The notes under the pieces were generated by a model. The model was not told the DNA's origin and ran no database searches. It saw only the letters and a program-made list of their open reading frames with translations. Below are positions 1 through 64,000 of a stretch of 64,000 nt of DNA, one piece after another. The position numbers and the translations under genes are program-made. Positions within the stretch are counted from its first letter, which is position 1, and each line of letters begins with the position of its first letter. The stretch is taken from assembly GCA_041661765.1 (NCBI GenBank), contig JBAZTV010000001.1, forward strand, positions 300,791-364,790, written 5' to 3'. Source of the DNA: Candidatus Shapirobacteria bacterium. Its GTDB lineage: Bacteria; Patescibacteriota; Microgenomatia; UBA12405.

Positions 1-2
1 TA

Positions 3-635
3 TTTATTGCTCTCCCTGTTAGTGCTTTGATTTTAGTGGAAAGAGTTTCGATTGTTAGAATTCTTTATGGATCTCAAGAATTTCCTTGGTCAGCTACTAT
101 TTTAACCTCCAGAATTTTAGCTTTTTTGATTCCAGGAATTGTCTGCCAAGCTGTAATCCAAATCTTAATTAGAGCATTTTATGCCCTTCATAATACTAAA
201 ATTCCTTTCAATGTTTCAGCTGTTTCTCTAATTATAAATATTACAACTAGTTTTTATTTTGTTAATTTTACCCAATTTGGCGTTATTGGTTTAGCTATAA
301 GTGCTTCTATCGGTAATTTGGTCCAACTTTTTGGTTTATTAATTATGTTTATTAAGGTTGTTGATGGTTTTAATTGGTCGAATACATTTAGTAAATTTTA
401 TAAAATATTAATCTCCTCTATTTTAATGGGAGTTGTTAGCTGGTTGTCAATAAAATTTTTAGATCTTTTCATTCTCGACACTACTCATTTCATTCCAGTC
501 TTAACTCTAATGGTAATCTCCTCAATTATTGGTTTAATTACGTACATATTTGCTGTTAATTTTCTAAGAATGGATGAGGTTAAAGATTACAAAAAATATT
601 ATTTCAAATTTAAGGATTTTATTTTCCACAAATAG
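3..635 (+). CDS. C-terminal portion of a polytopic membrane protein, MurJ/MviN-like flippase family (5' end outside window)
   Basis: Reading frame is open to the left window edge (track ORF 27..635 starts at an internal TTG); translation is TM-helix rich with MurJ-like C-terminal segment. Confidence 0.45.
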   Translation, partial: FIALPVSALILVERVSIVRILYGSQEFPWSATILTSRILAFLIPGIVCQAVIQILIRAFYALHNTKIPFNVSAVSLIINITTSFYFVNFTQFGVIGLAISASIGNLVQLFGLLIMFIKVVDGFNWSNTFSKFYKILISSILMGVVSWLSIKFLDLFILDTTHFIPVLTLMVISSIIGLITYIFAVNFLRMDEVKDYKKYYFKFKDFIFHK

Positions 636-652
636 TCATATATACTGAACGT

Positions 653-1231
653 ATGGCTATCAAGAAAGAACTGTCTCTTCTACCCGAATCTGAAAATCCA
701 AGGTCTTTTGGAGCCCGCTTTTTTAAATGGATTACTACTACCGGTAGGGTCACTATTATTTTAACTGAACTTATTGTTATTTCAGTCTTTATCTCTCGTT
801 TTTGGTTAGACCGTAAAAATTCAGATTTATCAGAAATCGTTCGTCAGAAGCAGGCAATTTTAGAAAGTGCAACTCCATTCGAAACAGAATTTACCAAGCT
901 ACAGGAAAGATTAGATTATATTAAAAGTTTTTATTCAAATCAGCCAGAATATGATAAGCAAATCAGCTCTTTGATTTCTAGTACACCCACTGACCTTTTT
1001 TACAACCAACTTTCTATTTCCATGGATGAGAAAACTACAACCACAGTCATCAATGCTTCTTTAACTGCTTACAAAGAAGAAAGTATTGTTTCTTTTATAA
1101 CCAATCTCACCCTAAATTCCGATATTAATCAAGTATATGTCACTAAAATTGAAAAAAAAGAAAAAGAAAATCAATATTTAATCTCAATCGTTTTATATTT
1201 TAATGCGAATAAAGCTAAAACTGAAATATGA
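653..1231 (+). CDS. hypothetical bitopic membrane protein, possibly PilN-like
   Basis: ATG start; short N-terminal cytoplasmic segment with LSLLPE motif resembling the PilN INLLP motif, single TM, then coiled-coil; tightly packed with next two genes. Confidence 0.4.
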   Translation: MAIKKELSLLPESENPRSFGARFFKWITTTGRVTIILTELIVISVFISRFWLDRKNSDLSEIVRQKQAILESATPFETEFTKLQERLDYIKSFYSNQPEYDKQISSLISSTPTDLFYNQLSISMDEKTTTTVINASLTAYKEESIVSFITNLTLNSDINQVYVTKIEKKEKENQYLISIVLYFNANKAKTEI

Positions 1232-1860
1232 TCTACACTAAAAACTGGTTTCAACTCCAACCTATGTATGATTTTATTAGGAAGCAAGCCGAAAATGAAA
1301 AAACTTTGAGATATTTAGAAATTGGAGGTACTTTTACCTTAATTACCATTTTTCTCTTTTTTGCCATCATGCCTACCATGACTACAATTTTTTCCCTCTT
1401 GGGTGAAATAAAATCAAAAGAAATTTTTATTGAAAAAGTTGATAATAAAATTAAGAATATTATTCAAGCTCAAAAAGTATATGCTCAAGTTCAGGAGAAA
1501 TACTCATTAGTGGAAGAAAGTTTTCCTTCTCAACCACATTATTATAATAGTGCTTCAAATTTAGCCACTATATTCAGAGACTCATCTTTAGATATAAGCA
1601 ACATAGGTTTTAATTTAACTGATAAAATTATTCAAGAGAAAAATAGTGATCAATTTTTCAAATCTTATCAAATCAATTTAATTGGTGAGGGGCAATATTC
1701 TGCCATCATTGAGATGATTAAAAAGATGTCCAATAATCGTCGCCTATCTAATACTTCAAATATTCAAATCAATCAAATAAAAACCGATATAAATAAAACA
1801 GGATCAAATAAAGTTGAGTTTATTCTTTCCAGTGATTTATTTTTTTTACCTGACAATTAA
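1228..1860 (+). CDS. hypothetical membrane protein (PilO-like architecture: TM + coiled coil)
   Basis: 4-nt start/stop overlap with upstream gene; single TM followed by coiled-coil rich domain. Confidence 0.4.
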   Translation: MIYTKNWFQLQPMYDFIRKQAENEKTLRYLEIGGTFTLITIFLFFAIMPTMTTIFSLLGEIKSKEIFIEKVDNKIKNIIQAQKVYAQVQEKYSLVEESFPSQPHYYNSASNLATIFRDSSLDISNIGFNLTDKIIQEKNSDQFFKSYQINLIGEGQYSAIIEMIKKMSNNRRLSNTSNIQINQIKTDINKTGSNKVEFILSSDLFFLPDN

Positions 1861-2186
1861 TGAAAAAAAATAAAATATCATTCTATTTTGTTTTCATCTC
1901 TTTTCTTACTCTTTTAACCATATTTTTTTCAATAGTTCAAAAAAGTTATTTTAGTTTTATAACGCCCCAAAAAACAATAGAGAATAATATTCTCTTGAAT
2001 AATTTTGACCCAAGTTTAGATTTAACTGTTATTTCTATAGTTGAATCTAAAAACAAAAATATTGACGAATCATTTGATTTCTCAATTATAAAATCAAATC
2101 AAAAATTAAATGATTTAGATTCAACACCAACAGCAACTTCAACACCAACAGCAACTTCAACATCCACAGTAAATTCAATACAATAA
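1860..2186 (+). CDS. small membrane-anchored hypothetical protein with Thr/Pro-rich tail
   Basis: ATGA overlap with upstream stop; N-terminal TM; C-terminal TPTATSTPTATS low-complexity. Confidence 0.35.
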   Translation: MKKNKISFYFVFISFLTLLTIFFSIVQKSYFSFITPQKTIENNILLNNFDPSLDLTVISIVESKNKNIDESFDFSIIKSNQKLNDLDSTPTATSTPTATSTSTVNSIQ

Positions 2187-3533
2187 ATGTTAAAAGAAAA
2201 AAAAATTCCAACAATTCTGGGTCTTATAATTCTAGTTAGCGGAGTTTTTGTCGGTGTCCTTTTAACCAATCAAAAAACCAGTTTTATCTCCAAGGCCAGT
2301 AGTAGTTGTAAGCCAAAAAACTCTCAAATAACCAATATCACTAATAGTGCTGTTTCTATTTCTTTTGTGACTGAATCTACATGCTTATCAACGCTTTCCA
2401 TAAACAATCAAATAATTGAGAATGCTGCTGTTGCTAGTGTTGATCCAAAAAGTAAAATTCATTATTTTGATGTTAATAATTTAAATGCTGCCACTGAATA
2501 TAATTTTTCTTTTATTGTCGATGGTACAACATACAAAGAGTCATTATATAAATTTGAAACAGCTCCAAATCCCAGTGGCTCAATTCCCTCTTCAAATTTA
2601 GCTTGGGGTCGTGTTTTTACACCAGAATTAAAAGCGGCCAATAAAGTCATTGTTTTTGTTAATATTCCTGGAGCTTCTCCTTTATCTGCACTAGTAACTT
2701 CATTAGGCAATTGGAATATTTCATTAGCCAATAGTTTCAATGAATCAAAAACAAATAGATTCACTCCCACAGCCAACACTCCAGAAGAAATTATTGTTAT
2801 TGACCAAAACAATCAAACCACTCAAATCACTGGTAACACTTCAAATAATGATCCAACTCCAGATATTATTTTAGGTCAAAATCAATTTTCATCATCCACT
2901 ATTGTCTACGACACTAAAACTGATACAGGTTCTTTGTCTTCAGTTGCACCAGTTTCAAATTCAAAAGAGTTAGATATTTTAAATCCAAAAAATAATGAAT
3001 CCATTTCTACAAAAAAACCAGATTTTTTTGGAACGGGCCCGATTGATTCCACTGTTAAAATAGAAGTTCACTCATCGACAGTTTATAATGGTGAGGTTAT
3101 AGTAAATAAAGACGGCTCCTGGAACTGGTCTCCTCCATCTGACTTAGAACCAGGAGAACACACGGTCACCGCCACAGTTATTATTAATGGCATTGAAAAA
3201 GTAATCACTAGAAATTTTACTGTCCTCGCCACCGACAGTAATCTTTCCTATTCGGCTTCACCGTCAGCTTCTACCTCTAATACTACCCAAACTTCTATTA
3301 CTCAAACACCAACATTAACCCCAACCCCAACCCCAACCCCAACTATTACACCCACTAAAACTCCAACTACTCCAATACCAACATTGAGTGTTATCCCGAT
3401 TGAAACTCAAATTACTGTGGTCAGTACCAGTTCTGGTATGCCCAAAACTGGTAATACGACTCCTACAATATTATTACTCTTAACAGCTTCTTCTTTTATT
3501 GCTTTCTCTTTTTTCTCATTCAAGAAAAAATAA
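2187..3533 (+). CDS. secreted surface protein with Ig/FN3-like domains and C-terminal sortase sorting signal (MPKTG + hydrophobic segment + KKK)
   Basis: N-terminal signal/TM; Thr/Pro-rich linker (TPTLTPTPTPTPTITPTKTPTTP); C-terminus MPKTGNTTPTILLLLTASSFIAFSFFSFKKK matches an LPXTG-type cell-wall sorting signal architecture. Confidence 0.55.
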   Translation: MLKEKKIPTILGLIILVSGVFVGVLLTNQKTSFISKASSSCKPKNSQITNITNSAVSISFVTESTCLSTLSINNQIIENAAVASVDPKSKIHYFDVNNLNAATEYNFSFIVDGTTYKESLYKFETAPNPSGSIPSSNLAWGRVFTPELKAANKVIVFVNIPGASPLSALVTSLGNWNISLANSFNESKTNRFTPTANTPEEIIVIDQNNQTTQITGNTSNNDPTPDIILGQNQFSSSTIVYDTKTDTGSLSSVAPVSNSKELDILNPKNNESISTKKPDFFGTGPIDSTVKIEVHSSTVYNGEVIVNKDGSWNWSPPSDLEPGEHTVTATVIINGIEKVITRNFTVLATDSNLSYSASPSASTSNTTQTSITQTPTLTPTPTPTPTITPTKTPTTPIPTLSVIPIETQITVVSTSSGMPKTGNTTPTILLLLTASSFIAFSFFSFKKK

Positions 3534-3554
3534 TAATGGTATCATATAATACTA

Positions 3555-4484
3555 ATGCTAGGAATAAAAAAAATAAATTCTATTTTTGAAGAACTTCGTC
3601 CTACTCAATGGATAAAAAATTTGGCTATTTTTTCAGCTATAATTTTAAATGGACAACTTTTTAATTCTCAGCTTTTTATTCCCAATTTTTTTGCTTTTAT
3701 AGCCTTTTGTTTTTTATCTTCATCCTCTTATATTATTAACGATCTTATTGATGTCAGTAAAGATCGGTTACATCCAGTCAAAAAAAATCGTCCAATTGCT
3801 CGTGGTGATGTTTCAGAATCAGCTGGCATTTTTATTGCGTTTTTTCTTCTTTTCTTTGGATTAGGGATAACGATTTTTATTAATTATGGTTTTTTCGTTT
3901 TTTCTCTCATCTTTATTTTACTTCAATATTCCTATTCTTTATTCCTAAAAAAGAAAGCCATTGTCGATATTATGGGAATAGCTTTATTTTTTATAATTCG
4001 TGCTTTTGCTGGTGAAATTGTTACAGGTTATCATCTTCCGATTTGGATTATGCTAACCGTTATTTTTTTATCCCTATTTATTGCCAGCGGAAAACGCCGT
4101 AGTGAATTAGTTAATAGTGGTACAAAAACCAGGTCGGCTCTTAGTGGTTATAGTAAAAATCTTCTAAATTTTTATACCACTATGTTTGCTGTCTGTACTT
4201 TAGTTTGTTATGCTTTATTTACTTTTTTTGAAGAATCAGTCAGTTTTTCTGGATCAGGGTTTTTACACCAGCTTCTCTTAGATTTTTTCCCCAACGCTTT
4301 AAATCGAAAATGGTATATGATCACTCTTTTACCCGTAATTTTTGGAATTATGCGTTATGGTCAAATAATTTTTGAGATGCAAGAAGGTGAGAGGCCTGAA
4401 AGAATAGTCGCCACAGATATACCTATTTTACTTTCAGTTCTAATTTGGGGGCTGATGATAATTGGTATCATCTATGCAATCTAA
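3555..4484 (+). CDS. UbiA-family prenyltransferase, decaprenyl-phosphate phosphoribosyltransferase (DPPR synthase)-like
   Basis: RPTQWIKN motif near N-terminus and NDLIDVSKDRLHPVKKNRPIARG (NDxxDxxxD) Asp-rich motif, multiple TM helices; typical of UbiA-superfamily DPPR synthases. Confidence 0.65.
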   Translation: MLGIKKINSIFEELRPTQWIKNLAIFSAIILNGQLFNSQLFIPNFFAFIAFCFLSSSSYIINDLIDVSKDRLHPVKKNRPIARGDVSESAGIFIAFFLLFFGLGITIFINYGFFVFSLIFILLQYSYSLFLKKKAIVDIMGIALFFIIRAFAGEIVTGYHLPIWIMLTVIFLSLFIASGKRRSELVNSGTKTRSALSGYSKNLLNFYTTMFAVCTLVCYALFTFFEESVSFSGSGFLHQLLLDFFPNALNRKWYMITLLPVIFGIMRYGQIIFEMQEGERPERIVATDIPILLSVLIWGLMIIGIIYAI

Positions 4485-6066
4485 CAAAATCAAAAGAATT
4501 TTAATTCCGTTTTTTTTAATATTTCTTACTATTTTTACTCGCTTCTATTCTCTTAACTGGGGCAACGGCTACTTTTTTAATCCGGATGAAAATAATATGG
4601 CTATTGCTGTTTCCAAAATGACTTTATCAGATCTTAATCCACATTTTTTTGCCTATGGACAATTTCCTCTTTTTTTGACCTTTTTTACTACTCCAAATCA
4701 TGATTTTTCTACCATTATTTTAACTTTACGTTTTTGGTCAGCTGTGTTTTCCTCCTTGTCAATTTTATTTTTTTATTTGATCGCCAAAAATATTTTTAAG
4801 TCCCAAAAAATAAGTTATATTTTTGCACTTCTCTTAATTTTTACCCCAGGTCTAATTCAGTCAGCTCATTTTGGAACTACCGAGTCTCTTCTTATTTTTA
4901 TTTTTTCTGCCAATATTTTTTTATCCTTAAAATATTATCAAACCGAAAAAAAACTATTTTTTTTATTTTCTATTTTAGTCAGTGCAGTCGGCCTTGCTTC
5001 TAAAATAACTGCTGTTTTTTTTATTCTGCCATTTTATCTTTGTCTCTTTTTAATTTTTCTAAAAAATAAGGGCCTCCCTGCTTGCCCGCCCACTGGCTGG
5101 GTCAAGGGAGGTGTCCGAAAGACGGAGGGTTTTAATCTCATTTTTACCGCCGTTATATTTACTCTCCTGACTTCATTTCTATCTCTTCTTTTTTCTCCTT
5201 TCAACATCATCAAATTTTCCGATTTTAAGTCAACTATGAATTATGAAACATCAGTAGCTATTGGCACAAATAAAGTTTTTTATACTCGTCAATTTGAAAA
5301 TTCTCTACCATATATTTTTCAATTAAAAAATATTTTTCCATATGCTAATGGAATTTTTATTTTTATTTTTTCTTTTTTCGGTTTTTTATTTTTTCTAAAA
5401 AATAAAATAAAAAAAGAATTTCTTTTAATTCTAATTCCGTCAATAATTTATTTTATTTACGCTGGCCAGCTTTTTGTTAAATGGTCTCGTTTTATGTCCC
5501 CTGTTTTTTTTATAGCTCCGTTTTTCTGTCTTTTTTTAATCGAAAAAATTAAAAACAAATTTTTAATTTTAATTTTATTAATAACAATGATTAGTCCTGG
5601 CTTTTATTTTTTTCAAAAATATTTCTCAATCGACACTCGAATTATTGCCTCAAATTGGATTGAATCAAATATACCTTCAGATTCATTCATCTTATCTGAA
5701 TCCGGTAATGTTGTTAATTTACCTTTATTTTACATTGATCTTAAAGTTAACAATTTTGATTTTTATAATCAGGATAATATAAAAAATTTATCAACAGAGA
5801 TAAATAAAAATGACTATATAATTATTCCTTCGCGCCGAGTTTTTAAAAATAATTTTCCCCAAACTGAAAAATATTATCAAAATTTATTTTCAGGTAATTT
5901 AGGTTTTAAAGAAATCAAAGTAATTAATAATCAAAGAGATTTGTTTTTAAATTCAGAAAATGCTGAAGAAACTTGGTCTGTTTTTGATTCTCCAACCATT
6001 AGAATATATAAAAAAGTTACCAATTTTAAATTAAATGACTATCAAAAAATACTTATCGATAATTAA
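4462..6066 (+). CDS. GT-C fold membrane glycosyltransferase (GT39/ArnT/PMT-like), paralog 1
   Basis: About 12 TM helices; first extracytoplasmic loop carries a DE motif (NPDENN) as in PMT/ArnT-type enzymes; paralogous to 6642..8402; contains an in-frame GC-rich insertion at 5071..5136. Confidence 0.55.
   Translation: MVSSMQSNKIKRILIPFFLIFLTIFTRFYSLNWGNGYFFNPDENNMAIAVSKMTLSDLNPHFFAYGQFPLFLTFFTTPNHDFSTIILTLRFWSAVFSSLSILFFYLIAKNIFKSQKISYIFALLLIFTPGLIQSAHFGTTESLLIFIFSANIFLSLKYYQTEKKLFFLFSILVSAVGLASKITAVFFILPFYLCLFLIFLKNKGLPACPPTGWVKGGVRKTEGFNLIFTAVIFTLLTSFLSLLFSPFNIIKFSDFKSTMNYETSVAIGTNKVFYTRQFENSLPYIFQLKNIFPYANGIFIFIFSFFGFLFFLKNKIKKEFLLILIPSIIYFIYAGQLFVKWSRFMSPVFFIAPFFCLFLIEKIKNKFLILILLITMISPGFYFFQKYFSIDTRIIASNWIESNIPSDSFILSESGNVVNLPLFYIDLKVNNFDFYNQDNIKNLSTEINKNDYIIIPSRRVFKNNFPQTEKYYQNLFSGNLGFKEIKVINNQRDLFLNSENAEETWSVFDSPTIRIYKKVTNFKLNDYQKILIDN
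5071..5136. repeat. GC-rich short element (family B), copy 1, in-frame within GT-C glycosyltransferase gene
   Basis: GGCCTCCCTGCTTGCCCGCCCACTGGCTGGGTCAAGGGAGGTGTCCGAAAGACGGAGGGTTTTAAT; internal inverted repeat CCTCCCT...AGGGAGG; shares TCAAGGGAGG-TG(T/C)CCGAA...GG(A/T)GGGTTT core with 61228..61270. Confidence 0.55.
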
Positions 6067-6664
6067 TCTTTATCCATTTTTTTGGCCAAGGTTATATGTA
6101 TTTTTAAGGTCAATTATTTTACCTGTTTCCAAAATAGAATCTCTTTTACCAAAAAAAGGTCTAATTCTAGACGTCGGTTGTGGTTATGGGTATACATCAA
6201 CTATTTTTGCTCTTAAAAATAAAAATAGAAAAATTATTGGATCAGAGATAAATAAAAAAAGAGTATTAATTGCACAAAAAGTTTCTACTTCAATTTCTAA
6301 TTTATCTTTTAAAACATCAGATTTAATCGATAAAGACAAAACGTTATTCGATGCTATTGTTGCTATTGACTTGCTTCACCACATTAATCTAAATCAAAAA
6401 GGAATTTTATTAAAAGATTCATATTCAAAATTAAAACCAGGTGGTTTTTTAATTATAAAAGATATTAATACTAAACCTTTATTAAAATATTTATGGAATT
6501 ATCTACATGATTTAATTATGACAAAATTTTCAAAACTTTATTTTTTATCGTCAGTTAAAACCAAAAATCTTTTAATCAAAAATAATTTTAAAATTATTAA
6601 ACAAGGAAAACTTTTTAGTTTTCTTTACCCTCATATTTATTATGTTTGCCAAAAAAAATCTTAA
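6035..6664 (+). CDS. class I SAM-dependent methyltransferase
   Basis: LDVGCGYGYTS glycine-rich SAM-binding motif I; Rossmann-like pattern. Confidence 0.6.
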   Translation: MTIKKYLSIINLYPFFWPRLYVFLRSIILPVSKIESLLPKKGLILDVGCGYGYTSTIFALKNKNRKIIGSEINKKRVLIAQKVSTSISNLSFKTSDLIDKDKTLFDAIVAIDLLHHINLNQKGILLKDSYSKLKPGGFLIIKDINTKPLLKYLWNYLHDLIMTKFSKLYFLSSVKTKNLLIKNNFKIIKQGKLFSFLYPHIYYVCQKKS

Positions 6665-8402
6665 CAATCAATTAATAATAGTTTTTTCAATTTTTTTTAT
6701 TTCCCTTAGTATTCGTTTTTTTGGTTTAAATTGGGATCAAAATCAACATCTTCATCCAGACGAAAGATTTCTAACAATGTTGGTTTCTACTATCCAATTT
6801 CCTTCCTCTGTCGGTCAATATTTCGACACCAAAAATTCTCCATTGAATCCATTTAATTATCAGGATTTTCATTTTTTTGTTTATGGCACCTTTCCTTTAT
6901 TTTTAGTCAAAAGCATGGGTTTTTTATTTAATGTCTCCAGTTATGAAAATATTCATTTTATTGGACGTATTTTATCTGCTATTTTTGATTCTTTAAATAT
7001 TTTTAGCCTTTATTTTTTAGCCAAATTAATTTTCCCAAAAAATAAAAAAAATCTCTTATTTTTACCTGGTCTTTTTTATTGTTTTACTGTCTTACCAATT
7101 CAACTATCCCATTTTTTTGCCGTTGATACTTTTCTGTCTTTTTTTATTTTATTAACTTTTGTATTAATGTCTTATTGGTTAAAAACCAATAATAATTTTT
7201 TATTATTATTTGCATCAATTACTTTTGGACTAAGTATGAGTTGTAAAATTTCTGCCATTCTTTTAGCTCCAATTATATTTCTATTTTTTCTTTATCATTT
7301 TCGACAAAAAAAGATTATTTTTTTGATTAAAGCTGTATTTTTTGTTTTATTTTCTTTAATTATTTTTCGTATTTTTCAACCATATAGCTTTATTGGAATT
7401 TTTAAAATAAATCCAGATTTTATAAATAGTCTTAATTATTTAAAATCAATTTTACTAAATAAAGATGTTTTTTATCCACCAGAGATTCAATGGTTAACTA
7501 AAACACCTGTTTTATTTCCACTTCAAAATATTATTTTATTTGGCTTAGGGTTGCCAATTAGTATTACTTTGTTGGTTTCTGTCAAAAATATTTTTTCAAT
7601 CAAATTTAAAAGATTTTTTTTATCACACGATAACTTTATAATTTTTTTAGCTTCTGTCTGGGTTATTTTTGTATTAATTCAACAAGGACTACAATTTACC
7701 AGTACTATGCGTTATTTTCTCCCTATTTATCCATTTATATGTTTATTAGCTGTTTTCTTTAATTTATTTTCTAAAAAACATCATCAACTTTTTATTTTAA
7801 CTTTTATTTTTCATTTAATTTATTGCATTTTATTTCTTTCGATTTATACTAAGCCCCACACCCGAGTTCAAGCTTCTGATTGGATTTATAAAAATATTCC
7901 CAAATCCTCAACTATTGCCAATGAATATTGGGATGATGCCCTGCCTTTATCTTTAGATTATTCATCTTTGAGCTTTTATATAAATAATAATTTACCTCTT
8001 TACGATCCAGATACCGAAATTAAATGGCAAAAAATTAATTCTATTTTAAATAACACAGACTACATTTTTTTAACCTCTAATCGACTTTGGTCGTCAATCA
8101 CTCAAATTCCAAGACGTTATCCAATAACCACTGAATATTATCAAGAACTCTTTGATGGAAATTCCCAGTTTAAGAAAATAATGGAATTTAATTCTTATCC
8201 AGGTATTTCATTGCCTATTTTAAATAAATGTATTTATTTTGGTCCAACAAACTTTCCTTATTTAAAAAATAAAAATCATTGGGTTGATATTGATTCTAGT
8301 TGTAAATATCCAGGTATTTACTTTCGAGACGATATATCTGAAGAGGCTTTTTCTGTCTATGACCACCCAAAAGTTATTTTATTTAAAAAAATGATAAACT
8401 AA
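6642..8402 (+). CDS. GT-C fold membrane glycosyltransferase (GT39/ArnT/PMT-like), paralog 2
   Basis: Polytopic; conserved N-terminal RFFGLNWD...HPDERF (DE motif) shared with 4462..6066. Confidence 0.55.
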   Translation: MFAKKNLNNQLIIVFSIFFISLSIRFFGLNWDQNQHLHPDERFLTMLVSTIQFPSSVGQYFDTKNSPLNPFNYQDFHFFVYGTFPLFLVKSMGFLFNVSSYENIHFIGRILSAIFDSLNIFSLYFLAKLIFPKNKKNLLFLPGLFYCFTVLPIQLSHFFAVDTFLSFFILLTFVLMSYWLKTNNNFLLLFASITFGLSMSCKISAILLAPIIFLFFLYHFRQKKIIFLIKAVFFVLFSLIIFRIFQPYSFIGIFKINPDFINSLNYLKSILLNKDVFYPPEIQWLTKTPVLFPLQNIILFGLGLPISITLLVSVKNIFSIKFKRFFLSHDNFIIFLASVWVIFVLIQQGLQFTSTMRYFLPIYPFICLLAVFFNLFSKKHHQLFILTFIFHLIYCILFLSIYTKPHTRVQASDWIYKNIPKSSTIANEYWDDALPLSLDYSSLSFYINNNLPLYDPDTEIKWQKINSILNNTDYIFLTSNRLWSSITQIPRRYPITTEYYQELFDGNSQFKKIMEFNSYPGISLPILNKCIYFGPTNFPYLKNKNHWVDIDSSCKYPGIYFRDDISEEAFSVYDHPKVILFKKMIN

Positions 8403-8405
8403 TAA

Positions 8406-8981
8406 GTGCCTTTAACCCTAAAAAAAATTCTTTTTTGGCAACCAAAAATAGACTTCCTCGCTTTTTTTGAACATGGTTTTTGGAGAGAAACCACTTTAGT
8501 TTTTTTAAACTATTTCATTTGGTTTTTTTTCTTTTTTATTTCTTTTAAATTAATTTGTTTTGATATTAATTTTTTTGGACGCCTTTTTATTGCCACTCTT
8601 TTTGCTGAAATTATTGAAAGATTTCTTAAACGAAAACGTATTTGGCTAAGACCAATGTTTAGTCGCCACCAGATTGCCCCTAAAGGTTTAGTTAATAATT
8701 GGTATTACAGTGGTTCTTTTCCTTCTGGTCATACAATGAAGGCCACTTTTTTTCTTCTCTTTATAATTTTCACCGGTGTTCTACATTTACCTATTTTTTT
8801 ATCAATCGTTATCCCACTACTAACATTTAGGGTTTTAGTTGGGTTTCATTATCCAATCGATATTATTGGGGGGTTGATTTTTGGAGTTATTCTTTGGTTT
8901 TTAACCAGAAATTTAGTCTTTCCCATTGATTTTAATAATTTTATTCAAACTATTTTTAATTTTGTCTTTTTTATTAAATAA
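8406..8981 (+). CDS. PAP2-family phosphatase (phosphatidic acid phosphatase type 2 / polyprenyl-phosphate phosphatase-like)
   Basis: SGSFPSGHT motif (PAP2 motif C2 PSGH) plus a later HYPxD-like segment; membrane protein; GTG start per ORF track. Confidence 0.55.
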   Translation: MPLTLKKILFWQPKIDFLAFFEHGFWRETTLVFLNYFIWFFFFFISFKLICFDINFFGRLFIATLFAEIIERFLKRKRIWLRPMFSRHQIAPKGLVNNWYYSGSFPSGHTMKATFFLLFIIFTGVLHLPIFLSIVIPLLTFRVLVGFHYPIDIIGGLIFGVILWFLTRNLVFPIDFNNFIQTIFNFVFFIK

Positions 8982-8987
8982 ATAATT

Positions 8988-11078
8988 ATGTTTTCAGATT
9001 TTACTTTTATTATTTCTTGGTGGTTTTTAATTTTTACATTAGGTCTAGCTTGTATACCTCTAACTTTTACTTTATTTAAAAATTTTTGGGATAAAGGTTA
9101 TATTTTTTCCAAAACTATTTGCATTATCGTTTTAACTTATTTAATTTTTATTGGTGGTGTTTTTAAAATTTTAACTTTCACCAGTTTAAATTTATTTTTA
9201 ATCATTCTTTTAATTTTATTTTTTAATTTCCTATTTCTTAAAAGAAAAAACAATTTTTCTGTTTTTTTAAAAACAATTAAGGAAAATTATAAAACTTTCA
9301 TTTTTGAAGAAATTATTTTTCTTTTAATTTTAGTTGTTTGGTCGTTTATTCGTGGTTTTATGCCAGATATTGAAGGTTTAGAAAAATATATGGATTGGGG
9401 TTTTATTAATTCTGCCTTAAGATCAGAGTTTTTACCGCCTCAAGATATGTGGTTTTCTGGTGAAATTATAAATTATTATTATTTTGGTCATCTTATTTTT
9501 GCTGTTTTAACTAAATTAAGCACTATTAGTTCGGCCATTACTTATAATTTATCTATTGCCACCGTCTGTGCCTTAACTTTTACATCTTCTTTTTCTATCG
9601 CTTCTAATTTAGTCTTCCTCACTCTCAAAAAAATCGATTTCAAAAAAATTATCATCGCTGGTCTAATTTCTGCTCTACTTTTAACTTTTGGTGGCAATCT
9701 TCATACCGTTTATAAAATTACCCAAATAAATATTACCGATAATGGCAAATTAACCCTAACAAAAGAAGCAATTACTAAAGCTGTCGACAAATACTGGTAT
9801 CCCGACGCCACTCGTTTTATTGGTTACGATCCAGATGTTAAAGACAAAACTATTCACGAGTTTCCGATTTATAGTTTTGTTGTGGCTGATCTTCACGGTC
9901 ATATGAACGACATTCCTGTTATTTTATTTTTTATGGCCTTTTTATTAGCCTCGAGTTTTTATTCATCCATACTAATTAACAATCTTTTAGTTATTATTTC
10001 TGGTTTTATTCTGTCGATTGCCTATATGACCAATGCTTGGGATTTCGCTATCTATGGTCTTCTTTTTGCTATTTTCACTTTCTTTTTAAATTTAAAAAAT
10101 GATTCAAAAACAGCCATTAAAAAAACTTTTATTAATGGAATTTTAACCATTATTTGTTGGTTTATTTTTTCCCTACCATTTTCTTTAAATTTTACCCCTA
10201 TGGGTAATGGTATTAAAATCTCGGATAACCACAGTCTTTTTTACCAACTATTTATCTTATATGGTGGCTTTTGGTTAATCATTTTACCTTTATTACTTTT
10301 ATTTTCAATAAAAAAAATTAAAAGAAAAAAAATCAATTTACAAACCTCTGATATTTTTGTTTTAGCTATTATTATCACTGCTACTCTTTTAATAATTATT
10401 CCCGAAATAATTTATTTAAAAGATATTTATATATATGAGCATCGACGTGCCAACACTATGTTCAAATTAACCTATCAGGCTTTTATTATGTATTCTTTAG
10501 TTTCTGGTTATGTTTTTTATAAAATTCGGATTCTATTAAAACCTAAATGGCTTAATTCTTTATACGGCCTACTATTTGCCATAATTTTTTCTATACAATT
10601 AATTTACCCCTATTTTACCATCAGATCATTTTACGGTTCTCTTAAAAATTATCAAGGATTATGGGGATTAAATTATTTAAAAAATGATTACCCTGATAAT
10701 TTTAATGCCATTAATTGGATTAATAAAAATATTTCTAATCAATCAGTAATGCTCGAAGCTGTTGGTGATAGCTATACTACTTTTAATCAAGTTTCATCCG
10801 CCACTGGGCTACCGACTGTTCAAGGTTGGATTGTGCATGAATGGCTTTGGCGCGGTGGCTACGATAAGCCTAAATTGCGTCAAGACAATGTCGAGGCTAT
10901 TTATGAAAGTGAAGATATTGGTCGATTGAAACAGTTAATTCAAAAATATAACATTAAATATATTTTTATTGGCGATAAGGAATATGAAAAATATCCAGGC
11001 CTAAATGAAGATAATTTCAAAGAAATTGGTGGGCAAGTTATTTTTCAGTCTGGTAAAACTAAAATTTACCAACTATAG
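8988..11078 (+). CDS. DUF2298 / chlor_Arch_YYY-domain large membrane protein (putative glycosyltransferase-like)
   Basis: 696 aa, many TM helices, diagnostic EIINYYYFGH (YYY motif) segment. Confidence 0.55.
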   Translation: MFSDFTFIISWWFLIFTLGLACIPLTFTLFKNFWDKGYIFSKTICIIVLTYLIFIGGVFKILTFTSLNLFLIILLILFFNFLFLKRKNNFSVFLKTIKENYKTFIFEEIIFLLILVVWSFIRGFMPDIEGLEKYMDWGFINSALRSEFLPPQDMWFSGEIINYYYFGHLIFAVLTKLSTISSAITYNLSIATVCALTFTSSFSIASNLVFLTLKKIDFKKIIIAGLISALLLTFGGNLHTVYKITQINITDNGKLTLTKEAITKAVDKYWYPDATRFIGYDPDVKDKTIHEFPIYSFVVADLHGHMNDIPVILFFMAFLLASSFYSSILINNLLVIISGFILSIAYMTNAWDFAIYGLLFAIFTFFLNLKNDSKTAIKKTFINGILTIICWFIFSLPFSLNFTPMGNGIKISDNHSLFYQLFILYGGFWLIILPLLLLFSIKKIKRKKINLQTSDIFVLAIIITATLLIIIPEIIYLKDIYIYEHRRANTMFKLTYQAFIMYSLVSGYVFYKIRILLKPKWLNSLYGLLFAIIFSIQLIYPYFTIRSFYGSLKNYQGLWGLNYLKNDYPDNFNAINWINKNISNQSVMLEAVGDSYTTFNQVSSATGLPTVQGWIVHEWLWRGGYDKPKLRQDNVEAIYESEDIGRLKQLIQKYNIKYIFIGDKEYEKYPGLNEDNFKEIGGQVIFQSGKTKIYQL

Positions 11079-11090
11079 TTAATCTTACCC

Positions 11091-13022
11091 ATGGAAGATA
11101 TTTTAGAAGGTTTAAACCCAAATCAAAAAGAAGCAGTTATCCATATTGGCTCTCCTTTGCTTTTATTAGCTGGAGCTGGTTCTGGTAAAACTCGAGTTTT
11201 AACTCACCGTGTAGCCTATTTTATTCAAAAAAAAATTGCCAAACCATCAGAAATTTTACTTCTCACTTTCACCAATAAGGCCGCCGAGGAGATGAGAAAC
11301 CGTACTAATAGATTAATTGTAGAGACGCCCCGACGGGGCGTCTCTACAACTGATAAAAATAATAAATCTTTATTAAAACAAAATATTTTTGCTGGAACTT
11401 TTCATTCTTTTTGCTGTCGAGTTTTACGTGCCGATGGCAATAATATTGGCATTCCCCCTAAATTTGTTATTTACGACTCAAATGATCAGGAAAATTTAAT
11501 CAAAAATATTCTTCACGAACTTGGCTTAACTACTAAAGAATTTAAACCTTCCAGCGTCTTATATTATATCGAAGCCGCAAAAAATTCTTTTCAAACTCCA
11601 AAAGACATGATTGCCCAAAGTCATGGTTTTTGGCAAGATTATGCCAGTAAAATTTATTCTCGTTACCAACAAAAACTATTTGAATTTCATGCTCTCGATT
11701 TTAACGATCTTTTATTTAAAACCGTTGAATTATTTTTACAATATCCAGATGTTTTGGCTAAATATCAAGATATTTATAAATTTATTATGGTTGATGAATA
11801 TCAAGACACTAATCAAATTCAATATCTTCTAACCAAACTTTTAGCCAAAAAATACAACCAAATTACTGTTGTTGGCGATGCTTCGCAGGCAATTTATGGT
11901 TGGCGCGGTGCCGATTATCGCAATCTTGTTAGTTTTACTACCGATTTCAAAAATACCAAAGTTATTAATCTTGAAGAAAACTATCGTTCCACTCAAATTA
12001 TTCTCGATGCTGCCAATACAGTCATTTCTAAAAATAATTCTCATCCAATTTTAAAATTATTCACTCAAAAAAAATCAGAAGATAAAATAAAAATTTTTGA
12101 AGCCGAATCAGAGGTTGCCGAGGCTGACTTTACTGCTTCCAAAATTAAATTTATTAATGATAATTTAAAAATTCCTTTGCGAAATATTGCCGTTCTTTAC
12201 CGGATGAATGCTCAATCGCGTGTTTTAGAAGAAGCCTTTTTGCGTCAGAGCATCCCTTATGTTTTATTAGGTGGGATTCGTTTTTATGAGCGTGCCGAAA
12301 TCAAAGATATTTTATCGATGCTTCGTTTTGCCAGTAATCCTGCAGATCATATTTCCGAAGAGAGAATCGAAAAAGCATTAGGCAAACGCAAAAAAGCAGT
12401 TCTAATTAATCATCTTGAAGATATGGATTTAGAAAACCTCACTTCACTTCAAATACTAGAATCATTGGTTGTAAATTCTGGCTATCTTAATAAATTTGAT
12501 GCTAAAGATGAGGAAGATCAGAAAAGAATTGAAAATATTAAAGAATTAAAATCAGTTGCTGCCGCACATCCTCAATTAAGTGCTTTTTTAGAAAATATCA
12601 CTTTAGTTCAACAAGAATATTCTCTTCAAGAAAAAAATAAGAAAAAAGAAAAACGCGACGGAGTTAAACTAATGACTCTTCACAGTGCCAAAGGTTTGGA
12701 GTTTGAAGTTGTTTTTATGGTTGGTTTTGAAGAGGGAATTTTACCTCACTCTCGCTGCCTAATTAACGAATCAGAAATCGAAGAAGAACGTCGTCTTTGT
12801 TATGTTGGTATTACTCGTGCGAAAGATTATCTTTATATTTCATATGCCAATAAACGTCTATTTTTCGGTAAAAGTAGCCTCAATGAACCGAGTCGATTTT
12901 TAGCCGATATTCCTCAAGAATTAGTTGAATTTGAGGAAAGTTTAGAAACCGTTCATGATTATCGCCATCCCAGAAAATCCAAAGACGATGATGACATCAT
13001 TTATGATCCCGATATATACTAA
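11091..13022 (+). CDS. UvrD/PcrA-family ATP-dependent DNA helicase
   Basis: Walker A AGAGSGKTRVL, DEYQDTN (motif II), later helicase motifs (GDASQAIYGWRGA, TLHSAKGLEF, GITRAKD); contains in-frame REP hairpin insertion at 11317..11349. Confidence 0.85.
   Translation: MEDILEGLNPNQKEAVIHIGSPLLLLAGAGSGKTRVLTHRVAYFIQKKIAKPSEILLLTFTNKAAEEMRNRTNRLIVETPRRGVSTTDKNNKSLLKQNIFAGTFHSFCCRVLRADGNNIGIPPKFVIYDSNDQENLIKNILHELGLTTKEFKPSSVLYYIEAAKNSFQTPKDMIAQSHGFWQDYASKIYSRYQQKLFEFHALDFNDLLFKTVELFLQYPDVLAKYQDIYKFIMVDEYQDTNQIQYLLTKLLAKKYNQITVVGDASQAIYGWRGADYRNLVSFTTDFKNTKVINLEENYRSTQIILDAANTVISKNNSHPILKLFTQKKSEDKIKIFEAESEVAEADFTASKIKFINDNLKIPLRNIAVLYRMNAQSRVLEEAFLRQSIPYVLLGGIRFYERAEIKDILSMLRFASNPADHISEERIEKALGKRKKAVLINHLEDMDLENLTSLQILESLVVNSGYLNKFDAKDEEDQKRIENIKELKSVAAAHPQLSAFLENITLVQQEYSLQEKNKKKEKRDGVKLMTLHSAKGLEFEVVFMVGFEEGILPHSRCLINESEIEEERRLCYVGITRAKDYLYISYANKRLFFGKSSLNEPSRFLADIPQELVEFEESLETVHDYRHPRKSKDDDDIIYDPDIY
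11317..11349. repeat. REP hairpin inserted in-frame in UvrD/PcrA helicase gene: TTGTAGAGACGCC-CCGACGG-GGCGTCTCTACAA
   Basis: 13-bp perfect stem, 7-nt loop; GC-rich island in AT-rich CDS; translated as ...VETPRRGVSTTDK... Confidence 0.7.
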
Positions 13023-13031
13023 ATTATCAAC

Positions 13032-14075
13032 ATGACTACTAAAATTCTTACCATTAAAGACAAAGAAAAATACGACTCTTTAATTATTCATCCAGTTCAA
13101 ACCTGGGAGTGGGGAGATTTTCAAATTTCCCAAGGACATACAGTTTATCGCCTCGGCGTTTTTGATGATAAAGAAAAAATAATTTCTGCCTATTCTGTCA
13201 GTTTTCATAAAATTCCTAAAACCAAATTTTCTATTGGTACGATTCTTCGTGGTCCAGAAATCGACGATGAAGCCATCAAAGAAATCACCGAAATTGCCAA
13301 AAAAGAAAACGCCATTTTTGTTAAGTTCGAACCAAATATTATTCATAAAAAATTTGATAATTTTAACAACAGCATTCCTATTTTCAAAAAACCAAATTTT
13401 CAAAATCTCAAAAAATCACCCAAAGTTGCTTTTTACCCCTTCACTTATTTAATCGACTTAACTAAAAGCGAAACTGAATTATTAGAATCAATGCATTCTA
13501 AGACTCGTTACAATATCAGAGTTGCTAATCGTTATAGTGTTGAAGTTGAAGAACGAACCGATGATAAAGGTTTTGAAATTTATTTAAAACTTCTCCTCGC
13601 TACCACCAAACGTCAGGGTTTTTATTTACACACCGAAAAATATCATCGCGATTTATGGAAAAAGTTAAAAGACACTGGTATGATTCACATCATATTGGCC
13701 TCTTATCAAAATGAAGTTCTTTCCGCCTTTATGATTTTCAAATTAAAAGACCAATTATTTTATCCATACGGTGCCTCTCTCCATACTAATCGTCAAGTCA
13801 TGGCTCAAAATCTTTTAATGTGGGAAGTAATTAAACTTGGTAAAAAATTAAAGTGTAAAACTTTTGATATGTGGGGTTGTCTTGGTCCACACGCCAAAGA
13901 AACTGAAAATGGTTTCGGTTTTCATCGTTTTAAGCAGGGCTATGGCGGTCAATTAGTCGAATATGTTGGAACTTATGATTTAATCATCAATCCAATTTTT
14001 TATAAAATTTACAATTCTGCTGATAAAATTCGCTGGAAAATTCTCCGTCTTAAGGCAAAAATTCTAAGAAAATAA
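13032..14075 (+). CDS. FemAB-family peptidoglycan interpeptide-bridge aminoacyltransferase-like
   Basis: Two-lobed GNAT-like FemX/FemAB pattern (SKTRYNIR, ...ASYQNEVLSAFMIF, YPYGAS). Confidence 0.55.
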   Translation: MTTKILTIKDKEKYDSLIIHPVQTWEWGDFQISQGHTVYRLGVFDDKEKIISAYSVSFHKIPKTKFSIGTILRGPEIDDEAIKEITEIAKKENAIFVKFEPNIIHKKFDNFNNSIPIFKKPNFQNLKKSPKVAFYPFTYLIDLTKSETELLESMHSKTRYNIRVANRYSVEVEERTDDKGFEIYLKLLLATTKRQGFYLHTEKYHRDLWKKLKDTGMIHIILASYQNEVLSAFMIFKLKDQLFYPYGASLHTNRQVMAQNLLMWEVIKLGKKLKCKTFDMWGCLGPHAKETENGFGFHRFKQGYGGQLVEYVGTYDLIINPIFYKIYNSADKIRWKILRLKAKILRK

Positions 14076-14082
14076 AAAAAAC

Positions 14083-14121
14083 GGGAAGCTTTTAAATCTT
14101 TTCAGATTCAAAAAACTTCCC
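14083..14121. terminator. long hairpin between convergent FemAB-like (+) and VanW-like (-) genes, A8 upstream / T8 on minus strand
   Basis: GGGAAGC-TTTTAAATCT-TTTC-AGATTCAAAA-AACTTCCC. Confidence 0.5.
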
Positions 14122-14141
14122 ATTAAGGAAAATCGGATTAA

Positions 14142-14828
14142 CTAATTATTGGGATATATCAGTTTATAAAAACTGACATGCAGGACACAATTTTTATCAA
14201 CATTACATTTGATGCGAATATCGTGGTCTTTATTATTTTTAAACTTATTATCGATGTTGCCATCCATATAAACTGTAGCATCAATAAGGTGTTGGTCCGG
14301 GTTCGTTGCAAAATAATAAGGCGTGTATTCATGTGGAGTTATTTCAATTTGTTTTAATCCAACTCTTTTAACTGCGGTGGCTAATCCAACTACAAGACGA
14401 CATACACCAGAAGAAACAACTTCAGTTATTTCTTCTTTACCATTTATTGTAATCGGCATACTACCATAAACAAAACCATTAGCCTCCGTTCTTGGTGCCA
14501 CTACTGTGTTGTAAGAAAAAGTTTCTCCTGATTTTAGTACATACTTATCAAGGATTTCCGCTGCTCGACGAGCATTAACTGTTCCTGGTTCATCTCTTAA
14601 TTTGATTTGAACTTCAGGGGCCATCAATACCTCTGTCGGGATTCCATTTCTATTTATTTGAGGTTCAATATTAACTTCTACTACTTTAGTCTCAGTCGTA
14701 ATCGGTACAGGTGTTACTGTTAATTTTATTGTTGTCGGTTCTTCTAATACTTTTAACACTACTATTATTGCAACAATAGTTACCACTATTACCATTACAG
14801 TCATTAAAAACCCCAATATTTTTTTCAT
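14142..14828 (-). CDS. VanW-like domain protein (membrane anchored)
   Basis: N-terminal TM; SSGVCRLVVGLATAVKRVGLKQIEITPHEYTPYY resembles VanW core GGG(V/I)CQVSTTLYNA... Confidence 0.4.
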   Translation of the reverse strand: MKKILGFLMTVMVIVVTIVAIIVVLKVLEEPTTIKLTVTPVPITTETKVVEVNIEPQINRNGIPTEVLMAPEVQIKLRDEPGTVNARRAAEILDKYVLKSGETFSYNTVVAPRTEANGFVYGSMPITINGKEEITEVVSSGVCRLVVGLATAVKRVGLKQIEITPHEYTPYYFATNPDQHLIDATVYMDGNIDNKFKNNKDHDIRIKCNVDKNCVLHVSFYKLIYPNN

Positions 14829-14849
14829 TTTACAAACCCCTTCTTTTTT

Positions 14850-16775
14850 TTAATCAGCACACAGTTCAACAAATGCATTAATTACTCTCTGAGGATTAGT
14901 TGATGGACTTGGTAGTTCTACTAAAGCTGTTCTTGGTGCATAATTCATTGCCCAAGCAGAGAAATAACCAGGAGCTCCAATCAGACCACCACTTCTTCCA
15001 ATTCCAATAGTGTTATTAAAATAACTACACAAATTAGAGGAGCCAAAAGTTGTTCCCAACCAACCATGAATATCAACAACATCTGTTGGTTTAATTTTTA
15101 ATACCAAATCTCGGAGAGCCCTTGATTCTGGTGCTGAGAATGGTGACAGTGTTTTATTCCTGGAATTGTAATTTTTTGACCAGTAATTACTAAAATCTCT
15201 ATTAAGGTCAATTCCTTCTGATACCTGGCATCTGCCTGGGCCATTATTAGTCCAACCATTCACTATTCCGTCAGGATTAGCACTACTAATAATAAACAAT
15301 GAGGTGTTTTCAAGTTCATTAGGATGAGCCGTAAAATAAGCAATTACCGAATTTCCGATATTAACTAATACTTGACCATCGTTCTGATAACCATCTTCCC
15401 AACCATGAAGTTCAAAAGTAGCTAGAACCACCTTTTTAGGATTTGATACCTCCATTGATGTCACATACAAAGGTCTTCCTTCTCCACTTTTTCCATATTC
15501 ATTAGTAGTGATTTTATAACCAACAATATTAATTATGAGCTTAATCTTTCCATTATAACCTTCGATACTTCCTTCAATATTTTTTTGGCCTGTCATACTT
15601 ATATCAACAGGTGAGCTCCAAACCACAGATTTAGATACCACCTCACTGTTGTAAAGTATTGCGGTCACTGTTGTTGGTAGTTGATAAGTTTGATTTTGAT
15701 AAACAGTTTCAATAATATCTGATATTGAGTAAACACTATTGTAATTTACCGAACCATTTAACAAACTTTTAACATTATTGAGCAATTTTTCAGAGACAAC
15801 GCCGCTCCCTCCCAAAATAATTAAATTCAGATTATTATCTGAATTTTCACTTAAATAAACAGCTGTTGTTGGCGGAAGTGTTTCTATTTTAGAATCAACC
15901 AACACTACTGGATCTCCTGTTTTTGCTGCCAAAACACTTCCTGTCAAGGCATCTGCAAAACTATTACCAGAGGAGATGTAGACATTTTTTGGTTTTTTGA
16001 TAAAAGTTTTTACAACTAATATATTAGTATCAAATCTGTCTTGTCCCGCTAAACGTATTACATTACTATCAGGAATAACCGTTTCTATTTCAGACTCCAA
16101 TTTTTCCGATATCACCGACGTTCCACCAATAATATAAACATTTGATGGTTTTTTTTCCGTCAAATAATTTATATTATTTATTGACAATTCATTCTTATTT
16201 GTCAGTAGGATAGGCCATCCATTACTTGCAGCAATACTTGAAATGCTCAAAGCATCAGGAAAATTAATTCCAGAAGCAATTACTACAGGAGTATTATTTA
16301 CGGCATTTAATTTTTGGATAATTAAAAAGTTTGTTTCATATCTATCAATCCCTCCAATCCTTTCAACAGAATAGCCTAAGTTTTTTAATTGAGTTTCAAA
16401 ACTAATATCAACTGCAACACTTCCCCCTATGATATAAATTGTTCCTTTTTTATTCATGTGATCACTAATATACTTAAAAGCCGTAATTGAATCTTGGATA
16501 TTACTTCCTATTAATAAAATTGGTGCTTGTATTTTTTTAGCAAAAACACTCACTGATAGTGAATCGGGAAAGTCATTGCCAGATGCAATAATTACATTTT
16601 GAACAATTTCAGAATTAAGTTGTTCTGAGATTAATACTGCAGTACTATACCTGTCTACCCCCGATATTATTTGTATTGATGATGCTTCAACAGTTGGTAT
16701 TGGTGGGAATGATGTCAAAAACATTACAACAAAAAAAACAACAGCCACATAGACCACTCTTTTAGTTTTAAACAT
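14850..16775 (-). CDS. secreted protein with three cell-wall-binding repeat 2 (CWB2-like) modules and a C-terminal M14 zinc-carboxypeptidase-like domain
   Basis: Signal peptide; repeated G(V/I/Q)DRY(S/E)T modules; C-terminal NPDG and IDLNRDF motifs characteristic of M14 peptidases. Confidence 0.55.
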   Translation of the reverse strand: MFKTKRVVYVAVVFFVVMFLTSFPPIPTVEASSIQIISGVDRYSTAVLISEQLNSEIVQNVIIASGNDFPDSLSVSVFAKKIQAPILLIGSNIQDSITAFKYISDHMNKKGTIYIIGGSVAVDISFETQLKNLGYSVERIGGIDRYETNFLIIQKLNAVNNTPVVIASGINFPDALSISSIAASNGWPILLTNKNELSINNINYLTEKKPSNVYIIGGTSVISEKLESEIETVIPDSNVIRLAGQDRFDTNILVVKTFIKKPKNVYISSGNSFADALTGSVLAAKTGDPVVLVDSKIETLPPTTAVYLSENSDNNLNLIILGGSGVVSEKLLNNVKSLLNGSVNYNSVYSISDIIETVYQNQTYQLPTTVTAILYNSEVVSKSVVWSSPVDISMTGQKNIEGSIEGYNGKIKLIINIVGYKITTNEYGKSGEGRPLYVTSMEVSNPKKVVLATFELHGWEDGYQNDGQVLVNIGNSVIAYFTAHPNELENTSLFIISSANPDGIVNGWTNNGPGRCQVSEGIDLNRDFSNYWSKNYNSRNKTLSPFSAPESRALRDLVLKIKPTDVVDIHGWLGTTFGSSNLCSYFNNTIGIGRSGGLIGAPGYFSAWAMNYAPRTALVELPSPSTNPQRVINAFVELCAD

Positions 16776-16883
16776 TTTGAACCCTCCCTTTCATTAATCC
16801 GATTTTTTAAAGTACAACCAAGCTAACCTATAAAACTTTTTACTAAAGCGCAAGGATTTAGTTTTTTGTTTTATAGAAAAGAA

Positions 16884-16908
16884 AATTAAAGCTTAATAAG
16901 CTTTAATT
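16884..16908. promoter_or_regulatory. 25-bp perfect palindrome AATTAAAGCTTA-A-TAAGCTTTAATT in divergent promoter region (candidate operator)
   Basis: Read directly; located in the 250-bp AT-rich intergenic region between the M14 peptidase (-) and gatC (+). Confidence 0.35.
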
Positions 16909-17025
16909 AATTTTATATCACAAATCATATTAAAATTGTTATAATTAAACCTATAAATAAATCTATTAGTAATAATATTTATGAATTAGTTCATTTTTTT
17001 TATTTTAAATGTTTTAAAATACATT

Positions 17026-17325
17026 ATGTCTTTACCAAAGATTTCTATGGTCGAATTAGAGCATATTGCTAAACTGGCCAGAATCAATTTATCAGAATCT
17101 GAAAAGAATACTTTCTTGCCACAGCTCGAATCTGTCTTAAATTCTTTTGATGTTTTAAATAAAATTAATACCGACAATGTTGAGCCAACTTTTAGAGTCA
17201 ATAAACAATCAAATGTTTTTCGTCAGGATGAGATAAAGGAATCATTACCACAATCTGTCGCACTTTCCACTGCCGCTGTCACTAAAGATGGTTATTTTGT
17301 TGTCACCAACACTATCAAAAAATAA
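17026..17325 (+). CDS. gatC: Asp-tRNA(Asn)/Glu-tRNA(Gln) amidotransferase subunit C
   Basis: 99 aa; ELEHIAKLARINLSE... GatC signature; followed immediately by gatA and gatB. Confidence 0.8.
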   Translation: MSLPKISMVELEHIAKLARINLSESEKNTFLPQLESVLNSFDVLNKINTDNVEPTFRVNKQSNVFRQDEIKESLPQSVALSTAAVTKDGYFVVTNTIKK

Positions 17326-17326
17326 T

Positions 17327-18790
17327 ATGGACTATTCAACTCTTTCTATTCAGCAAATTCGTCAACTGTTACTCGACAAAAAAGCCACAGCAACAGAAAT
17401 CACTAAATTTTTTATCGATCGTGTCAAAAATATTGACCCTAAAATTAATGCCTTTGTTACCATTACTGAAAAAGAAGCCCTAAGACAGGCAGAAATTTTA
17501 GATGCCAAAATAAGTAAAGGTGAGAAAATTGGTAAATTAGCCGGATCAATCATGGCTGTTAAAGATATTTATTTAACTAAAGACATTCAAACTACTTCCA
17601 GTTCTCAAGTTTTAAAAGGCTATATTCCTCAATATTCTTCCACTGTCTATCAAAAATTAATTGACGAAGATGCCATAATCATCGGCAAAACCAATACCGA
17701 TCCTTTTGCTTTTGGTGGTTCCACTGAAAATTCTGGTTTTTTTACCACTAAAAATCCTTGGAACCTAGATATGGTTCCTGGCGGTTCTTCTGGTGGTTCA
17801 GCTGCTGCCATCGCCGCTAATCTTTGTCATTTTGCCCTCGGTACCGACACTGGTGGTTCCATTCGTCAACCAGCTTCGCTTTGTGGCGTTTCTGGTCTTA
17901 AACCAACTTATGGATTAAATTCTCGTTACGGCATCACCAGTATGGCCTCATCGTTTGATTGTCCTGGTGTGTTTGCTAGAACCGTGACCGACATTGCCAC
18001 TGTCACTCAAATCACTGCTGGACACGACCCTTATGACGCCACTTCAATTAATCAATCAATACCTGACTACACTAAACTTTTAGACAGTGTCAATCTTTCT
18101 GGTTTAAAAATTGGTTTACCAAAAGAATATTTTTCCAGTGCCATCAATAGTGAAGTAAAAAATAAAATAATGGAGACTGCAAAATTATTTGAAAGTAAAG
18201 GATCCATTCTTAAAGAAGTTTCTTTACCAAGTACCGATTTAGGTCTGGCAGTTTATTACATTTTGGTTCCCTCAGAAATTTCTGCCAACATGGCTCGCTA
18301 TGACGGTATTCGTTGTGGTCAAACAATTTCTAATTCAGCTGACATAATTTCTTATTACATGAATACTCGTGGTCAATTTATGGAACCAGAAATAAAACGT
18401 CGAATTTTAATCGGCACTTATGCCCTATCTTCTGGTTATTATGATGCCTATTACACCAAAGCCGCCAAAGTTCGTACCTTAATCAAAAAAGAATTTACAG
18501 ATGTTTTATCCGAAGTTGATGTTATTTTGGCTCCCTGTTCTCCTACCACAGCTTGGAAAATTGGCGCCAAATGCGACAATCCTCTCGAAATGTATTTAGC
18601 CGATATTTACACTGTTTGTATTAATGTTGCCGGTGTCCCATCAATCGCCCTTCCCTGTGGTTTTGATTCCCAAAAATTACCCATCGGTTTTCAGTTAATC
18701 GGTAACTTTTTTGAAGAATCTAAAATTATGTCCGTTGGTCATCAATATCAACAATTCACCGATTATCATTTACAACAACCAAAAATATAA
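17327..18790 (+). CDS. gatA: Glu-tRNA(Gln) amidotransferase subunit A (amidase signature family)
   Basis: ATG at 17327 one nt after gatC stop (MDYSTLSIQQIR...); amidase GGSSGGSAAA motif and Ser-cisSer-Lys signature. Confidence 0.9.
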   Translation: MDYSTLSIQQIRQLLLDKKATATEITKFFIDRVKNIDPKINAFVTITEKEALRQAEILDAKISKGEKIGKLAGSIMAVKDIYLTKDIQTTSSSQVLKGYIPQYSSTVYQKLIDEDAIIIGKTNTDPFAFGGSTENSGFFTTKNPWNLDMVPGGSSGGSAAAIAANLCHFALGTDTGGSIRQPASLCGVSGLKPTYGLNSRYGITSMASSFDCPGVFARTVTDIATVTQITAGHDPYDATSINQSIPDYTKLLDSVNLSGLKIGLPKEYFSSAINSEVKNKIMETAKLFESKGSILKEVSLPSTDLGLAVYYILVPSEISANMARYDGIRCGQTISNSADIISYYMNTRGQFMEPEIKRRILIGTYALSSGYYDAYYTKAAKVRTLIKKEFTDVLSEVDVILAPCSPTTAWKIGAKCDNPLEMYLADIYTVCINVAGVPSIALPCGFDSQKLPIGFQLIGNFFEESKIMSVGHQYQQFTDYHLQQPKI

Positions 18791-18791
18791 A

Positions 18792-20240
18792 ATGAAAATC
18801 ACTCCCATCATTGGTCTTGAAGTCCATGTTGAATTAAAAACTAAATCAAAGATGTTTTGTAGTTGTAATGCTGAACATTTTCATGTCGAGCCCAACACTC
18901 ACACTTGCCCGGTTTGTCTTGGTCTCCCAGGCGCTCTTCCAATACCAAATAAAACTGCCTGTGAATGGTGCATCAAATTAGGCCTAGCACTCAATTGCAC
19001 CCCAAATAAAATCAGTTTTTTTGAGAGAAAAAATTATTTTTATCCCGATCTTCCCAAAGGTTATCAAATTACTCAATTAGAAAAACCATTTGTTGTTAAT
19101 GGTTTTTTGGAAATTGATGGCCATAAAATCAGAATTAATCGAGCGCACATGGAAGAAGATACTGGTAAATCCGTCCACACCACTGAAAATGGCGTCGATG
19201 TCACACTTATCGATTACAATCGTTCCAGTGTTCCTTTGGTTGAAATTGTTTCCGAGCCAGATATCACTTCAGCCCAAATGGCTAAAAGTTATCTTTTAAA
19301 AATACAACAAATTGTCAGATATTTAGATATTTCCGATGCCGACATTGAAAAGGGCAGTATGCGTTGCGAGCCAACCATCAATTTAAAAATCGAAGATAAT
19401 GAACAAACTTTTTACACTCCACTTGTCGAAGTAAAAAATGTCGCTTCTCTTACTGGCGTCCAAACCGCCATCGATTTTGAAATCAATCGCCAGACTCAAG
19501 AATTTGAAAAAAACAACGAAGTCAAAAGTCCTCTAAATAAAACCACTCGCGGTTGGGATGCCGATAAAAACCAAACTTTTTTACAGCGAGAGAAAGAGGG
19601 ATCTTCTGATTATCGTTATTTTCCCGAACCCGACATTCCTCATATTATTTTTACAGATGAACAGATCGAAGAAATTCGCAAGACTATCCCCAAATTACCT
19701 GATCAAAAAATCTCTCGATATAAATCAGAACTTAGTCTAAATGATTACGATGCCAACCAAATCGCTGAAAATAAAGAATTTGCTGACATTTATGAAAATG
19801 CCATCAGTCTTTCACCTTCACCAGATTTTGCTAAATTTACTGCCAATTTATTTTTAGGTTCCATAAAAACTTATCTCAATGAGAATAACGAAAATTTAAA
19901 TTCATCAAAAATAAATCCTCAATTTTTCTTTGACTTATTTACTGCCGTTTTTAAATCCGAAATTTCCGCCACCGTTGCCAAACAGGTAATTATTGACAGT
20001 TATCAAAGTGGTGAAAACCCAGTCGAAATTGCCAAATCTAAGGGATTAATTCAGGTTTCCGATTCCAATGAAATTGAAAAATTAGGAAAAGAGGTGATTG
20101 AACAAAACCCAAAAGCCGTCGATGATTACAAAAAAAATCCCGCCTCAATCGGTTTTCTAATCGGTCAATTAATGAAAGCCTCCCACGGTTCCGCCAATCC
20201 CTCCCTCGCCAAAGAAATTCTGGAAAAATTATTAAAATAA
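18792..20240 (+). CDS. gatB: Glu-tRNA(Gln) amidotransferase subunit B
   Basis: ATG 18792 (MKITPIIGLEVHVELKT...), GatB N-terminal cradle and C-terminal YqeY-like tail; track ORF start 18711 is an upstream in-frame extension. Confidence 0.9.
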   Translation: MKITPIIGLEVHVELKTKSKMFCSCNAEHFHVEPNTHTCPVCLGLPGALPIPNKTACEWCIKLGLALNCTPNKISFFERKNYFYPDLPKGYQITQLEKPFVVNGFLEIDGHKIRINRAHMEEDTGKSVHTTENGVDVTLIDYNRSSVPLVEIVSEPDITSAQMAKSYLLKIQQIVRYLDISDADIEKGSMRCEPTINLKIEDNEQTFYTPLVEVKNVASLTGVQTAIDFEINRQTQEFEKNNEVKSPLNKTTRGWDADKNQTFLQREKEGSSDYRYFPEPDIPHIIFTDEQIEEIRKTIPKLPDQKISRYKSELSLNDYDANQIAENKEFADIYENAISLSPSPDFAKFTANLFLGSIKTYLNENNENLNSSKINPQFFFDLFTAVFKSEISATVAKQVIIDSYQSGENPVEIAKSKGLIQVSDSNEIEKLGKEVIEQNPKAVDDYKKNPASIGFLIGQLMKASHGSANPSLAKEILEKLLK

Positions 20241-20373
20241 AAATATCCTGTAATTTTTATTATCGTTATTATGATAAACTCCAAGAGTAATATTCATACG
20301 CCATTGCGCGTAAACAATGTTGGAGGTCGCACGTTGAAAACCAAGTGTTATTAAAAAAAAGGGGGATTGTCAG

Positions 20374-20688
20374 ATGGCTAATCTTCAAGAAATCCAAAAC
20401 TTGCAAAAAGAGGCTTTGAAAACAATCAAAAAGGAAATCGATGGAATTGGCAAAAATGAAGAATTTTCAAAGGAAAAAAGAGGAATTATGGTAGAAACCA
20501 TGCTGTTTATCAATTTAGTTTTTAAAGCAATTCGTGAAAATTCACCTGAGGAAGCAAAAAATTTACTAGTAAAGTTTTCTTTATTATCAAAACCAGTCCT
20601 TCAAGAACTTGAAAAAAATTTAAACAAGCTCAGTATTAATATCTTTGTCGTTGATGAGACAACTTTAAAAATAACAACCACTTTGTAA
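20374..20688 (+). CDS. hypothetical small protein
   Basis: Strong SD (AAAAGGGGG) 8 nt upstream of ATG; followed by rho-independent terminator. Confidence 0.45.
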   Translation: MANLQEIQNLQKEALKTIKKEIDGIGKNEEFSKEKRGIMVETMLFINLVFKAIRENSPEEAKNLLVKFSLLSKPVLQELEKNLNKLSINIFVVDETTLKITTTL

Positions 20689-20702
20689 CACTTACAACGT
20701 CT

Positions 20703-20747
20703 ACCCGTTTGGGATTTTTTTAAAATCCACACGGGTATTTTTTTGTC
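20703..20747 (+). terminator. rho-independent terminator (compound hairpin + T8)
   Basis: ACCCGT...ACGGGT stem with nested GGATTTT/AAAATCC hairpin followed by ATTTTTTT. Confidence 0.5.
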
Positions 20748-20909
20748 TCCAAAACCTGCTATTATTAATTTAATAAAAATTAATAAAAAAAATGCCAAAG
20801 AAAAAAACTGCCCCTAAAAAAACCAGTACTAAAAAAGAAATCTTCTCTACCCAGACCAATTTCATCATACTTGCATTATTCTGTCTTTTTATCGCTATTC
20901 TTTTTCGTT

Positions 20910-21545
20910 CTATTTATGGACAAAGTTTTCAGGGTTAACTAAATCAATTAATTCCTCTAAATTCTTAATAGTGACCACTCCGTCTAATTGTTCATCATTT
21001 TTTCTATTAACCCACACAATACTAAAACGGTTCAAATTATTTAGTTTTTCTACCACTTCTTTCTTATCGTCGATAATAATCGCTCCATCTGGTAATTTTG
21101 CCAAAAAATCGGCATTTAATTTATCCCTATTTATATAAATAAAGTTTTTATTAAAAAACTCTCCAATTCCTGACGATTTAATTTTAATTATTTGTAAACT
21201 GCTAAATCCCTGAGAATAAATACCAATATCAAAATTATTCTTCAGACTTTTTAAAACAGAAATAGTCTCCGGAAATAAAGCTTTTGAATAAATACCCAAT
21301 TTATCGGAACTAAAATCTTCCAATTCTATTTTTTTATCGAATTTTTGTCCAAAACTTTCCACAAAATCATCTATTTTAAAGTCATCAGACTTATTTAAAT
21401 TTTCAAAATATTTCTCTTCAAAATCAAAAATTTCTTCTTTTGATACTTTACATATTCTGGCCAAGCTACTTCTTAAATTTTTTTTATATTCAACTTTACT
21501 AAACAATGTGTCATCCCAATCAAATAAAATTAATTCTTTCTTCAT
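20910..21545 (-). CDS. HAD-superfamily hydrolase
   Basis: N-terminal LFDWDDTL (DxDxT motif I) and later HAD motifs. Confidence 0.6.
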   Translation of the reverse strand: MKKELILFDWDDTLFSKVEYKKNLRSSLARICKVSKEEIFDFEEKYFENLNKSDDFKIDDFVESFGQKFDKKIELEDFSSDKLGIYSKALFPETISVLKSLKNNFDIGIYSQGFSSLQIIKIKSSGIGEFFNKNFIYINRDKLNADFLAKLPDGAIIIDDKKEVVEKLNNLNRFSIVWVNRKNDEQLDGVVTIKNLEELIDLVNPENFVHK

Positions 21546-21596
21546 TAACCATATTCTACAACCAATACCTACAAATTTATAGGTTAAAATATCTAA

Positions 21597-24500
21597 GTGG
21601 ATAAAAATCTTAAAAATAATTTTTTAATCGAATATCAAAAACTAAATCCCGAGCAAAAGCTTGCCGTTGATACTATCGAAGGTCCAGTTATGGTCATCGC
21701 TGGCGCCGGTACCGGCAAAACCCAAACCATTGCTTTAAGAATTGCCAATATATTAGACAAGACCGACACTAAACCCAGTTCAATTTTATGTTTAACTTAC
21801 ACCGACGTAGCCGCAAACAATATGAGAAGTCGTTTATTAAACATGATTGGTTCCGATGCTTATAAAGTCAAATTTTGTACTTTTCACGCTTTTTGTAACG
21901 ATATTATTTCTTCGAACTCTCAATATTTCCCTTTTGCTTCCTCTAATCTCAAAGCCATTGATGACCTAGAAACCATTGAAATAATCAAAAATATTATCGA
22001 CCATCTCGACAATTCTTCACCCCTAATTTCTTGGGGCGATCGTTATTGTTATCAAAAAAGCATTCTCGATTGTATTCATTTAACTAAACGAGAAAACATC
22101 AGTCAAAAAACTCTTTTAAATTTAATTAAAGACGAAGAAATTTTTTTCAAAAATTCCAGTGATTTTATTTCTCAACTTAGTAATATTAGAGCCACAAAAA
22201 ACAATTATCCCCAGATTAATCAAATTTTAGATAATCTGCAAAATTCCGAAGTTATTTCTCTCAATCTTAAAATTCATCTCCAAATAATTAGAAGTGGTAA
22301 CGAAAATCTTAGTCAGGTTAAAAATGAAATCAGAAAATTTTATCAAGATTTTGAAAAAGATATTCCCAAACAAAAAGAATTTGTTAAAATTTTTGATTTA
22401 TATCAAAAAGAACTTCAAAAGAAATCTCTTTATGATTATGAAGATATGATTTTATTTGTCATTAATGCTTTTAATGACAATCCTGATCTTTTACTCAATT
22501 TTCAGGAGAAATACCAATATATTCTCGTTGATGAATATCAAGACACCAACTCCAGCCAAAGTAAAATAGTCGATATGTTAGGCAATTATTATGATAATCC
22601 AAATATATTTGTGGTCGGGGACGACGATCAATCAATTTTTAGATTTCAGGGCGCCTCCATCGAAAATATCTACAATTTTTACCAAAAATACAATCCTCAA
22701 AAAGTTGTCCTAAAAAACAATTATCGTAGTCACAAACTTATTTTAGAATCATCATCAAGTGTCATTAGCCGCAATAAAAATCGTATTGCCAATTTAATCA
22801 CCGATATTGACAAAACTCTAATCTCCAATAAAGATTACGATCCCGATCCAATTAATTTAACCGTCTTAAATTCCAACATTGAAGAAGATTATTACGTCGC
22901 TCAAAAAATTTATAATTTAATTAAAGCTGGTGAAAAACCCAGTGAAATTACTATTTTACTTCGTAAAAATCGCGATGCTGATGAATTAACAAAAATGTTA
23001 TCTGCTTTTGGAGTTAAATTTTTTCTTCCCTCAAAATCCAATATTTTAGATAATAAAGTTATTACTCAATTAATCAAACTGCTCGAATTTATTGACAATC
23101 CCAATTATAATGAATCGGTTTATCATATCTTAGCTGCTCCATTTATTAATTTAAATTCTCTTGATTTAGTCAAAATTTTAAAATCAAAAATTGTTCTTTG
23201 TGATTTAGTTTTTGACCAATCAAAAATTAATAGTCTTGAAATTTCTGAAAAATCTAAAAAAATAATTTCCAAATTTGGTAAAAAAATTGCTAAAACCAAA
23301 ATTGATTTAGAAAATTATCCCTTAGAAAAAGTTTTAAATAAAATTCTAAAAAGATTTAAAATTTTAAAATATTTATTGTCCAAAAACGATATTGATTCTC
23401 TTAATCAGGTCTACACTTTCTATAAACTCCTTAAGGACACTGTCACTAAAAGAGATCTTTCTTTAAAAGAATTTATCGATAGAATTCATCTCTATATCGA
23501 AAATAATCTCTCCATTTCTTCTCCTTCAATTAACTACGATTCTTCTGATTCGATAAAAATATTAACGGTTCATGGCGCCAAAGGTTTGGAATTTGATCAT
23601 GTTTTTATTTATCGATTACTAGAAGATTCTTGGGAAAAACAGCGTGATTTTGGTAAATTAAAATTACCTTTTGGAATTCTTGCCAGTGAAATCACTAAAA
23701 GCATTGAAGACGATTATGAGGAAGATCGACGATTATTTTATGTGGCTTTAACCCGAGCCAAAAAACAAATTTATCTGTCTTATTCTCAATACAAAGAAAA
23801 CGGCAAAAGCCAGAATGCCTCCGTTTTTATTTCCGAAATTGACAATCACTTAATTGAAGACATAAAATTTAACGACAAAGCCGCCGCTCTTAAAACTTAT
23901 TATCAATACACCGACATTTCTCACGATCTAAAACCGAATTTATCAGCATATTTAAAAGACTATTTAAGCAATCATTATAAATTTAATGTCAGTCATCTTA
24001 ATTCTTATCTTCGTTGCCCGTTTTGTTTTTATTACAAAACCATTTTAAGAATTCCCCAAAATAAGGAAAAATTTAGCAGTTTTGGCACTGCCATTCACTC
24101 CGCTCTTTCTGATTTTTATCAGAAAAAATCAAAAGACGAAGTTATTAAAAGTTTTGAACAAAGTCTTAAAAATGAAAGATTGCCAAAAGCTGATTATAAA
24201 TGGTGCTTAGAAAATGGTCATAAAATTTTAACTGAGTATTATGATCAATATGTCGATTCCGTCAAAGATAATAATATTACTGAATATAACTTCGCCCCTG
24301 AAAATATTGTCTACAAAAATATTCCCTTAACCGGGAAAATTGATCTTATTCAAAAAGATGAAAATAATAAAATCAATGTTATTGATTTTAAAACCGGCAA
24401 CGCAGACAGTAAATATAAAGAACTTTCGCCCGACGGCGACTACTATCGTCAAATTGTTTTTTATAAATTATTACTCGATATTAAAAATGATTCCCGTTTC

Positions 24501-24707
24501 CAATTCAATCAAGGGATCATTGATTTTGTTGAAAAAAGTAAATTAAAAAAGAATTTCATCAGAAAAGAAATTAATGTTTCCGATGAAGATTTAGATAAAC
24601 TAAAAACTCAAATCGAAGAGGTCTATCAAAAAATTTTAAATTTAGAATTCTTTGAAATCGGCAAAGATTGTAAAGACAAAGATCATTTACATTATCTATT
24701 AAAATAA
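21597..24707 (+). CDS. UvrD-like helicase fused to C-terminal RecB/Cas4-type PD-(D/E)xK nuclease domain (AddA-like single-chain helicase-nuclease)
   Basis: Walker A AGAGTGKTQT, DEYQDTN, TVHGAKGLEF, ALTRAKK; C-terminal CPFCFYY..., GKIDLIQ, VIDFKTG, YRQIVFY (QxxxY) nuclease motifs; GTG start per track. Confidence 0.75.
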   Translation: MDKNLKNNFLIEYQKLNPEQKLAVDTIEGPVMVIAGAGTGKTQTIALRIANILDKTDTKPSSILCLTYTDVAANNMRSRLLNMIGSDAYKVKFCTFHAFCNDIISSNSQYFPFASSNLKAIDDLETIEIIKNIIDHLDNSSPLISWGDRYCYQKSILDCIHLTKRENISQKTLLNLIKDEEIFFKNSSDFISQLSNIRATKNNYPQINQILDNLQNSEVISLNLKIHLQIIRSGNENLSQVKNEIRKFYQDFEKDIPKQKEFVKIFDLYQKELQKKSLYDYEDMILFVINAFNDNPDLLLNFQEKYQYILVDEYQDTNSSQSKIVDMLGNYYDNPNIFVVGDDDQSIFRFQGASIENIYNFYQKYNPQKVVLKNNYRSHKLILESSSSVISRNKNRIANLITDIDKTLISNKDYDPDPINLTVLNSNIEEDYYVAQKIYNLIKAGEKPSEITILLRKNRDADELTKMLSAFGVKFFLPSKSNILDNKVITQLIKLLEFIDNPNYNESVYHILAAPFINLNSLDLVKILKSKIVLCDLVFDQSKINSLEISEKSKKIISKFGKKIAKTKIDLENYPLEKVLNKILKRFKILKYLLSKNDIDSLNQVYTFYKLLKDTVTKRDLSLKEFIDRIHLYIENNLSISSPSINYDSSDSIKILTVHGAKGLEFDHVFIYRLLEDSWEKQRDFGKLKLPFGILASEITKSIEDDYEEDRRLFYVALTRAKKQIYLSYSQYKENGKSQNASVFISEIDNHLIEDIKFNDKAAALKTYYQYTDISHDLKPNLSAYLKDYLSNHYKFNVSHLNSYLRCPFCFYYKTILRIPQNKEKFSSFGTAIHSALSDFYQKKSKDEVIKSFEQSLKNERLPKADYKWCLENGHKILTEYYDQYVDSVKDNNITEYNFAPENIVYKNIPLTGKIDLIQKDENNKINVIDFKTGNADSKYKELSPDGDYYRQIVFYKLLLDIKNDSRFQFNQGIIDFVEKSKLKKNFIRKEINVSDEDLDKLKTQIEEVYQKILNLEFFEIGKDCKDKDHLHYLLK

Positions 24708-24710
24708 ATC

Positions 24711-26639
24711 TCAGCCGGCTCCGCCACCTCCTCCACCGCCGCCGCCTCCGCCACCCCCAGAGGCTCCACCTGACGATCCGGATCCGGAAGCACCATAACT
24801 TGAACTGGCCGCTGTTGAAATACTACTAAGGGCAGAGGATAAAGAAGACAAACCGCTTGAAAAATCACCAAAATCACCCATATTGCCACACCAATACGTT
24901 GTCATTATAATTTGGTCATTACTGTTAGTAAAATTAACTGGCAGTGCACTTATTGCTTTTATCGAAATTCCCAAAGCTGTTCCATAAACCAAATATTTTT
25001 CCCACAAAATTATTGAATCAATTGGATAATCTTTAGTTATGCCATATTCTTTCATGTGTTTTTTAAAAGCCAACCATTTAGCCGTTTCTTCACTTCCAAT
25101 TTTTGTCCTCTTTTCTCCAAATATTTTCAGATTCATTGTTACAATCGCAAAAAACATTAAAACAAAACCGCCAAAAAATCCAAGAATTATTAGTTTTATT
25201 GAGTTCAAATATGAACCTATAACCGTGCCAGATATAAATTCGATAAACATTAAAAACAATAACAATGCTCCCACTCGTGTATAATTTTTTATTGAATGAG
25301 AAGTTTTATCAAAATAACCTTCTTTTAAATTTTCTTGAAAAACTGCATCAGAAAAATGTTTAAAAAAATCATAACTTTCAGTTCGGTGTGTAGAACACCA
25401 CACAGAAATATCTTTTAATTTAACCCCTTCAATTTCTTGTCCGCCCAAATTAACTTTGGTTCGCTTTACTGACCCTAAGAAATCAAAAACACGACCTTCA
25501 ATTTCAGATGTTTCACTTATTTTTTTATTTAGCGGTACCAAGTAATAGTTATAATCTTTTAAAATAAAACCTTCCTTTTGGTCACTTCTCATGATTTTAT
25601 AAAATCGATGTTGGACTAAAGATAAAATCGTCGCGGTAAATGAGGTAGGAGATAAATATTTATTAGTACTAATTAATTGTTCAATTTGGGCTGGATCAAT
25701 ATCGCTTGGTGGCTCCCACAATCTTCCCGACAAACTTACTTCCGGTAATTTTGAATCTTTTCCAAATTTTATAAATAGTTTTATTTGTTTAACAAATAAA
25801 ACTATTCCCAGTATTAATATTCCTGTCAAAATAATAAAAAAACCTGTTGTTAGATTATTATTTTTTTGTTTCTGTTTTTCGGTTTGATCAATAAAATTTT
25901 GTTCCTGGGTTTCAATTTCTGATTTATTTAAACTTCCAACAACCCCATTAGTAAAAATATTTTTTGGTAATAAAATTCTAGATTCAAAAAAAGTTCCCGG
26001 CCACAAATTACCGACCTCATATGTCACTTTACTGGAGTCAGGAATTGACACAATCCCATCCAATGGTCCATGCGCCCAAGCTTTTATTTCCGACCCCGGA
26101 ACATTTGCTGGCAAATTAATTTGGGCAAAAACATTATTTTGGTTTATTTCCCAATCATCACCAATCAATTTCCAATACAATTCTGCCGTATCGGTATTTA
26201 AGGTAACAGCGTTACTAACATCATATTTAATTTTAAAAGTTTTCTCTCCACTATTAGTTTGATAAAACCACTTAATATAATATTTATCCGCCTGTTCATC
26301 AACATAAAAACTGGAAATTGGTTTAGTTATATCGTATTGCCCTTTATTTTTAGTATTCAATTCCCTATAACATTCATTTTCATCACAAACTTCAAAGTTT
26401 TTTAAAATATAAGGTTCACTTCTGTCACCGGTTTTATTTATATATTCATAGGCAAAGGTATAACTTCCGTTAAAAGAAAAAACTCTTGTTTCTTCAATAT
26501 TCATCGAACCGTCAGTATTTAATTGACCTAGAATATTTACACTATCAATTGAGTAAGACTTATCCGCAGCATTAACCGGACTGAACGAAAATAATAATAG
26601 AAGTACTCCCAAAATTCTAAAATATTTTGTTAATCTCAT
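24711..26639 (-). CDS. DUF2207-family membrane protein with C-terminal poly-Gly/Ser tail
   Basis: Signal peptide, N-terminal beta-rich domain, central TM helices, tail SSYGASGSGSSGGASGGGGGGGGGGGGGAG (encoded by GC-rich run 24715..24800). Confidence 0.55.
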   Translation of the reverse strand: MRLTKYFRILGVLLLLFSFSPVNAADKSYSIDSVNILGQLNTDGSMNIEETRVFSFNGSYTFAYEYINKTGDRSEPYILKNFEVCDENECYRELNTKNKGQYDITKPISSFYVDEQADKYYIKWFYQTNSGEKTFKIKYDVSNAVTLNTDTAELYWKLIGDDWEINQNNVFAQINLPANVPGSEIKAWAHGPLDGIVSIPDSSKVTYEVGNLWPGTFFESRILLPKNIFTNGVVGSLNKSEIETQEQNFIDQTEKQKQKNNNLTTGFFIILTGILILGIVLFVKQIKLFIKFGKDSKLPEVSLSGRLWEPPSDIDPAQIEQLISTNKYLSPTSFTATILSLVQHRFYKIMRSDQKEGFILKDYNYYLVPLNKKISETSEIEGRVFDFLGSVKRTKVNLGGQEIEGVKLKDISVWCSTHRTESYDFFKHFSDAVFQENLKEGYFDKTSHSIKNYTRVGALLLFLMFIEFISGTVIGSYLNSIKLIILGFFGGFVLMFFAIVTMNLKIFGEKRTKIGSEETAKWLAFKKHMKEYGITKDYPIDSIILWEKYLVYGTALGISIKAISALPVNFTNSNDQIIMTTYWCGNMGDFGDFSSGLSSLSSALSSISTAASSSYGASGSGSSGGASGGGGGGGGGGGGGAG

Positions 26640-26665
26640 TAATTCATTATAGATTATAATGAACT

Positions 26666-27097
26666 ATGAAAATTAAAATCAAAAGATTTGATAAAACACT
26701 GCCGTTACCAGTTCATAAAACCACTGGTGCCGTCGCCGTCGATTTATATTCCCGTCTTGATGCTGAAATTCCACCCAAAGAAATTGGCAAAATTCCCATG
26801 AATGTTGCCATAGAAATTCCCGATGGTTATTTTATTATGATGGTTCCTCGCAGTTCTACCCATAAATTAGGCATAATGTCGGCCAATGGCGTTGGTGTCT
26901 TCGATCGTGATTACTGTGGCGACAACGACGAATATCATTTTCTTGTTTACAATTTTACCCACGCTCCCATCCATATCGAAAAAGGCACCCGTCTTTGTCA
27001 GTTATTATTAATCAAATGTGAAAATTTTGATTTCATCGAAGTCGACAAGATGGGCAATTCTGACCGCGGCGGGTTTGGGACAACAGGAGTGAAGTAA
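26666..27097 (+). CDS. dut: dUTP diphosphatase
   Basis: 143 aa; dUTPase motifs incl. C-terminal motif V RGGFGTTG. Confidence 0.8.
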   Translation: MKIKIKRFDKTLPLPVHKTTGAVAVDLYSRLDAEIPPKEIGKIPMNVAIEIPDGYFIMMVPRSSTHKLGIMSANGVGVFDRDYCGDNDEYHFLVYNFTHAPIHIEKGTRLCQLLLIKCENFDFIEVDKMGNSDRGGFGTTGVK

Positions 27098-27594
27098 TTT
27101 TTCAATCTCCCCTAGCCCCTCTTTGACAAGAGGGGAACTAAATCATCAATTTTCTTTTTTACGGAATCAATATTATCTATCACTTCTTCATTTGTAAATC
27201 TTATTGTTGTAACCCCAATTTGTTTCAAAAATTTATCCCTCAATTCATCCGTTCCTTTCTTTTTAATATGCGATTCACCATCAATCTCAATTGCCAATGA
27301 TAATTTTGAACAATAAAAATCAACAATAAATCGATCAATTGGTTTTTGTCTCAGAAATCTATAGCCGGTTTTATCTCTCGACAAAATTTTATCCCAAATT
27401 ATTTTTTCAGCATCAGTCGGTTTCGTTCTATTTTTCTGCGACATAAAAGTCAAACTATTTCGATATCGAACACAATTTCTTTTAGAATTTATCGCTTCAT
27501 AATCAACCGATTTTTTCATTAAAAAATTATATATTCCCCCGTCTTGTCAAAGAAGGGGGCAGGGGGAAGATTGAATAAAAAGGGGAGATTGAAA
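27098..27594. mobile_element. candidate miniature selfish element: DUF559 gene bounded by 14-bp perfect terminal inverted repeats (TTTCAATCTCCCCT / AGGGGAGATTGAAA) and sub-terminal GC-rich hairpins
   Basis: Left end 27100..27113 and right end 27581..27594 are exact reverse complements; hairpins CCCCTCTT-TGAC-AAGAGGGG (27116..27135) and CCCCCGTCTT-GTCA-AAGAAGGGGG (27536..27559) are near-copies of each other in inverted orientation. Confidence 0.4.
27112..27519 (-). CDS. DUF559 endonuclease-like protein (Vsr/restriction-endonuclease-like fold)
   Basis: IWDKILSRDKTGYRFLRQKPIDRFIVDFYCSKLSLAIEIDGESH...GVTTIRFTNEEV matches the DUF559 pattern; C-terminal 9 codons are encoded by the left terminal hairpin. 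Confidence 0.65.
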   Translation of the reverse strand: MKKSVDYEAINSKRNCVRYRNSLTFMSQKNRTKPTDAEKIIWDKILSRDKTGYRFLRQKPIDRFIVDFYCSKLSLAIEIDGESHIKKKGTDELRDKFLKQIGVTTIRFTNEEVIDNIDSVKKKIDDLVPLLSKRG

Positions 27595-27675
27595 TGATAA
27601 AAAATTTTATAATTTTTATCCGCTTTATTATTTTCTAGTGGAGCTTTGTAATTTTGCTGGAGTATAATAACCATT

Positions 27676-28014
27676 ATGAATACATTAGATTTAATAATAC
27701 AAGCTATTGAAACACAAAAACCAATCGTTTTTGAATATAATAAAGAAGGTAAGATACAAGGTGAACGAAAAGGGAATCCTCATGCGATTTTTATTTTTAC
27801 TAAAAAATCAGGAGAACAAAGTACGAAAATTCACATCGTCCAAACAGATGGCGTTTCCGATACAACACCTCCAAATTTTCCAGATTTTAGAACTTTTGAT
27901 ATTGAGGATCTTTCCTTGATAAAAATTTTAGAAGATGAAGAATCTTTTGTTCCTTTTTATGAAAAGTACAATCCAGAGTCGGAAATGTATAAAGATGTAA
28001 TTGCCAAGATTTAA
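27676..28014 (+). CDS. small WYL-like domain protein (putative ligand-sensing regulator), no HTH
   Basis: PIVFEYNKEGKIQGERKGNPHAIFIF...KIHIVQTDG...FRTFDIEDL resembles WYL-domain core (R.v.P..L......WYL...R.FRLDRI); 3-nt gap to next gene. Confidence 0.35.
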   Translation: MNTLDLIIQAIETQKPIVFEYNKEGKIQGERKGNPHAIFIFTKKSGEQSTKIHIVQTDGVSDTTPPNFPDFRTFDIEDLSLIKILEDEESFVPFYEKYNPESEMYKDVIAKI

Positions 28015-28016
28015 TT

Positions 28017-29033
28017 ATGAGTGTTCAATATCATCAGGAAATATTTTCAAATGGAAATATTGTTTTAAAGGTAAATTTTTCAGGAATTAAAGATAATATA
28101 ACAACAGCAACTGATTTAAGTATGTCTTTTTATGCCTATAATAAGAAGACGTGTCAACCAATATTTTCTGAGACATTAAACTTTGAACAGATAAAAAATT
28201 TATACGAATACTTAAATCGAATTTCAATTATCAAAGATTCATCAAAAACTATCACGGGCAAATTTGTTGAAGCCACAGGAGAAATTTTAGAATTATTAGA
28301 CGGTCTCAAAAATATTGATCCAAAAATTTTAAAAACTATTTTACTTAAACTAAATGAGGATGAAAAAATCAAAACTCTTTTAGAATCTCTATCTGAAATA
28401 GATTTAGAAAACCTCTCTGCGGCTTATAAACAAAAAAAATATCAAACGGAATTAGAAAATCTAAAAAAACTCCTAGAGTTAGAAGAAAAAAGCAATATTG
28501 TTGATGATATTAAAAAAGATGAAAGTTTAAAATCTTATGAGGCTGGACAGCCAGAAAAAATATTTCAAAAATGGATTGAACAGAATTTGTGGGTTTTTGG
28601 AGTTGAATATATTAAAAAACACAACGAAAGAAAGATTGCATTATTTAGTGAAGCTGACATTTTAATGGAATCAGCTGATGGGTTTTTGGATCTTATTGAG
28701 TTGAAAAGGCCAAAATATGAAATATTTCAATATGACACAAGTCATAATAGCTATTATCCATCATCTGATTTATCTAAAGTAATCGGTCAATGTTTATTTT
28801 ATTTACAGGAAATGGACGATCAAAAAGTAGTTTTAGAAAAAAAATACAAAGTAAAAATAATAAGACCTAGAATTAAAATAATTGCTGGAAGAACTTCGGA
28901 ATTTAAAAACGAACAATTTGAAGCGTTAAGGATGTTAAATTCAAATTTAAATTCCATTCAAATTATTTCATATGATAATTTGTTGGCATGCGGTCAAAAA
29001 ATAATATCTTTATATAAGGATGATGTAAAATAA
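28017..29033 (+). CDS. RecB-family PD-(D/E)xK nuclease-domain protein, Shedu (DUF4263)-like C-terminal domain with unknown N-terminal domain
   Basis: C-terminal half: ...NLWVFGVEY..., SEADILMESADGFLDLIELKRP (D...D..ELK), GQCLFY (QxxxY) ; N-terminal ~180 aa coiled-coil rich with no recognisable domain. Confidence 0.45.
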   Translation: MSVQYHQEIFSNGNIVLKVNFSGIKDNITTATDLSMSFYAYNKKTCQPIFSETLNFEQIKNLYEYLNRISIIKDSSKTITGKFVEATGEILELLDGLKNIDPKILKTILLKLNEDEKIKTLLESLSEIDLENLSAAYKQKKYQTELENLKKLLELEEKSNIVDDIKKDESLKSYEAGQPEKIFQKWIEQNLWVFGVEYIKKHNERKIALFSEADILMESADGFLDLIELKRPKYEIFQYDTSHNSYYPSSDLSKVIGQCLFYLQEMDDQKVVLEKKYKVKIIRPRIKIIAGRTSEFKNEQFEALRMLNSNLNSIQIISYDNLLACGQKIISLYKDDVK

Positions 29034-29036
29034 CCT

Positions 29037-30233
29037 ATGACCCTTATCTATATCCTCCTAATTCTAATTTTAATCGCCCAGGTTTATTTAATTCTTAAAT
29101 CAAAAAACACCGATAATACGGCGGAATTAATAAAAGAGCTCGATAAAATTCAAGTTAAATTAGAAAATTCCATCAAACAAGATTTTTCCCTAAATCGCCA
29201 AGAGTTAGGCACATCTTTTAATAATTTCTCCATTAAACTCGATAAACTTATCACTGGAATTAGTACCAATCTAAATCAAGTCCGCGAATCTATTGAAAAA
29301 CGACTTGAATTAATTCAAAAAGATAACTCTGTTCAACTTGAAAAAATGCGGGTTACTGTCGATGAAAAATTACAAAGCACTCTGGAAAAAAGACTAGGGG
29401 AGTCATTCAAACAAGTCAGCACTCAACTAGAATCAGTTTACAAAGGTTTAGGCGAAATGCAAACTTTAGCTGTTGGTGTCGGCGATCTCAAAAAAGTTTT
29501 ATCCAATGTCAAAATTCGCGGAACTTGGGGTGAAGTTCAACTCAACAGTTTATTGGAACAAATTTTAACTAACGACCAATATGATAAAAATGTGGCCGTC
29601 AAAAGTGGTAGTGCCGACCGGGTCGAATTTGCCATCCGTCTTCCCGGTAAAGACGATGAAAACAAGCAATGTTGGTTACCAATTGATTCTAAATTTCCAC
29701 TAGAGGATTATCAAAATTTAATTAAAGCCCAAGATGCCGTCGATTTGGTTCAAATCGAAATTTCTTCAAAAGCTTTGGAAAACAGAGTTAAAACCGAAGC
29801 CAAATATATTTTTGATAAATATATCGACCCACCCCATACCACCGATTTTGCCATCCTTTATCTTCCTATCGAAGGATTATATGCAGAAATTACCCAAAAA
29901 CAGGCATTAGTTGACACACTTCAACGACAATATCGGGTCACTATTGCTGGTCCAAACACCATTGCCGCCTTGCTCAACAGTTTGCAAATGGGTTTCCGCA
30001 CTCTTGTTATTGAAAAAAGATCTTCAGAAGTTTGGTCGGTTCTCGGAACCATTAAAAAAGAATTTGGCCTTTTTGGTGATCTTTTGGTTAAGACCAAAAA
30101 GAAACTTCAAGAAGCTACTAATACCATCGACGATGCCAGTTCAAAATCCAGAACTATCACCAGTAAATTAAATAAAGTCCAAAGTCTTACCGAAACTAAG
30201 GAAGAAAAAATAATTAGTTCTCTCCATGAATAA
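29037..30233 (+). CDS. rmuC: DNA recombination protein RmuC-family
   Basis: N-terminal TM, long coiled coil, then RmuC core (KIRGTWGEVQL, LPIDSKFPLEDY, DFAILYLPIEGLY, IAGPNT). Confidence 0.75.
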   Translation: MTLIYILLILILIAQVYLILKSKNTDNTAELIKELDKIQVKLENSIKQDFSLNRQELGTSFNNFSIKLDKLITGISTNLNQVRESIEKRLELIQKDNSVQLEKMRVTVDEKLQSTLEKRLGESFKQVSTQLESVYKGLGEMQTLAVGVGDLKKVLSNVKIRGTWGEVQLNSLLEQILTNDQYDKNVAVKSGSADRVEFAIRLPGKDDENKQCWLPIDSKFPLEDYQNLIKAQDAVDLVQIEISSKALENRVKTEAKYIFDKYIDPPHTTDFAILYLPIEGLYAEITQKQALVDTLQRQYRVTIAGPNTIAALLNSLQMGFRTLVIEKRSSEVWSVLGTIKKEFGLFGDLLVKTKKKLQEATNTIDDASSKSRTITSKLNKVQSLTETKEEKIISSLHE

Positions 30234-30528
30234 GAAGTTTTCCTATTATTCTCTTACTCTTGCGTCTATTTTCTTAATTTTCATCAATTTAGTTTCACCT
30301 GAACTTCTTTGGTCAAAAATAATTTTCTTTTTCATTATTTTTTGTTTCTTTTTTTCTACCATTTGCATTTTTTCTCAAAAATATTTAGCCAGTTTAATCA
30401 AAGCAATCTATTTAACTTCACTAGTTTTGCTTTTATTTTTCCAACAATTTAACACTATAAATATAATTCTTATTTCAATTATTTTGATTGTTTTTTTATT
30501 TCTAATATCTAAAAAAACAGTTTCATAA
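30226..30528 (+). CDS. small polytopic membrane protein, hypothetical
   Basis: 100 aa, three hydrophobic helices; overlaps rmuC stop by 8 nt. Confidence 0.35.
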   Translation: MNKKFSYYSLTLASIFLIFINLVSPELLWSKIIFFFIIFCFFFSTICIFSQKYLASLIKAIYLTSLVLLLFFQQFNTINIILISIILIVFLFLISKKTVS

Positions 30529-30643
30529 GTTTTTTGATAAAATACCCCACAACTAAATTTTCAGTAAAAACATTGAAAATATTGGTGTTCGCACCTTCAC
30601 ATAAATAAAATCTAAATTTAAAAAAAGAAAGGATGTTTTTGTA

Positions 30644-31366
30644 ATGGACTCAAAAGACAGAATCATTATCCCTATCGACAACAGTGGTCTCTACAAGGCT
30701 ATCAAAACAGTAGAGACACTAAAGCCCTATGTTGGAATGTTTAAATTTGGTTTAGAGATGATTACCTTTATAGTAACCAAAATAGCAACCACAGGGGATA
30801 TTACTTTGGCTAGAAAAGTCAAAGAATTATTTACTCTTGTCGAGGGTCAATTGTTTTGGGATGGCAAATGGGCAGATATTCCTAACACTGTCGGTCAGGC
30901 CGCTTTGGCTATTCAATCGTTGAATCCTAAATTAATCAATATTCATGCGTCATGCGGTGTGACGGCTATTAAGGAGGTGGTTAAAAACAAAGGGTTTAGT
31001 CAGGTTTTAGGAGTTACGGTTTTGACTAGTATTGACTCAGAAGAATGCGTTTCGATTTTTGGAAATAAACCAGGAATCAAAGTTGTTGAATTTGCCAAAT
31101 TTTTGATTGATTCTGGAGCTGATGGAATAATTTGTTCACCACAAGAATTAAGATTATTGGAAGGTTTTCCTTTAATAAAAGTTACTCCAGGGGTTAGACC
31201 AGTATGGGCATCAGTAAATGATCAAAAACGAGTTATGACCCCAAGTGAAGCAGTTAAAGCTGGTGCTGATTATCTTGTTATCGGCCGGCCTATTACTAGT
31301 CCACCAAATGGCATAACTCAGTTAGAGGCAGTTAAAAAAATAATTGAAGAATTGGAGGCAGTTTAA
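30644..31366 (+). CDS. pyrF: orotidine 5'-phosphate decarboxylase
   Basis: IIPIDNS..., KFGLE, ADIPNTV, GVRP...QKRVMTP...GADYLVIGRPI motifs. Confidence 0.75.
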   Translation: MDSKDRIIIPIDNSGLYKAIKTVETLKPYVGMFKFGLEMITFIVTKIATTGDITLARKVKELFTLVEGQLFWDGKWADIPNTVGQAALAIQSLNPKLINIHASCGVTAIKEVVKNKGFSQVLGVTVLTSIDSEECVSIFGNKPGIKVVEFAKFLIDSGADGIICSPQELRLLEGFPLIKVTPGVRPVWASVNDQKRVMTPSEAVKAGADYLVIGRPITSPPNGITQLEAVKKIIEELEAV

Positions 31367-32046
31367 TGAACAGAGTTATTCTTGATCCCTATAAAATATT
31401 AATCAGCCATGACGCTGTCTATCAATCACCAGTCAGTGCTAATGGAGAACTCCTCGGACCTTTAGTTGGTTATGCTGGCACTTATGTTAACGACAAAGGA
31501 GAAAAGGAAAACTATGTCGGTTCTGCCTATTTTAATATGGCTAAAGTAGAGGAAGATTCCTTTACTAGATGTTTTTTTGCGGATAATTTAGCTTGTCAAA
31601 TAAAGGAAAAGTTCTCCATATCATTAGTCCTCATTGGAGCGCCAATGGGTGGAATAATTTTTACTGTAACCATCGCCGACATCTTAAAAAGTCGGGCGAC
31701 TTTTTTTGAAAAAAAAGAATCAGAATTAGTTTTTAACCGCCACACCCTCAAAAAAGGTGACAAAGTAATATTGGTTGAAGACCTTGTAAATAATTTCTCT
31801 ACCACTAACAAAATGATTAAAATTGTCACAAATATGGGTGCTGAAGTTAAAGCCATTGCTTGTGTTTTTAATCGATCACCTTATGATAATTGGGAAGGAA
31901 TTCCGGTGATATCAGTCATTCATAAATCTGCCCCAGAGTTCAAGCAAAATGACCCGGTGGTTAAAAAATTAATTGAGGCCGGCAATATTGTCTGGAAACC
32001 AAAAGCCGAATGGCCTAGGCTCAAAGCAGCTATGCAAACTGTCTAA
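31366..32046 (+). CDS. phosphoribosyltransferase-domain protein, possibly orotate phosphoribosyltransferase-like (divergent PRPP motif)
   Basis: ATGA overlap with pyrF; type I PRTase-like segment VILVEDLVNNFSTT (PRPP loop not canonical). Confidence 0.45.
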   Translation: MNRVILDPYKILISHDAVYQSPVSANGELLGPLVGYAGTYVNDKGEKENYVGSAYFNMAKVEEDSFTRCFFADNLACQIKEKFSISLVLIGAPMGGIIFTVTIADILKSRATFFEKKESELVFNRHTLKKGDKVILVEDLVNNFSTTNKMIKIVTNMGAEVKAIACVFNRSPYDNWEGIPVISVIHKSAPEFKQNDPVVKKLIEAGNIVWKPKAEWPRLKAAMQTV

Positions 32047-32071
32047 TAAATTAGGTTTTATGTATGTGATT

Positions 32072-32111
32072 ACCGGTAGGTATTTTGTTTTCAAACAAAA
32101 CATCTACCGGT
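32072..32111. repeat. 40-nt imperfect palindrome ACCGGTAG...CTACCGGT (GTAG/CTAC-terminated, REP-like) between pyrE-like gene and hrcA; likely terminator hairpin
   Basis: Read directly: ACCGGTAGGTATTTTGTTT-TC-AAACAAAACATCTACCGGT. Confidence 0.45.
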
Positions 32112-32126
32112 TTTCTATTTCCCCTC

Positions 32127-32163
32127 TTGACACCAATTAGCACTCAGTCTATTATATTGCTAA
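32127..32163 (+). promoter_or_regulatory. hrcA promoter (TTGACA-17-TATTAT) overlapping a degenerate CIRCE operator (TTAGCACTC-N9-TATTGCTAA)
   Basis: -35 32127..32132, -10 32150..32155; CIRCE left arm perfect, right arm 6/9 vs GAGTGCTAA, 32137..32163. Confidence 0.5.
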
Positions 32164-32164
32164 T

Positions 32165-32902
32165 ATGTCAGATTTAACTCAAAGACAAATAAAAATACTC
32201 AAATGTGTAGTCGAGGAATTTATTGAAACTGCTGATCCAATTGGATCTGAAACTCTCGAAAAAAAATATGCTTTAGGTATTTCTTCTGCCACCATCAGAA
32301 ACGAAATGATAGCTCTTACCCAGCTTGGTTTTTTAAAAAAAGGACATCTTTCTTCTGGTCGCACACCAACTTCAATGGGTCTCAAATATTATGTCCGAAA
32401 TTTAATGACCCCAAAAAATTTGTCCGTCAGCGATGAAATTGGTGCCAAAGAAAAAATTTGGGAATACCGAAATGAATTTGATCGTTTACTTCGTGAAACA
32501 ATAAAAGAGTTGGCCCAACGCACTCGCTCTATGGCCATTGTCACCACCGATCAAGGTACTATTCATAGCTATGGTGCTTCAAATTTATTAGAAGAACCAG
32601 AATTTTTTAATATTGATGTTACTAAAACAGTCCTATCTCTAATCGACAATGCCACTTTTTGGTATCAAATTGTTGGTAAAGCTGGAAGTTTAAATCCAGA
32701 ATCTTCCGAAATAGTTCATCTTTTAATTGGTGAAGATCTCGGAATGGAACATCTCGAGCCGTGTGGTTTTATTTATCAAAATTATGAATCTGGTCCACAT
32801 AGAGGGATTGTTGGTATAGTCGGTCCAGCCCGCTTTAAATATTCATACGTTGTCCCAGTCGTCGATTATTTTGCTGAGTTACTTTCCACTGTTAGTCGTT
32901 AA
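32165..32902 (+). CDS. hrcA: heat-inducible transcription repressor HrcA (short form)
   Basis: N-terminal winged HTH LSDLTQRQIKILKCVVEEFIETADPIGSETL typical of HrcA; followed by grpE-dnaK-dnaJ. Confidence 0.75.
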   Translation: MSDLTQRQIKILKCVVEEFIETADPIGSETLEKKYALGISSATIRNEMIALTQLGFLKKGHLSSGRTPTSMGLKYYVRNLMTPKNLSVSDEIGAKEKIWEYRNEFDRLLRETIKELAQRTRSMAIVTTDQGTIHSYGASNLLEEPEFFNIDVTKTVLSLIDNATFWYQIVGKAGSLNPESSEIVHLLIGEDLGMEHLEPCGFIYQNYESGPHRGIVGIVGPARFKYSYVVPVVDYFAELLSTVSR

Positions 32903-32909
32903 TAAAAAT

Positions 32910-33368
32910 ATGCCAAAAAATCAAAAGGTAAAACATATCAGTTCTAATAACACCGAATTATTAGAAAAAATCACTTCATTAGAAGAAAGATTAGCCCGAT
33001 CTTTAGCTGATTATTCTAATTTAGAAAAAAGAATTGATTCTCAGCGTCAATTATTTATTACTTTAGCCACCACCTCCATTTTAAGCAAAATGGTTGAAGT
33101 TTTAGATAATTTTTATTTAGCACAAAACCATCTCAATGACCCAGGACTTAAAATGGCTATTGATAAATTTGATTCAGTTTTAAAAACTGAGGGTTTAGAA
33201 GAAATTAATCCTTTGGGCTTAGAATTTGATCCACATTCAATGGAATGCATTGAAACTGTCGAAGGCAAAGAAAATTTTGTCATCGAAGTTAAAAAATTAG
33301 GTTATAAATTAAACGGTCATGTTGTCCGACCAGCCCAAGTCTCAGTTGGTAAAAATTTGCCAAATTAA
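32910..33368 (+). CDS. grpE: nucleotide exchange factor GrpE
   Basis: ATG at 32910 (MPKNQKV...); coiled-coil then GrpE C-terminal beta domain; track ORF start 32850 overlaps hrcA in-frame extension. Confidence 0.8.
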   Translation: MPKNQKVKHISSNNTELLEKITSLEERLARSLADYSNLEKRIDSQRQLFITLATTSILSKMVEVLDNFYLAQNHLNDPGLKMAIDKFDSVLKTEGLEEINPLGLEFDPHSMECIETVEGKENFVIEVKKLGYKLNGHVVRPAQVSVGKNLPN

Positions 33369-33379
33369 ATAATTAAACC

Positions 33380-33406
33380 GTAGAGACGACCAATATGGGC
33401 GTCTCA
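33380..33406. repeat. degenerate REP hairpin (GTAGAGACG-ACCAATATGGG-CGTCTC)
   Basis: Between grpE stop and dnaK start. Confidence 0.45.
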
Positions 33407-33464
33407 AATAAAAAATTTAAAAATAATTTTATAAATTAAAAGTTAAAGATTAAATAAAAAACAT

Positions 33465-35372
33465 ATGTCAAATAAAATCATCGGAATCGATCTTGGCACC
33501 ACCAATTCCTGCGTAGCAGTTATGGAAGGTGGTTCTCCAAAAGTTATTATCAGTTCAGAAGGCCGCAATACCATTCCTTCTATTGTCGAGCCAGTTAAAA
33601 AACTAGTTGGCGATTTAGCTAAACGACAAATGGTTCTTAACTCTAAAAACACTATTTATAGTGTTAAAAGATTAATGGGCCGCCGAATGGACGACCCAGA
33701 GGTTAAAAAAAGTCAAGCAGCTTCTCCTTATAAGATAGTTGCCGGTAAAGACAATACCGCCTGTGTTGAAATTGATGGTAAAGTTTATACCCCTCAAGAA
33801 ATTTCGGCCATGATTTTACAAAAATGCAAAGCCGACGCTGAAAAATATCTCGGCGAAAAAGTTACAGATGCTGTCATTACTGTCCCAGCCTATTTTGATG
33901 ACTCCCAACGACAAGCCACTAAACAAGCCGGAGAAATTGCCGGTCTTAATGTTCAACGAATTGTTAACGAACCAACCGCTGCTGCTTTAGCTTATGGTTT
34001 AGATAAAAAAGGTAATGAATTGGTTGCAGTTTATGATTTAGGTGGAGGTACTTTTGATATTTCCATCCTAGAAATTGGTGGTGGAATTTTCGAAGTCAAA
34101 TCCACTAATGGTGATACTTTCCTCGGCGGTGATGATTTTGATCAAAAAATTATCACTTGGATTAGTGACGATTTTCAAAAACAAAATGGCGTCGATTTAA
34201 GTAAAGATCCTCAAGCTCTTCAACGTGTTCGAGAAGCTGCTGAAAAAGCCAAAATCGAGCTCAGCTCTGCCGCTGAAACAGAAATTAATTTACCTTTCAT
34301 CACTCAAAAAGACGGTCAACCACTTCATTTGACTAAAAAACTGACTCGATCCGAATTGGAAAAATTAGTCGATGATTTGATCCAAAAAACCATTGGTCCA
34401 GTTGAAAAATCTCTCAAGGACGCTGGTGTGTCTAAAAACGATATTAAAGAGATAATTATGGTTGGTGGTATGACTCGTATGCCTAAAATTCAAGAAGTTG
34501 TTAAAAATTTCTTTGGTAAAGATTTAAATAATACTGTTAATCCAGATGAAGTCGTTGCCATCGGTGCTGCTGTTCAAGGTGCTGTTTTAACTGGTGAAGT
34601 TAAAGATGTAGTTCTATTAGATGTCACTCCTTTAACTCTCGGCATTGAGACTGCTGGCGGTGTTCGTACCCCTCTGATCGATAGAAATACCACTGTTCCT
34701 ACTAAAAAATCTCAAGTCTTTACCACTTATGCTGACAGTCAACCCCAGGTGGAAATCAATGTTCTTCAAGGTGAACGACCAATGGCCACTGATAATAAAA
34801 CTCTAGGCCGCTTTGTTTTAGACGGTATTGCCCCAGCTCCTCGTGGCATGCCTCAAATTGAAGTCACTTTTGATATCGACAGTAACGGTATTCTCTCTGT
34901 TTCTGCCAAAGATAAGGGCACAAATAAAGAACAAAAAATTACCATTCAAAACGCCACTAATCTTAAAGAAGAAGAAATTGAGCAGATGAAAAAAGAAGCT
35001 GAAGCTCACGCTCAAGAAGATGAAGATCGAAAAGGTCTAGCTGAAGCTAAAAATAAATTAGACGGTACCATTTTTTCTGGTGAAAAAACTTTAAAGGATT
35101 TTGCCGATAAAGTTAAACCAGAAGATAAGGAAAAAATCGAAGCTCAACTTAAGACTGCTCGAGAGATTTTAGCTAAAACTGATACTAATAAAGATGAATT
35201 AGATAAAGCTTCAGAAGAATTAAACCAAATTTTACAAACAATTGGTGCTGCTATTTATCAACAACAGGCTCCGCCAACCGGTGGTCCGGAAGCCGAAGCT
35301 CAACCAAAAGCCGAAGAATCAAAATCAGACAATTCTAAAAAAGAAGCTGAAGAAGGCGAAGTCGTTCAATAA
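33465..35372 (+). CDS. dnaK: molecular chaperone DnaK (Hsp70)
   Basis: [22 protein letters not shown], full Hsp70 NBD+SBD; 635 aa. Confidence 0.95.
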
Positions 35373-35384
35373 TAATATTATTCC

Positions 35385-35412
35385 GTAGAGACGCCATGCA
35401 TGGCGTCTCTAC
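35385..35412. repeat. REP hairpin, 28-nt perfect palindrome GTAGAGACGCCATG|CATGGCGTCTCTAC
   Basis: Between dnaK stop and dnaJ start. Confidence 0.6.
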
Positions 35413-35442
35413 TTGATGGTTGATGATGTTAAAATAGACCTT

Positions 35443-36297
35443 ATGAAAAAAGATTTTTATGAATTATTAGGTGTTCCTAAAACTGCCACCAAAGAAGAAA
35501 TTAAAAGCGCTTACCGTAAGTCAGCTCTTAAATTTCACCCCGACAAAAACAAAGCTCCCGATGCTGAAGATAAATTTAAAGAAATAAATGAAGCCTACGA
35601 AGTTTTAAGTAATAATCAAAAAAAATCGGCTTATGATAAATTTGGACATGCTGCTTTTGATCCATCTTCAGGTGGCTTTGGTGGTCATACCTACACTCAG
35701 CAAAATGGTCCTAATTTTACCTACACCCAAGGCGGTAACCCATTTAGTGGTGCCGATTTTGATTTTGGTGGGTTCAGTAACCCTTTTGATATTTTTGAAC
35801 AATTTTTCGGTGGTTCTTTTGGTGGACAACAAAGCCGAGGTAAAAGAATTGAAACTTACAAAATCTCTCTTTCCTTTTTAGAAGCCGCCAATGGTTGTCA
35901 AAAAGAAGTTTCCATTGACGGTCATAATAAAACTATTAAAATTCCAGCCGGTGTTGATGATGGTCAAAAAATTCGTTTCTCAGAATTTGTACTTTATATT
36001 GATGTTCAGCCAGATAAAGTTTTTAAACGTGACGGTAATGATGTTTTTATAAATATAAACATAAAACTAAATCAAGCCATTTTTGGTGAAACTATTGAAG
36101 TTTCTACTCTCAAAGATCCACTCAAAGTGCGTATAAAACCAGGCACTCAACCAAATACCTTAATTCGTCTTAAAGGACAAGGGGTTAAAGATGTAAATGG
36201 CTACGGACAGGGTGATTTTTATATCCGTCTTTTTATTGAAATTCCTACCAAACTAACTTCCCGCCAAAAAGACCTATTAAAACAGCTCGATTTGTAA
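35443..36297 (+). CDS. dnaJ: DnaJ-family co-chaperone (J domain + G/F region + C-terminal substrate-binding domains, no zinc finger)
   Basis: ATG 35443 (MKKDFYELLGV...), HPD motif (KFHPDKN), G/F-rich linker; no CxxCxGxG repeats. Confidence 0.75.
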   Translation: MKKDFYELLGVPKTATKEEIKSAYRKSALKFHPDKNKAPDAEDKFKEINEAYEVLSNNQKKSAYDKFGHAAFDPSSGGFGGHTYTQQNGPNFTYTQGGNPFSGADFDFGGFSNPFDIFEQFFGGSFGGQQSRGKRIETYKISLSFLEAANGCQKEVSIDGHNKTIKIPAGVDDGQKIRFSEFVLYIDVQPDKVFKRDGNDVFININIKLNQAIFGETIEVSTLKDPLKVRIKPGTQPNTLIRLKGQGVKDVNGYGQGDFYIRLFIEIPTKLTSRQKDLLKQLDL

Positions 36298-36303
36298 TTT
36301 TTC

Positions 36304-36312
36304 TGGTATAAT
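36304..36312 (+). promoter_or_regulatory. extended -10 promoter (TG-G-TATAAT) for nusA-infB operon
   Basis: ttcTGgTATAATc read directly about 80 nt upstream of nusA. Confidence 0.4.
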
Positions 36313-36345
36313 CTAACCATAATTATTTTGCAGTGTTTTAAACCC

Positions 36346-36369
36346 GGGGCTGAGAAAAGCCCCTTTTTT
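36346..36369 (+). terminator. intrinsic-terminator-like hairpin + T6 in nusA leader (candidate attenuator)
   Basis: GGGGCT-GAGAAA-AGCCCC followed by TTTTTT, located between the promoter and the nusA RBS (AAAGGAGA). Confidence 0.45.
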
Positions 36370-36391
36370 GATACTGCTAAAAGGAGATAAT

Positions 36392-37384
36392 ATGGATTTA
36401 AAAAAACTACCTAAAACAGAATTTGCCGCAGCTGTGGCTCAAATTGCTGGCGAAAGAAATATTGATGTTCAATCTATTTTAGATTCAATTGAATTTGGAC
36501 TTATCTCAGCGTATAAACGTGACCAAAAAGAACATGGCACCATTGTCCCAGACGAAGATATTTTTACCGCCGAATTAGCTCCAGAAACCGGATCATTCAA
36601 GGTCTACAAAATTGATGGTGATAAAAAAACAGATGTTACTCCTCCTGGTTTTGGTAGAATTGCTGCTCAAACTGCTAAACAAGTTATCGACCAAAGAATC
36701 CATGAGGTTGAAAAAGAATCAATTGTTTCTGAGTTTGAAAAGAAAATGGGAACCCTTATCTCTTGTATTGTCTTAAAAAACGATCCTTACAAAATGGTTG
36801 TTGGTGTTGGTAAGACCGAAGGAATTTGTCCAAAAGATGAGCAAATTAGAGACGAAATTATTCCTCTTGGAGCTAAAAAATTATTTTTATTAAAAGAAAT
36901 CATTCGTGACGAAACTGGTCGCAGTGAAATCATTTTATCTCGAAGAGATAATGCTTTCGTTAAAGAATTATTTTCTCGCGAAGTTCCAGAAGTTGCTAAT
37001 GGTTCGGTTGTAATCGAAAAGATAGCGAGAACCGCTGGCGAAAGAACTAAAGTTGCCGTTTCTTCAAACCAAGCTGGAATCGATCCAGTTGGTTCTTGTA
37101 TTGGCCAAAAAGGTTCTCGTATTCAAGCAATTTTAAGTGAATTACCAATGGAAGAAAAGGTTGATGTAGTCGCTTTTTCTCAAAATATAACTCAATTTAT
37201 TACTCAAGCTCTTTCTCCAGCTCAAAATGTCAAAGTTGTTGAAATCAAAAACAACTGTGCTTTTGTCACTGTTCCAGAATCGCAATTAGCTCTGGCAATT
37301 GGCGGTGGCGGTGAAAATGTTCGCTTGGCTGGTCAATTAGTTGGCCTTGAAATAAAACTTACCGACGATAAATCTTCTAAGTAA
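36392..37384 (+). CDS. nusA: transcription termination/antitermination factor NusA
   Basis: ATG 36392 after AAAGGAGA RBS; S1 and two KH domains (GKTEG...; IGQKGSRIQ). Confidence 0.85.
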   Translation: MDLKKLPKTEFAAAVAQIAGERNIDVQSILDSIEFGLISAYKRDQKEHGTIVPDEDIFTAELAPETGSFKVYKIDGDKKTDVTPPGFGRIAAQTAKQVIDQRIHEVEKESIVSEFEKKMGTLISCIVLKNDPYKMVVGVGKTEGICPKDEQIRDEIIPLGAKKLFLLKEIIRDETGRSEIILSRRDNAFVKELFSREVPEVANGSVVIEKIARTAGERTKVAVSSNQAGIDPVGSCIGQKGSRIQAILSELPMEEKVDVVAFSQNITQFITQALSPAQNVKVVEIKNNCAFVTVPESQLALAIGGGGENVRLAGQLVGLEIKLTDDKSSK

Positions 37385-37416
37385 TTTTGTTTCAGTTATT
37401 CCTTTAAATTCAAAAT

Positions 37417-38850
37417 ATGACTAATGATAATAAATTAACTCGTCCACCAATTGTTGCTTTTATGGGTCATATTGATCATGGTAAAACCACCCTTTTAGAT
37501 AAAATTCGTTCCACTAATGTTTGGAAAAAAGAGGCTGGTGGAATCACTCAACACATTGGTGCTTATCAAGCTAAAGTTACTGAAAAAGACGGCCAAATTA
37601 AATTAATTACCTTTATTGACACTCCTGGACATGCTGCTTTTATTAACATGCGCGCATGTGGTGCTAAAGCTACCGATATGGTTGTTTTGGTAATTTCTGC
37701 TGTTGAAGGTATCATGCCTCAAACCAAAGAATGTCTTGATCATATCAAAAAATGTGAATTACCCTTTATTGTTGCCATGAACAAAGTTGATCTCGAAAAT
37801 GCTGCTCCCGACAAAGTAAAAGGCCAATTAGTTGAATTAGGATTTACTCCTGAAGAATATGGTGGTCAAACTGCTGTTATCCCTGTCTCTGCTAAAACCG
37901 GCGAAGGTATTGATAAATTGTTGGAAATGATTCTTGTGAACGCTGAAGTATTAGAACTAACTGCCGATCCTAAGGGAGATTTTGAAGCCGCCATCATTGA
38001 ATCGCGCCTGGATAAAAATCGCGGTCCAGTCGCTTCTTTAATTATTAATAATGGCACTCTAAAAATTGGTAACATTATTTTTTCAGAAGACATCCTTTGT
38101 AAAGTTAAGGCAATGATTGATTGTAATGGTCAACAATTAAAAGAAGCTGGTCCTAGCACTCCAGTTGAGGTTTTAGGTTTTGAAAAAGTTCCCACTGTTA
38201 GCAGTTTAGTCACATCAAATAAAACTAAATCAACTAGTGATAAACAAACCAAAGTTTTATTGGAATCAACTGAAGAAAATCCAAAATTAAAAGTAATTTT
38301 AAAAGCTGATGTTAAAGGTACTTTAGAGGCTTTAGAAAACAGTTTTAATGAGGATGTTATAGTTATCTCTTCTGGAATTGGAGCTGTCACTGACAATGAT
38401 GTTTTTTTAGCAGAAGCTGCTAAGGCTCAAATTTTTGCTTTCAATGTTTCCACTCCAAAACACATTTCTCAAATTGCCGAAAGTTCCAAAGTTAGAATTT
38501 TTGAATCCCGAATTATTTACGAAATTATTGAAGATATTCAAAACCAAGTATTACATCTTCTCGAGCCAACCATCGACGAAACAGTTTTGGGTGAAGGATT
38601 AATTAAGGCCGAATTCAAAATAGATAAAGTTCGTATTTCTGGCGTTCAGTGTACTAAAGGTGAGATTTCAAAAGGGGATTTAATTCACCTCAAACGAGAC
38701 GGAAAAATTATTAAAGACACTAAGGTCGAAGGTATTCATCAGGGTAAAAATATTATTGAAAAGTTAAAATCAGGCAACGATTGTGGTATGACTTTTAAAC
38801 CTTATATTGACTTTAAAGTAGGGGATGCTATAATAGCCTATAAGAATTAA
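37417..38850 (+). CDS. infB: translation initiation factor IF-2 (compact form lacking long N-terminal region)
   Basis: G domain motifs AFMGHIDHGKTTLLD, DTPGHAAF, NKVD, SAK; downstream IF2 beta-barrel domains. Confidence 0.85.
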   Translation: MTNDNKLTRPPIVAFMGHIDHGKTTLLDKIRSTNVWKKEAGGITQHIGAYQAKVTEKDGQIKLITFIDTPGHAAFINMRACGAKATDMVVLVISAVEGIMPQTKECLDHIKKCELPFIVAMNKVDLENAAPDKVKGQLVELGFTPEEYGGQTAVIPVSAKTGEGIDKLLEMILVNAEVLELTADPKGDFEAAIIESRLDKNRGPVASLIINNGTLKIGNIIFSEDILCKVKAMIDCNGQQLKEAGPSTPVEVLGFEKVPTVSSLVTSNKTKSTSDKQTKVLLESTEENPKLKVILKADVKGTLEALENSFNEDVIVISSGIGAVTDNDVFLAEAAKAQIFAFNVSTPKHISQIAESSKVRIFESRIIYEIIEDIQNQVLHLLEPTIDETVLGEGLIKAEFKIDKVRISGVQCTKGEISKGDLIHLKRDGKIIKDTKVEGIHQGKNIIEKLKSGNDCGMTFKPYIDFKVGDAIIAYKN

Positions 38851-38868
38851 AAATTAGCAGGTCTTCTT

Positions 38869-39564
38869 ATGAAAAACTATCAAGTTCAAGAAATTAAAAA
38901 CTTACTAGGAACCGCCAAAACGGCTCTCATTGCTGTTCCTCAATTAAACATCGACAGTGTTGGTTCAGCGCTTGCATTTGCTCTACTTTTAAAAAAATCT
39001 AATATTACCACTAAAGTTTTTTGTCCACACAAAACCGATGCTAATTATACTAAACTAAATGGCCTCGACCTTTTAACTGATATTTACAATCAAAATGATT
39101 TAATTGTCACTCTTGATTATCCTTTAGATCAAATCGAAAAAGTTACCTACAATCAAGATAATGGCAAGTTAAATTTAGTTGTCCAAACTAAAGACGGTTC
39201 TCCAAAAGTTGCCGAAAATCAAATTTTAATCAGTAACCAGGCCAGTGCCGCTGATATTAACTTTATTTTAGGTGACGAAACACTCTTAGGCACTAATGCT
39301 AATATGATTAATAAAGGTAATTGGATTAATATTTCTCCTGCTAATATCGAAAAAACTTGGGCTAAGGTCAATATTATAGACCAAGACGCTCCTTTTTCTG
39401 AAATTTTAACCTTCTTATTACCAATGCTCGATTTACAGTTAACTCCAGAGTCAGCTAAAAATCTTTTGATTGCTCTTAGAATCGCTACTCAATCTTTTTC
39501 AGTCAATGTTTCTCCAGAAACTTTTGAAGCTGGTGCTAATTGTCTCCGTGCCACCCAAGTCTAA
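38869..39564 (+). CDS. DHH-family (NrnA-like) protein with degenerate metal-binding motifs
   Basis: Position and fold-like pattern of NrnA N-terminal domain but first motif is NIDSVGS rather than DGDxxGS. Confidence 0.35.
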   Translation: MKNYQVQEIKNLLGTAKTALIAVPQLNIDSVGSALAFALLLKKSNITTKVFCPHKTDANYTKLNGLDLLTDIYNQNDLIVTLDYPLDQIEKVTYNQDNGKLNLVVQTKDGSPKVAENQILISNQASAADINFILGDETLLGTNANMINKGNWINISPANIEKTWAKVNIIDQDAPFSEILTFLLPMLDLQLTPESAKNLLIALRIATQSFSVNVSPETFEAGANCLRATQV

Positions 39565-39585
39565 TTTATAAATAATTAAATAACC

Positions 39586-39612
39586 AAAAGCCCCGTTCCT
39601 CGGGGCTTTTTT
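39586..39612. terminator. bidirectional rho-independent terminator
   Basis: AAAAGCCCCG-TTCCT-CGGGGCTTTTTT (A-tract before, T-tract after). Confidence 0.7.
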
Positions 39613-39653
39613 GTTATTATTTAATTTTTTTTAAAAAAATATATAATAATTGT

Positions 39654-40589
39654 ATGTCTGAACAAAAAAACAACCCACCACCACAAGAATTAGTTATCTC
39701 TGAACCAAAAACAATAGAATATGACTTGCCTTATATTCATATTCCCAACGGATATCCAGAAAATGACCAAATACACACAGTTATTAATCAAAAAAATGAA
39801 CCAATAAAAGAAGAATTAAAAGAATTTTTTACCCCCGAAATGGTATCACGCTTAATTAAATGTCCAAAAATAAACATAGACGAAACAGATGATTGGGGGA
39901 TGTTTGGTTATGAACCAGGTTATTTTTTTATTTGTGGAATTAAATATAAAGGCGACAAGACTCTTAATGATATGGCTTTATTAAATGGTATGACTCTTAA
40001 AAACTCCACAACTAAAACAGGTTATGAAATAACCGAAATTAGTCATGCAGACTCTTTTCCAAGAAATAAATACATTTATCAAACTATAACTGTTGAGAAA
40101 ACTCCAAAAACGTTTACTTTTTTAAGGAATTTATTAGAAGGTGTTGATGGTGATGATTTATCAACTTATCCAACAGAAGATTTGCTTTTTAATTTAAAAA
40201 AAATAAGAGATCAAAGGGAAATACCAGATGTTCTTTTAGAATCAGCAGAACGTTTTAGATCGTCTATTAAGGAATCAAGAGACCCAGATTATTCTGCCCA
40301 AATGGCTGACAAATATGAACAAGAAGCAGAAAAAAAGAAACAGGAAACACCTATAAACACATTAAAATCATTAGAAATAATCAATATTCTTCAAGAAAGA
40401 AAAATAGTTGACTCAACAATTTTAAATATTATTAATAGCTCATATAAATACGAAGAGAAAAGAATCAAACAAGACATAAACCAAGCCAAATTAAATGGTA
40501 ATAATCAATTAGCCGAAGAAATTACTACTTTTTTCAAAAGAATTGAGCCACTTTTAGAAAATAATCAGAAACAATTAACAAGTAATTAA
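39654..40589 (+). CDS. hypothetical protein (acidic/lysine-rich, no recognisable domain)
   Basis: 311-aa ORF isolated between a strong terminator and the rpsO promoter. Confidence 0.4.
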   Translation: MSEQKNNPPPQELVISEPKTIEYDLPYIHIPNGYPENDQIHTVINQKNEPIKEELKEFFTPEMVSRLIKCPKINIDETDDWGMFGYEPGYFFICGIKYKGDKTLNDMALLNGMTLKNSTTKTGYEITEISHADSFPRNKYIYQTITVEKTPKTFTFLRNLLEGVDGDDLSTYPTEDLLFNLKKIRDQREIPDVLLESAERFRSSIKESRDPDYSAQMADKYEQEAEKKKQETPINTLKSLEIINILQERKIVDSTILNIINSSYKYEEKRIKQDINQAKLNGNNQLAEEITTFFKRIEPLLENNQKQLTSN

Positions 40590-40680
40590 TTTCTATGTTA
40601 TAATCTCATCTGACTAAGAACGGTTTTTGGGTAGCCATTCCCAAATATTATAAATTTACCGATTTTAGCCGCATAATCCT

Positions 40681-40950
40681 ATGGCATTAACCACAGAAGA
40701 AAAAAAAGTTATTATTGAAAAGTTTGCCCAAGATAAGGGTGACACTGGTTCTCCAGAAGTTCAAATTGCCATTTTAAGCAAAGAAATCGAAAAACTCCAA
40801 GGTCATCTAACTGAAAACAAGCACGATTCTCCAGCTAAGCGCGGAATTTTAAGCAAAATCTCCAAAAGACGACGTTTACTCCGCTACATCTCAACACATA
40901 ATCCTGAAAGATACGCAGCTATAATCAAATCTCTTGGTCTTAAGAAATAA
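40681..40950 (+). CDS. rpsO: 30S ribosomal protein S15
   Basis: 89 aa, S15 signature (GDTGSPEVQIAILS...HLTENKHDSPAKRGIL). Confidence 0.9.
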   Translation: MALTTEEKKVIIEKFAQDKGDTGSPEVQIAILSKEIEKLQGHLTENKHDSPAKRGILSKISKRRRLLRYISTHNPERYAAIIKSLGLKK

Positions 40951-40976
40951 TTTTAAATTTTAGTTATAATTAATTT

Positions 40977-43184
40977 ATGGAAATGAATACAAAAGATATT
41001 TTAGTTGGCGATAAAAAAATTACCCTTTCAACTGGTAAATTAGCTCCTCAAACCAATGCCTCTGTCGTGGCTCAATACGGCAATACTACTGTTTTAGCCA
41101 CTGTTGTCATGGGTAAAATTGATGATTCTAAGGACTATTTTCCTTTATCAATCGAATTTGTTGACAAACTTTATGCTGGAGGCATCGTAAAAGGTAGTAA
41201 ATGGATGAAACGCGATGGTGGTCCATCCGACTCAGCTGTTCTTTTTGGCCGAATTATTGATCGATCTCTTCGTCCACTTTTTCCATTCGATTTTTTAAAT
41301 GAAGTTCAAATTATTGTTACTGTTTTAAGTAATGATAAAAATAATGATGTTATCATTCCTGCCTTTACTGCAGCTTCTGCTGCTTTGGCTATTTCCGACA
41401 TTCCTTTTAACGGTCCAGTTTCTGCCGTTCGTGTTGGTTTAATTGATGAAAAATTAGTCTTAAACCCTTCCAATGAAAAATTAAAAAATTCCGACCTAGA
41501 TCTTTTAGTTTGCACTGGCAATGTTGGTATCAATATGATTGAGGCTGAAGCCAACATCATTAATAATGATATTGCTCTAAAAGCCATTGAATTGGCCAAA
41601 ACTACCGGCGACGAAATCAATAAAGAAATTGTTGCTTGGGCAAAAACTTGTGGAAAAGAAAAAATTAAATATCAACCATCTGGTCCGTCTAGTGATTTAA
41701 TCAACGAAGTCGATTCCAAAATTAAAACAGAAGTCGAAGCCTTTTTAGAAGCTGGTGTTGACGGTGGTCACATGATTGGTCAAGACAAAATTGTCGATCA
41801 AATTCTTGAAGATTATAAATCTAAAATTGAATCCAATGAAATTTCTAAAAATCATTTAGTTGCTGCTGTTGATTTTATTATTAGAAAATATCTTCGAGAA
41901 AGAACCCTAAAAGGTATTCGTTACGATCACCGAAAAATGGATGAAGTTCGTTCTTTAACTATTGAAGCTAGTGTTTTGCCTTGTGTTCATGGTTCTGCTT
42001 TTTTTCAAAGAGGATTAACTCAAGCCATCACTATCACTACACTTGCTCCTTTATCAGAAAAACAATATTTAGAAGACTCTAGTGGTGAAAAAACCAAAAG
42101 ATATATTCATTATTATTCCGCCGCTCCTTTCTCTACTGGTCAAACTGGTCGAGTCGGTCGCCCGGGTCGAAGAGAAATTGGTCATGGTGCTTTAGCTGAA
42201 AAAGCCTTAGCCCCAGTCATTCCCACTGAAGAGGAATTTCCATATACAATTCTTTTAACTTCTGAAGTTTTATCTCAAAATGGTTCGTCTTCAATGGCTT
42301 CCACTTGTGGATCCACCATGTCTTTAATGGACGCTGGCGTTCCAATTAAAGATAAAGTCGCTGGAATTTCTATCGGCTTAATTGCCGAAACTGATGATAA
42401 TTTTGTTTTATTAACCGATATTGCTGGTGTTGAAGACCACAACGGTGACATGGATTTCAAAATCACTGGCACCAGAACTGGTATCACTGCCATTCAATTA
42501 GACATCAAAAGAGCCGGTCTCACTTTAAAAATGATCACCGAAACTTTTGCCGCCAGTACTAAAGCCAGACTCCAAATTCTAGACAAAATGGAAGCTGTTT
42601 TATCAACTCCTCGAACTGAACTTTCAGAATTTGCTCCAAAAATTAAAATGGTTACCCTTCCAGAAGATAAAATTGGTGAAGTCATTGGTAGTGGTGGTAA
42701 AACCATCAAAGCATTAATGGCAAAATACGAAGTCCAAATTGATATTGATGACTTTGGAAAAGCCTCAATTTCTGCCCAAAATCAGGAAAATATTGATAAG
42801 GCTGCTTATGAAATTGAATCGATGATTAAAGAAGTTCAAATCGGTGAAGACTATGAAGGTGTTGTTACCCGAGTTGAAAACTTCGGTGCTTTCATTGAAT
42901 TTTTACCAGGTCGAGAAGCCTTGCTCCATGTTTCTGAAATGACCGGTGGGTTCTTATCTGATCCATCTTCAATTATCAAAGTTGGCGATCATCTTAATGT
43001 CAAAATTGCTGGATTCAACGATAATCATCAAATTAAATTATCATCTCCTGAATTTAAAGCAGCTCATCCAGGTCAACCTCGTGAAGAAGGTTTTGATAAT
43101 CGACAAGATAATCGAACCGGTGGTTTTAGAAACTTCACTCCACCAAGTGGTGATAATCGTCGCGAATTCCGTCCCCGCCGATAA
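40977..43184 (+). CDS. pnp: polyribonucleotide nucleotidyltransferase (PNPase)
   Basis: Two RNase PH domains, KH (GSGGKTIKAL) and S1 domain, Arg-rich tail. Confidence 0.9.
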   Translation: MEMNTKDILVGDKKITLSTGKLAPQTNASVVAQYGNTTVLATVVMGKIDDSKDYFPLSIEFVDKLYAGGIVKGSKWMKRDGGPSDSAVLFGRIIDRSLRPLFPFDFLNEVQIIVTVLSNDKNNDVIIPAFTAASAALAISDIPFNGPVSAVRVGLIDEKLVLNPSNEKLKNSDLDLLVCTGNVGINMIEAEANIINNDIALKAIELAKTTGDEINKEIVAWAKTCGKEKIKYQPSGPSSDLINEVDSKIKTEVEAFLEAGVDGGHMIGQDKIVDQILEDYKSKIESNEISKNHLVAAVDFIIRKYLRERTLKGIRYDHRKMDEVRSLTIEASVLPCVHGSAFFQRGLTQAITITTLAPLSEKQYLEDSSGEKTKRYIHYYSAAPFSTGQTGRVGRPGRREIGHGALAEKALAPVIPTEEEFPYTILLTSEVLSQNGSSSMASTCGSTMSLMDAGVPIKDKVAGISIGLIAETDDNFVLLTDIAGVEDHNGDMDFKITGTRTGITAIQLDIKRAGLTLKMITETFAASTKARLQILDKMEAVLSTPRTELSEFAPKIKMVTLPEDKIGEVIGSGGKTIKALMAKYEVQIDIDDFGKASISAQNQENIDKAAYEIESMIKEVQIGEDYEGVVTRVENFGAFIEFLPGREALLHVSEMTGGFLSDPSSIIKVGDHLNVKIAGFNDNHQIKLSSPEFKAAHPGQPREEGFDNRQDNRTGGFRNFTPPSGDNRREFRPRR

Positions 43185-43207
43185 TTCAAGCAACCAGTTC
43201 TAAATTC

Positions 43208-44284
43208 TTGTATAATTTTATAATGACTGATAATTTGTTGACCACCAAGGAGGCGATTAAGCGGCTGACTGATAAAGTTACGGCGGTTAAACTTCCTGAA
43301 AATTTAAATTCAAAATTACAGGAACTTTTTGTCCAATTGGAAATTAATTCTCGAAATGAAGAAACTTTTTGGTCAATTTATCAAAACATTTCTAAATACA
43401 TCGATTGGATTATTGCCGTTCCCTGGTTTAACCAAACTAAAGATATTTTAGATCTAAACTACGCCAAAGAAAAACTAAACGAGGAGCATTATGGTTTGGA
43501 AATAATTAAAGAAAGAATTTTGGAATATATTTCTGTCATTGCCCTTCAAAAAAGTCGTCATCCAAACGAAACTGTTCATGCTCCAGTTCTTTTATTTGTT
43601 GGTTTAGTTGGCACCGGCAAAACCACCATGGCCAAATCAATTGCTCAAGTTTTAGGCAGAGAGCTTATTAGAATTCCATTTGGCGGTTTAGGCGATGCTA
43701 ACTATCTTCGTGGTCACTCTCACACTAATCCAGATAATGAACCAGGACAAATTATTAAAGGTTTAGTTAACTGCAAAAGCAACAATCCAGTAATTTTATT
43801 AGATGAAATTGATCGTGTTGCCGATGACGCCTTAAATACTATTATGGGTGTTCTAGTTGAAATACTCGATCCAGAACAAAATAGTCACTTTATTGATCAT
43901 TATTTAGATTATCCAGTAGACCTTTCACAAGCAATTTTTTGTGCCACTTGCAATAACACTTCCCGAATTGCCACCGCCGTCATGGATCGTCTGGAAGTTA
44001 TCCAAATGCCTTCATATACTGACGAGGAGAAAACCGCCATTGCTAAAGATTATCTTTTACCCAGAGCTCTCAAAGCCACTGGTTTAACTCCAGAGGATTT
44101 AAAAATTTCTACTGATATGTGGCCTCAAATTGTTAGACCTCTTGGATTTGATGCTGGTGTTAGAACTCTTCAACGCAATATTGAAGCTATGTGTCGCAAA
44201 GTAGCCAAAATTATTTTAGAAGGCAAAACTAAACAAATTACCGTTGATGATTCCAATATCAAAACTTTTTTACCACAATGGTAA
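43208..44284 (+). CDS. Lon-type AAA+ ATPase module lacking both the long N-terminal LON domain and the C-terminal protease domain
   Basis: Collinear with LonA residues ~300-600: AVPWFNQ..., EEHYGLEIIKERILEYISV, Walker A GLVGTGKTT, NPVILLDEIDRV (Walker B), VEILDPEQNSHFIDHYLDYPVDLS, sensor-2 region; ORF ends exactly at the AAA+/protease boundary. Confidence 0.7.
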   Translation: MYNFIMTDNLLTTKEAIKRLTDKVTAVKLPENLNSKLQELFVQLEINSRNEETFWSIYQNISKYIDWIIAVPWFNQTKDILDLNYAKEKLNEEHYGLEIIKERILEYISVIALQKSRHPNETVHAPVLLFVGLVGTGKTTMAKSIAQVLGRELIRIPFGGLGDANYLRGHSHTNPDNEPGQIIKGLVNCKSNNPVILLDEIDRVADDALNTIMGVLVEILDPEQNSHFIDHYLDYPVDLSQAIFCATCNNTSRIATAVMDRLEVIQMPSYTDEEKTAIAKDYLLPRALKATGLTPEDLKISTDMWPQIVRPLGFDAGVRTLQRNIEAMCRKVAKIILEGKTKQITVDDSNIKTFLPQW

Positions 44285-44409
44285 ACAAAATAACACTTAA
44301 AACGATTTTTTAGATAAAATTAATTAAGATTTATTATTATTTCTGAACATTTTGTGGTTGCCGTTCAGATATTTATTATTATTTATATTTACAATCACAA
44401 CAAATTTTT

Positions 44410-46152
44410 ATGTTAAAACAAAAAACAAATTTTACAAATGCACCCAATCAAGTCAGAGAATATAAATCTGGAACTGATTCGGTCCGAATCAGTTCACTTG
44501 GTGGTTTCGGTGACGTTACTCAGAATATGTTCGTTTACGAATTTATTCCTAGTGGCGACGCATCCAAAAGCCAAATTATTATTGTCGACTGTGGTGTCGG
44601 TTTTCCTGAAGAAGATGCTTTTGGCGTCGATCTTCAAATACCAGACACTCACTATCTTCAAGACAAAAAAGACCGAATTTTAGGTATTTTTATAACCCAT
44701 GGTCATGAAGATCATATCGGTGCTGTCCGTTTTATTCTACCTATTCTTGGGCAGAATATTCCCATATATTCTCCCAAATTAGCCGCTGCTTTTATCGAAG
44801 CCAGACTTGGTGAAGTTCAAATTCGTGCCAATCTTCAGACTTATGACGAGTCGACTTTACCAATTGTTAAAGGTGTTTTTACTGTCGATCCAATTAGGGT
44901 TACTCATTCGATTCCTGACACTTATCATTTCGCCATCACCACCCCCATGGGTATTTTTTACCATGGTTCCGATTTTAAATTAGACCTTTTTCCTCTCGAT
45001 GGCAAAGGTGCTGATTATCAACACATTGCCCGTATTGGTGAAGGTAAAGTTATTGCTCTAATGTCTGATAGTTTAGGTTCTGATCATGAAGGTTGGTCAC
45101 CATCAGAAGGTTCTATTGCTGAAAATTTTAAAAGAGAAATAGTCTCTGCAAAAGGTCGTGTTTTTGTCACTTCAATTTCCAGTAATATCGTTCGTTGGGC
45201 TCAAGCCATTGAATATGGTAAAAGTGTTGGCCGAAAAATAGTTATTGTTGGTTTCTCTGTCGACAGAGCTATTAATATTGCTAAAGATTTAGGTTATGTA
45301 ACCCTTGCCGAGACTGATCTTATTCCTCTTGAAAGAGTTAAAAATTTTGCCGAAAATAAACTTTTATTTCTAGTTGCCGGTTTTGCCGGTCAACCAGATT
45401 CAGCTTTAAGTAAAATGATTATGGGTAAACACAGGGTAAAAGTTAAATCTGGAGATAAAGTCATTTTTTCTTCTCCAGATTACATTCCTGGTACTACTTC
45501 TAATATTTATAATATGATTGACCTTCTTTCTAAAATGGGCGCTGAAGTCATTTATGGTGAAAAAGAAGAATTACATGTTTCCGGTCATGGTTATCAAAAA
45601 GAACATGCTCTTTTAATCAGTTTATTAAAACCAAAATATTTATTACCAATTGGTGGTAATTATCGTCATCTCAAATGCTATCAACAAATGGCTAAAAAAT
45701 TAGGCTATAACGATGATCAAGTTATTTTACCCGATTTCGATGCTTCAGCCACTTTTCACAACAATGGTACAGTTGACACTAATTATCACATCTCCATCAG
45801 AAAAATTTTAATCGATGGTTTTGGAGTTGGTGATGTCGGCACTACTGTCTTACGTGATCGTAAATTATTGGCCGAAGATGGAATGTTCTCTGTTGTCCTT
45901 TTAATGGACAAAGAATCTGGCCAATTAAGTAAACCACCCGTAATTCTTAGCCGTGGTTTCGTTTTCATGAAAGAAAATACCGAACTTATGGACTTTTTAA
46001 AATTAGAGGTTAGTAACAAATTTAAACAATCCACCAGCACTCCGGCCAATATGGATTTCATTCGTGAAGAAGTTCAGGCTTATCTCGAAGAAATTATTTA
46101 CAAAAAAACCGGCCGCCAACCTATGGTCTTACCGCTGGTTATTGAGGTCTAA
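44410..46152 (+). CDS. rnj: ribonuclease J (beta-CASP metallo-beta-lactamase RNase)
   Basis: HGHEDHIGA motif, beta-CASP and C-terminal domain; 580 aa. Confidence 0.85.
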   Translation: MLKQKTNFTNAPNQVREYKSGTDSVRISSLGGFGDVTQNMFVYEFIPSGDASKSQIIIVDCGVGFPEEDAFGVDLQIPDTHYLQDKKDRILGIFITHGHEDHIGAVRFILPILGQNIPIYSPKLAAAFIEARLGEVQIRANLQTYDESTLPIVKGVFTVDPIRVTHSIPDTYHFAITTPMGIFYHGSDFKLDLFPLDGKGADYQHIARIGEGKVIALMSDSLGSDHEGWSPSEGSIAENFKREIVSAKGRVFVTSISSNIVRWAQAIEYGKSVGRKIVIVGFSVDRAINIAKDLGYVTLAETDLIPLERVKNFAENKLLFLVAGFAGQPDSALSKMIMGKHRVKVKSGDKVIFSSPDYIPGTTSNIYNMIDLLSKMGAEVIYGEKEELHVSGHGYQKEHALLISLLKPKYLLPIGGNYRHLKCYQQMAKKLGYNDDQVILPDFDASATFHNNGTVDTNYHISIRKILIDGFGVGDVGTTVLRDRKLLAEDGMFSVVLLMDKESGQLSKPPVILSRGFVFMKENTELMDFLKLEVSNKFKQSTSTPANMDFIREEVQAYLEEIIYKKTGRQPMVLPLVIEV

Positions 46153-46193
46153 AAAATTTATTTTCTTTTCATAAATTATTGTCATAATTTTCC

Positions 46194-46793
46194 GTGCCAT
46201 TAATCAATATTCAAACCAAATTTGCTGACAAATTTAAATTAAAATCATCTCGTCTTCAAAACTGGAATTATTCAACTCCAGGATATTACTTCATCACCAT
46301 CTGTACCCACAACCACAATAATTTTTTTGGAAAAATTATTAACAACAAGATGGAATTGTCAAAACGTGGTGAAATTACTAAATCTGAATTATTAAAAACA
46401 TTTGAAATCAGAAAAAATATTAAATTACATGAATGGGTAATTATGCCAAATCATGTGCATGTTTTAATGGAAATTGAAAAACAAAATTATCAACACAATA
46501 AATGTAGAGACGTAGCGCGCTACGTCTCTACAAAACTAAACAACATCTCTACAGAAGAAAATAATAAAAATTTTTCAAAAATTTCACCCAAACCAAATTC
46601 AATTTCATCAATAATACGTTCATTCAAATCAGCCGTTACCCATCAAATAAATCCCAAAACAATATTTTTTGCTTAGCAACCCCGTTTCCACGATCAGATC
46701 ATTAAAGATGAAAAAGAATATTTTTTAATCAAAAAATACATTCAAAATAATATAAAAAATTGGGATAAAGATAATTTTTTTAGTTTAAAGTAA
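46194..46793 (+). pseudogene. REP-associated tyrosine transposase (RAYT / IS200-like TnpA_REP), disrupted by in-frame REP insertion and an internal TAG
   Basis: HUH motif MPNHVHVLM; ORF stops at TAG 46674..46676 exactly where RAYTs have the conserved Trp of (I/L)WQxRF(H/Y)D; downstream frame continues QPRFHDQIIKDEKEYFLIKKYIQNNIKNW... to TAA at 46791..46793; REP hairpin 46503..46532 sits in-frame inside the gene. Confidence 0.6.
46503..46532. repeat. REP hairpin inside RAYT gene: TGTAGAGACGTAGCG|CGCTACGTCTCTACA
   Basis: Perfect 30-nt palindrome; translated in-frame as ...KCRDVARYVSTK... Confidence 0.7.
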
Positions 46794-47027
46794 ATTTCTT
46801 CCTGGGTAGTCCGGATTCATTTTTTCATCGTCGTTTACTGGTGAACAGAGTTTTATTCTGGCTGTTATTCGATTTTCGGCAATTTTTTTATGGGTTTCAA
46901 AAGCATTCATTAATTGTTTTTTTGGATCATCACTTATTTTAGTTGCCTGAGCAATTCTTTTAGCTTCTTTCGAGAAACATATTTCAGTTCCCGTTATACA
47001 TCTTTCGCATGATCTTGGTTCTGCCAT
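46785..47027 (-). CDS. hypothetical small Cys-containing protein (possible zinc-ribbon)
   Basis: 80 aa ORF with N-terminal CERC; weak. Confidence 0.3.
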   Translation of the reverse strand: MAEPRSCERCITGTEICFSKEAKRIAQATKISDDPKKQLMNAFETHKKIAENRITARIKLCSPVNDDEKMNPDYPGRNLL

Positions 47028-47073
47028 AAATATATTTTACCCTAAAAAATAAATTATTAGTTATAATAAAACC

Positions 47074-48312
47074 ATGAGATATTCACAACTTTTCGGTAAA
47101 ACCAGTAAAACCGTCGCATCCGATGCTGACAGTATTAATGCCAAATTATTAACCCAGGGCGGTTTCATTCAAAAAGAAATTTCTGGTGTTTATAATTATT
47201 TACCCTTAGGTCTGCGTGTTTTAACCAAAATCCAAAATATCGTTCGTGAAGAAATGGATAAAATTGGCGGTCAAGAAATTTTAATGCCCACTATGACTCA
47301 AGAAGAAAGTTGGGTCACCACTGGTCGTAATAATATGGATGTTCTTTTTCATCTCAAAGGTCAAGGCGACACCAATTTAGTTTTAAATCCAACTCACGAG
47401 GAAGTAGTCACTCCTTTGGCTCAAAAATACATCTTTTCTTATCGCGATTTACCAGTTGCTGTTTACCAAATTCAAAACAAATTTAGAAATGAAGCTAGGG
47501 CTAAATCGGGATTACTTCGTGGTCGTGAATTTAATATGAAAGATCTTTACTCTTTTCATGTCGATGAAGACGATTTAAATCGTTATTACGAAATTGTTAA
47601 AAAAGCTTATTTTGAAATTTACAAACGACTTGAACTTGATAATATCACTGTTTTAACTTTTGCTTCCGGTGGTGCTTTCAGTCAATTTTCCCACGAATTT
47701 CAAACTATAAATGAAAGTGGAGAAGATACTATTTATCTTTGTGAAAAATGTAAAATTGCCATAAATAAAGAAATAATTGACACTCAAAAAACTTGTCCTG
47801 AATGTGGTAGTGATAAATTAAAAACTGTTAAAGCCATCGAAGTCGGCAACATCTTCAAATTAAGAACCAAATTTTCAAAAGCCTTTAATTTTTATTATTC
47901 CGATTCTAAAGGTCAAGAAAAAATTATTGAAATGGGTTGTTATGGTATTGGACCGTCAAGAGCCATGGCTACCATTGTTGAAACTCATAACGACTCTAAA
48001 GGCATAATCTGGCCAAAATCAATCGCTCCATACCAAGTTCATTTGATCGGGCTTGATCTTTTTGATGAAAATATTAAAATTCAAACCGAAAAAATTTATC
48101 AGGATTTATTAGATAAAAATATCGAAGTTTTATTTGATGATCGTGTCGATGTCACCGCCGGTATTAAATTTGCCGATGCTGATTTAATTGGAAATCCAAT
48201 TAGACTAGTAATTAGTAAACGAAGTATTGAAAATGGTGGCATTGAATTTAAGAATAGAAACGAAGAAAAAAGCGAAATTATTCCTTTCGATAAAATTTTT
48301 TCAAGAATCTGA
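47074..48312 (+). CDS. proS: prolyl-tRNA synthetase (short bacterial-type without INS editing domain)
   Basis: Class II motifs, Pro-specific N-terminal pattern (RYSQLF...), zinc-binding insertion CEKC...CPEC, C-terminal anticodon-binding domain. Confidence 0.85.
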   Translation: MRYSQLFGKTSKTVASDADSINAKLLTQGGFIQKEISGVYNYLPLGLRVLTKIQNIVREEMDKIGGQEILMPTMTQEESWVTTGRNNMDVLFHLKGQGDTNLVLNPTHEEVVTPLAQKYIFSYRDLPVAVYQIQNKFRNEARAKSGLLRGREFNMKDLYSFHVDEDDLNRYYEIVKKAYFEIYKRLELDNITVLTFASGGAFSQFSHEFQTINESGEDTIYLCEKCKIAINKEIIDTQKTCPECGSDKLKTVKAIEVGNIFKLRTKFSKAFNFYYSDSKGQEKIIEMGCYGIGPSRAMATIVETHNDSKGIIWPKSIAPYQVHLIGLDLFDENIKIQTEKIYQDLLDKNIEVLFDDRVDVTAGIKFADADLIGNPIRLVISKRSIENGGIEFKNRNEEKSEIIPFDKIFSRI

Positions 48313-48355
48313 ATTTTAAATTAAAAATTAATTTTAAATAAGTTATACTGTATTC

Positions 48356-50482
48356 ATGGCTAAACGAGGTCGCAAGAAAAAACATGCTTTTCCAGTTTTA
48401 AAATTAAAACAAGAAACAGTAAAAACTATTTTTTTTATTTTTTTCTTAGTTCTGTCAATTATCTCTCTTTTTTCCTTTCTTCAAACCGGTCCGTATTCAA
48501 TTGCATTAAATCTTAAATTAGTAGAATGGTTTGGTTTAATCTCCGTTTTTATTCCATTTTTACTACTACTCACCTCGTTTCTATTCACCAAAATGAAAGT
48601 TCCGTTAAAGGAAGCGAATGTCTTTTTCGGCACTTTAATTATGTTTATTTCTCTGCTTGGTCTTTTAAAACAGGGTAGTGTCGGACTTTTCTTTGGTGAT
48701 CAAATTGCCAATCTTTGGGGTGAATTACCTCGATTTTTTATTTTCTTTTTTTCTGGAATTGCTGGTTTTGTCATTCTTTTCGATACTAATGTCAGCCAAA
48801 TCATCAAATTTTTCGCCAAATTTTTTAATGCTATTAAAAAATACACAGTTGGTAACGGAAAAGAAAGAGAGAGTAAGTCTGAGAAAAAATCCGGTCTATT
48901 TTTATCAGAACTTTCGCCTTTTAAATCCAACAATAAAAACGAAGATAATAAAGATGATCCAAATGTCGTTAATATTCCTCCTGTTATTAAATCTCCAGAT
49001 CAACAATTATTACTTCCAAATTCACCTCTCCAATCTTTATCAAATAATCAAATTTGGGAATATCCATCAATTTCCATTTTTGATGGCACTCCTGGTGCCA
49101 AAGCTGATCGCGGTGATGTTCGTAAAAACGCCAACATTATTGAGGAAACTCTAGAATCTTTTGGTATTCGTGCCAAAGTCGTCGAATACAACAATAGTCC
49201 TTCTGTTACTCAATATGCTCTTGAAGTGGCTCTCGGCACCAAGTTAGCCAAAATTATTAGCCTAAGCAATGATTTAGCCATGGCCCTTTCTGCTCCTGGT
49301 GGTCAAATTCGTATTGAAGCCCCAATTCCTGGTCGAGCACTAGTTGGAATTGAAGTTCCTAATAAAACTCTTGAAGTTGTCCCAATTCGAAAAGTTATCG
49401 AATCCGACGCTATGAAAAATGCCAAAAATAAAATTACTGTTCCATTAGGTCTCGACGTTGCAGGTAATCCAAAAGTGGCTGACATCGCTAAAATGCCACA
49501 CGTTTTAATCGCTGGTCAAACCAATTCTGGTAAGTCTGTTTGTGTTAATTCTTGGATTAGTAATATTCTTTTCCGATCCTCTCCTCAAGAAGTTCGTATG
49601 ATTATGGTTGATCCAAAACGTGTCGAACTAACTCCATACAATGGTATTCCCCATCTTTTAACTCCAGTCATTGTCGAACCAGAAAAAGTAATTTCTGCCT
49701 TAAAATGGGCTGTCGATGAAATGCAACGACGTTATAAAACCTTTACTGAGGTTGGTGCCAAAAATATTGAAAGTTACAATAACCTTTCCGGTTTTCAATC
49801 TATGCCTTTCATTTTAATTTTTATCGATGAATTGGCTGACATTATGTTATTTTCTCCATCCGAAGTCGAAGATAATATTTGTCGTTTGGCTCAAATGTCT
49901 CGTGCTGTAGGCATTCATTTAATCCTCGCCACTCAACGCCCATCAGTAAATGTTATAACCGGTCTTATTAAAGCCAATATTCCTACTCGTATTTCCTTTG
50001 CTGTCACGTCGGTTACTGATTCTAGAGTTGTTCTAGATACTCCCGGAGCTGAAAAATTATTGGGTCGCGGTGATATGCTCTATGGTCCTCAAGATCTAGC
50101 CAAACCAGTCAGAATTCAAGGTTGTTTTATCTCAGACAAAGAAATAAATATTTTGGTCGACTTTTTAAAATCCCAAAAAACTGCCGAATACGACGATCAA
50201 GTCGTTAGTCAGCCGGTTTCTGCTGGAAATGGCAAATCAGTTATAACAGCATCTTCTAATGGTGCTCCTCACGACCCTCTCTATGACAGTGCTGTTAAAT
50301 TAATTCAAGACACTGGTAAAGCCTCAACCACTTTCCTTCAAAGAAAGTTAAGTGTCGGTTATGCTAGAGCTGCTAAAATTTTAGATGAAATTGAGAGTGC
50401 TGGTTTAATCGGTCCGTCAAATGGTGCCAAGCCTCGCGATATTTTAATGCCTCACACTCAAGGTGACAGTTCGGCCGAATAA
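48356..50482 (+). CDS. ftsK: DNA translocase FtsK/SpoIIIE
   Basis: N-terminal TM helices, linker, motor domain with Walker A AGQTNSGKSV, C-terminal gamma (winged-helix) domain. Confidence 0.85.
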   Translation: MAKRGRKKKHAFPVLKLKQETVKTIFFIFFLVLSIISLFSFLQTGPYSIALNLKLVEWFGLISVFIPFLLLLTSFLFTKMKVPLKEANVFFGTLIMFISLLGLLKQGSVGLFFGDQIANLWGELPRFFIFFFSGIAGFVILFDTNVSQIIKFFAKFFNAIKKYTVGNGKERESKSEKKSGLFLSELSPFKSNNKNEDNKDDPNVVNIPPVIKSPDQQLLLPNSPLQSLSNNQIWEYPSISIFDGTPGAKADRGDVRKNANIIEETLESFGIRAKVVEYNNSPSVTQYALEVALGTKLAKIISLSNDLAMALSAPGGQIRIEAPIPGRALVGIEVPNKTLEVVPIRKVIESDAMKNAKNKITVPLGLDVAGNPKVADIAKMPHVLIAGQTNSGKSVCVNSWISNILFRSSPQEVRMIMVDPKRVELTPYNGIPHLLTPVIVEPEKVISALKWAVDEMQRRYKTFTEVGAKNIESYNNLSGFQSMPFILIFIDELADIMLFSPSEVEDNICRLAQMSRAVGIHLILATQRPSVNVITGLIKANIPTRISFAVTSVTDSRVVLDTPGAEKLLGRGDMLYGPQDLAKPVRIQGCFISDKEINILVDFLKSQKTAEYDDQVVSQPVSAGNGKSVITASSNGAPHDPLYDSAVKLIQDTGKASTTFLQRKLSVGYARAAKILDEIESAGLIGPSNGAKPRDILMPHTQGDSSAE

Positions 50483-50490
50483 ATTTAATT

Positions 50491-51096
50491 ATGCTCCGCA
50501 CATCATCTCTTCTCAAAAATACTCGTCTCGACAAGGAATATGAATTAACCGATATTTCTAAAAAATTAAAAATATCCGTCAAATATTTAACTGCTATTGA
50601 AAATGAAGAAGTTAAAAATTTTCCCCAAGAACCATACTGTTCTTTAATTATTAAAGATTATGCCGATTACCTAGGTCTTAATGGTCAAGAAATTTTATCC
50701 TTCTTTCGACGCGATTTCGAACAAAAAAAACGAATCAAATCTGTCAAAAAATCAGGTTTTTCCTTTACTCCACAATTCACATTTAGTGTTTTAATTGGAG
50801 TTATTATTATTGGTTTTATTTTCTATCTCACTTCCGAATATATTAAATTCAACCGTCCACCTAAATTAAAAATAAATTGGCCGGAAACTATTAATAATGA
50901 AAGTTTTGATTTAACTGGTATTACAGATCCAGATTCTACTATTCGAATTAATAAGGACTTAATAATTATTGGTTCTAATGGTAGTTTTCAAAAGAAAATT
51001 CAAACAGGTTCCGATGGTGAAATTAAAATAATCGTCGAATCAAAATCACCCAGCGGTAAAACTACTGTCGAGGAAAAAACTCTCAAAATTAATTAA
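50491..51096 (+). CDS. RodZ-like protein (XRE-type HTH + TM + extracytoplasmic domain)
   Basis: HTH segment LTDISKKLKISVKYLTAIE, single TM, C-terminal beta-rich domain. Confidence 0.4.
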   Translation: MLRTSSLLKNTRLDKEYELTDISKKLKISVKYLTAIENEEVKNFPQEPYCSLIIKDYADYLGLNGQEILSFFRRDFEQKKRIKSVKKSGFSFTPQFTFSVLIGVIIIGFIFYLTSEYIKFNRPPKLKINWPETINNESFDLTGITDPDSTIRINKDLIIIGSNGSFQKKIQTGSDGEIKIIVESKSPSGKTTVEEKTLKIN

Positions 51097-51125
51097 TTTT
51101 TTAAAAAATAGTTTATACTGATTAC

Positions 51126-51386
51126 ATGGATATAACTCAAATCGTCATTATCATTAGTCTTTTAGCTATTACGATCATTATCGTCATTTGTGGAATTTAC
51201 TTTATCAAACTTCTAAAAGATTTAAATATCACTCTCAAAAAAACCAATCTAATTCTCGACGATGCCCATTTGATTACCGATTCAGTTGCCCAGCCAGTTT
51301 CTTCTCTTTCCGATTTTCTCATGGGTCTTAAAAATGGAGTTTCTTTTTTTAGTAATTTAACTAGAGATAAAAACAAAGATGACTAA
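51126..51386 (+). CDS. small membrane protein, hypothetical
   Basis: 86 aa, one N-terminal TM. Confidence 0.3.
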   Translation: MDITQIVIIISLLAITIIIVICGIYFIKLLKDLNITLKKTNLILDDAHLITDSVAQPVSSLSDFLMGLKNGVSFFSNLTRDKNKDD

Positions 51387-51696
51387 ATCAGAAAATAAGA
51401 CCGATCCAAAATCAAATCCTGGTTTTATGTTTGGTTTAACCTTAGGTGCTGCTGTCGGTGCTCTTTCCGCAATTTTAATCAACAAAAGCAATGAAACAGA
51501 AGTTGTCCAAAATTTTGAATCCAAAGTAAAAGAATTTTTTCAGGATTTGGTTAGTGAAGCCAAATCAAAAAAAACAGAAGTAGTCAAAAAAATCGAATTC
51601 ATCGATGCTGAAGAGGAAAAAGAAAAGCCAGAAAAACCACATGTTGTCATCAAAAGGAAATCCACTCCCAAGATGTTTGTCAAACCAAAGAGATAA
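51379..51696 (+). CDS. YtxH-like small protein (membrane anchor + charged helix)
   Basis: GFMFGLTLGAAVGALSAIL segment then K/E-rich helix. Confidence 0.35.
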   Translation: MTKSENKTDPKSNPGFMFGLTLGAAVGALSAILINKSNETEVVQNFESKVKEFFQDLVSEAKSKKTEVVKKIEFIDAEEEKEKPEKPHVVIKRKSTPKMFVKPKR

Positions 51697-51705
51697 ATTA
51701 TTTTT

Positions 51706-51894
51706 GTAGAGACGCATTGTATGCGTCTCTTGGTAATAAATTCAAAATAAAACATAATTAATTTAGAGACGCACGCAGTGCGTCTCTACTGACGATAAAT
51801 AAAATTTTATAGAGACGTTCTACAGAACGTCTCTATTGATATAAAAATTGAATAATTTGTTTAGTAGTAGGAACACGCCATGGCGTGTTCCTAC
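51706..51894. repeat. tandem cluster of four REP hairpins (GTAGAGACG-type x3 plus GTAGGAACACGCC variant)
   Basis: 51706..51732 GTAGAGACGCAT-TGT-ATGCGTCTCT; 51764..51788 TAGAGACGCAC-GCA-GTGCGTCTCTA; 51810..51835 TAGAGACGTTC-TACA-GAACGTCTCTA; 51867..51894 GTAGGAACACGCCA|TGGCGTGTTCCTAC. Confidence 0.7.
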
Positions 51895-51926
51895 ATGAAT
51901 AAAAAAATATTGATATAATCATTCGT

Positions 51927-53741
51927 ATGAAAGCCCGTGATTTAAAGGAAAAATTCATTAATTTTTTTGTTTCTCAAAAACACATCGAAATTCCCTCCAG
52001 TAATTTAACTCCCGAAAATGATCCGACCACTTTGTTTATTTCCGCCGGCATGCAACAATTAGTTCCATATTTCACCGGAAAACCACATCCATTAGGTAAG
52101 AGACTAACAGATGTTCAAAAATGCGTTAGGACCGGCGATATTGATGAAGTTGGAGATTCATTTCATCATACTTTTTTTGAAATGCTTGGCAACTGGTCTC
52201 TTGGTGATTACTTTAAAAACGAAATGCTTCCTTGGAGTTATCAATTTTTAACCAAAGAATTAAATATTGATCCAAAAAATCTTTTTGTCACTTGTTTTAC
52301 TGGTAACAAAAACGCTCCCAAAGATGAATTTAGTGCTTCTGTTTGGAAATCTTTAGGCATGAATCAAGACAATATTATTTTTTTGGAAGATAATTGGTGG
52401 GGTCCAGCCGGTCTAACAGGTCCATGTGGTCCAGATAGTGAAATGTTTATCGATACTCATCCAGAATTACCAAAAGTCGATTTTAAAACAGGGGATAAAC
52501 AAGGCCGTTATTTGGAAATTTGGAACGATGTTTTTTTGGAATATAACAAAAATGCCGATGATACTTTTTCAAAATTAACTCAGCAAAATGTCGATACCGG
52601 TATGGGTGTTGAAAGAACAATTACAATTTTATCCGGTTTTTCGGACAATTATTTAACCGACATCTGGCAACCAATCATTAAAAAAATAGAAGAATTATCG
52701 GAAAAAAATTATAATGAAAGCCGTCCTGTCAAGGGAGGTGGTTCCGATGAAATCGGAGACGGAGGGTTTAAAAAATCCATTCGTATTATTGCCGACCACA
52801 TCAAGGCTTCTGTTTTTATTATTGCCGACGGCGTTGAACCCACTAATAAAGAAACCGGTTATGTTCTCCGCCGTCTAATTCGTCGTGCTATTCGTCAAGG
52901 GAAATTATTAGGCATTGAAACCAATTTTATTTCTCAAATTGCCGATGCAGTTTTAGATAATCAAGACAATTACGCCGGTGTTTACCCCGAATTAGATGCC
53001 AATCGCGATAAAATTATTTCAATCTTAGATGCTGAAGAAAATAAATTCAGAAAAACTTTAAACAATGGCCTTCGTGAAATCAATAAATTAATCGAAAGAA
53101 ATAAAAGTGTTTCTGGTAAAGAAGCTTTTACCCTTTATGAAAGTTTCGGTTTTCCAATCGAAATGATTGAAGAGGAACTTCAAAAAAACAATTTAACCTT
53201 AAATAAGGAAGAATTTGAAGAAGCAAAATTAGCTCATCAAAAGCAGTCACAAACTTTGTCTGCTGGCAAATTCAAATCCGGTCTAGCAGATAATTCTGAA
53301 ATCATTACCAAATATCACACCGCCACTCATTTATTACATTCCGCTTTAAGAAAAATTTTAGGCGACAATGTTCAACAATCTGGTTCCAATATCACTTCTG
53401 AAAGATTACGTTTTGATTTCTCTTATTTCGAAAAATTAACCGACGACCAATTAAAACAAATCCAAGATTTAATTAATCAACAAATTAAATTAGATTTACT
53501 AGTCGTCGTTGAAACAATGCCTTTTGTCGAAGCTCAGTCACAAAATGCTTTAGCTTTTTTTGGCAATAAATACCCTGAAATTGTCACGGTTTATACCATT
53601 GGTTCGGCAGAAAATTATTTTTCCAAAGAAGTTTGCACTGGCCCTCATGTAAGCCATTTATCGGAACTTGGTAATTTTGAAATCCAAAAAGAAGAATCAG
53701 CGGGGAGTGGTAAACGTCGTATCTACGCCATCTTAAATTAG
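51927..53741 (+). CDS. alaS: alanyl-tRNA synthetase, compact form (catalytic + tRNA-recognition + editing domains, no C-Ala domain)
   Basis: N-terminal AlaRS class II core (FHHTFFEMLGNWS, WGPAG), editing-domain HxxxH (HTATHLLH) and CxxxH (CTGPHVSH) motifs; 604 aa. Confidence 0.85.
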   Translation: MKARDLKEKFINFFVSQKHIEIPSSNLTPENDPTTLFISAGMQQLVPYFTGKPHPLGKRLTDVQKCVRTGDIDEVGDSFHHTFFEMLGNWSLGDYFKNEMLPWSYQFLTKELNIDPKNLFVTCFTGNKNAPKDEFSASVWKSLGMNQDNIIFLEDNWWGPAGLTGPCGPDSEMFIDTHPELPKVDFKTGDKQGRYLEIWNDVFLEYNKNADDTFSKLTQQNVDTGMGVERTITILSGFSDNYLTDIWQPIIKKIEELSEKNYNESRPVKGGGSDEIGDGGFKKSIRIIADHIKASVFIIADGVEPTNKETGYVLRRLIRRAIRQGKLLGIETNFISQIADAVLDNQDNYAGVYPELDANRDKIISILDAEENKFRKTLNNGLREINKLIERNKSVSGKEAFTLYESFGFPIEMIEEELQKNNLTLNKEEFEEAKLAHQKQSQTLSAGKFKSGLADNSEIITKYHTATHLLHSALRKILGDNVQQSGSNITSERLRFDFSYFEKLTDDQLKQIQDLINQQIKLDLLVVVETMPFVEAQSQNALAFFGNKYPEIVTVYTIGSAENYFSKEVCTGPHVSHLSELGNFEIQKEESAGSGKRRIYAILN

Positions 53742-53759
53742 GCTAAATCATCAAAAATA

Positions 53760-55946
53760 TTGTATCCTTACATAATGGGTATTAATAGTTTTTGGTTATT
53801 TTACATCGAGGCCGACAGTATTTTAGTCGCCCTAATTAATTGGGGAAATGGTCGTTTTTATGTTGCCTCAATTGGTCCGCGTGTCGCTTTCAATATAAAC
53901 GATCCTAGATCGATCGCTAAAGCTACTGACGAATCACTTTCAAGTGCTGCAGTCAGCGCCGATATCTCCCCCGAGCAAGAACCTCTTTTTGTTGGTTTAG
54001 TCATTCCGTCTTCTTGGGTTAGTGAAGATGGAAAAATTGTCAAAGAAAAATCAGAAATAATTTTACCTCTTTTAAAAGAATTAGATCTAAAACCATCTGG
54101 TTTTATGTCCAGCGATGAAGCCATAATTGAAGAGTCAAGCAAACCCGATGACTTTCCTGCCAGTTTCATTAATATTTATTTAGAATCAAATTCTTTCGAA
54201 CTATCACTCATCTATCTTGGAAAAATCAAAAAAAGAATTAGAAAATTTTTTGATGGTGAATTTAAAGCTCAATTAATCGAAGATGTTTTACTAGAATTCA
54301 ACTCCGAATCCACTCTTCCTCCTCAAATTTATATCTATGGAAATGCCGATGAATCAATTGTTGAAGAATTAAAAAATTTTCCCTGGGTTGGTAAAAAAAA
54401 TGTCGAGACTTTTCTTCATTTTCCTGATATTAAACTTTATCACGACGAAGATTTGGTCAATATTTTTTTCAAGGCTATCACTTCTCAAATGGTTGGCGGA
54501 GGTAATTCTTCTCATCAACCAGTTCCGCCAATTCCTCCTAAAGAACCACAAGAAATAAAAGAAGAGTTAGTAGAAGAATCCGAAACTCCAGATGAAATCA
54601 TTAATAATGATTCCGATATTTATGATTCGGAAATAATAGAAACCATAGAAGAAGTTTCTCCTGAAAATTTAGGTTTTACCCAAGAACAATCAAAAGAAGA
54701 ATTTATTGAAATACCAACCGCAGTTGAAACACCAATTTTCGAAACCCATATTCCTTCTAAAAAATTACCAATTAAATTTACTCTTCCAAAATTAAATTTC
54801 AAATTACCCAAGTTAAAAACAAATTTTTTATTTTTTATTTTTCCAGTTGCACTAATTCTCATTTTTCTTCTTATCTTTTTTTCCAAAGCTAAAATTACTC
54901 TTTTTTTAACTCCCTATGAATTTGAAAAAACCATCAACGTAACTTTAGATTCAGATGCTATTGAAATTTCCTCATCAATTATTCCAGTTGAAAAAAAGAA
55001 CACCAATATTAATTCTTCGGTTACAATAGAAACCACTGGTCAAAAAACTGTTGGTACAAAAGCCACCGGCGAGGTAACTATTTTCAATAAATTAGAAAAA
55101 GTTCAAAATATTCCCAAAGGTTCAATTTTAGTTAATTCAAATGGTCAAAAATTTGAACTAATTAATAGCGTTCAAGTCGCTGCCGCCGTTATAAATTATA
55201 GTACTGGCACTATGAATTTCGGTCAAGTCAAAACTTCCTTGTCCGCCTCAGATATCGGCCCTGAATATAATATCAGCAAAGATGCCGCTTTAACATTTAA
55301 AGATTTTTCCGAAACTTCAATCGTAGTTAAAAGCAACACCACTTTTGCTGGTGGCACCAAAGAACAAGTCAAAGCTGTTAGTAAACAAGACAAAACCAAT
55401 GCTGAAAATCAATTAAATCAAAAACTAACCGACGAAGCCGACAAAAAAATAAGTGAAGAACTCAACGATTCCAGTGATATTTTAAAGGAAACCATCCAAG
55501 TTAAAAAAAATAAAACCGAGTTTAATCGCGAAGTCGATGAACAGACCGATGAATTAACTGCCACCGCTCAATCAATCGTTAGTGTTTTTATTATTAATTC
55601 AGAAACAAAAAATAAAATCATCGAGCAATTTTTGTCCCAAGAAAATGGTTATTCTGATTCTGATAAAAATAAAAACTCCTTTGTTTTTACATTTAAAATT
55701 AATAAATTAGATACAGATCAAGCCACTGGTAGTTTAACCATTAAAGGTTCTTCTTTGCCTAAAGTTGATACTGCAACCCTTAAAAAGAATATTGCTGGAA
55801 AGACAGTTAAAAATGCCCAAAAAATTATTAAAAAAACCATCATCCGTGTTTACGATTTTAATATTCAAACCAATTCAAAATTATTAAATATTCTGCCTTT
55901 CAATAAAAACAATATTTCTATTGATGTAAAAATCAAATCAAAGTGA
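53760..55946 (+). CDS. hypothetical bitopic membrane protein: ~350-aa cytoplasmic N-terminal domain, acidic linker, one TM, ~350-aa extracytoplasmic domain; translationally coupled to sortase
   Basis: Stop TGA overlaps sortase GTG start (GTGA); TM at about residues 350-372; N-terminal domain loosely reminiscent of actin-like ATPase segments. Confidence 0.45.
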   Translation: MYPYIMGINSFWLFYIEADSILVALINWGNGRFYVASIGPRVAFNINDPRSIAKATDESLSSAAVSADISPEQEPLFVGLVIPSSWVSEDGKIVKEKSEIILPLLKELDLKPSGFMSSDEAIIEESSKPDDFPASFINIYLESNSFELSLIYLGKIKKRIRKFFDGEFKAQLIEDVLLEFNSESTLPPQIYIYGNADESIVEELKNFPWVGKKNVETFLHFPDIKLYHDEDLVNIFFKAITSQMVGGGNSSHQPVPPIPPKEPQEIKEELVEESETPDEIINNDSDIYDSEIIETIEEVSPENLGFTQEQSKEEFIEIPTAVETPIFETHIPSKKLPIKFTLPKLNFKLPKLKTNFLFFIFPVALILIFLLIFFSKAKITLFLTPYEFEKTINVTLDSDAIEISSSIIPVEKKNTNINSSVTIETTGQKTVGTKATGEVTIFNKLEKVQNIPKGSILVNSNGQKFELINSVQVAAAVINYSTGTMNFGQVKTSLSASDIGPEYNISKDAALTFKDFSETSIVVKSNTTFAGGTKEQVKAVSKQDKTNAENQLNQKLTDEADKKISEELNDSSDILKETIQVKKNKTEFNREVDEQTDELTATAQSIVSVFIINSETKNKIIEQFLSQENGYSDSDKNKNSFVFTFKINKLDTDQATGSLTIKGSSLPKVDTATLKKNIAGKTVKNAQKIIKKTIIRVYDFNIQTNSKLLNILPFNKNNISIDVKIKSK

Positions 55947-56662
55947 GCTATATTTATATTAAAAAAACACCACCCACTTCAAAATCTAAATCAATAGCTA
56001 AAAAAAAAGCGTTAGCTGTTTCGCTTTTATGTCTTGGATTATTTTTTTTCGCTTCAGCTATTTTTCCCATCATTAAATTCCAATTACAATATTCAATTAA
56101 TTTTAATCAGTTAATAAATCCACTATCACTCCAAAATTATAATACCTCTCAAAATATTTTAGGAGCAGCCGCCACCGATTACACTCAAATTTCTAGCTGG
56201 TTTGACTCTGATTCTTCAAACTCTAGCCAAATTTTTTCAAATGACAAAACTTTTACTTATCTTTTATCTATTCCAAAATTAAAAGTCAGTAATGCAGTCG
56301 TTACTGTTGGTAGCATGGATCTTAAGAAAAGCTTAGTCCAATATCCTCAAACTGCTCTTCCAGGCCAACTCGGCAATACTGTTATATTTGGCCACTCCGT
56401 TTTGCCTCAATTTTTCAACCCCAAATCATACCTTACAATTTTTTCTACACTTTACAAACTTGAACAAGGTGATGAGATTTTAATTGATTATGACAATGTT
56501 CAATATGAATATATTGTTGATGAAATGTATGAAGTTAAACCAACCGATCTTTCGGTTTTAGAACAGCGTTTCGATCAAAAAAATTTAACACTCATCACCT
56601 GTAGTCCACCAGGAACTTATCTTCGTCGTCTCATCATTAAGACCAGCCTTTCAGCAAAGTAA
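55943..56662 (+). CDS. sortase (transpeptidase)
   Basis: N-terminal TM anchor; catalytic His (TVIFGHSV), Cys (LTLITCSPPGT) and Arg (YLRRLII) signature. Confidence 0.75.
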   Translation: MSYIYIKKTPPTSKSKSIAKKKALAVSLLCLGLFFFASAIFPIIKFQLQYSINFNQLINPLSLQNYNTSQNILGAAATDYTQISSWFDSDSSNSSQIFSNDKTFTYLLSIPKLKVSNAVVTVGSMDLKKSLVQYPQTALPGQLGNTVIFGHSVLPQFFNPKSYLTIFSTLYKLEQGDEILIDYDNVQYEYIVDEMYEVKPTDLSVLEQRFDQKNLTLITCSPPGTYLRRLIIKTSLSAK

Positions 56663-56680
56663 TTTTTGTTATAATTCCCT

Positions 56681-57055
56681 ATGAATTATTTAGCCATCGA
56701 TTATGGAACTAAAAATATTGGTCTTGCCATATCGACTCTTGGAATAATTTCTACCATTCCTGCCATTAAAAATGACAACAATATTATTGATAATTTAAAA
56801 AAAATTATTACTGATTACGAAATTGATGGTATTTATGTTGGCGTTTCAGAAGGGGAGGTAGCTAAGCTTACCAAAGCCTTTGTCAATAAACTTCGCGACA
56901 TGCTACAATTAGATATTGAGACAGTTGAAGAAGCTGTTAGCACTATCGAAGCTCAGCAAATTTACATTCAAAATAAAAACAAAAAGAAAGATTATAAAAA
57001 ATTAATCGATTCAGTTGCTGCCGCTGTTATTTTAAGGAGAGTTACAGGTTACTAA
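56681..57055 (+). CDS. ruvX: Holliday-junction-resolvase-like RNase H-fold protein YqgF/RuvX
   Basis: LAIDYGTKNIGLAIS N-terminal motif, 124 aa. Confidence 0.75.
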   Translation: MNYLAIDYGTKNIGLAISTLGIISTIPAIKNDNNIIDNLKKIITDYEIDGIYVGVSEGEVAKLTKAFVNKLRDMLQLDIETVEEAVSTIEAQQIYIQNKNKKKDYKKLIDSVAAAVILRRVTGY

Positions 57056-57068
57056 TTAAAAATAAACT

Positions 57069-57266
57069 ATGATTAAAAATCTAATTTCCCCCATCCAAGC
57101 TTGGTTGTTATCTCAAGGTCGTTGCGTCGGTTGCGGTGCCACTCTTTCTCATGGTGTCAAAAAAGATGTCCGAGGAAAAACCACTGTCACCTGTAAATGC
57201 GGTCGTATTTTTATCTACGATAAATCTAAAAAAACATATCGTCGTGCATTATTTGATGAGGTCTAA
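57069..57266 (+). CDS. small zinc-ribbon protein, hypothetical
   Basis: 65 aa with CVGCG ... CKCG Cys pairs. Confidence 0.35.
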   Translation: MIKNLISPIQAWLLSQGRCVGCGATLSHGVKKDVRGKTTVTCKCGRIFIYDKSKKTYRRALFDEV

Positions 57267-57271
57267 TTAAA

Positions 57272-58207
57272 ATGAAACGGGTTTTAACTGCCATTGCCCT
57301 TTCTGTTGTTCTGATAATTGCCGGAGTTTTTTCTTATATAAAAATTAATACCAATGCCGTTTCAGTCGATACTACTAACGTTATGTTTGCAATTAATAGC
57401 GGTGATGGTTTAGTTAATATTTCTCAAAAATTAAAATCCAAATCTTTAATTCGCGATCAAAATACTTTTTTGTTTTATGCTTATTATTTGGGATTAAATA
57501 AAAAAATCCAAGCCGGAACTTTCAGACTGTCTCCCTCTCTTTCCACTCCAGAAATTGTTGGCAAACTTTCCAAAGGCGGAGTTACTGATTATTGGTTAAA
57601 AATAATTGAGGGCACTCGTGTTGAAGAAAATATTTCCTCTTTTCCAAAAGGTACTTCATTTCTAGGTAAAGAAGGTTATCTTTTTCCAGATAGTTATTTA
57701 ATTCCTCAAAATTATACTGCCGACCAAATTTTTGAAATTATTCAATTAAATTTTGATAAAAAATTTGCCCAAGCCAAAGAGAATACCACTAATACCAAGC
57801 TGACCGACAAACAAATCTTGGTTTTAGCTTCCATTATCGAACATGAAGCCCGAACTTTAAAAGTAAAACAAGGAGTGTCGGGTGTTTTACTAAATAGAAT
57901 TAATTTAGGCATTCCTCTTCAATCCGATGTCACAGTTCAATATGCTCGCGATTCTAAAAATAAACCAGCTAAATATTGGCTAGACTTAGACGCCTCAGAC
58001 ATTTCCATTGTTTCTCCTTATAATACTTACAAAAATAATGGTCTTCCTCCAGCTCCAATTTGCAACCCAGGTTACGATTCCATTTACGCCGCTTTTCATC
58101 CAACTGAATCCAGCTATCTCTTTTACCTCACCGGCAACGATAATCAAATGCATTATGCCATCACCCTTGATGAGCACGACACCAACATTGAAAAATATTT
58201 GAAATAA
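57272..58207 (+). CDS. mltG: endolytic murein transglycosylase MltG (YceG family)
   Basis: N-terminal TM, YceG-like domain (ASIIEHEA, NTYKNNGLPPAPICNPG). Confidence 0.75.
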   Translation: MKRVLTAIALSVVLIIAGVFSYIKINTNAVSVDTTNVMFAINSGDGLVNISQKLKSKSLIRDQNTFLFYAYYLGLNKKIQAGTFRLSPSLSTPEIVGKLSKGGVTDYWLKIIEGTRVEENISSFPKGTSFLGKEGYLFPDSYLIPQNYTADQIFEIIQLNFDKKFAQAKENTTNTKLTDKQILVLASIIEHEARTLKVKQGVSGVLLNRINLGIPLQSDVTVQYARDSKNKPAKYWLDLDASDISIVSPYNTYKNNGLPPAPICNPGYDSIYAAFHPTESSYLFYLTGNDNQMHYAITLDEHDTNIEKYLK

Positions 58208-58258
58208 CCTATTTTAATTTAGTAACAATAAATAAAATAGATTTAGAATTTTAAGCAA

Positions 58259-60268
58259 TTAGATTAATTTAACATTTGGATAATTAATTCTAACTATTTT
58301 TCTCTCTTCTTCATTCATATTTACAAGATTAATAAAACCACTGATATTTTTTGGTAATGCCAATCCTTTTGCAGATTTGAGATTAAAAAGAATAAGATTA
58401 CCATTAATACTTTTCGGTAAAACCAATCCTTCAGCCGATTTAAGACCAGAAAGATCTAGACCACCATTAATAGTTTCTGATAAAACCAATCCTTTAATAG
58501 ATTTAAGACCGGAGAGCTTAAGATTACCATTAATACTTTTCGGTAAAACCAATCCTTCAGCCGATTTAAGACCAGAAAGATCTAGACCACCATTAATAGT
58601 TTCTGATAAAACCAATCCTTTAATAGATTTAAGACCGGAGAGCTTAAGATTACCATTAATACTTTTCGGTAAAACCAATCCTTCAGCCGATTTAAGACCA
58701 GAAAGATCTAGACTACCATTAATACTTTTTGGTAATATCAATCCTTTTGCGGATTCGAGATTAAAAAGATCTAGATCACCATTAATAGTTTCTGGTAAAA
58801 CCAATCCTTTAATAGATTCAAGACCAGAGAGAGTAATGCCACCATTAATACTTTTTGGTAATATCAACCCTTCAGCCGATTTAAGACCAGATAAAACAAA
58901 ATCACCATTAATATTTTCTGGTAAAACTAATCCTTTTATAGATGAAAGATTATAAAGTTTGAGATTACCATAATGAAATTTAATACCCCCTTTTAGAGCC
59001 TCTTCTTTTGTGACACTAATCTGATCTTTAAAGTAACCAGTAATAAAAGAAATATCGGATTTAATATCTCTTTTGTCTATAATTTCTTTAATTCTAGGAT
59101 CCTTTTTATATCCAAAACCTTCAATTCCACTATTTATTTCATAAATAAACAGTAATTCTTCTTTAGAAAGTTCTTCTTGATCATCTTTAACTTTTTTATC
59201 AATTAAAGTCAGAAATTTCATATCAGAATCTTTTTTATCAAACTTTTCCCCACCAGGAAGTTGACGATATTTTTCTTTAGCAATATCAGTCATATTACCT
59301 TCAAGATTTTGATCAGCATTAATACCCCTAACTTCAGCAACTTGACCATTTTCCATCCGAATAGCAATCCTAGGAATAGTGTTCTTATTATCTTGGTCTT
59401 TTGAATAATAAACATAAAAGTCACCTTTTATTAATTGTATTCTGGACGTTTCTTCCCCAGCTGTACACCAACCAGTTCCATGTCCTTGTAGTGATTCATA
59501 AAGTGGAATATGGTCATCACCTTGATTAAATTTAGTCCATTCACCTTCTATTTTTTCCTTGTTTTCTTTAGAGGCTGGTGTCACTTTATCAATAGCATAA
59601 GCATAAATTTTAGAAAAATTAGCTGAATCTAGAATCCTATTTAATTCTTCGTTATCATGTTTTTCGTGTTTAAGATAATGTTTTTCCAATACATCATAAG
59701 TAAAAGATAAGGCTTCTCTATTTAAGTCTGGAAAAATATTTGTAGTTTTTTTACTCCTTTTACCAAATTCTTTTTTATCTTTATCATAAGCTCCCATTTT
59801 GACTACATTCCTCATAGTATAGTATTTAAACCAAGAGGGATAAATAGAATCATTATCAGTTAAATAGTCTATCCAAGTATCTAATGATTGTTTTTGATCA
59901 TTATAAATGGTTTCACCAGCTTCTTTTTTATCAATATGCCCTAAATCACCTGCTTGACCTCTTTCTCTGGCTACCTTAAGTTGTAATTCAAAATAAGAAT
60001 CTGGAATATTATTTTTATCTATTAGAGCATCTGGATAAATAAACATCCTTTTAAATAAGTTTAATTTTCTTTCTTTAATATCTTCATTTGAATCATTAAA
60101 AAAAACATCCAATCTATCTAGGTAAACTTCATTTCTATCTGCGGGATTATTAGGAGTTTTAATACCTTCTTTTCTTTGTTTACTTTCTACCAACCTTTTA
60201 ACTTGAGCTGATTTTTGTAATTCAGGATATTTAAAATTTAAAAATTCTCCTCCACCTCTTTCACTCAT
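58259..60268 (-). CDS. protein with unknown ~400-aa N-terminal domain and C-terminal array of 21-residue leucine-rich repeats (G-L-x-L-P-x-x-I-N-G-x-L-x-L-S-G-L-K-S-A-E), no signal peptide
   Basis: Repeat array encoded by 63/126-bp tandem DNA repeats 58330..58960; N-terminal domain contains HGTGWCTAGEET segment. Confidence 0.6.
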   Translation of the reverse strand: MSERGGGEFLNFKYPELQKSAQVKRLVESKQRKEGIKTPNNPADRNEVYLDRLDVFFNDSNEDIKERKLNLFKRMFIYPDALIDKNNIPDSYFELQLKVARERGQAGDLGHIDKKEAGETIYNDQKQSLDTWIDYLTDNDSIYPSWFKYYTMRNVVKMGAYDKDKKEFGKRSKKTTNIFPDLNREALSFTYDVLEKHYLKHEKHDNEELNRILDSANFSKIYAYAIDKVTPASKENKEKIEGEWTKFNQGDDHIPLYESLQGHGTGWCTAGEETSRIQLIKGDFYVYYSKDQDNKNTIPRIAIRMENGQVAEVRGINADQNLEGNMTDIAKEKYRQLPGGEKFDKKDSDMKFLTLIDKKVKDDQEELSKEELLFIYEINSGIEGFGYKKDPRIKEIIDKRDIKSDISFITGYFKDQISVTKEEALKGGIKFHYGNLKLYNLSSIKGLVLPENINGDFVLSGLKSAEGLILPKSINGGITLSGLESIKGLVLPETINGDLDLFNLESAKGLILPKSINGSLDLSGLKSAEGLVLPKSINGNLKLSGLKSIKGLVLSETINGGLDLSGLKSAEGLVLPKSINGNLKLSGLKSIKGLVLSETINGGLDLSGLKSAEGLVLPKSINGNLILFNLKSAKGLALPKNISGFINLVNMNEEERKIVRINYPNVKLI
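58393..58770. repeat. three near-identical 126-bp tandem direct repeats (period confirmed at 58393/58519/58645), coding for LRR units on the minus strand
   Basis: Read directly; third copy diverges after ~70 nt; flanked by more diverged 63-bp units. Confidence 0.8.
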
Positions 60269-60341
60269 AAATTAATAATACATTACATCTATATTAAATA
60301 GATATACTACTACAATATGTAAAAAATTTATCTATTTAGCT

Positions 60342-61487
60342 TTAGGTATTGTTAATTTTTTTATTCACCAAATCATTTAAAATAACCCATCGCCTTTTCT
60401 TTTCCTTCATAGGAATTTCGTCTTTATAAATTTTTGCCGACACAGTCCCTTTTCTTGGAGAATATTTATTTATATAAGCAATTTCAAAACCAACCTTTTT
60501 ACAAAGATCAACCGTATTTTGAAAAGCTTTTTCATCTTCTCCCGGAAAACCAATAATTATATCAGTACTAAATCTGACATCTGAAATCTGAGATCTGATT
60601 TTCTTGACCAAGTCTAAATATTCTTTACTAGTGTAACCGCGATTCATATTTTTCAATACTTCATCATCACCAGCCTGAAACGGCAAATGGAGTAATCGGT
60701 CAATGTTTGGATATTTAGCAATGGTCTCAATTAATTCATCAGAAAAATCCCATGGATTACTGCTCACAAAAGAAATTTTTTTCAAATCTCTCTTGACCAC
60801 TTCTTCTAAAAGTTTTGGAAATAAACTCTTAAATCTTTTTTTACCCATCGATACCAATGTCGCTTCCGTAAAATCGTTTCCATACGAATTAACATTCTGT
60901 CCAATTAACATCACCTGCTTAAAACCATCTTTAACGGCTTTATCGATATCTTTTAAAATATCTTCCATTTTTCTCGATATTTCCGGACCTTTAGCAAAGG
61001 GGACAATGCAATAACTACAGAAATTACTACAACCAAAACTAATTGGAATCAAAGCCACCTCACTTTTTCCTCTCAATGGTTCAATTTCAAAACTAATTTT
61101 TTCAATTGGTAAAAATTCCGAAACTGTGGGAAAATCTCTTTTCAATTGACTTAATTTTTTACCCGTCTTATCTTTATGTGCCAATCCCGCCAAACACCCC
61201 GTCACAATAATTTTAATCTTTTTAAGTCCTCCTTTTTCAAGGGAGGATGCCCGAAGGGTAGGTGGGTTTCGATTTAATTTATCAATCTCATTTATCAAAC
61301 CATAAACTCTATTTTCCGCTGACTCTCGAATAATACAGGTATTAATAATCACCAAATCAGCCTTTTTCCAATTATCAGTTTCAATAAAACCTTTATTCCA
61401 ATAAAAAGCCTTAATTCTTTCCGAATCAGCCGTATTTTGAATACACCCAAAAGTTTTAATGAAAAATTTCATTGCCAATTCTATCAA
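60342..61487 (-). CDS. radical SAM methylthiotransferase, MiaB/RimO-like (short, no obvious TRAM domain)
   Basis: N-terminal MTTase domain (IKTFGCIQNTADSE), radical SAM CxxxCxxC (FGCSNFCSYC); contains in-frame GC-rich insertion encoded by 61228..61270. Confidence 0.7.
   Translation of the reverse strand: MIELAMKFFIKTFGCIQNTADSERIKAFYWNKGFIETDNWKKADLVIINTCIIRESAENRVYGLINEIDKLNRNPPTLRASSLEKGGLKKIKIIVTGCLAGLAHKDKTGKKLSQLKRDFPTVSEFLPIEKISFEIEPLRGKSEVALIPISFGCSNFCSYCIVPFAKGPEISRKMEDILKDIDKAVKDGFKQVMLIGQNVNSYGNDFTEATLVSMGKKRFKSLFPKLLEEVVKRDLKKISFVSSNPWDFSDELIETIAKYPNIDRLLHLPFQAGDDEVLKNMNRGYTSKEYLDLVKKIRSQISDVRFSTDIIIGFPGEDEKAFQNTVDLCKKVGFEIAYINKYSPRKGTVSAKIYKDEIPMKEKKRRWVILNDLVNKKINNT
61228..61270. 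repeat. GC-rich short element (family B), copy 2, in-frame within radical-SAM gene (minus-strand CDS)
   Basis: TCCTCCTTTTTCAAGGGAGGATGCCCGAAGGGTAGGTGGGTTTCG; contains TCCTCC/GGGAGGA inverted repeat. Confidence 0.55.
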
Positions 61488-61506
61488 AAAGTGAGAAAAT
61501 TTATTT

Positions 61507-62595
61507 ATGGATAACCAAACTAACGATCAAAAGTCTATCAAACAAACCTCAACACCTCCGAATTCTATTAATCCCGAGACCTCAACTTTAATCACCACCG
61601 AAAATCCAATATCAACCATTACTGAAATTCCAGTTCCTGAAACTGAATTACCCCCACTTCAACCCCAATCAGAAATCGAAGAAGCCATACCTTCAGATGA
61701 ATATAAAAATGAATATCAAGATGTTTTAGATCAATACGCCGCCACTCAAGAAACACCACCACCTATTATTCCGCCACCCACACTTACTGATTTAGGTATC
61801 ACCTCAACCCCTCCCCAAAATAATATTTTTAAAATCGTCTTTATTATTTCATTAATTGTTTTTGTTTTAACAGCTACTGTTTTAGCTTTTACTTACTTCA
61901 AAAGTCAAAATAATCAAGAAAGTTCCACTCCCAGCACTATTATTGAAGTTGCTCCCACCCAAACCGTCTCTGACACCTGTTTTTTAAATGATAAAACTTA
62001 TCAAGCAGGGGAATCATTCACCGCTACCGATGGTTGTAACACTTGTACCTGTGTATCTCAAAACAATATAAACTGCACTGACAAAGAATGTTCATCGTCA
62101 AAATCCGCCACTGAATCAGCTGCAAATTCAACCAAAACCGCCACATCTTCAAGTATTCCTAAAGATTGGAAAACTTATACTGATAGTCAGTACAACTTTT
62201 CAATTAATTATCCTTCAACTTGGACCAAAGAAACAAAATTAACAAACGATGAAGTATTTGCAATTTCCAGCCCCGAAAAAATAAAATCTCTTCAAGATCC
62301 AAATAATCATGAGGGTTATTCTGGCGATGATATAAATATTCAAGTCTATAAAGATTACAAAAATTCCTTAACTAAAAATCAATCACTCGAAGAATATTTA
62401 AAAAACAATGAATTATTTTCTAATGTTAAAAAAACAAAAATAGGAAATATAGATAGCTATGTTGTAGACGAGGGTGGTATGGCTATTACCCCTGCTTATT
62501 TCATTATTAACTCTAATAATGTCTTCAAGATAACTTCATTTTTAATATTCTCTCAGACAGAATTAAAAATTCTAGATTCTTTTAAACTCAATTAA
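61507..62595 (+). CDS. hypothetical membrane-anchored secreted protein (Pro-rich N-terminus, one TM, Cys-rich module, C-terminal globular domain)
   Basis: TM IFKIVFIISLIVFVLTATVLAF; Cys cluster DTCFLND...DGCNTCTCVSQNNINCTDKEC. Confidence 0.4.
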   Translation: MDNQTNDQKSIKQTSTPPNSINPETSTLITTENPISTITEIPVPETELPPLQPQSEIEEAIPSDEYKNEYQDVLDQYAATQETPPPIIPPPTLTDLGITSTPPQNNIFKIVFIISLIVFVLTATVLAFTYFKSQNNQESSTPSTIIEVAPTQTVSDTCFLNDKTYQAGESFTATDGCNTCTCVSQNNINCTDKECSSSKSATESAANSTKTATSSSIPKDWKTYTDSQYNFSINYPSTWTKETKLTNDEVFAISSPEKIKSLQDPNNHEGYSGDDINIQVYKDYKNSLTKNQSLEEYLKNNELFSNVKKTKIGNIDSYVVDEGGMAITPAYFIINSNNVFKITSFLIFSQTELKILDSFKLN

Positions 62596-62637
62596 AAAAT
62601 TTTTTTCAACGCAAATCATACTTGTTATTTTACAAAA

Positions 62638-62877
62638 ATGGAACAATCAACCAATTTCGAAACTCAAAATCCAATCCCTGACATCGAAATCCCAGTTTTA
62701 CCTTCCACTCCCACTCCAAATAAAAATATTTTTAAAATATTATTATTCATTTTTCTTGGATTATTTTTAATAATTTCATCAGTTTATCTCTATCTTTGGA
62801 TAAAAAGTGATCAACAATCCCAAAATTCTCAAACGGAAAGTCAAAATCAAATCACATTTTCTGCTAAAACTAATTAA
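62638..62877 (+). CDS. small membrane protein, N-terminal paralog fragment of upstream gene
   Basis: Shares Pro-rich lead + NIFKI(L/V) + TM arrangement with 61507..62595. Confidence 0.3.
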   Translation: MEQSTNFETQNPIPDIEIPVLPSTPTPNKNIFKILLFIFLGLFLIISSVYLYLWIKSDQQSQNSQTESQNQITFSAKTN

Positions 62878-62901
62878 ATTTCTTAACCCAAATTCTGCCT
62901 G

Positions 62902-62930
62902 TTGCCAACTCTTGACAAAGTGGATATAAT
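62902..62930 (+). promoter_or_regulatory. sigma70-like promoter for rpoB (TTGCCA-17-TATAAT)
   Basis: -35 62902..62907, spacer 17, -10 62925..62930, about 60 nt upstream of rpoB ATG. Confidence 0.45.
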
Positions 62931-62992
62931 ACCCCTATTCGGCCGAGCGGTTGGAACATAACTCGTCCTTTTCTTAATAATTAAATTTGTTG

Positions 62993-64000
62993 ATGCCTTC
63001 CGTTAAAAGAACTCAATGGGGTAAAAAATACCCAAACCTTCCAAAGTTAGATTTAATTCAAATTCAAAAAGAATCCTGGAAAGAATTCTTAGAAAAGGAA
63101 TTTATAGAAACTGTTAAATCAATTTCACCAATCAGCGACTATACCAGTAATAACTGGGAACTAGAGCTCGGTGAGTTGACTTACGACACCATCACTGTTT
63201 CCCCTGATCTTGCCAAAAGAAAAGGATTAAATTACACAGTTCCTGTTCGTGTCAAAGCCAAATTAAGTAACAAAAGAACCGGTAATGTTCGCGAAGAAGA
63301 TGTTTTCTTTTTAAACCTCCCCACCATGACTGATGAAGGTACCTTTATCGTTAATGGTATTGAGAGAGGTGTTATTAATCAATTAGTCCGATCCCCAGGT
63401 GTTTATTTTACTGGTGAAACCGATGCTGCCACTGGTAAAACTCTTTACAGTGCTGAAATTAGACCATCTCGTGGCTCTTGGCTCGAATTTTTTGTTGGTA
63501 AAAAAGATGTAGTTTTTGCCAGGATCGATCGAAAAAAGAAATTTCCAGCTACTATTTTCTTGCGAGCCGCTTGTCAAATGGGTGACAAACAATTAATTGC
63601 CGAATTTGGTGATTATATTTCCAGCACCATCAAGGCCGATATTTCCAAAACTCCTGACGAAGCCATTTTAGAATTTTATCGAAAACTCCGACCAGGCGAA
63701 CCAGTTGTTCTTGAAAATGCTCAAAAATTTTTCCATGAAAGATTTTTTGATCTTAGAACTTATGAATTAGGTAATGTTGGTCGTTATAAAATAAATAAAA
63801 AATTTGGTTTTAAATTCAATGACAACGACAAAGAAAATTGGGTTTTAAGAAAAGAAGACTTAGTTGCCACCGTCAAATATTTAGTCCAACTTCAAAAAGG
63901 TGAAGTTATTCGTCTTGACGACATCGACAGTCTTGCCAATCGTCGTCTCCGACGTTGTGGTGAAATAGTTTCTCAGATTGCTATTCGTCCAGCTTTAGCT
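62993..64000 (+). CDS. rpoB: DNA-directed RNA polymerase beta subunit, N-terminal part (continues beyond window)
   Basis: Translation MPSVKRTQWGKKYPNLPKLDLIQIQKESWKEF...GTFIVNGIERGVINQLVRSPGVYF... is open to the window end and matches RpoB N-terminal conserved regions; not in ORF track because it has no stop in window. Confidence 0.9.
   Translation, partial: MPSVKRTQWGKKYPNLPKLDLIQIQKESWKEFLEKEFIETVKSISPISDYTSNNWELELGELTYDTITVSPDLAKRKGLNYTVPVRVKAKLSNKRTGNVREEDVFFLNLPTMTDEGTFIVNGIERGVINQLVRSPGVYFTGETDAATGKTLYSAEIRPSRGSWLEFFVGKKDVVFARIDRKKKFPATIFLRAACQMGDKQLIAEFGDYISSTIKADISKTPDEAILEFYRKLRPGEPVVLENAQKFFHERFFDLRTYELGNVGRYKINKKFGFKFNDNDKENWVLRKEDLVATVKYLVQLQKGEVIRLDDIDSLANRRLRRCGEIVSQIAIRPALA

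Follow-up and report, generated by a model that had tools for sequence, protein, structure and literature searches.

The described systems closest to the locus studied here are those of mycobacteria, Pseudomonas aeruginosa and Citrobacter youngae. The mycobacterial decaprenyl-phospho-arabinose (DPA) pathway comprises the UbiA protein Rv3806c, the PAP2 phosphatase Rv3807c, DprE1/DprE2 and the Emb/Aft GT-C arabinosyltransferases. In P. aeruginosa PA7/Pa5196, the pilin is D-arabinofuranosylated by a system composed of PsPA7_6245-6249 and the GT-C enzyme TfpW. The side-chain system of C. youngae O1/O2 consists of a PPPRS-PRP protein (ORF15), a MATE flippase (ORF14), a GT-C enzyme of family GT136 (ORF12) and an SDR epimerase (ORF13) (Kelly et al. 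2024, PMC11127046), and since that publication the general logic of this three-component pentofuranose pathway has been on record as widespread.

We analysed a 64-kb stretch of DNA (hereafter the window) from Candidatus Shapirobacteria, a CPR bacterium with a tiny genome, and found a tightly packed six-gene operon at 3555-11078 on the + strand. Adjoining ORFs overlap by 23-32 nt or sit 3-6 nt apart, which makes the layout operon-like. All six ORFs listed in the initial annotation were recovered at their positions on this strand, and the motifs quoted there were found in the translations: RPTQWIKN and NDLIDVSKDR...RPIARG in the UbiA protein, NPDENN and HPDERF in a pair of polytopic proteins, and PSGH in the PAP2 protein. 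Profile scores placed the family assignments of the six proteins far beyond chance. A predicted polyprenyl-phosphate 5-phosphoribosyltransferase (PPPRS), a PAP2 protein with intact motifs as candidate 5-phosphatase and three GT-C-type proteins are found together in one operon. With a probability of roughly 60%, judged from the sequences, we interpret the operon as a PRPP-dependent polyprenyl-phospho-pentofuranose pathway that feeds extracytoplasmic GT-C enzymes. This kind of pathway is already known from mycobacteria, Pseudomonas and Citrobacter; what is new is most likely its occurrence in Shapirobacteria, where it had not been described, and not the pathway logic itself.

The cluster resembles that of Citrobacter O1/O2 in combining a UbiA-type PRPP:polyprenyl-phosphate phosphoribosyltransferase with GT-C enzymes and a phosphatase function, and in both cases the presence or absence of an SDR epimerase separates strains (the window is without it and 12 relatives have it). 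The two systems differ in that the phosphatase is a separate PAP2 protein here and a fused HAD domain there, the MATE flippase gene is absent from the Shapirobacteria cluster, and three GT-Cs, of PMT_2 and DUF2298 type by Pfam and NCBIfam profiles, stand against the single GT136 enzyme of Citrobacter; the host, moreover, is a Gram-positive-like CPR bacterium without LPS. With the mycobacterial DPA pathway the operon shares the synthase subfamily, a separate PAP2-family gene in the cluster (compared at the level of superfamily and motifs) and several GT-C enzymes, one of which, the DUF2298 protein, structurally resembles AftA. In contrast to mycobacteria, the pair of DprE1 (FAD oxidase) and DprE2 (SDR reductase) is absent from the cluster and from the 64-kb window, and the Emb and Aft sequence families are absent as well. 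A PPPRS accompanied by a PAP2-type phosphatase is also the arrangement in P. aeruginosa, where it supplies a GT-C that O-glycosylates a surface protein, and PilN/PilO-like genes lie upstream of our cluster, a link to pili that comes from weak Pfam matches (E 0.002-0.04). Unlike P. aeruginosa, the Shapirobacteria cluster has neither DprE1/E2 genes nor a TPR-containing TfpW homologue, and a pilin gene beside the GT-Cs was not identified in it.

The first gene (3555..4484, + strand, 309 aa) encodes a predicted UbiA-superfamily PPPRS of the DPPR-synthase-like type (PF01040, 83.9 bits). It matched three NCBIfam DPPR-synthase models at E values of 4.7e-58 (NF008978), 2.5e-52 and 6.4e-45, whereas any other named prenyltransferase family reached 1e-12 at best, a margin of more than 40 orders of magnitude. 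Its scores of 196.7 bits against NF008978 and 178 against NF008977 are under the equivalog cut-offs of 207 and 234 of these models, which were trained mainly on actinobacterial or proteobacterial proteins. The Rv3806c structure 8j8j was matched at E 4e-34 and the next UbiA structure at E 2e-6. When the PRPP/Mg ligands of Rv3806c were aligned, 11 of the 12 were kept, counting the replacement of Y157 by F146: R22, K28, Y70, N73, D77, K87, R90, Q135, Y138 and K143 correspond to R15, K21, Y59, N62, D66, K76, R79, Q124, Y127 and K132, respectively, and K208 aligns to S194 and is not conserved. Ten of the 11 aligned positions are invariant in 14 homologues, as are W19, I20 and N22 beside K21. The Mg2+/diphosphate motif NDxxDxxxD and the K/R cluster are present (N62, D66, R15, K76, R79, K132 and Y127, all invariant in the same homologues). 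K28, Y70, Q135 and Y157 of Rv3806c are not conserved in ordinary UbiA prenyltransferases, and some mycobacteria have Phe in place of Y157 (PMC10994848); these phosphoribose-specific positions are K21, Y59, Q124 and F146 in our protein. The profiles and ligand residues support its placement in the phosphoribosyltransferase branch, within the DPPR-synthase subfamily and apart from menaquinone and heme-O prenyltransferases, as had been proposed from its motifs. Public databases already label relatives of the operon's products DPPR synthase, GT39 and DUF2298; for the UbiA protein, NCBI uses 'DPPR synthase' for some close relatives and 'UbiA family' for others. PyrE and PyrF are encoded in the window, indicating that this organism uses PRPP.

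The second gene (4462..6066, + strand, 534 aa; the ATG at 4474, chosen by the gene caller, is the probable start) and the fourth (6642..8402, + strand, 586 aa) encode GT-C1 and GT-C2, putative glycosyltransferases of PMT_2/GT39-like type. In Pfam searches GT-C1 scored 41.6 bits for PMT_2 (cut-off 26.1) and 34.6 bits for PMT, and GT-C2 scored 33.5 bits for PMT_2 against the same cut-off. The AF2 model of GT-C1 (pLDDT 86, pTM 0.88) was used in a structure search in which the best 39 PDB matches were all GT-C enzymes, including STT3/PglB (E 3e-8), ALG9, ArnT, DPY19, Emb and Pmt4, the last with the best TM-score (0.52/0.55). GT-C2 is 27% identical to GT-C1 over its full length (E 1e-35), and this paralogy suggests that it also has the GT-C fold. 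The acidic motif noticed earlier in the first external loop is conserved in both proteins: in GT-C1 it is P41-D42-E43-N44-N45, which follows TM1, precedes the first helix of the loop and does not vary among 54 homologues, and in GT-C2 it is H38-P-D40-E41-R42, at least 95% conserved in 53 orthologues. As a point against a pentose donor, the GT-Cs of PMT_2/GT39 type are chiefly known for transferring hexoses or Ara4N, and the donor specificity of GT-C1 cannot be read from its fold.

The last gene (8988..11078, + strand, 696 aa) encodes a DUF2298/Chlor_Arch_YYY protein, with 317.5 bits for PF10060 (cut-off 27.8) and 483.4 bits for TIGR03662 (cut-off 300). Its AF2 model (pLDDT 83.4, pTM 0.89) has a predicted GT-C fold, and all 10 PDB matches at E <= 1e-3 were GT-C enzymes, among them DPY19 (5e-7), AftA (5.5e-5, TM 0.45/0.51), AglB and STT3; its C-terminal domain resembles the globular domain of AglB. 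The invariant residues include D35 in the first loop, N162-YYY-FGH168 and D301-L-H-G-H305. The suggestion that this protein is a further GT-C candidate was thus strengthened by the model, and the fold expected for all three transferases was predicted by modelling for GT-C1 and DUF2298 and is suggested by paralogy for GT-C2. TIGR03662 (Chlor_Arch_YYY/DUF2298) and TIGR03663 (Agl23-type, PMT-like) families co-occur in Chloroflexi and Archaea, and to our knowledge there is no link of UbiA to the archaeal pair. Our operon is similar in that DUF2298 is encoded with PMT-like proteins bearing a DE dipeptide, but it differs in that GT-C1 matched TIGR03663 at E 2e-5 with 23.7 bits, far under the cut-off of 126, and we rejected it as a member of this family.

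In the pathway we propose, the UbiA-type enzyme would move 5-phosphoribose from PRPP to polyprenyl phosphate at the cytoplasmic face, an activity predicted from its family and ligand residues, and a phosphatase would strip the 5-phosphate to give polyprenyl-P-ribofuranose, the PAP2 protein being the candidate in the cluster. Among the ORFs of the 64-kb window that are 120 aa or longer, domain searches gave no DprE1-type FAD_binding_4, DprE2/SDR, adh_short or Epimerase domain, so that the lack of a DprE1/DprE2-type epimerase noted at first was borne out for the window; an epimerase gene could lie beyond it. Because the cluster and the window are without an epimerase, the donor probably stays ribofuranose, by analogy with Citrobacter O1/O2. 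Twelve related genomes, the closest one among them, carry an SDR epimerase inside the cluster and probably make another pentofuranose; they reinforce the original idea of ribose rather than arabinose, which fits the logic established by experiment for Citrobacter O1/O2.

How the lipid-linked sugar would reach the outer face is a matter of speculation. Pfam and NCBIfam searches detected no MATE, SMR or GtrA flippase among the six cluster proteins. The closest gene of the MOP superfamily, MurJ, ends at 635, 3 kb upstream of the cluster, and presumably encodes the flippase of lipid II. Haloarcula Agl23 was reported as a translocator of lipid-linked sugars, and by this precedent a GT-C paralogue might act as a flippase, so that a GT-C/Agl23-like protein or MurJ may be considered as candidates. 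The two PMT_2-type GT-Cs and DUF2298 would then pass the sugar or sugars to an extracytoplasmic acceptor; we infer both donor and acceptor, with a glycopolymer of the cell wall or Ser/Thr-rich surface proteins as possibilities for the latter. Just upstream of the cluster, genes for Ser/Thr/Pro-rich surface proteins lie in conserved synteny, together with the weakly matching PilN/PilO-like genes. In this strain, the product may be further modified by the accessory class-I SAM-dependent methyltransferase encoded by the third gene (6035..6664, + strand, 209 aa), which matched Methyltransf_23, _12, _31, _25 and _11 of Pfam at E 3e-13 to 2e-9 and whose gene overlaps those of GT-C1 and GT-C2 on either side.

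About 80 genomes of Shapirobacteria have kept the operon. Synteny within this group spans the whole stretch from MurJ to FemX, so the conservation of the cluster there partly reflects common descent. DPPRS-like UbiA genes (41-56% identity) were also found in other Patescibacteria in differing neighbourhoods, where the distant ones adjoin PMT_2 or MptA-type GT-Cs, a polyprenyl-P:HexNAc-1-P transferase or polyprenyl-diphosphate synthases, and the UbiA-GT-C link in these distant lineages is an association beyond inherited synteny. The statement in the initial annotation that such a pathway is not standard in small-genome bacteria was therefore too strong, as the cluster is standard across Shapirobacteria and related UbiA-GT-C clusters occur in other Patescibacteria.

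Within Shapirobacteria, part of the operon varies. The methyltransferase occupies the same position in only six related loci (L008, L009, L029, L055, L057 and L060), and the remaining loci have other methyltransferases of the FkbM type or none. The closest relative, L004, shares only 32% identity in GT-C2, and the identity of this protein to relatives is uncorrelated with that of the flanking genes (r = -0.07), whereas UbiA, GT-C1 and DUF2298 correlate with one another at ~0.9. These identities mark GT-C2 through PAP2 as a variable cassette that has been swapped. What varies in the relatives are genes for glycan tailoring: 12 loci have an SDR epimerase and 32 a GT4, and there are FkbM methyltransferases and additional GT-Cs. 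The exchangeable cassette probably diversifies the surface glycan between close strains. Two loci retain only UbiA, PAP2 and DUF2298 and are devoid of the PMT_2 genes.

The function of the PAP2-family integral-membrane phosphatase (8406..8981, + strand, 191 aa) allows an alternative. The protein scored 40.6 bits for PAP2 and 35.5 bits for PAP2_3 in Pfam, and all three catalytic motifs (K75x6R82P83, P106-S-G-H109 and R142x5H148x3D152) are intact and at least 95% conserved in 53 orthologues. Family and motifs agree with the initial annotation, but the 5-phosphatase role assigned there comes from context, and its best matches in NCBIfam, undecaprenyl-diphosphate phosphatases, are weak (E 2e-6 and 2e-5) and fall far short of the cut-offs, so the protein may recycle carrier lipid instead. 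It is possible, though on the whole we consider it unlikely, that PAP2 is a polyprenyl-diphosphate phosphatase recycling the outer-face carrier after an OST-like en bloc transfer by DUF2298 from a polyprenyl-PP-linked donor, and that another enzyme removes the 5-phosphate. Consistent with this, the PAP2 gene stays with DUF2298 and not with UbiA (directly upstream of DUF2298 in 51 of 55 loci, with a 6-nt gap here), DUF2298 resembles AglB/STT3 including the C-terminal domain, and a small HAD-like gene is present in six relatives, among them all three loci without PAP2. However, the DPPR 5-phosphatase of M. tuberculosis and P. aeruginosa is of PAP2 type and encoded beside the synthase, PAP2 identity co-varies with that of GT-C2 in the swapped cassette (partial r 0.68), as one would not expect of a generic carrier recycler, and the minimal UbiA-PAP2-DUF2298 loci fit a trio of synthase, phosphatase and transferase. 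Carrier recycling by PAP2 would alter a single component, and the rest of the proposed pentofuranose pathway could stand beside it.

The assignment of all GT-Cs to one donor can also be questioned. UbiA may make polyprenyl-P-(5-P)-ribose while the two PMT_2 enzymes act as ordinary O-mannosyl- or hexosyl-transferases of proteins, working on polyprenyl-P-hexose from a GT2 synthase elsewhere, with the pentose donor used by DUF2298 alone or by nothing in the cluster. The PMT/PMT_2 matches, the NCBI name 'glycosyltransferase family 39' for relatives, the top TM-score of GT-C1 to the O-mannosyltransferase Pmt4, the surface proteins encoded upstream, the two loci without PMT_2 genes, and a GT2-GtrA polyprenyl-P-sugar synthase beside the GT-Cs of the distant locus L088 are all in line with such a mixed cluster. 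We nevertheless regard it as doubtful: a GT2 polyprenyl-P-hexose synthase was not found in the cluster or the 64-kb window, the GT-C1 gene overlaps UbiA here and adjoins or overlaps it in 65 of 67 related loci, with correlated divergence of the two (r 0.91), and the UbiA-PMT_2 adjacency recurs in distant lineages whose neighbourhoods are otherwise different. That the UbiA protein is an ordinary prenyltransferase for quinone, heme O or ether-lipid synthesis with coincidental glycosyltransferase neighbours is very improbable, since its superfamily membership, the name '4-hydroxybenzoate polyprenyltransferase' given to relatives in some sources and a top NCBIfam score just under the equivalog cut-off are countered by the scores of all non-DPPRS UbiA families, worse by at least 45 orders of magnitude, the conserved phosphoribose-specific residues and the translational coupling of the gene to a GT-C in dozens of genomes.

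Taking the PRPP-dependent pentofuranose pathway as the preferred reading, the operon gives glycomics a definite target that could be looked for at the surface, a component of unusual chemistry (ribofuranose or an epimer of it), and its enzymes are assayable by the procedures already in print for Citrobacter and mycobacteria. DUF2298 is a large family whose function was unknown, and it gains here a structural class (GT-C) and a pathway context. As a quite tentative extension, which we think improbable as a whole, UbiA, PAP2 and DUF2298 may form a minimal module in which DUF2298, an unrecognised GT-C family, would be the core transferase or ligase; Shapirobacteria, and possibly further Patescibacteria, would use polyprenyl-P-ribofuranose to build a protein glycan or wall polymer containing pentofuranose, and a recombining cassette of GT-C2, methyltransferase, epimerase and GT4 would create strain-specific surface glycotypes. 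Experiments have told almost nothing about CPR/Patescibacteria envelopes, even though it is by their surfaces that these bacteria attach to host cells; if the extension is true, cassette-made glycotypes would matter to these episymbionts for host attachment or for evading phages.

Identical proteins and homologue names assign the window to Candidatus Shapirobacteria (CPR/Patescibacteria, Microgenomates). Its GC content is low (~31%), and it contains six plus-strand ORFs at 3555-11078 that either overlap by 23-32 nt or are separated by gaps of 3-6 nt. Pfam and NCBIfam assigned them, in order, to a UbiA-family protein (3555-4484, 309 aa), a PMT_2 protein, here GT-C1 (4462-6066, 534 aa; gene callers begin at the ATG at 4474), a class-I SAM methyltransferase (6035-6664, 209 aa), a second PMT_2 protein, GT-C2 (6642-8402, 586 aa), a PAP2 phosphatase (8406-8981, 191 aa) and a DUF2298/Chlor_Arch_YYY protein (8988-11078, 696 aa). 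The initial annotation described this six-gene arrangement as a glycosylation cluster of the mycobacterial DPPR/DPA kind, and all the motifs it quoted were found in the ORFs. A promoter and terminator scan of 1-14200 gave no difference from shuffled sequence, and no operon boundary was defined.

The UbiA protein had been proposed to be of the DPPR-synthase type, and our comparisons bear this out: it did not group with menaquinone or heme-O enzymes, and the DPPR models were far ahead. Three NCBIfam decaprenyl-phosphate phosphoribosyltransferase models matched at E 4.7e-58 to 6.4e-45, whereas the best other named prenyltransferase model (heme O synthase, UbiA, MenA/MqnP, chlorophyll synthase and GGGP-type models were compared) reached 1e-12 or worse. 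The top NCBIfam score, 196.7 bits, is slightly below the curated equivalog cut-off of 207; therefore, strict automated naming is borderline, in agreement with the mixed names of the relatives. In a search of PDB sequences, M. tuberculosis Rv3806c (cryo-EM structure 8j8j) matched at E 4e-34 and other UbiA structures at 2e-6. When the ligand residues of Rv3806c (PMC10994848) were transferred via a HMMER alignment with 8j8j, the Mg2+ ligands N73 and D77 corresponded to N62 and D66, the pyrophosphate cluster R22, K87, R90, K143 and Y138 to R15, K76, R79, K132 and Y127, the ribose contact Q135 to Q124, and the 5-phosphate ligands K28, Y70 and Y157 to K21, Y59 and F146. Some mycobacteria likewise have Phe in place of Y157 (PMC10994848), and the sole ligand not kept is K208, which aligned to S194. 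Ordinary UbiA prenyltransferases do not conserve the positions that bind phosphoribose (PMC10994848); therefore, their retention here is a specific test, which the protein passed. By its sequence, UbiA belongs to the phosphoribosyltransferase type of enzyme; its activity we infer.

GT-C1 and GT-C2 both scored above the Pfam PMT_2 threshold and are full-length paralogues (27% identity, E 1e-35). Sequence searches of the PDB with GT-C1, GT-C2 and DUF2298 gave no significant match. The AlphaFold2 model of GT-C1 (54-sequence alignment; pLDDT 86, pTM 0.88) was compared with the PDB by Foldseek, and its best 39 matches were all GT-C enzymes (STT3/PglB, ALG9, ArnT, Pmt4, DPY19 and EmbA/B/C). The DUF2298 model (47-sequence alignment; pLDDT 83.4, pTM 0.89) gave a similar picture: all 10 PDB matches at E <= 1e-3 were GT-C enzymes (DPY19, AftA, AglB and STT3), with E 5e-7 for DPY19 and E 5.5e-5 for AftA (TM 0.45/0.51), and its C-terminal domain resembled the globular domain of AglB. 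The GT-C candidates of the initial annotation thus show the GT-C fold in the models of GT-C1 and DUF2298, with acidic first-loop residues kept. In GT-C1, the P-D42-E43-N-N motif, which follows TM1 and precedes the first loop helix, is invariant in 54 sequences; in GT-C2, at least 95% of 53 orthologues keep the H-P-D40-E41-R motif; and in DUF2298, D35 of the first loop and the YYY motif are invariant in 47 sequences. The polytopic proteins, including DUF2298, are thus predicted GT-C enzymes on the basis of these models, GT-C2 by its paralogy with GT-C1. Literature searches found no functional literature on DUF2298. In some DUF2298 orthologues (proteins P0128, P0133-P0135, P0158 and P0193), among them the 780-aa protein of the related locus L011, a LysM (peptidoglycan-binding) domain is added at the C-terminus.

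Within GT-C1, a GC-rich, in-frame palindromic insert at 5061-5126 with a strong RNA fold (-28.5 kcal/mol) encodes the loop GLPACPPTGWVKGGVRKTEG, which is missing from the paralogue and has low pLDDT. A second GC-rich in-frame palindrome, with a perfect 15-bp stem (-30.1 kcal/mol), lies in the UvrD/PcrA helicase gene at 11311-11360. Both inserts are reminiscent of the RPE-type palindromic mini-elements that lie in frame in Rickettsia.

The three catalytic motifs of PAP2 are all present, each at least 95% conserved in 53 orthologues. Its best NCBIfam matches were weak and were to undecaprenyl-diphosphate phosphatases, and among PDB sequences it matched generic acid or lipid phosphatases only. 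Its orientation by hydropathy and the positive-inside rule was ambiguous, the catalytic loop being intrinsically Lys/Arg-rich. The earlier assignment of PAP2 as the putative 5-phosphatase is reasonable by analogy, because the 5-phosphatase of M. tuberculosis and P. aeruginosa is a separate enzyme whose gene adjoins that of the synthase and which is unrelated to HAD-family phosphoribose phosphatases (PMC11127046). A HAD-like gene (~180 aa, DxDG HAD-type motif) was found in six relatives, including L071, L081 and L083 (in the last at 16125-16667, minus strand). It matched HAD acid-phosphatase families at E 0.002-0.008, too weakly for a phosphoribose phosphatase, and that assignment was dropped. 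All three loci lacking PAP2 have the HAD-like gene, which could be a non-orthologous replacement of the phosphatase; three further loci have both, so this pattern is only suggestive.

A scan with one genome per species gave 80 related loci, nearly all labelled Shapirobacteria or Patescibacteria. On the evidence of 65-92% protein identity and full synteny, many GTDB representative records titled 'uncultured Gammaproteobacteria bacterium' are Shapirobacteria, and one related record is titled 'Candidatus Methanoperedens'; these titles are evidently mislabelled submissions. The gene order kept throughout is MurJ, PilN/PilO-like, a 108-aa protein, a Big_13 surface protein, UbiA and GT-C1, and further along PAP2, DUF2298, UvrD and FemX. 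UbiA is followed by GT-C1 in 65 of 67 informative loci, and PAP2 directly precedes DUF2298 in 51 of 55. The interval separating GT-C2 from PAP2 is a variable island with GT4 glycosyltransferases (32 loci), an SDR epimerase (12 loci), FkbM methyltransferases, extra PMT_2 GT-Cs, DUF362 and a small HAD-like protein; the methyltransferase of the window occupies the same position in only six other loci. The minimal core, seen in L010 and L064, is UbiA-PAP2-DUF2298 only.

Across 50 loci, with kinship ignored, UbiA, GT-C1 and DUF2298 varied together in their identity to the proteins of the window (r ~0.9), GT-C2 identity was uncorrelated with them (r = -0.07), and PAP2 identity tracked that of GT-C2 (partial r 0.68). 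In L004, the closest relative, GT-C2 shares only 32% identity with that of the window. The first correlation indicates probable vertical descent of UbiA, GT-C1 and DUF2298, and the others indicate a likely cassette exchange that includes PAP2, as judged from identity statistics that ignore phylogenetic non-independence.

The UbiA family comprises 1,027 50%-identity clusters at E <= 1e-30, and its closest members outside Shapirobacteria are in other Patescibacteria. Locus L087 (UbiA 47% identical) carries a GT2-like gene, PMT_2, a 117-aa protein, Glycos_transf_4 and UbiA; L088 (45%) has Glycos_transf_4 and UbiA together with an MptA-type GT-C, PMT_2, GT2-GtrA, two epimerases and a UDP-glucose dehydrogenase; L089 (52%) has an FAD amine-oxidase-like gene, UbiA, PMT and PMT_2; and in L079 (56%) an FAD oxidase gene overlaps UbiA, followed by two GT-Cs and then trans- and cis-polyprenyl-diphosphate synthases. 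These neighbourhoods differ from that of the window and retain its theme; such independent recurrence supports a putative functional coupling of the UbiA enzyme with GT-C enzymes and with polyprenyl carrier chemistry. The 115-121-aa proteins beside UbiA in these distant lineages, possible GtrA/SMR-like flippases, had no Pfam match. Three divergent Patescibacteria lineages have, directly before the DPPRS-like UbiA, a gene for an FAD-dependent amine-oxidase/phytoene-desaturase-like oxidoreductase (L079 8661-9965, overlapping UbiA by 4 nt; L089 8703-9932; L084 7636-8901); the window has no such gene. The enzyme could modify polyprenols or be an analogue, without homology, of the DprE1 oxidase.

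Pfam scans of every ORF of 120 aa or more in the 64-kb window detected no DprE1-like, DprE2-like or SDR epimerase, so the reported lack of a DprE1/DprE2-type epimerase holds over this range. PyrE and PyrF are present in the window, so PRPP is a metabolite of the organism. In the 12 epimerase-bearing loci, a same-strand NAD-dependent epimerase of 338-351 aa (PF01370, E 7e-39) lies between GT-C2 and PAP2, and L004, whose UbiA is 93% identical, is one of them. In Citrobacter youngae, whether the lipid-linked donor is xylofuranose or ribofuranose depends on whether such an SDR epimerase is present (PMC11127046). The epimerase of the relatives and the Citrobacter switch together support, by analogy, ribose as the probable sugar of this strain, as the initial annotation had suggested, with epimerase absence established within the 64-kb window.

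In the mechanism that we propose, UbiA, with the family and ligand residues described, would convert PRPP and polyprenyl-P to polyprenyl-P-5-phosphoribose. Dephosphorylation would come next, with PAP2 as the candidate enzyme, and epimerisation would not take place in this strain. Translocation of the donor across the membrane is a speculative step: the cluster has no MATE, SMR or GtrA flippase gene, and MurJ lies 3 kb upstream. GT-C1 weakly matches NCBIfam TIGR03663, a family named after Haloarcula Agl23, for which flippase activity has been reported. GT-C1, GT-C2 and DUF2298 would then move the sugar(s) onto an extracytoplasmic acceptor; in this strain, methylation would be part of the process.

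Three hints bear on the acceptor, none of them decisive. LysM on some DUF2298 homologues suggests proximity to peptidoglycan, and a polyprenyl-P:HexNAc-1-P transferase among the genes of distant clusters suggests a wall-polymer primer. The third hint is the presence, immediately before the operon, of genes for Ser/Thr/Pro-rich, sortase-type surface proteins. This stretch, at 653-3533, has weak PilN-like (E 0.036) and PilO-like (E 0.002) genes, a gene for a 108-aa membrane protein whose tail is rich in Ser, Thr and Pro, and one for a 448-aa Big_13 protein that has a linker rich in Thr and Pro as well as a sortase signal of the MPKTG type. These four genes are conserved, remain syntenic with the operon in almost every relative and may encode glycosylation substrates or pilus-assembly parts. 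TfpW-type pilin glycosylation, considered from the PilN/PilO-like genes and the Big_13 protein, is at most conceivable given the weak Pfam matches, and the co-location may merely be inherited synteny.

Elsewhere in the window, at 14142-16775 on the minus strand, a VanW-domain protein is encoded beside a 641-aa protein that combines three CWB2 cell-wall-binding repeats, which are typical of surface proteins in Clostridia, with Big_4 and M14 carboxypeptidase domains. No counterpart of either gene was seen in the 80 related loci, so they may be a strain-specific acquisition; for the same reason the CWB2 protein (14850-16775) was set aside as wall-polymer evidence. A Shedu-type defence nuclease (SduA_C, E 1e-21) beside RmuC (28017-30233), preceded by a DUF559 endonuclease-like gene (27112-27519, minus strand), looks like a small defence island. 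At 53760-56662, a 728-aa protein without a Pfam match is encoded directly upstream of, and overlapping, a sortase gene; the two are a probable sortase substrate and sortase pair.

The logic of the cluster is that of the 'three-component' pentofuranose systems and of the mycobacterial and Pseudomonas pathways (Kelly et al. 2024, PMC11127046), a paper that does not mention CPR. The cluster differs from the known systems in its host lineage, which is CPR, in its GT-Cs, which matched PMT_2 and DUF2298 in place of the GT136, Emb/Aft or TfpW enzymes of those systems, in having no dedicated flippase gene, and in its phosphatase, a separate PAP2 protein such as mycobacteria also have. Literature searches found no paper joining CPR bacteria with a DPPR synthase. 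Public annotation pipelines already give the cluster genes the relevant names; what the present analysis adds is the GT-C fold predicted for DUF2298, the minimal UbiA-PAP2-DUF2298 core and a tailoring cassette that appears to recombine.

Follow-up and report, generated by a model that had tools for sequence, protein, structure and literature searches.

The window analysed in this study is a 64,000-nt stretch of DNA from Candidatus Shapirobacteria with a GC content of approx. 32%. It contains genes for a GT39/PMT_2 family glycosyltransferase, a MiaB-like methylthiotransferase and an alanyl-tRNA synthetase (AlaRS), and each of these genes carries one in-frame copy of a GC-rich hairpin element. 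These three copies are the members of the element family found in the window (Table 1). Another locus, spanning positions 27098-27593, consists of a gene for a DUF559 protein together with inverted modules on its two sides.

Three GC-rich hairpin copies in protein genes

An earlier note on this DNA had described two islands, one in the glycosyltransferase and one in the radical-SAM (MiaB-like) gene, that kept the frame of the host gene, contained CCTCC(C)..GGGAGG inverted repeats and shared a core. We confirmed the locations of both islands (copies 1 and 2 in Table 1), their reading frames and their inverted repeats. The shared core was also found, but the number of copies had to be corrected, as a third one was located in AlaRS. 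The motif TTTTAATCT, which the note had placed directly next to both copies, was rejected as part of the element: it occurred 4 times against 5.15 expected and was attributed to chance; the TTTTAA after copy 1 is the usual 3' tail of the family. Neither the AlaRS copy, nor the nested insertion of copy 1, nor the link to the inverted repeats at DUF559 had been part of that note.

Table 1. Positions of the hairpin elements, their host genes and the DUF559 locus in the window.
Feature	Positions	Strand	Description
Host gene 1	4462..6066	+	GT39/PMT_2 family glycosyltransferase; Pfam match PMT_2/PMT
Copy 1	5070..5132	+	Sense in the GT39/PMT glycosyltransferase gene; nhmmer E 4e-10
Copy 1, 5' arm	5073..5079		CCTCCCT
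Nested hairpin in copy 1	5081..5101	+	GC-rich, 21 nt, in the loop of hairpin 1; encodes ACPPTGW
Copy 1, G-arm	5105..5111		AGGGAGG, then TG
Copy 1, hairpin 2	5114..5122		Degenerate
Copy 1, 3' box	5124..5132		GGAGGGTTT
Left flanking module	27098..27138	-	Read outward: TTCCCCTCTTGTCAAAGAGGGGCTAGGGGAGATTGAAAAA
DUF559 gene	27112..27519	-	Vsr-like PD-(D/E)XK nuclease; 135 aa; Pfam PF04480 E 5e-28
Right flanking module	27534..27593	+	Inverted copy of the left module: TTCCCCCGTCTTGTCAAAGAAGGGGGCAGGGGGAAGATTGAA; further GGGGAGATTGAA box after it
Host gene 3	51927..53741	+	AlaRS
Copy 3	52720..52769	+	Sense in AlaRS; nhmmer E 9e-12; GCCGTCCT-GTCA-AGGGAGG-TGG-TCCGAT GAA ATCGGA-GAC-GGAGGGTTT
Host gene 2	60342..61487	-	MiaB-like methylthiotransferase; Pfam match UPF0004 and Radical_SAM
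Copy 2	61227..61269	+	Divergent subtype, antisense to the MiaB-like gene; TCCTCCTT-TTTC-AAGGGAGGA-TG-CCC GAA GGG-TA-GGTGGGTTT

Exact matches to the core TCAAGGGAGG numbered 3 in the window against 0.13 expected, and none of 100 shuffles reached this number. When one mismatch was allowed, 4 matches were found against 2.5 expected, which is not above chance. A family HMM built on 85 metagenomic copies was run on the window and returned copies 1, 2 and 3 as its sole matches, the divergent copy 2 only weakly (E 0.84). Copy 1 encodes the peptide GLPACPPTGWVKGGVRKTEGF and copy 3 the peptide RPVKGGGSDEIGDGGF; copy 2 is translated on the minus strand as NPPTLRASSLEKGGL. An example of a peptide stretch spanning an insert is NESRPVKGGGSDEIGDGGFK.

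Anatomy and folding of the element

A module consists of a pyrimidine-rich (C-rich) arm, a 4-nt loop of the GTCA type, a purine-rich (G-rich) arm, TG, a variable second hairpin (hairpin 2) and the 3' box GGAGGGTTT, in which a G-box is followed by a T-run. Neither a GTAG nor a CGTC tag is present in the family consensus, AGCCTCCCTGTCAAGGGAGGTG..GGAGGGTTT. Elements measure 36-50 nt, or 63 nt for copy 1. The island of approx. 65 nt seen at copy 1 is explained by the nested 21-nt insertion in an otherwise 42-nt element. This nested piece is the sole gap in a 3158-nt alignment with contig L197, which is 97.0% identical, and no sequence similar to it was detected among the DNA compared.

Between genomes the elements are 92-94% identical, where their host genes are only 77-85% identical. 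Hairpin 2 is conserved via compensatory changes: 91 copies contained 56 distinct sequences, many of them with different perfect stems of 6-9 bp, and TCCGAT..ATCGGA in the window is matched by ACCGAT..ATCGGT in L003. We used this variation as evidence because GC-rich shuffles fold about equally well. Folding of the single copies, which had been suggested as a check, gave weak MFE z-scores of only -1.2 to -1.8. The 5' arm is able to pair with either G-box, and a solo copy corresponds to only one end of the DUF559 cassette described below. No match to the window was detected with the Rfam covariance models at the gathering threshold, and a search with copy 3 and a full cassette returned nothing at E <= 1 except a spurious lncRNA match (E 0.6).

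Filled and empty sites in orthologues

In none of the three host genes do the closest orthologues have the residues of the insert. For AlaRS, the insert was absent in the closest orthologues (86-89% identity) and present in more distant ones (81-82%). The AlaRS genes of L004 and L005 are 93% identical and differ by a clean 45 nt at the insert site. No target-site duplication (TSD) was detected for this solo insertion, and GGGTTT is already present in the allele that lacks it; the termini of the solo element and its mechanism are thus undefined. Copy 3 falls into a 13-aa gap of the alignment to the Aquifex AlaRS 1riq, and its insert was modelled as a coil between two helices, with low confidence (pLDDT below 50). 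At the GT39 site most orthologues read FLKNKKIPNF, and the DNA of the empty allele is that of L198. The MiaB-like orthologue of L003 is empty, and in that of L005 the site is occupied by another member of the family. Insertion polymorphism of the elements and their tolerance within coding sequence are directly observed in these comparisons.

A parsimony count for AlaRS gave at least 15 gains or losses. It is weakened by possible error of the NJ tree or recombination, since an unrelated protein-like insert, CWVD, is scattered in the same way. It can be said more firmly, from the sequences compared, that at least 4 independent events occurred at this site, because subfamilies and frames differ.

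A second repeat family of the window, with a GTAG tag, lies at 11311, 35383 and 51765. The earlier note had considered the islands independent of this GTAG REP family. This holds at the level of sequence, but in orthologues the GTAG family was found at the same AlaRS and GT39 sites. The choice of sites may therefore reflect tolerance of the host more than an element-specific enzyme.

Occurrence and reading frames in metagenomes

A metagenome scan returned at least 115 non-redundant copies. Among those listed, 55 (about half) are inside long ORFs and 37 are between genes or at gene ends. The intragenic copies reside in approx. 21 host families (TrmD, Rho, TsaD, DnaX, LigA and others), and many of these are essential. 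All intragenic copies seen keep the frame and are free of stop codons. They use five of the six possible frames, encoding TSLDREA, PPLTGRL, LPVKGG, PPCQGR and SLSREV, and the sixth, which contains TGA, was not used by any of them. The codon phase of the 3' box also differs between copies 1 and 3. The use of five frames on both strands, together with the intergenic copies, shows that this is an element of DNA rather than a motif of protein, and the islands of the window belong to this family.

With regard to orientation, 40 copies were antisense and 15 sense to their host gene (p = 0.001 per copy). We did not build on this bias, because orthologous copies are not independent; counted per host family, 14 were antisense and 7 sense, which we judged not significant without a statistical test.

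DUF559 genes and their flanking modules

The DUF559 protein of the window exceeds the Pfam cutoff of 20.6 bits, matches PDB 3hrl with an E of 3e-14 and contains the conserved D..IEIDG..H block; its nuclease activity and substrate are inferred only. NCBIfam labels the gene merely as 'DUF559 domain-containing protein'. The C-terminal residues PLLSKRG are encoded by the flanking hairpin. The left module begins directly after the stop codon of a dUTPase-like ORF and comprises hairpin 1 and the second G-box, without hairpin 2. The subfamily of both flanks is not that of the three solo copies.

In Shapirobacteria the DUF559 cassettes are approx. 500 nt long and bracketed by inverted modules. One such cassette in L004, which has three modules, is missing in its entirety from the 93%-identical L005, whose empty site is free of modules. 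At the junctions of the L004 cassette there is a direct repeat of 5 bp, GTTAT, which is a single case. An inverted cassette was also seen at a syntenic locus. TTAA flanks of the cassettes were rejected as evidence of a TSD, as this sequence is palindromic and a TSD cannot be distinguished from a terminal inverted repeat (TIR).

Among the first 80 metagenome loci, five pairs of modules of exactly the same subfamily were found 430-470 nt apart, and all five enclose a DUF559 gene. Hairpins were located at most 250 nt from the gene in 75 of the 78 DUF559 loci, from many phyla. Their density was 28-fold higher near the DUF559 gene, and 623 matches were counted in the real sequences vs 46 in shuffles. 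Even in lineages far apart, the flank on one side of a DUF559 gene matches that on the other side, and solo copies bear more resemblance to the DUF559 flanks at their locus than to those at other loci (p = 3e-4). The modules are thus physically associated with DUF559. This association was not found in the literature searched on DUF559/PF04480, on selfish elements of the Vsr-like kind and on palindromic or MITE elements of the CPR, a search that was not exhaustive.

The modules face outward in the Shapirobacteria subfamily, whereas in other phyla they are mostly inward-facing or doubled around DUF559. A single outward-facing TIR geometry was therefore rejected, as it fits the former and fails across phyla. 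A role of DUF559 in a defence system was likewise rejected, as its PADLOC matches to nuclease domains were partial and weak.

Discussion

In the earlier note the islands were taken for a miniature element, mobile or recombinogenic, that is tolerated as an inserted peptide, and a search for further copies and a comparison of the orthologues were proposed. The search gave a third copy within the window and 115 or more in metagenomes, the residues proved to be missing from close orthologues of each of the three host genes, and the copies, the empty orthologues and the use of frames all support that reading. We go further and consider it probable, though well short of certain, that the islands are a dispersed hairpin family of non-autonomous copies of the inverted ends of a DUF559 cassette, in the manner of REP/RAYT or MITEs. 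That DUF559 mobilises them, and how they are copied, is inferred and has not been demonstrated. According to this model the whole cassette of approx. 0.5 kb would insert or be lost as a unit, and single modules would be copied in trans to new sites, probably via DNA breaks or hairpin (cruciform or single-strand) intermediates that the DUF559 nuclease would make or recognise before the host repairs them. That modules move singly is inferred from the solo copies in single-copy essential genes, which cannot derive from a 500-nt cassette there. In the gene-dense and AT-rich CPR genome the surviving insertions would be those at gene boundaries or those in-frame in tolerant surface loops, and the latter would be translated as 12-21 extra residues. 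The varied orientation around DUF559, with no single TIR geometry, counts against this explanation. So do the lack of a TSD at the clean solo insertion, the different subfamily of the DUF559 flanks in the window, the AlaRS and GT39 sites shared with the unrelated GTAG REP family, and the weak MFE z-scores of single copies. We know of no activity of DUF559 on such hairpins, and of no 130-aa PD-(D/E)XK protein that acts as a transposase.

The hairpins could instead be independent, REP-like sequences that are copied by another enzyme (e.g. a RAYT/IS200-type Y1) or by template switching at hairpins. DUF559 would then be incidental, its genes landing in the hairpins, as IS110-type elements do with REPs, being captured between them or using them as terminator, RBS or insulator. 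We regard this as unlikely, although it has to be taken seriously. The identical insertion sites of the GTAG REP family fit it, as do the phylum-dependent orientation with arrays or doublets and the solo filled/empty pair without TSD, and ISPpu9 provides a documented case of an insertion sequence that targets REPs. On the other hand, the L004 cassette and its three modules are missing as a unit from a module-free site, the two flanks of each DUF559 gene match even in very different lineages, and only three of 78 DUF559 loci were without the hairpins. No Y1 transposase was encountered near the copies, though without a systematic search.

Duplicated signals of use to the host, such as terminators, mRNA stabilisers or ribosome-binding sites, with accidental intragenic copies, appear improbable to us. 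Such signals would agree with intergenic copies situated 0-13 nt from stop codons, with several loci at which the 3' box yields GGAGGGTTTTATG, i.e. the Shine-Dalgarno sequence and start codon of the next gene, and with a hairpin 2 maintained by compensatory change; but a terminator scan detected no terminator-like site at copy 1, no Rfam family matched, about half of the listed copies lie within ORFs, and presence or absence among near-identical genomes favours mobility over conserved function. Even less can be said for removal of the inserts by RNA excision or translational bypassing before the protein is made, which we hold to be very improbable. The GC-cluster 'byps' in protein-coding regions of Magnusiomyces mitochondria (PMC8811140) provide a precedent, yet the in-frame, stop-free state of every intragenic copy seen and the avoidance of the TGA frame would be needless if the insert were skipped, and no split-gene cases were found among copies of the intergenic class. 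Nothing speaks for ordinary protein sequence of low complexity, conserved or convergent and without any element, except that the peptides look Gly-rich, and this reading has practically no chance of being correct. It is already refuted by the absence of the residues in the closest orthologues of all three genes and by the same DNA in five frames, on both strands and between genes; a core far above chance also counts against it.

We tentatively extend the DUF559 cassette model to propose that DUF559 and its hairpin/G-box repeats form an unrecognised selfish class in multiple phyla, in which a nuclease of approx. 130 aa with a Vsr-like PD-(D/E)XK fold propagates its own 0.5-kb cassette and solo modules of 36-50 nt; we consider this a real possibility but a doubtful one. 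Such a class would be functionally analogous to REP-RAYT, but with an enzyme of another fold. If true, a function would for the first time be proposed for the very large DUF559 family, that of a hairpin-associated selfish nuclease, and the in-frame peptide insertions that recur in essential CPR genes would have an explanation. In-frame palindromic inserts as such are already known from the RPEs of Rickettsia and the GC clusters of yeast mitochondria. If our reading is right, the present elements would be the second clear bacterial case, after RPEs, of selfish DNA within essential protein genes, here in the poorly understood CPR radiation. At 36-50 nt they are the smallest such elements known to us. 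TSLDREA, LPVKGG and PLLSKRG in metagenomic proteins would become recognisable as element-derived signatures, length variation of CPR housekeeping proteins could be interpreted via inserts, and the presence or absence of an insert could serve as a fine-scale strain marker.

Comparison with known systems

RPEs are palindromic, intergenic or in-frame in conserved functional genes, translated, and neutral or slightly harmful (PMC2229807). The present elements resemble them in the in-frame fusion into genes of conserved proteins and in the reduced genomes of the hosts; the likeness concerns features and does not rest on a sequence comparison. RPEs are 105-146 bp long, Rickettsia-specific and without a known partner gene, whereas the elements described here are 36-50 nt long, belong to a CPR lineage, are strongly GC-rich in an AT-rich genome and match the ends of the DUF559 cassette. 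The GC clusters of yeast mitochondria show in-frame polymorphism in var1, change rapidly, merge and nest, and are recombination hot spots (PMC8811140). They share with the present elements, by analogy only, the form of short GC-rich palindromes in a very AT-rich genome and the in-frame insertion polymorphism. They are, however, organellar and eukaryotic, have no nuclease cassette, and carry terminal AG/TAG repeats that are read as target duplications, which were not seen here.

REP/RAYT systems comprise dispersed GC-rich hairpins and a small transposase gene between inverted copies (PMC2817692, PMC3116915). Short dispersed GC-rich hairpins, a gene flanked by inverted copies and, in some phyla, doublet arrangements are common to both. 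In contrast to REP/RAYT, the gene flanked here encodes PF04480 DUF559, a Vsr-like PD-(D/E)XK protein and not an HUH Y1 transposase, and the elements are without a GTAG or CGTC tag. REPs are also extragenic, while about half of the present copies are intragenic, and single modules appear to move here, not only doublets. With MITEs the elements share a short non-coding derivative that has the ends of a longer coding unit of the same lineage, and presence or absence of the full unit with a short direct repeat. They differ in that the solo copy represents one end and not two joined ends, in the clean solo insertion without TSD, and in a cassette protein that is not a known transposase. Vsr-like (EDxHD) homing endonucleases such as I-Bth0305I, and free-standing Vsr-like homing endonuclease genes, come from the nuclease superfamily clade that also includes DUF559 (PMC3424549, PMC2677866). 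They are selfish genes and spread by DNA cutting and repair copying. Unlike the DUF559 cassettes, these genes are tied to introns, inteins or one target gene and are not bracketed by hairpin repeats that are also dispersed as solo copies.

Element copies in the window and their architecture

Within the AT-rich window (32% GC) we found three copies of a GC-rich palindromic element. The earlier note had described two GC-rich islands that share a core and preserve the reading frame of their host genes, and this was borne out for copies 1 and 2; a third copy, in the alanyl-tRNA synthetase (AlaRS) gene of this Candidatus Shapirobacteria MAG, had been overlooked. The core TCAAGGGAGG occurs exactly three times, with 0.13 occurrences expected and no shuffled sequence containing three, and an HMM built from 85 metagenomic copies had exactly copies 1, 2 and 3 as its members in the window. 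The TTTTAATCT motif, reported in the earlier note to adjoin the islands, occurs in the window at chance level.

Features of the window; strands in brackets.
Feature	Position	Description
Copy 1, GC-rich island	5070-5132	Inside ORF 4462..6066(+); PMT_2/PMT by Pfam, glycosyltransferase family 39 (GT39) in public records
Copy 2, GC-rich island	61227-61269	Inside ORF 60342..61487(-); MiaB-like UPF0004 and radical-SAM protein
Copy 3	52720-52769	Inside ORF 51927..53741(+); alanyl-tRNA synthetase
DUF559 gene, 135 aa	27112-27519 (-)	Pfam E 5e-28; PDB 3hrl E 3e-14
Inverted modules flanking the DUF559 gene	27098-27138 and 27534-27593	Plan as in the solo copies; TTCCCCTCTTGTCAAAGAGGGGCTAGGGGAGATTGAA outward on both sides
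GTAG-type REP family	11311-11356, 35383-35412, 51765-51795	GTAGAGACGC..GCGTCTCTAC palindromes

All copies follow a common plan, here called a module. Reading 5' to 3', hairpin 1 consists of the pyrimidine-rich CCTCCCT arm, a short GTCA or TTTC loop and the complementary purine-rich arm AGGGAGG; TG and a hairpin 2 of variable sequence and length follow, and the 3' end is a G-box repeating the purine arm and then Ts (GGAGGGTTT or GGTGGGTTT). The metagenome consensus was AGCC(T/G)CCCTGTCAAGGGAGGTG-[hairpin 2]-(A)CGGAGGGTTT(T). Copies 1 and 3 have GTCAAGGGAGGTG in identical codon phase and GGAGGGTTT in differing phases, thus their likeness lies at the level of DNA and not of peptide. The greater length of copy 1 is due to a nested 21-nt GC hairpin (5081-5101) within the loop of hairpin 1, which is the sole gap in a 3158-nt alignment of the window with contig L197 (97.0% identity) and has no relatives in the approx. 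2 Mb of DNA compared.

Among 91 copies, hairpin 2 comprised 56 different middle segments, half of which exceeded 95% of their own shuffles in stem length. Many distinct perfect stems of 6-9 bp were present, including TCCCGA/TCGGGA, CCCCGC/GCGGGG, GTCCGA/TCGGAC, CTCCGAT/ATCGGAG and ACCTGC/GCAGGT, and a paired change distinguishes the window (TCCGAT..ATCGGA) from contig L003 (ACCGAT..ATCGGT). Judged from sequence alone, hairpin 2 is kept by compensatory change. Single-sequence folding energies of the copies were unimpressive, and an Rfam search gave no family matching the element.

GC content in the window peaks at 24704-24796 (68%), which encodes a poly-Gly/Ser C-terminal tail (...GGASGGGGGGGGGGGGGAG) of a 642-aa ORF at 24711..26639(-); this is a simple repeat and was rejected as a family member. 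A 669-aa ORF at 58259-60268 (-) with many ~23-residue tandem repeats (GLVLPxxINGxLxLSGLKSAE), leucine-rich-repeat-like, has no relation to the hairpin elements.

Filled and empty sites in host genes

Solo modules are polymorphic for insertion, as is one whole DUF559 cassette, an approx. 0.5 kb unit of a DUF559 gene and inverted flanking modules. When the window AlaRS is aligned with that of Aquifex (1riq), PVKGGGSDEIGDG falls precisely opposite a gap of 13 residues. In a comparison with 120 AlaRS sequences from Shapirobacteria, those nearest to the window protein (86-89% identity, 586 aa) were without the insert, and three more distant ones (81-82%) carried the same insert. Contigs L004 (filled) and L005 (empty) have AlaRS genes that are 93% identical in nucleotides; the insertion that separates them is exactly 45 nt long, AACCGCCCTGTCAAGGGAGGTGGCTCCGATGAAATCGGAGACGGA, and its target is not duplicated; GGGTTT is already present at the junction of the empty allele and could be an existing target or a scar, which cannot be distinguished. 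L003 has nothing inserted at the MiaB-like site; L005 has another member of the family there (hairpin 2 = CCTCGCAACTGCGAGG), oriented as in the window. Most GT39 orthologues read FLKNKKIPNF and a patchy minority carry the element; contig L198 provides the DNA of an empty allele.

Unusual G-rich codons stand exactly at the insertion sites of empty alleles of AlaRS (GAA GGG TTT, L005 10790-10800), MiaB (GGT CGG GGT, L003 ~17130) and TsaD (AAA AGG GCA, L101 ~5330), and may mark either past excisions or favoured targets.

Frame-preserving loops are tolerated in essential genes. In the AlphaFold model of the window AlaRS the insert residues 266-279 are coil with pLDDT < 50 between helices 248-258 and 282-300, a prediction that fits a tolerated surface loop. 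A GC-rich insert was present in 17 of the 120 AlaRS sequences at a single site, after residue ~262, and only one other candidate was seen elsewhere in these proteins. At least four kinds occupy this site in different lineages: the studied hairpin family (giving PVKGGG), its DNA motif translated in a different frame (LPCQGEV..DGGV), a copy-2-like subtype (QGEM..GQRGF) and the unrelated GTAG REP family (VETL(R/H)ATSLQ).

On an NJ tree the history of the AlaRS inserts required at least 15 gains or losses, a count inflated by tree error or recombination, because an insert of unrelated sequence shows a scattered distribution there as well. The three filled alleles did not cluster according to how similar their genes are; the element was 92-94% identical between filled alleles and the host genes 77-85%, suggesting that the element is constrained or that it was acquired after the genes had diverged.

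The unrelated insert (14-17 residues, DDFYIKDGKQCWVD, not GC-element-like) lies in the AlaRS loop at the site of window 52710-52770 in 11 of the 120 sequences (P0012, P0023, P0059, P0066 and others), and its scatter hints at recombination or another mobile module there.

Copies in metagenomes

The elements form a dispersed family of structured DNA. The pattern CTGTCAAGGGAGGTGN{6,30}GGAGGGTT matched at least 111 metagenomic DNA stretches (33% GC) with at least 115 non-redundant copies; among the matches listed, at least 55 copies were inside long ORFs, at least 37 intergenic or at gene boundaries, at least 12 adjoining DUF559 genes and at least 11 at contig ends. In the first 80 loci, 45 intragenic copies fell into 21 host families, which besides AlaRS, MiaB and GT39 include TrmD, Rho, TsaD, DnaX, NAD-dependent DNA ligase, Dus, QueH, a VirB4/TraG-like ATPase, Wzy_C, patatin, RimK, sulfatase and FkbM methyltransferase. 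Trp/Tyr-tRNA synthetase was rejected as a 22nd host, the element being upstream of the true start codon. Five of the six reading frames were used by intragenic copies, and the sixth, containing TGA, was never used in these 80 loci. Antisense copies outnumbered sense copies by 40 to 15 among the matches listed; since the tally by host family was only 14 to 7, we regard this bias as unproven.

Intergenic copies lie close against stop codons, and in some operons the element supplies GGAGGGTTTTATG, a Shine-Dalgarno sequence and start codon. At one orthologous operon junction (L116 1070-1110, L141 2985-3030, L148 720-770, L146 3590-3640) the 3' box gives GGAGGGTTTTATG (or GTG), a ready Shine-Dalgarno sequence and downstream start. 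Decayed and tandem copies also occur: that of L112 has a 24-nt internal deletion compared with L102, and QueH in L163 (4114-4146; see also L136/L139) has two adjacent element-derived segments, one fresh and the other decayed, which suggests repeated insertion beside an existing copy.

Association with DUF559 genes

Modules are physically associated with DUF559. In the first 80 metagenome loci all five exact-subfamily copy pairs 430-470 nt apart enclosed a DUF559 ORF, as cassettes of 477-511 nt. In L004, sortase and ruvX are separated by a DUF559 gene and three modules, the upstream module (CCCTCCTTTTTTAAGGGAGGGTG-CTCCGATTTTTATCGGAG-CGGGTAGGTTTT) being closely similar to copy 2; L005 lacks the entire unit, whose junctions are marked by a 5-bp repeat, GTTAT. 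As a caveat, the window DUF559 flanks belong to a subfamily different from that of its three solo copies. The window cassette (locus 26666-27600), beside a dUTPase-like gene, has syntenic counterparts in L006, L007 and L011; in L008 (9480-10420) it stands in the opposite orientation, which recombination between its inverted flanks would be expected to produce.

A DUF559 profile scan of species-representative genomes yielded 80 loci from many phyla, of which 76 were analysed together with those of the window and L004. Hairpins were found on both sides of the gene at 47 of the 78 loci, on one side at 28 and on neither at 3. Within 250 nt of the gene they were approx. 28-fold denser than in the rest of the loci. 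Raw hits numbered 623, compared with 46 in shuffles. Each gene has flanks that match one another and vary from lineage to lineage (e.g. TCCCCCCTGATAAGGGGGGCTAGGGGGGTTGGCTGTT in a Nitrospirae MAG), and solo copies are more similar to the flanks of DUF559 in their own locus than to those in others. A further caveat is that outside Shapirobacteria the modules are often inward-facing or doublets.

Possible route of movement

A solo copy in a single-copy essential gene cannot have been left behind by a 500-nt cassette at that site, so single modules must move alone. We infer that they are non-autonomous copies of cassette ends, moved in trans via hairpin or cruciform intermediates, or via breaks made by a DUF559 nuclease, its activity likewise being inferred, followed by host repair. 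Selection would then retain only insertions at gene ends and frame-preserving ones in tolerant loops. The main rival has the hairpins moving in some other way, with DUF559 merely associated with them. Its strongest support is that the same sites are used by the GTAG REP family, which in other Shapirobacteria is inserted in-frame at the AlaRS and GT39 sites exactly as the studied element, giving ETHHDASLH at the GT39 site in some lineages. We consider this rival less likely, and movement in trans by DUF559 stays our preferred, inferred reading.

Comparison with known systems

No description of the DUF559-hairpin association was found in the literature searched; the DUF559 system has a fair, though less than even, chance of representing a new type of mobile element. 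In-frame palindromic selfish DNA is already known from the RPEs of Rickettsia (PMC2229807) and the GC clusters of yeast mitochondria (PMC8811140), and the studied element resembles both in being palindromic and in-frame. REP-RAYT systems have a gene between inverted hairpin repeats that also exist solo (PMC2817692, PMC3116915), and Vsr-like nucleases include homing endonucleases (PMC3424549; PMC2677866). The DUF559 cassette is like REP-RAYT in its gene with inverted hairpin flanks and solo hairpins elsewhere. Four features set the present case apart: its CPR host, its length of 36-50 nt, its strong intragenic occupancy and the different fold of its partner gene product.

Follow-up and report, generated by a model that had tools for sequence, protein, structure and literature searches.

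A translated REP hairpin in the UvrD/PcrA helicase gene of a Candidatus Shapirobacteria lineage, probably a tolerated passenger of a hypervariable linker

In the 64-kb stretch of Candidatus Shapirobacteria DNA analysed here (hereafter, the window), the gene for a UvrD/PcrA-type helicase contains an in-frame hairpin. We conclude, with a probability of roughly 0.8, that this hairpin is a copy of a 'double-foot' REP that inserted in the linker between helicase motifs Ia and Ib and persists there as a tolerated passenger. An in-frame REP in a repair helicase is a real and already documented kind of event; the host, a member of the CPR, and the recurrence of hairpins at one linker across Shapirobacteria lineages are mildly new. 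The result mainly tidies the annotation, in that a GC-rich run of 11 codons reads as a translated REP copy and the truncated 'transposase' located 35 kb away as the matching RAYT-type gene.

The hairpin and its host gene

The perfect part of the palindrome spans 33 nt (11317..11349, no strand assigned; TTGTAGAGACGCCCCGACGGGGCGTCTCTACAA on the plus strand) with the arrangement 16 + 1 + 16, in which TT and AA enclose the core 'double-foot' REP unit of 29 nt (11319..11347, no strand assigned; GTAGAGACG + 11 nt + CGTCTCTAC). A repeat finder delimits longer arms (11312-11332 and 11334-11354) with 90% complementarity and a 1-nt spacer. The initial annotation correctly described a perfect 33-nt hairpin that forms a GC island (61% GC, compared with 33% in the remainder of the gene), but its estimate of a 13-bp stem with a 7-nt loop was too low: 11317-11349 folds into a 15-bp stem with a 3-nt loop. 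The predicted RNA fold has a minimum free energy of -31.1 kcal/mol (z = -6.65; 0 of 200 shuffled sequences are equally stable) and the DNA fold reaches -19.5 kcal/mol (z = -8.69); chance alone would produce about 8e-4 perfect inverted repeats of 16 bp in 64 kb with the base composition of the window.

The host gene (11091..13022, plus strand) is intact and encodes an SF1 helicase of 643 aa, in the translation of which all conserved motifs are readable. The presence of these motifs along with the N-terminal and C-terminal UvrD domains (UvrD-helicase, PF00580, 1.7e-84; UvrD_C, PF13361, 4.2e-61) identifies the protein as a member of the SF1A UvrD/PcrA group, and PcrA (1pjr) matches it at 2.9e-142. 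Its 119 relatives are 626-646 aa long, and the invariant columns of the alignment, with the window protein as the reference row, are shared by 61 of the 61 other aligned orthologues. The helicase presumably remains active.

The hairpin reads in frame as VETPRRGVSTTDK, and its 33 nt account for the 11 codons, VETPRRGVSTT, that are extra relative to the empty-site orthologue from locus L162. The ORF and the Pfam matches thus bear out the earlier proposal of an in-frame insertion in an otherwise intact UvrD/PcrA gene. One of the three frames of the REP unit begins with the stop codon TAG and two are open; VETPRRGVSTT represents the frame in use. Because the unit, at 29 nt, has a length that is not divisible by three, the in-frame state requires four extra bases, a point that we count against the preferred explanation; together, the unit and the four further bases amount to a net 33 nt, and the frame is therefore kept.

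The insert had been placed between motifs I and Ia; it is actually located after motif Ia (TFTNKAAEEM) and before motif Ib (GTFHS), within a hypervariable linker (11292..11393, plus strand). Across 120 orthologue clusters, 26 to 46 residues separate FTNKAA of motif Ia from GTFH. In the AlphaFold2 model, the insert is a coil that follows the motif-Ia helix (mean pLDDT of 45 for residues 81-90), and pLDDT stays below 50 at residues 82-96, between the helix 62-77 and the strand 100-103. In alignments with PcrA (1pjr) and UvrD1 (9dci), the hairpin segment faces a gap, and neither protein has an equivalent. The linker is probably a surface loop that is free to vary in length. Such a poorly modelled loop with free length would explain the persistence of the copy, and, given that freedom, the added peptide is most likely a tolerated passenger rather than a functional module.

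We also considered other identities for the hairpin. A scan of 10900-13200 reported no intrinsic terminator at the hairpin, and an intragenic terminator or attenuator was ruled out by the lack of a T tract (the tail is CAACTGATAAAAAT). Rfam yielded 0 matches at gathering thresholds in the whole window, and a known structured RNA was ruled out as well, the only matches in 11200-11450 being sub-threshold ones to generic hairpins (at most 23.8 bits, compared with a threshold of 80). For the 11 codons, a new domain, an error and an intein remnant were rejected in favour of a translated REP copy.

A dispersed REP family and a RAYT-like gene

The 64-kb window contains 8 copies of the hairpin, 7 with the TAGAGACG core and one GTAGGAAC variant; 6 of these are intergenic and 2 are located in ORFs, namely the helicase and a Y1-transposase-like ORF. 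Membership of the helicase hairpin in a GTAGAGACG...CGTCTCTAC family that is present in intergenic regions and inside a RAYT gene, as initially suggested, is thereby upheld. The pattern GTAGAGACG-N(3-30)-CGTCTCTAC occurs 3 times in the window, compared with 0.00 in shuffled sequences, and the 9-mer with one mismatch allowed occurs 20 times against an expectation of 3.2. Stem positions 1-9 are common to the 8 hairpins, and at positions 10-14 up to four Watson-Crick pair types are found, with few mismatches. The ends GTAG...CTAC are present at 11319-11347 and in the copies that start at 35385, 46504 and 51867, and are degenerate in the others. The intergenic copies begin 10-13 nt past stop codons (no strand is assigned to any of them): a degenerate copy lies 12 nt past the grpE stop codon (33380..33405); another, with the inner sequence CCATGCATGG that would read VETPCMASL, occupies the dnaK-dnaJ spacer 13 nt past the dnaK stop (35385..35412); and a cluster of four hairpins (51706..51894) begins 10 nt past the preceding stop in the spacer upstream of alaS, its members being 51706-51730, 51763-51789, 51809-51836 and the GTAGGAAC variant at 51867-51894.

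Beyond the window, the exact outer stem was detected in at least 120 IMG/VR contigs with 35-69% GC. Across this wider family, palindromy ends exactly at GTAG/CTAC, pairing in the flanks being 18-31%, about the chance level. No conserved flank that could represent a target motif or a target-site duplication was found in 115 distinct contexts; TTAATT, which is adjacent to three local copies, was considered as a target signal and judged weak, given about 5 occurrences of TTAAT per kb here. The peptide VETPRRGVST is encoded within the RAYT homologues P0280 and P0368 and also in the viral-contig locus L274, and VETPCMASL and CRDVLQNVST are encoded within other RAYT homologues. Such recurrence of identical inner-stem variants at unrelated sites and in unrelated genomes would be indirect evidence of mobilisation.

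The putative cognate enzyme is encoded by a RAYT-like Y1 (HuH) transposase gene (46194..46790, plus strand) that is interrupted by a TAG codon at 46674-46676. The best NCBIfam match of its product is to the 'REP-associated tyrosine transposase' (REP_Tyr_transpos; E = 4.6e-16, 59 bits compared with an equivalog cut-off of 80), and the Pfam Y1_Tnp profile scores 26.8 bits on the read-through sequence and 21 bits on the 160-aa ORF (cut-off 23). The gene is linked to the REP family by a copy that it carries in frame (46504..46531, no strand assigned; frame 2, CRDVARYVST) just after the HuH motif (PNHVHVL). In-frame REPs after the HuH motif are present in 69 homologues listed of the 120 aligned, with 1-3 copies each and in two reading frames, and the variable insertion between the HuH strand (beta3) and alphaC is built of REP copies; in-frame REPs are clear in 53 of 145 RAYT representatives (50% clustering) and are found decayed in many more. 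In the homologue L290, two REPs are internal to the gene and a third lies 10 nt past its stop codon; within the window, no REP copy flanks the RAYT-like gene.

The TAG codon replaces the Trp of the WQxRF motif, which is Trp in 39 of the 39 full-length homologues listed at this position, and the predicted catalytic Tyr is encoded downstream of this stop. The product aligns weakly with the E. coli enzyme structure (PDB 4ER8) over the HuH strand and over the region WQPRF...YI, the YI part of which (4ER8 residues 115-116) is also located after the stop. Intact homologues contain the HuH motif, WQxRF and the catalytic Tyr in one frame, whereas the window copy does not; because its WQPRF Trp codon is TAG and the YI region lies beyond the stop, it is a truncated gene or a pseudogene. 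A tblastn search found no second RAYT copy in the 64 kb. With the sole transposase of the window truncated before the catalytic Tyr, present-day mobility would therefore need a copy elsewhere in the genome.

In the scenario that we favour, the helicase hairpin is one copy of a REP element, 28-29 nt in length, that has GTAG at its 5' terminus and the complementary CTAC at its 3' terminus, together with the conserved outer stem GTAGAGACG and a variable self-complementary inner stem; in this Candidatus Shapirobacteria lineage, such a copy would have inserted in the A-rich Ia-Ib linker of the pcrA/uvrD gene. The analogous E. coli TnpA-REP and IS200/IS605 systems suggest that its arrival might have involved single-strand cleavage and joining by TnpA-REP at a replication fork.

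Comparison with known REP systems

The closest known counterparts are the 'double-foot' REPs that are tied to the subclass 2.4 TnpA-REP (RAYT) (Quentin et al. 2018, BMC Genomics 19:475, PMC6006769). These are defined by a basal stem of 7-20 nt that is paired throughout and closed by a loop of 2-5 nt, limits that include the stem and loop of the helicase hairpin, and by being dispersed, repeated and mostly extragenic near the 3' ends of genes, as is the case within the 64 kb. The family described here resembles them in its dispersed copies, in which a 5' GT[AG]G is matched by the reverse complement C[TC]AC on the 3' side. A REP copy inside the RAYT gene is a hallmark of subclass 2.4 (PMC6006769), a feature shared by the RAYT-like gene of the window and its homologues, and we accordingly do not regard REPs inside this gene as a new finding. 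The window enzyme is likened, putatively, to subclass 2.4 by its REP type and internal REPs. The differences are that the host belongs to CPR/Patescibacteria, that one copy resides in a housekeeping gene, and that the enzyme is truncated by a nonsense codon. A literature search on RAYT combined with Patescibacteria returned nothing relevant.

In-frame REPs tagged with GTAG and CGTC have been reported in many species (Di Nocera, De Gregorio and Rocco 2013, BMC Genomics 14:522, PMC3733652), so that the earlier view of such insertions as unusual outside Rickettsia is out of date. Many of these intragenic REPs are in proteins of DNA synthesis and repair, UvrD/REP helicases being named among them (RPE_2137, residues 278-288; Kole_1028, residues 914-923); the excess in replication and repair genes was noted as unexplained, and two Xanthomonas species carry REPs at the same site of recB (PMC3733652). 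The reported intragenic elements, like the helicase copy, are short hairpins that are contained wholly inside ORFs and are translated, and the extragenic ones have an upstream stop codon no more than about 20 bp away (PMC3733652), comparable to the 10-13 nt in the window. The UvrD/REP cases differ in being of the CGTC type, at other positions in the protein and in another phylum, whereas here the hairpin is GTAG/CTAC-tagged and located in the Ia-Ib linker; furthermore, the tag in the reported REPs is unpaired at one end, whereas here GTAG pairs with CTAC. The present observations extend in-frame REPs of repair genes and subclass 2.4 'double-foot' REPs to an ultra-small CPR genome, in which intergenic space is scarce. 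Literature searches for the hairpin string and the peptide signatures returned nothing relevant.

Among the Rickettsia palindromic elements, RPE-1 is approximately 100-150 bp long and adds tens of residues. These elements, in the account given in PMC3733652 (citing Ogata et al.), are inserted in frame in genes whose products are likely still functional, and their ends, according to the same account, carry the CGTC tag, not GTAG. The helicase element, which is 29 nt long and GTAG/CTAC-tagged, does not conform to the CGTC-tagged RPE consensus; moreover, CGTC repeats have no known dedicated transposase, whereas a RAYT-like partner gene is present here.

The REP/BIME elements of E. coli and their TnpA-REP (Nunvar 2010; Messing 2012, PDB 4ER8) similarly combine GTAG-tagged hairpins with a single-copy Y1 HuH enzyme. 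They differ from the window family in that GTAG is unpaired, the stems are imperfect, and the repeats form BIME or REPIN dimers that flank the enzyme gene; the window unit is a symmetric singlet found inside that gene. A mechanistic template is provided by the IS200/IS605 family (IS608, ISDra2), in which a Y1 HuH transposase recognises single-stranded DNA hairpins. In that family, however, the hairpins mark the ends of a complete element encoding the transposase, and insertion occurs beside a defined tetra- or pentanucleotide, in contrast to the lack of a target motif in the 115 contexts noted above.

The linker in orthologues and alternative explanations

Genome and metagenome scans yielded about 9 close relatives. 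The closest orthologues, P0003, P0004 and P0005 (loci L162 and L161; about 96% amino acid identity outside the linker), lack the hairpin segment, which is therefore best regarded as an insertion. The linker is uninterrupted in L162 and L161; it reads TTA ATA AAT AAA AAT AAT AAA GAA in L162, and in the window the same AAA AAT AAT AAA is found directly 3' of the hairpin. The alignment with orthologues that had been proposed as a check thus supports insertion, with the nearest orthologues, PcrA and UvrD1 all lacking the segment. An equivalent conserved segment in related helicases had been named as the contrary evidence: the L163 helicase (74% identical) does contain a near-identical hairpin one codon away, but the segment is not conserved. 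The hairpin segment is one state of a hypervariable linker, which in other lineages contains a hairpin of a second family (type 2; L164, L166 and L167), decayed hairpins (L165, L168 and L169) or tandem-repeat indels (L165 and L082). No cognate RAYT carrying the type-2 hairpin (GTAAGGGCG) was found by peptide signature among 265 homologues.

This occupancy looks too frequent for random landing, which we count against the preferred explanation, and it underlies an alternative that we consider unlikely but that retains the most weight of those examined, namely that the Ia-Ib linker is targeted, or the hairpin maintained, beyond mere tolerance. Under targeting, the transposase would prefer the linker DNA or a resident hairpin, and successive GTA-footed REPs of different families would be inserted or exchanged by TnpA-REP; under maintenance, selection would act on the stem-loop as a cis element of the pcrA DNA or its mRNA, which might, for instance, control helicase expression or serve as a docking site that ties the HuH enzyme to a helicase on which it may depend. 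Two hairpin families and several decayed copies share one 15-codon stretch in different lineages, and the linker hairpin is the sole GTA-N6...TAC hairpin in both the L163 (14.7 kb) and the L164 (21.9 kb) loci, with a joint chance of about 2e-5 if placement is independent and uniform. The hairpins of the window and L163 are identical at 27 of 29 positions, compared with 50% identity at 4-fold sites (P = 7e-7 to 2e-5 under neutral descent); most of this identity, however, stems from the family-invariant outer stem, and for the inner positions (9 of 11 identical) P is 0.03-0.08. In L164, L166 and L167, the type-2 hairpins, located at orthologous sites, retain perfect 10-14-bp pairing via double substitutions, that is, compensated changes at three pairs, which could reflect selection on structure; yet perfectly paired inner stems that vary between copies are characteristic of the entire family, and different hairpins at one site may therefore equally be separate insertions. 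The 5' junction TTAATT|GTAGAGAC is common to the window and L165, a coincidence weakened by the abundance of TTAAT, and the contexts of the family reveal no conserved flanking motif. The published excess of REPs within genes of replication and repair, like the same-site recB copies (PMC3733652), would fit targeting or maintenance, but the closest relatives do well without a hairpin, and in L169 and L168 pairing has decayed through synonymous changes with the peptide retained, the reverse of what selection on structure would produce. Indels unrelated to hairpins, such as the tandem repeats, also gather in the linker, as expected of a merely permissive loop. Given these observations, we infer that its repeated occupancy reflects permissiveness rather than targeting. 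The linker provides a natural test bed for whether REP landing sites are chosen by the transposase or filtered by selection; if selection alone acts, the finding is ordinary, whereas targeting or maintenance, if true, would hint at a functional tie between a HuH single-strand DNA enzyme and an SF1 helicase gene.

Much less probable is that the segment is an ancestral, lineage-specific loop of the helicase and that the empty orthologues result from deletions. Hairpins are prone to deletion, the distant L163 contains a near-identical one, and L165 contains a decayed one whose 5' junction is that of the window, all of which would be compatible with such a history. Nevertheless, the sequence agrees exactly with the consensus of a dispersed repeat family that also occurs between genes and in unrelated contigs, the palindrome is perfect although the nearest relatives have diverged by about 10% in nucleotide sequence, the flanks in the window match the hairpin-free linker of L162 and L161, PcrA and UvrD1 contain nothing equivalent, and the earlier-branching L167, L168, L169 and L166 have a different hairpin at this place.

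That the gene is broken or artefactual, being either a chimera created at a repeat during assembly or a pseudogene that is open by chance, appears highly improbable. The source is a metagenome-assembled genome, repeats can misjoin contigs, and the exact helicase protein (P0001 in our collection) has no gene position in the contig index. Against these concerns, the ORF is full length, collinear with orthologues on both sides of the hairpin and retains the invariant columns, the surrounding gene order matches that in L161, L164 and L166, and independent assemblies (L163, L164, L166 and L167) contain the same kind of in-frame hairpin. We attach equally little weight to an origin of the palindrome within the A-rich linker itself, through template switching or fold-back synthesis and with no mobile element involved. 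Template switching is well established as a mutational mechanism that corrects quasi-palindromes, and such correction could account for the perfectly compensated inner stems, but an in-place origin is unable to yield a shared family consensus: the outer 9 + 9 bases recur unchanged in other copies within the window and in at least 120 unrelated contigs, and the whole variant VETPRRGVST recurs in RAYT genes of other organisms.

In the tree of nucleotide sequences of 11 genes, bootstrap values range from 19 to 88%, too weak for gains and losses at the linker to be firmly counted. The linker sequence of L162 conflicts with the position of this locus beside L164 in the tree, possibly as a result of recombination. 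The same linker shows a second, unrelated length difference between the window and L162, of 12 nt (11366..11377, plus strand; TCTTTATTAAAA, 'SLLK').

An in-frame REP hairpin in the helicase gene

The ORF at 11091..13022 (643 aa) encodes a UvrD/PcrA-type SF1 helicase (Pfam PF00580, 1.7e-84, and PF13361, 4.2e-61; match to PcrA 1pjr, 2.9e-142) and, as claimed in the initial annotation, stays open through a hairpin at positions 11317-11349 that is translated as VETPRRGVSTT(DK). The plus-strand sequence of this segment, TTGTAGAGACGCCCCGACGGGGCGTCTCTACAA, is perfectly palindromic (16+1+16 nt), and around it a repeat finder delimits wider inverted-repeat arms (11312-11332 and 11334-11354). The hairpin thus exists as described, except that the stem of the predicted fold comprises 15 bp rather than 13 and encloses a 3-nt loop. 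The minimum free energy is -31.1 kcal/mol for RNA (z = -6.65), and the DNA fold has -19.5 kcal/mol (z = -8.69), with none of 200 shuffled sequences folding equally well in either case; chance alone would yield about 8e-4 inverted repeats of this kind per window. The GC island reported at this site is also borne out, with 61% GC in the 33 nt of the hairpin vs 33% in the remainder of the gene.

The hairpin had been placed between motifs I and Ia, but it follows motif Ia (TFTNKAAEEM) and precedes motif Ib (GTFHS). From FTNKAA of motif Ia to GTFH, this linker spans 26-46 residues among 120 orthologue clusters (70-100% identity). The closest relatives of the window helicase, P0003, P0004 and P0005 (DNA loci L162 and L161), which outside the linker share ~96% protein and ~89% nucleotide identity with it, have a short A-rich linker and no hairpin. 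Directly 3' of the window hairpin, GAT AAA AAT AAT AAA matches AAT AAA AAT AAT AAA of the empty linker, so that, on the simplest reading, an L162-like linker would have gained 33 nt, with an unrelated 12-nt difference at 11366-11377.

The alignments with PcrA and UvrD1 show a gap across the hairpin-encoded segment. In the AlphaFold2 model (mean pLDDT 76.5 overall), residues 77-87 lie right behind the motif-Ia helix (62-77), in a coil ahead of the GTFH strand (100-103), and confidence drops in the linker (mean pLDDT 45 at residues 81-90, below 50 at 82-96). All columns that are invariant in 61 other aligned orthologues are retained by the window helicase. Together with the empty orthologues, these observations support an insertion into a permissive loop, with the gene otherwise intact, as the outcome of the proposed orthologue alignment and loop check.

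The REP family and its mobile unit

Eight copies of the family were detected in the window, seven of them sharing the core TAGAGACG...CGTCTCTA and one carrying the variant GTAGGAAC...GTTCCTAC. In agreement with the proposed distribution, six are intergenic, each starting 10-13 nt past a stop codon (one after grpE, one between dnaK and dnaJ, and four clustered upstream of alaS), and the remaining two reside within ORFs, namely the helicase gene and a Y1-transposase-like ORF. Positions 1-9 of the stem are conserved; at positions 10-14, mismatches are few and up to four Watson-Crick pair types occur. When read in frame 1, the unit invariably begins with the stop TAG; frames 0 (VET...) and 2 (RD...VS) are usually open.

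The outer stem of the family is found in at least 120 IMG/VR contigs with 35-69% GC. Among 115 distinct contexts, 99 have a 10-nt and 13 an 11-nt inner part of the hairpin, pairing beyond GTAG/CTAC falls to 18-31%, approximately the chance level, and no conserved flanking motif was detected. Because both pairing and conservation stop at GTAG/CTAC, the mobile unit is predicted to be the bare 28-29-nt hairpin. Since neither 28 nor 29 is divisible by three, an in-frame survivor needs extra bases; at the helicase copy, these are 4 nt (29 + 4 = 33 nt).

At least 120 IMG/VR contigs with a viral label (L170-L289) contain the exact hairpin GTAGAGACG...CGTCTCTAC, and among those listed, CGATTAATCG (RDAINRVST) and CAAAATTTTG (VETQNFASL) are frequent as inner variants. 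Of the listed copies, half fall in stop-free stretches of 120 codons or more and none beside an HuH motif; in one contig (L274), VETPRRGVST is embedded in a 563-codon stop-free stretch. All family hairpins contain two inverted copies of CGTCTC/GAGACG (11323-11328 and 11338-11343 in the helicase gene), a site recognized by the type IIS enzymes BsmBI/Esp3I. The four hairpins at 51706-51894 all differ in their inner stems and are spaced by ~50 nt, forming a BIME-like cluster in a 230-nt spacer flanked by a 105-aa ORF and alaS; translation of the copy at 51809 would give RDVLQNVS, a variant that occurs within RAYT genes of other genomes.

The RAYT-like partner gene

The Y1-transposase-like ORF (46194..46676, 160 aa; 46194-46790 with read-through) contains the HuH motif PNHVHVL and a REP copy at 46504-46531, read in frame 2 as CRDVARYVST. 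It ends with a TAG at 46674-46676, in place of the Trp of F(F)AWQPRFHD that is present in all 39 full-length homologues listed for this position. Past the TAG (FFA*QPRFHD), the frame is open for 38 more family-like codons, and the read-through product of 199 aa matches the length of intact homologues (94-99% coverage). The read-through sequence scores 26.8 bits against Pfam Y1_Tnp (cut-off 23); the best NCBIfam match, 'REP-associated tyrosine transposase', reaches 59 bits, under the 80-bit cut-off. A weak alignment to E. coli TnpA-REP (4er8) covers the HuH strand and the WQPRF...YI region and places the catalytic-Tyr region downstream of the TAG. Judging by its sequence, the gene is either a nonsense pseudogene or dependent on read-through. 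Since the stop precedes the catalytic-Tyr region, this copy is probably inactive, and no second RAYT copy was found within the window.

In the homologues (69 listed of 120 aligned), family hairpins are translated as part of the variable segment behind the HuH motif, in some cases two or three of them. Clear hairpin signatures are present in 53 of 145 RAYT representatives (50% clustering) and decayed ones in many others; the presence of hairpins is borne out at the DNA level by the homologue at L290, with two inside the RAYT gene and a third 10 nt beyond its stop codon. The exact peptide of the helicase, VETPRRGVST, recurs within the RAYT homologues P0280 and P0368.

The helicase hairpin, its family and the partner gene are already published in kind. 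[quoted passage not shown] 2018, PMC6006769). REPs entirely within ORFs have been catalogued across many species, RPE_2137 and Kole_1028 being among the tabulated genes; many of the interrupted genes encode DNA synthesis or repair proteins, 'UvrD/REP helicase' is named, and recB of two Xanthomonas species carries REPs at the same site (Di Nocera et al. 2013, PMC3733652). In view of this catalogue, the description of in-frame palindromes as a rarity outside Rickettsia is out of date; what stands of the earlier interpretation is its core, a family hairpin inserted in frame. Cleavage and rejoining by E. coli TnpA-REP have been demonstrated in vitro according to the same source (PMC3733652), and by analogy the helicase copy would have arisen through cutting of a single-stranded hairpin at the GTAG foot followed by rejoining. 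In our literature search, no publication connected RAYT or REP with Patescibacteria, and none named this hairpin's sequence or peptide signatures. New for the helicase hairpin are the phylum and the insertion site.

Recurrence at the linker

The only feature that exceeds the routine case is the recurrence of hairpins at the linker. At L163, the locus of a 74% identical helicase (50% identity at 4-fold sites), the linker carries GTAGAGACGTCCCGGCGGGGCGTCTCTAC, one codon further 3'. This hairpin is identical to that of the window at 27 of 29 positions (P = 7e-7 to 2e-5 under neutral descent), most of which belong to the family-invariant outer stem; the inner 9 of 11 alone give P = 0.03-0.08. The copy in L165 is decayed and shares its 5' junction with the window hairpin. 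In five other lineages, a hairpin of a different family, type-2 (GTAMGGGCG...CGCCCKTAC, translated as VRAxHDxPL), occupies one orthologous linker position: it is perfect in L164 (10235-10262), still pairs over its inner stem in L166 and L167 (~10232-10262), where three pairs have undergone compensated double substitutions, and has decayed via synonymous substitutions, with the peptide retained, in L168 and L169 (~10232-10262). Type-2 also occurs as a hairpin elsewhere: two of its variants are represented by 23 and 10 loci on viral contigs, where the inner bases are for the most part paired. The L163 (14.7-kb) and L164 (21.9-kb) loci contain no GTA-N6...TAC hairpin apart from the one in the linker, with a joint chance of ~2e-5 under the assumption of uniform placement.

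Hairpin states are scattered on the neighbor-joining tree of the proteins with the linker masked; in the nucleotide neighbor-joining tree, with support of only 19-88%, the type-2 carriers are basal and the window falls amid empty and type-2 relatives. Tandem-repeat indels also occur in the linker: in L165 (~500-540), CTACGAT x3 is translated as TTYDLRS, and L082 (~205-250) has two copies of a 14-nt unit, translated as IDDRKSTIENRK. Most of the data fit a model under which the hairpin is a passenger in a permissive, disordered, low-complexity loop that gathers all sorts of length change, an effect that survivorship bias would reinforce given a gene-dense genome. That the linker hairpin is targeted or selected appears improbable: the compensated changes at one orthologous site speak for it, as does the bias of intragenic REPs toward repair genes, published without explanation (PMC3733652), but relatives manage without the hairpin and in some lineages its pairing has been left to decay.

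In the gene tree, L162 groups with L164 (88% bootstrap), yet its linker is of the window/L161 type (NKNNK) and lacks the type-2 hairpin of L164, a conflict that hints at within-gene recombination among close Shapirobacteria lineages. Linker peptides of the 'AGLPAK...' type are common among the orthologues, and the L005 linker contains a small hairpin, GCGGG-TTCA-CCCGC, which may represent a third hairpin family.

Other hairpins in the window

Near the 5' end of a 580-aa ORF (44410..46152), a perfect palindrome (44471-44495; 10-bp stem, 5-nt loop; GAACTGATTCGGTCCGAATCAGTTC) encodes TDSVRISS and does not belong to the GTAG family; by a rough estimate, ~0.5 such stems are expected by chance per 64 kb. 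Within ORF 30644..31366, GGTCTCTAC-N15-GTAGAGACA (30686-30718; 8-bp stem, 15-nt loop) has family-like arms in reversed order, the 3' arm first, which may be due to chance because ~3 one-mismatch 9-mer matches are expected per window. Two GC-rich intergenic hairpins at 39586-39610 and 27536-27559 are not of the REP family, and AAAAGCCCCG...CGGGGCTTTT, with its A- and T-rich flanks, resembles an ordinary bidirectional terminator.
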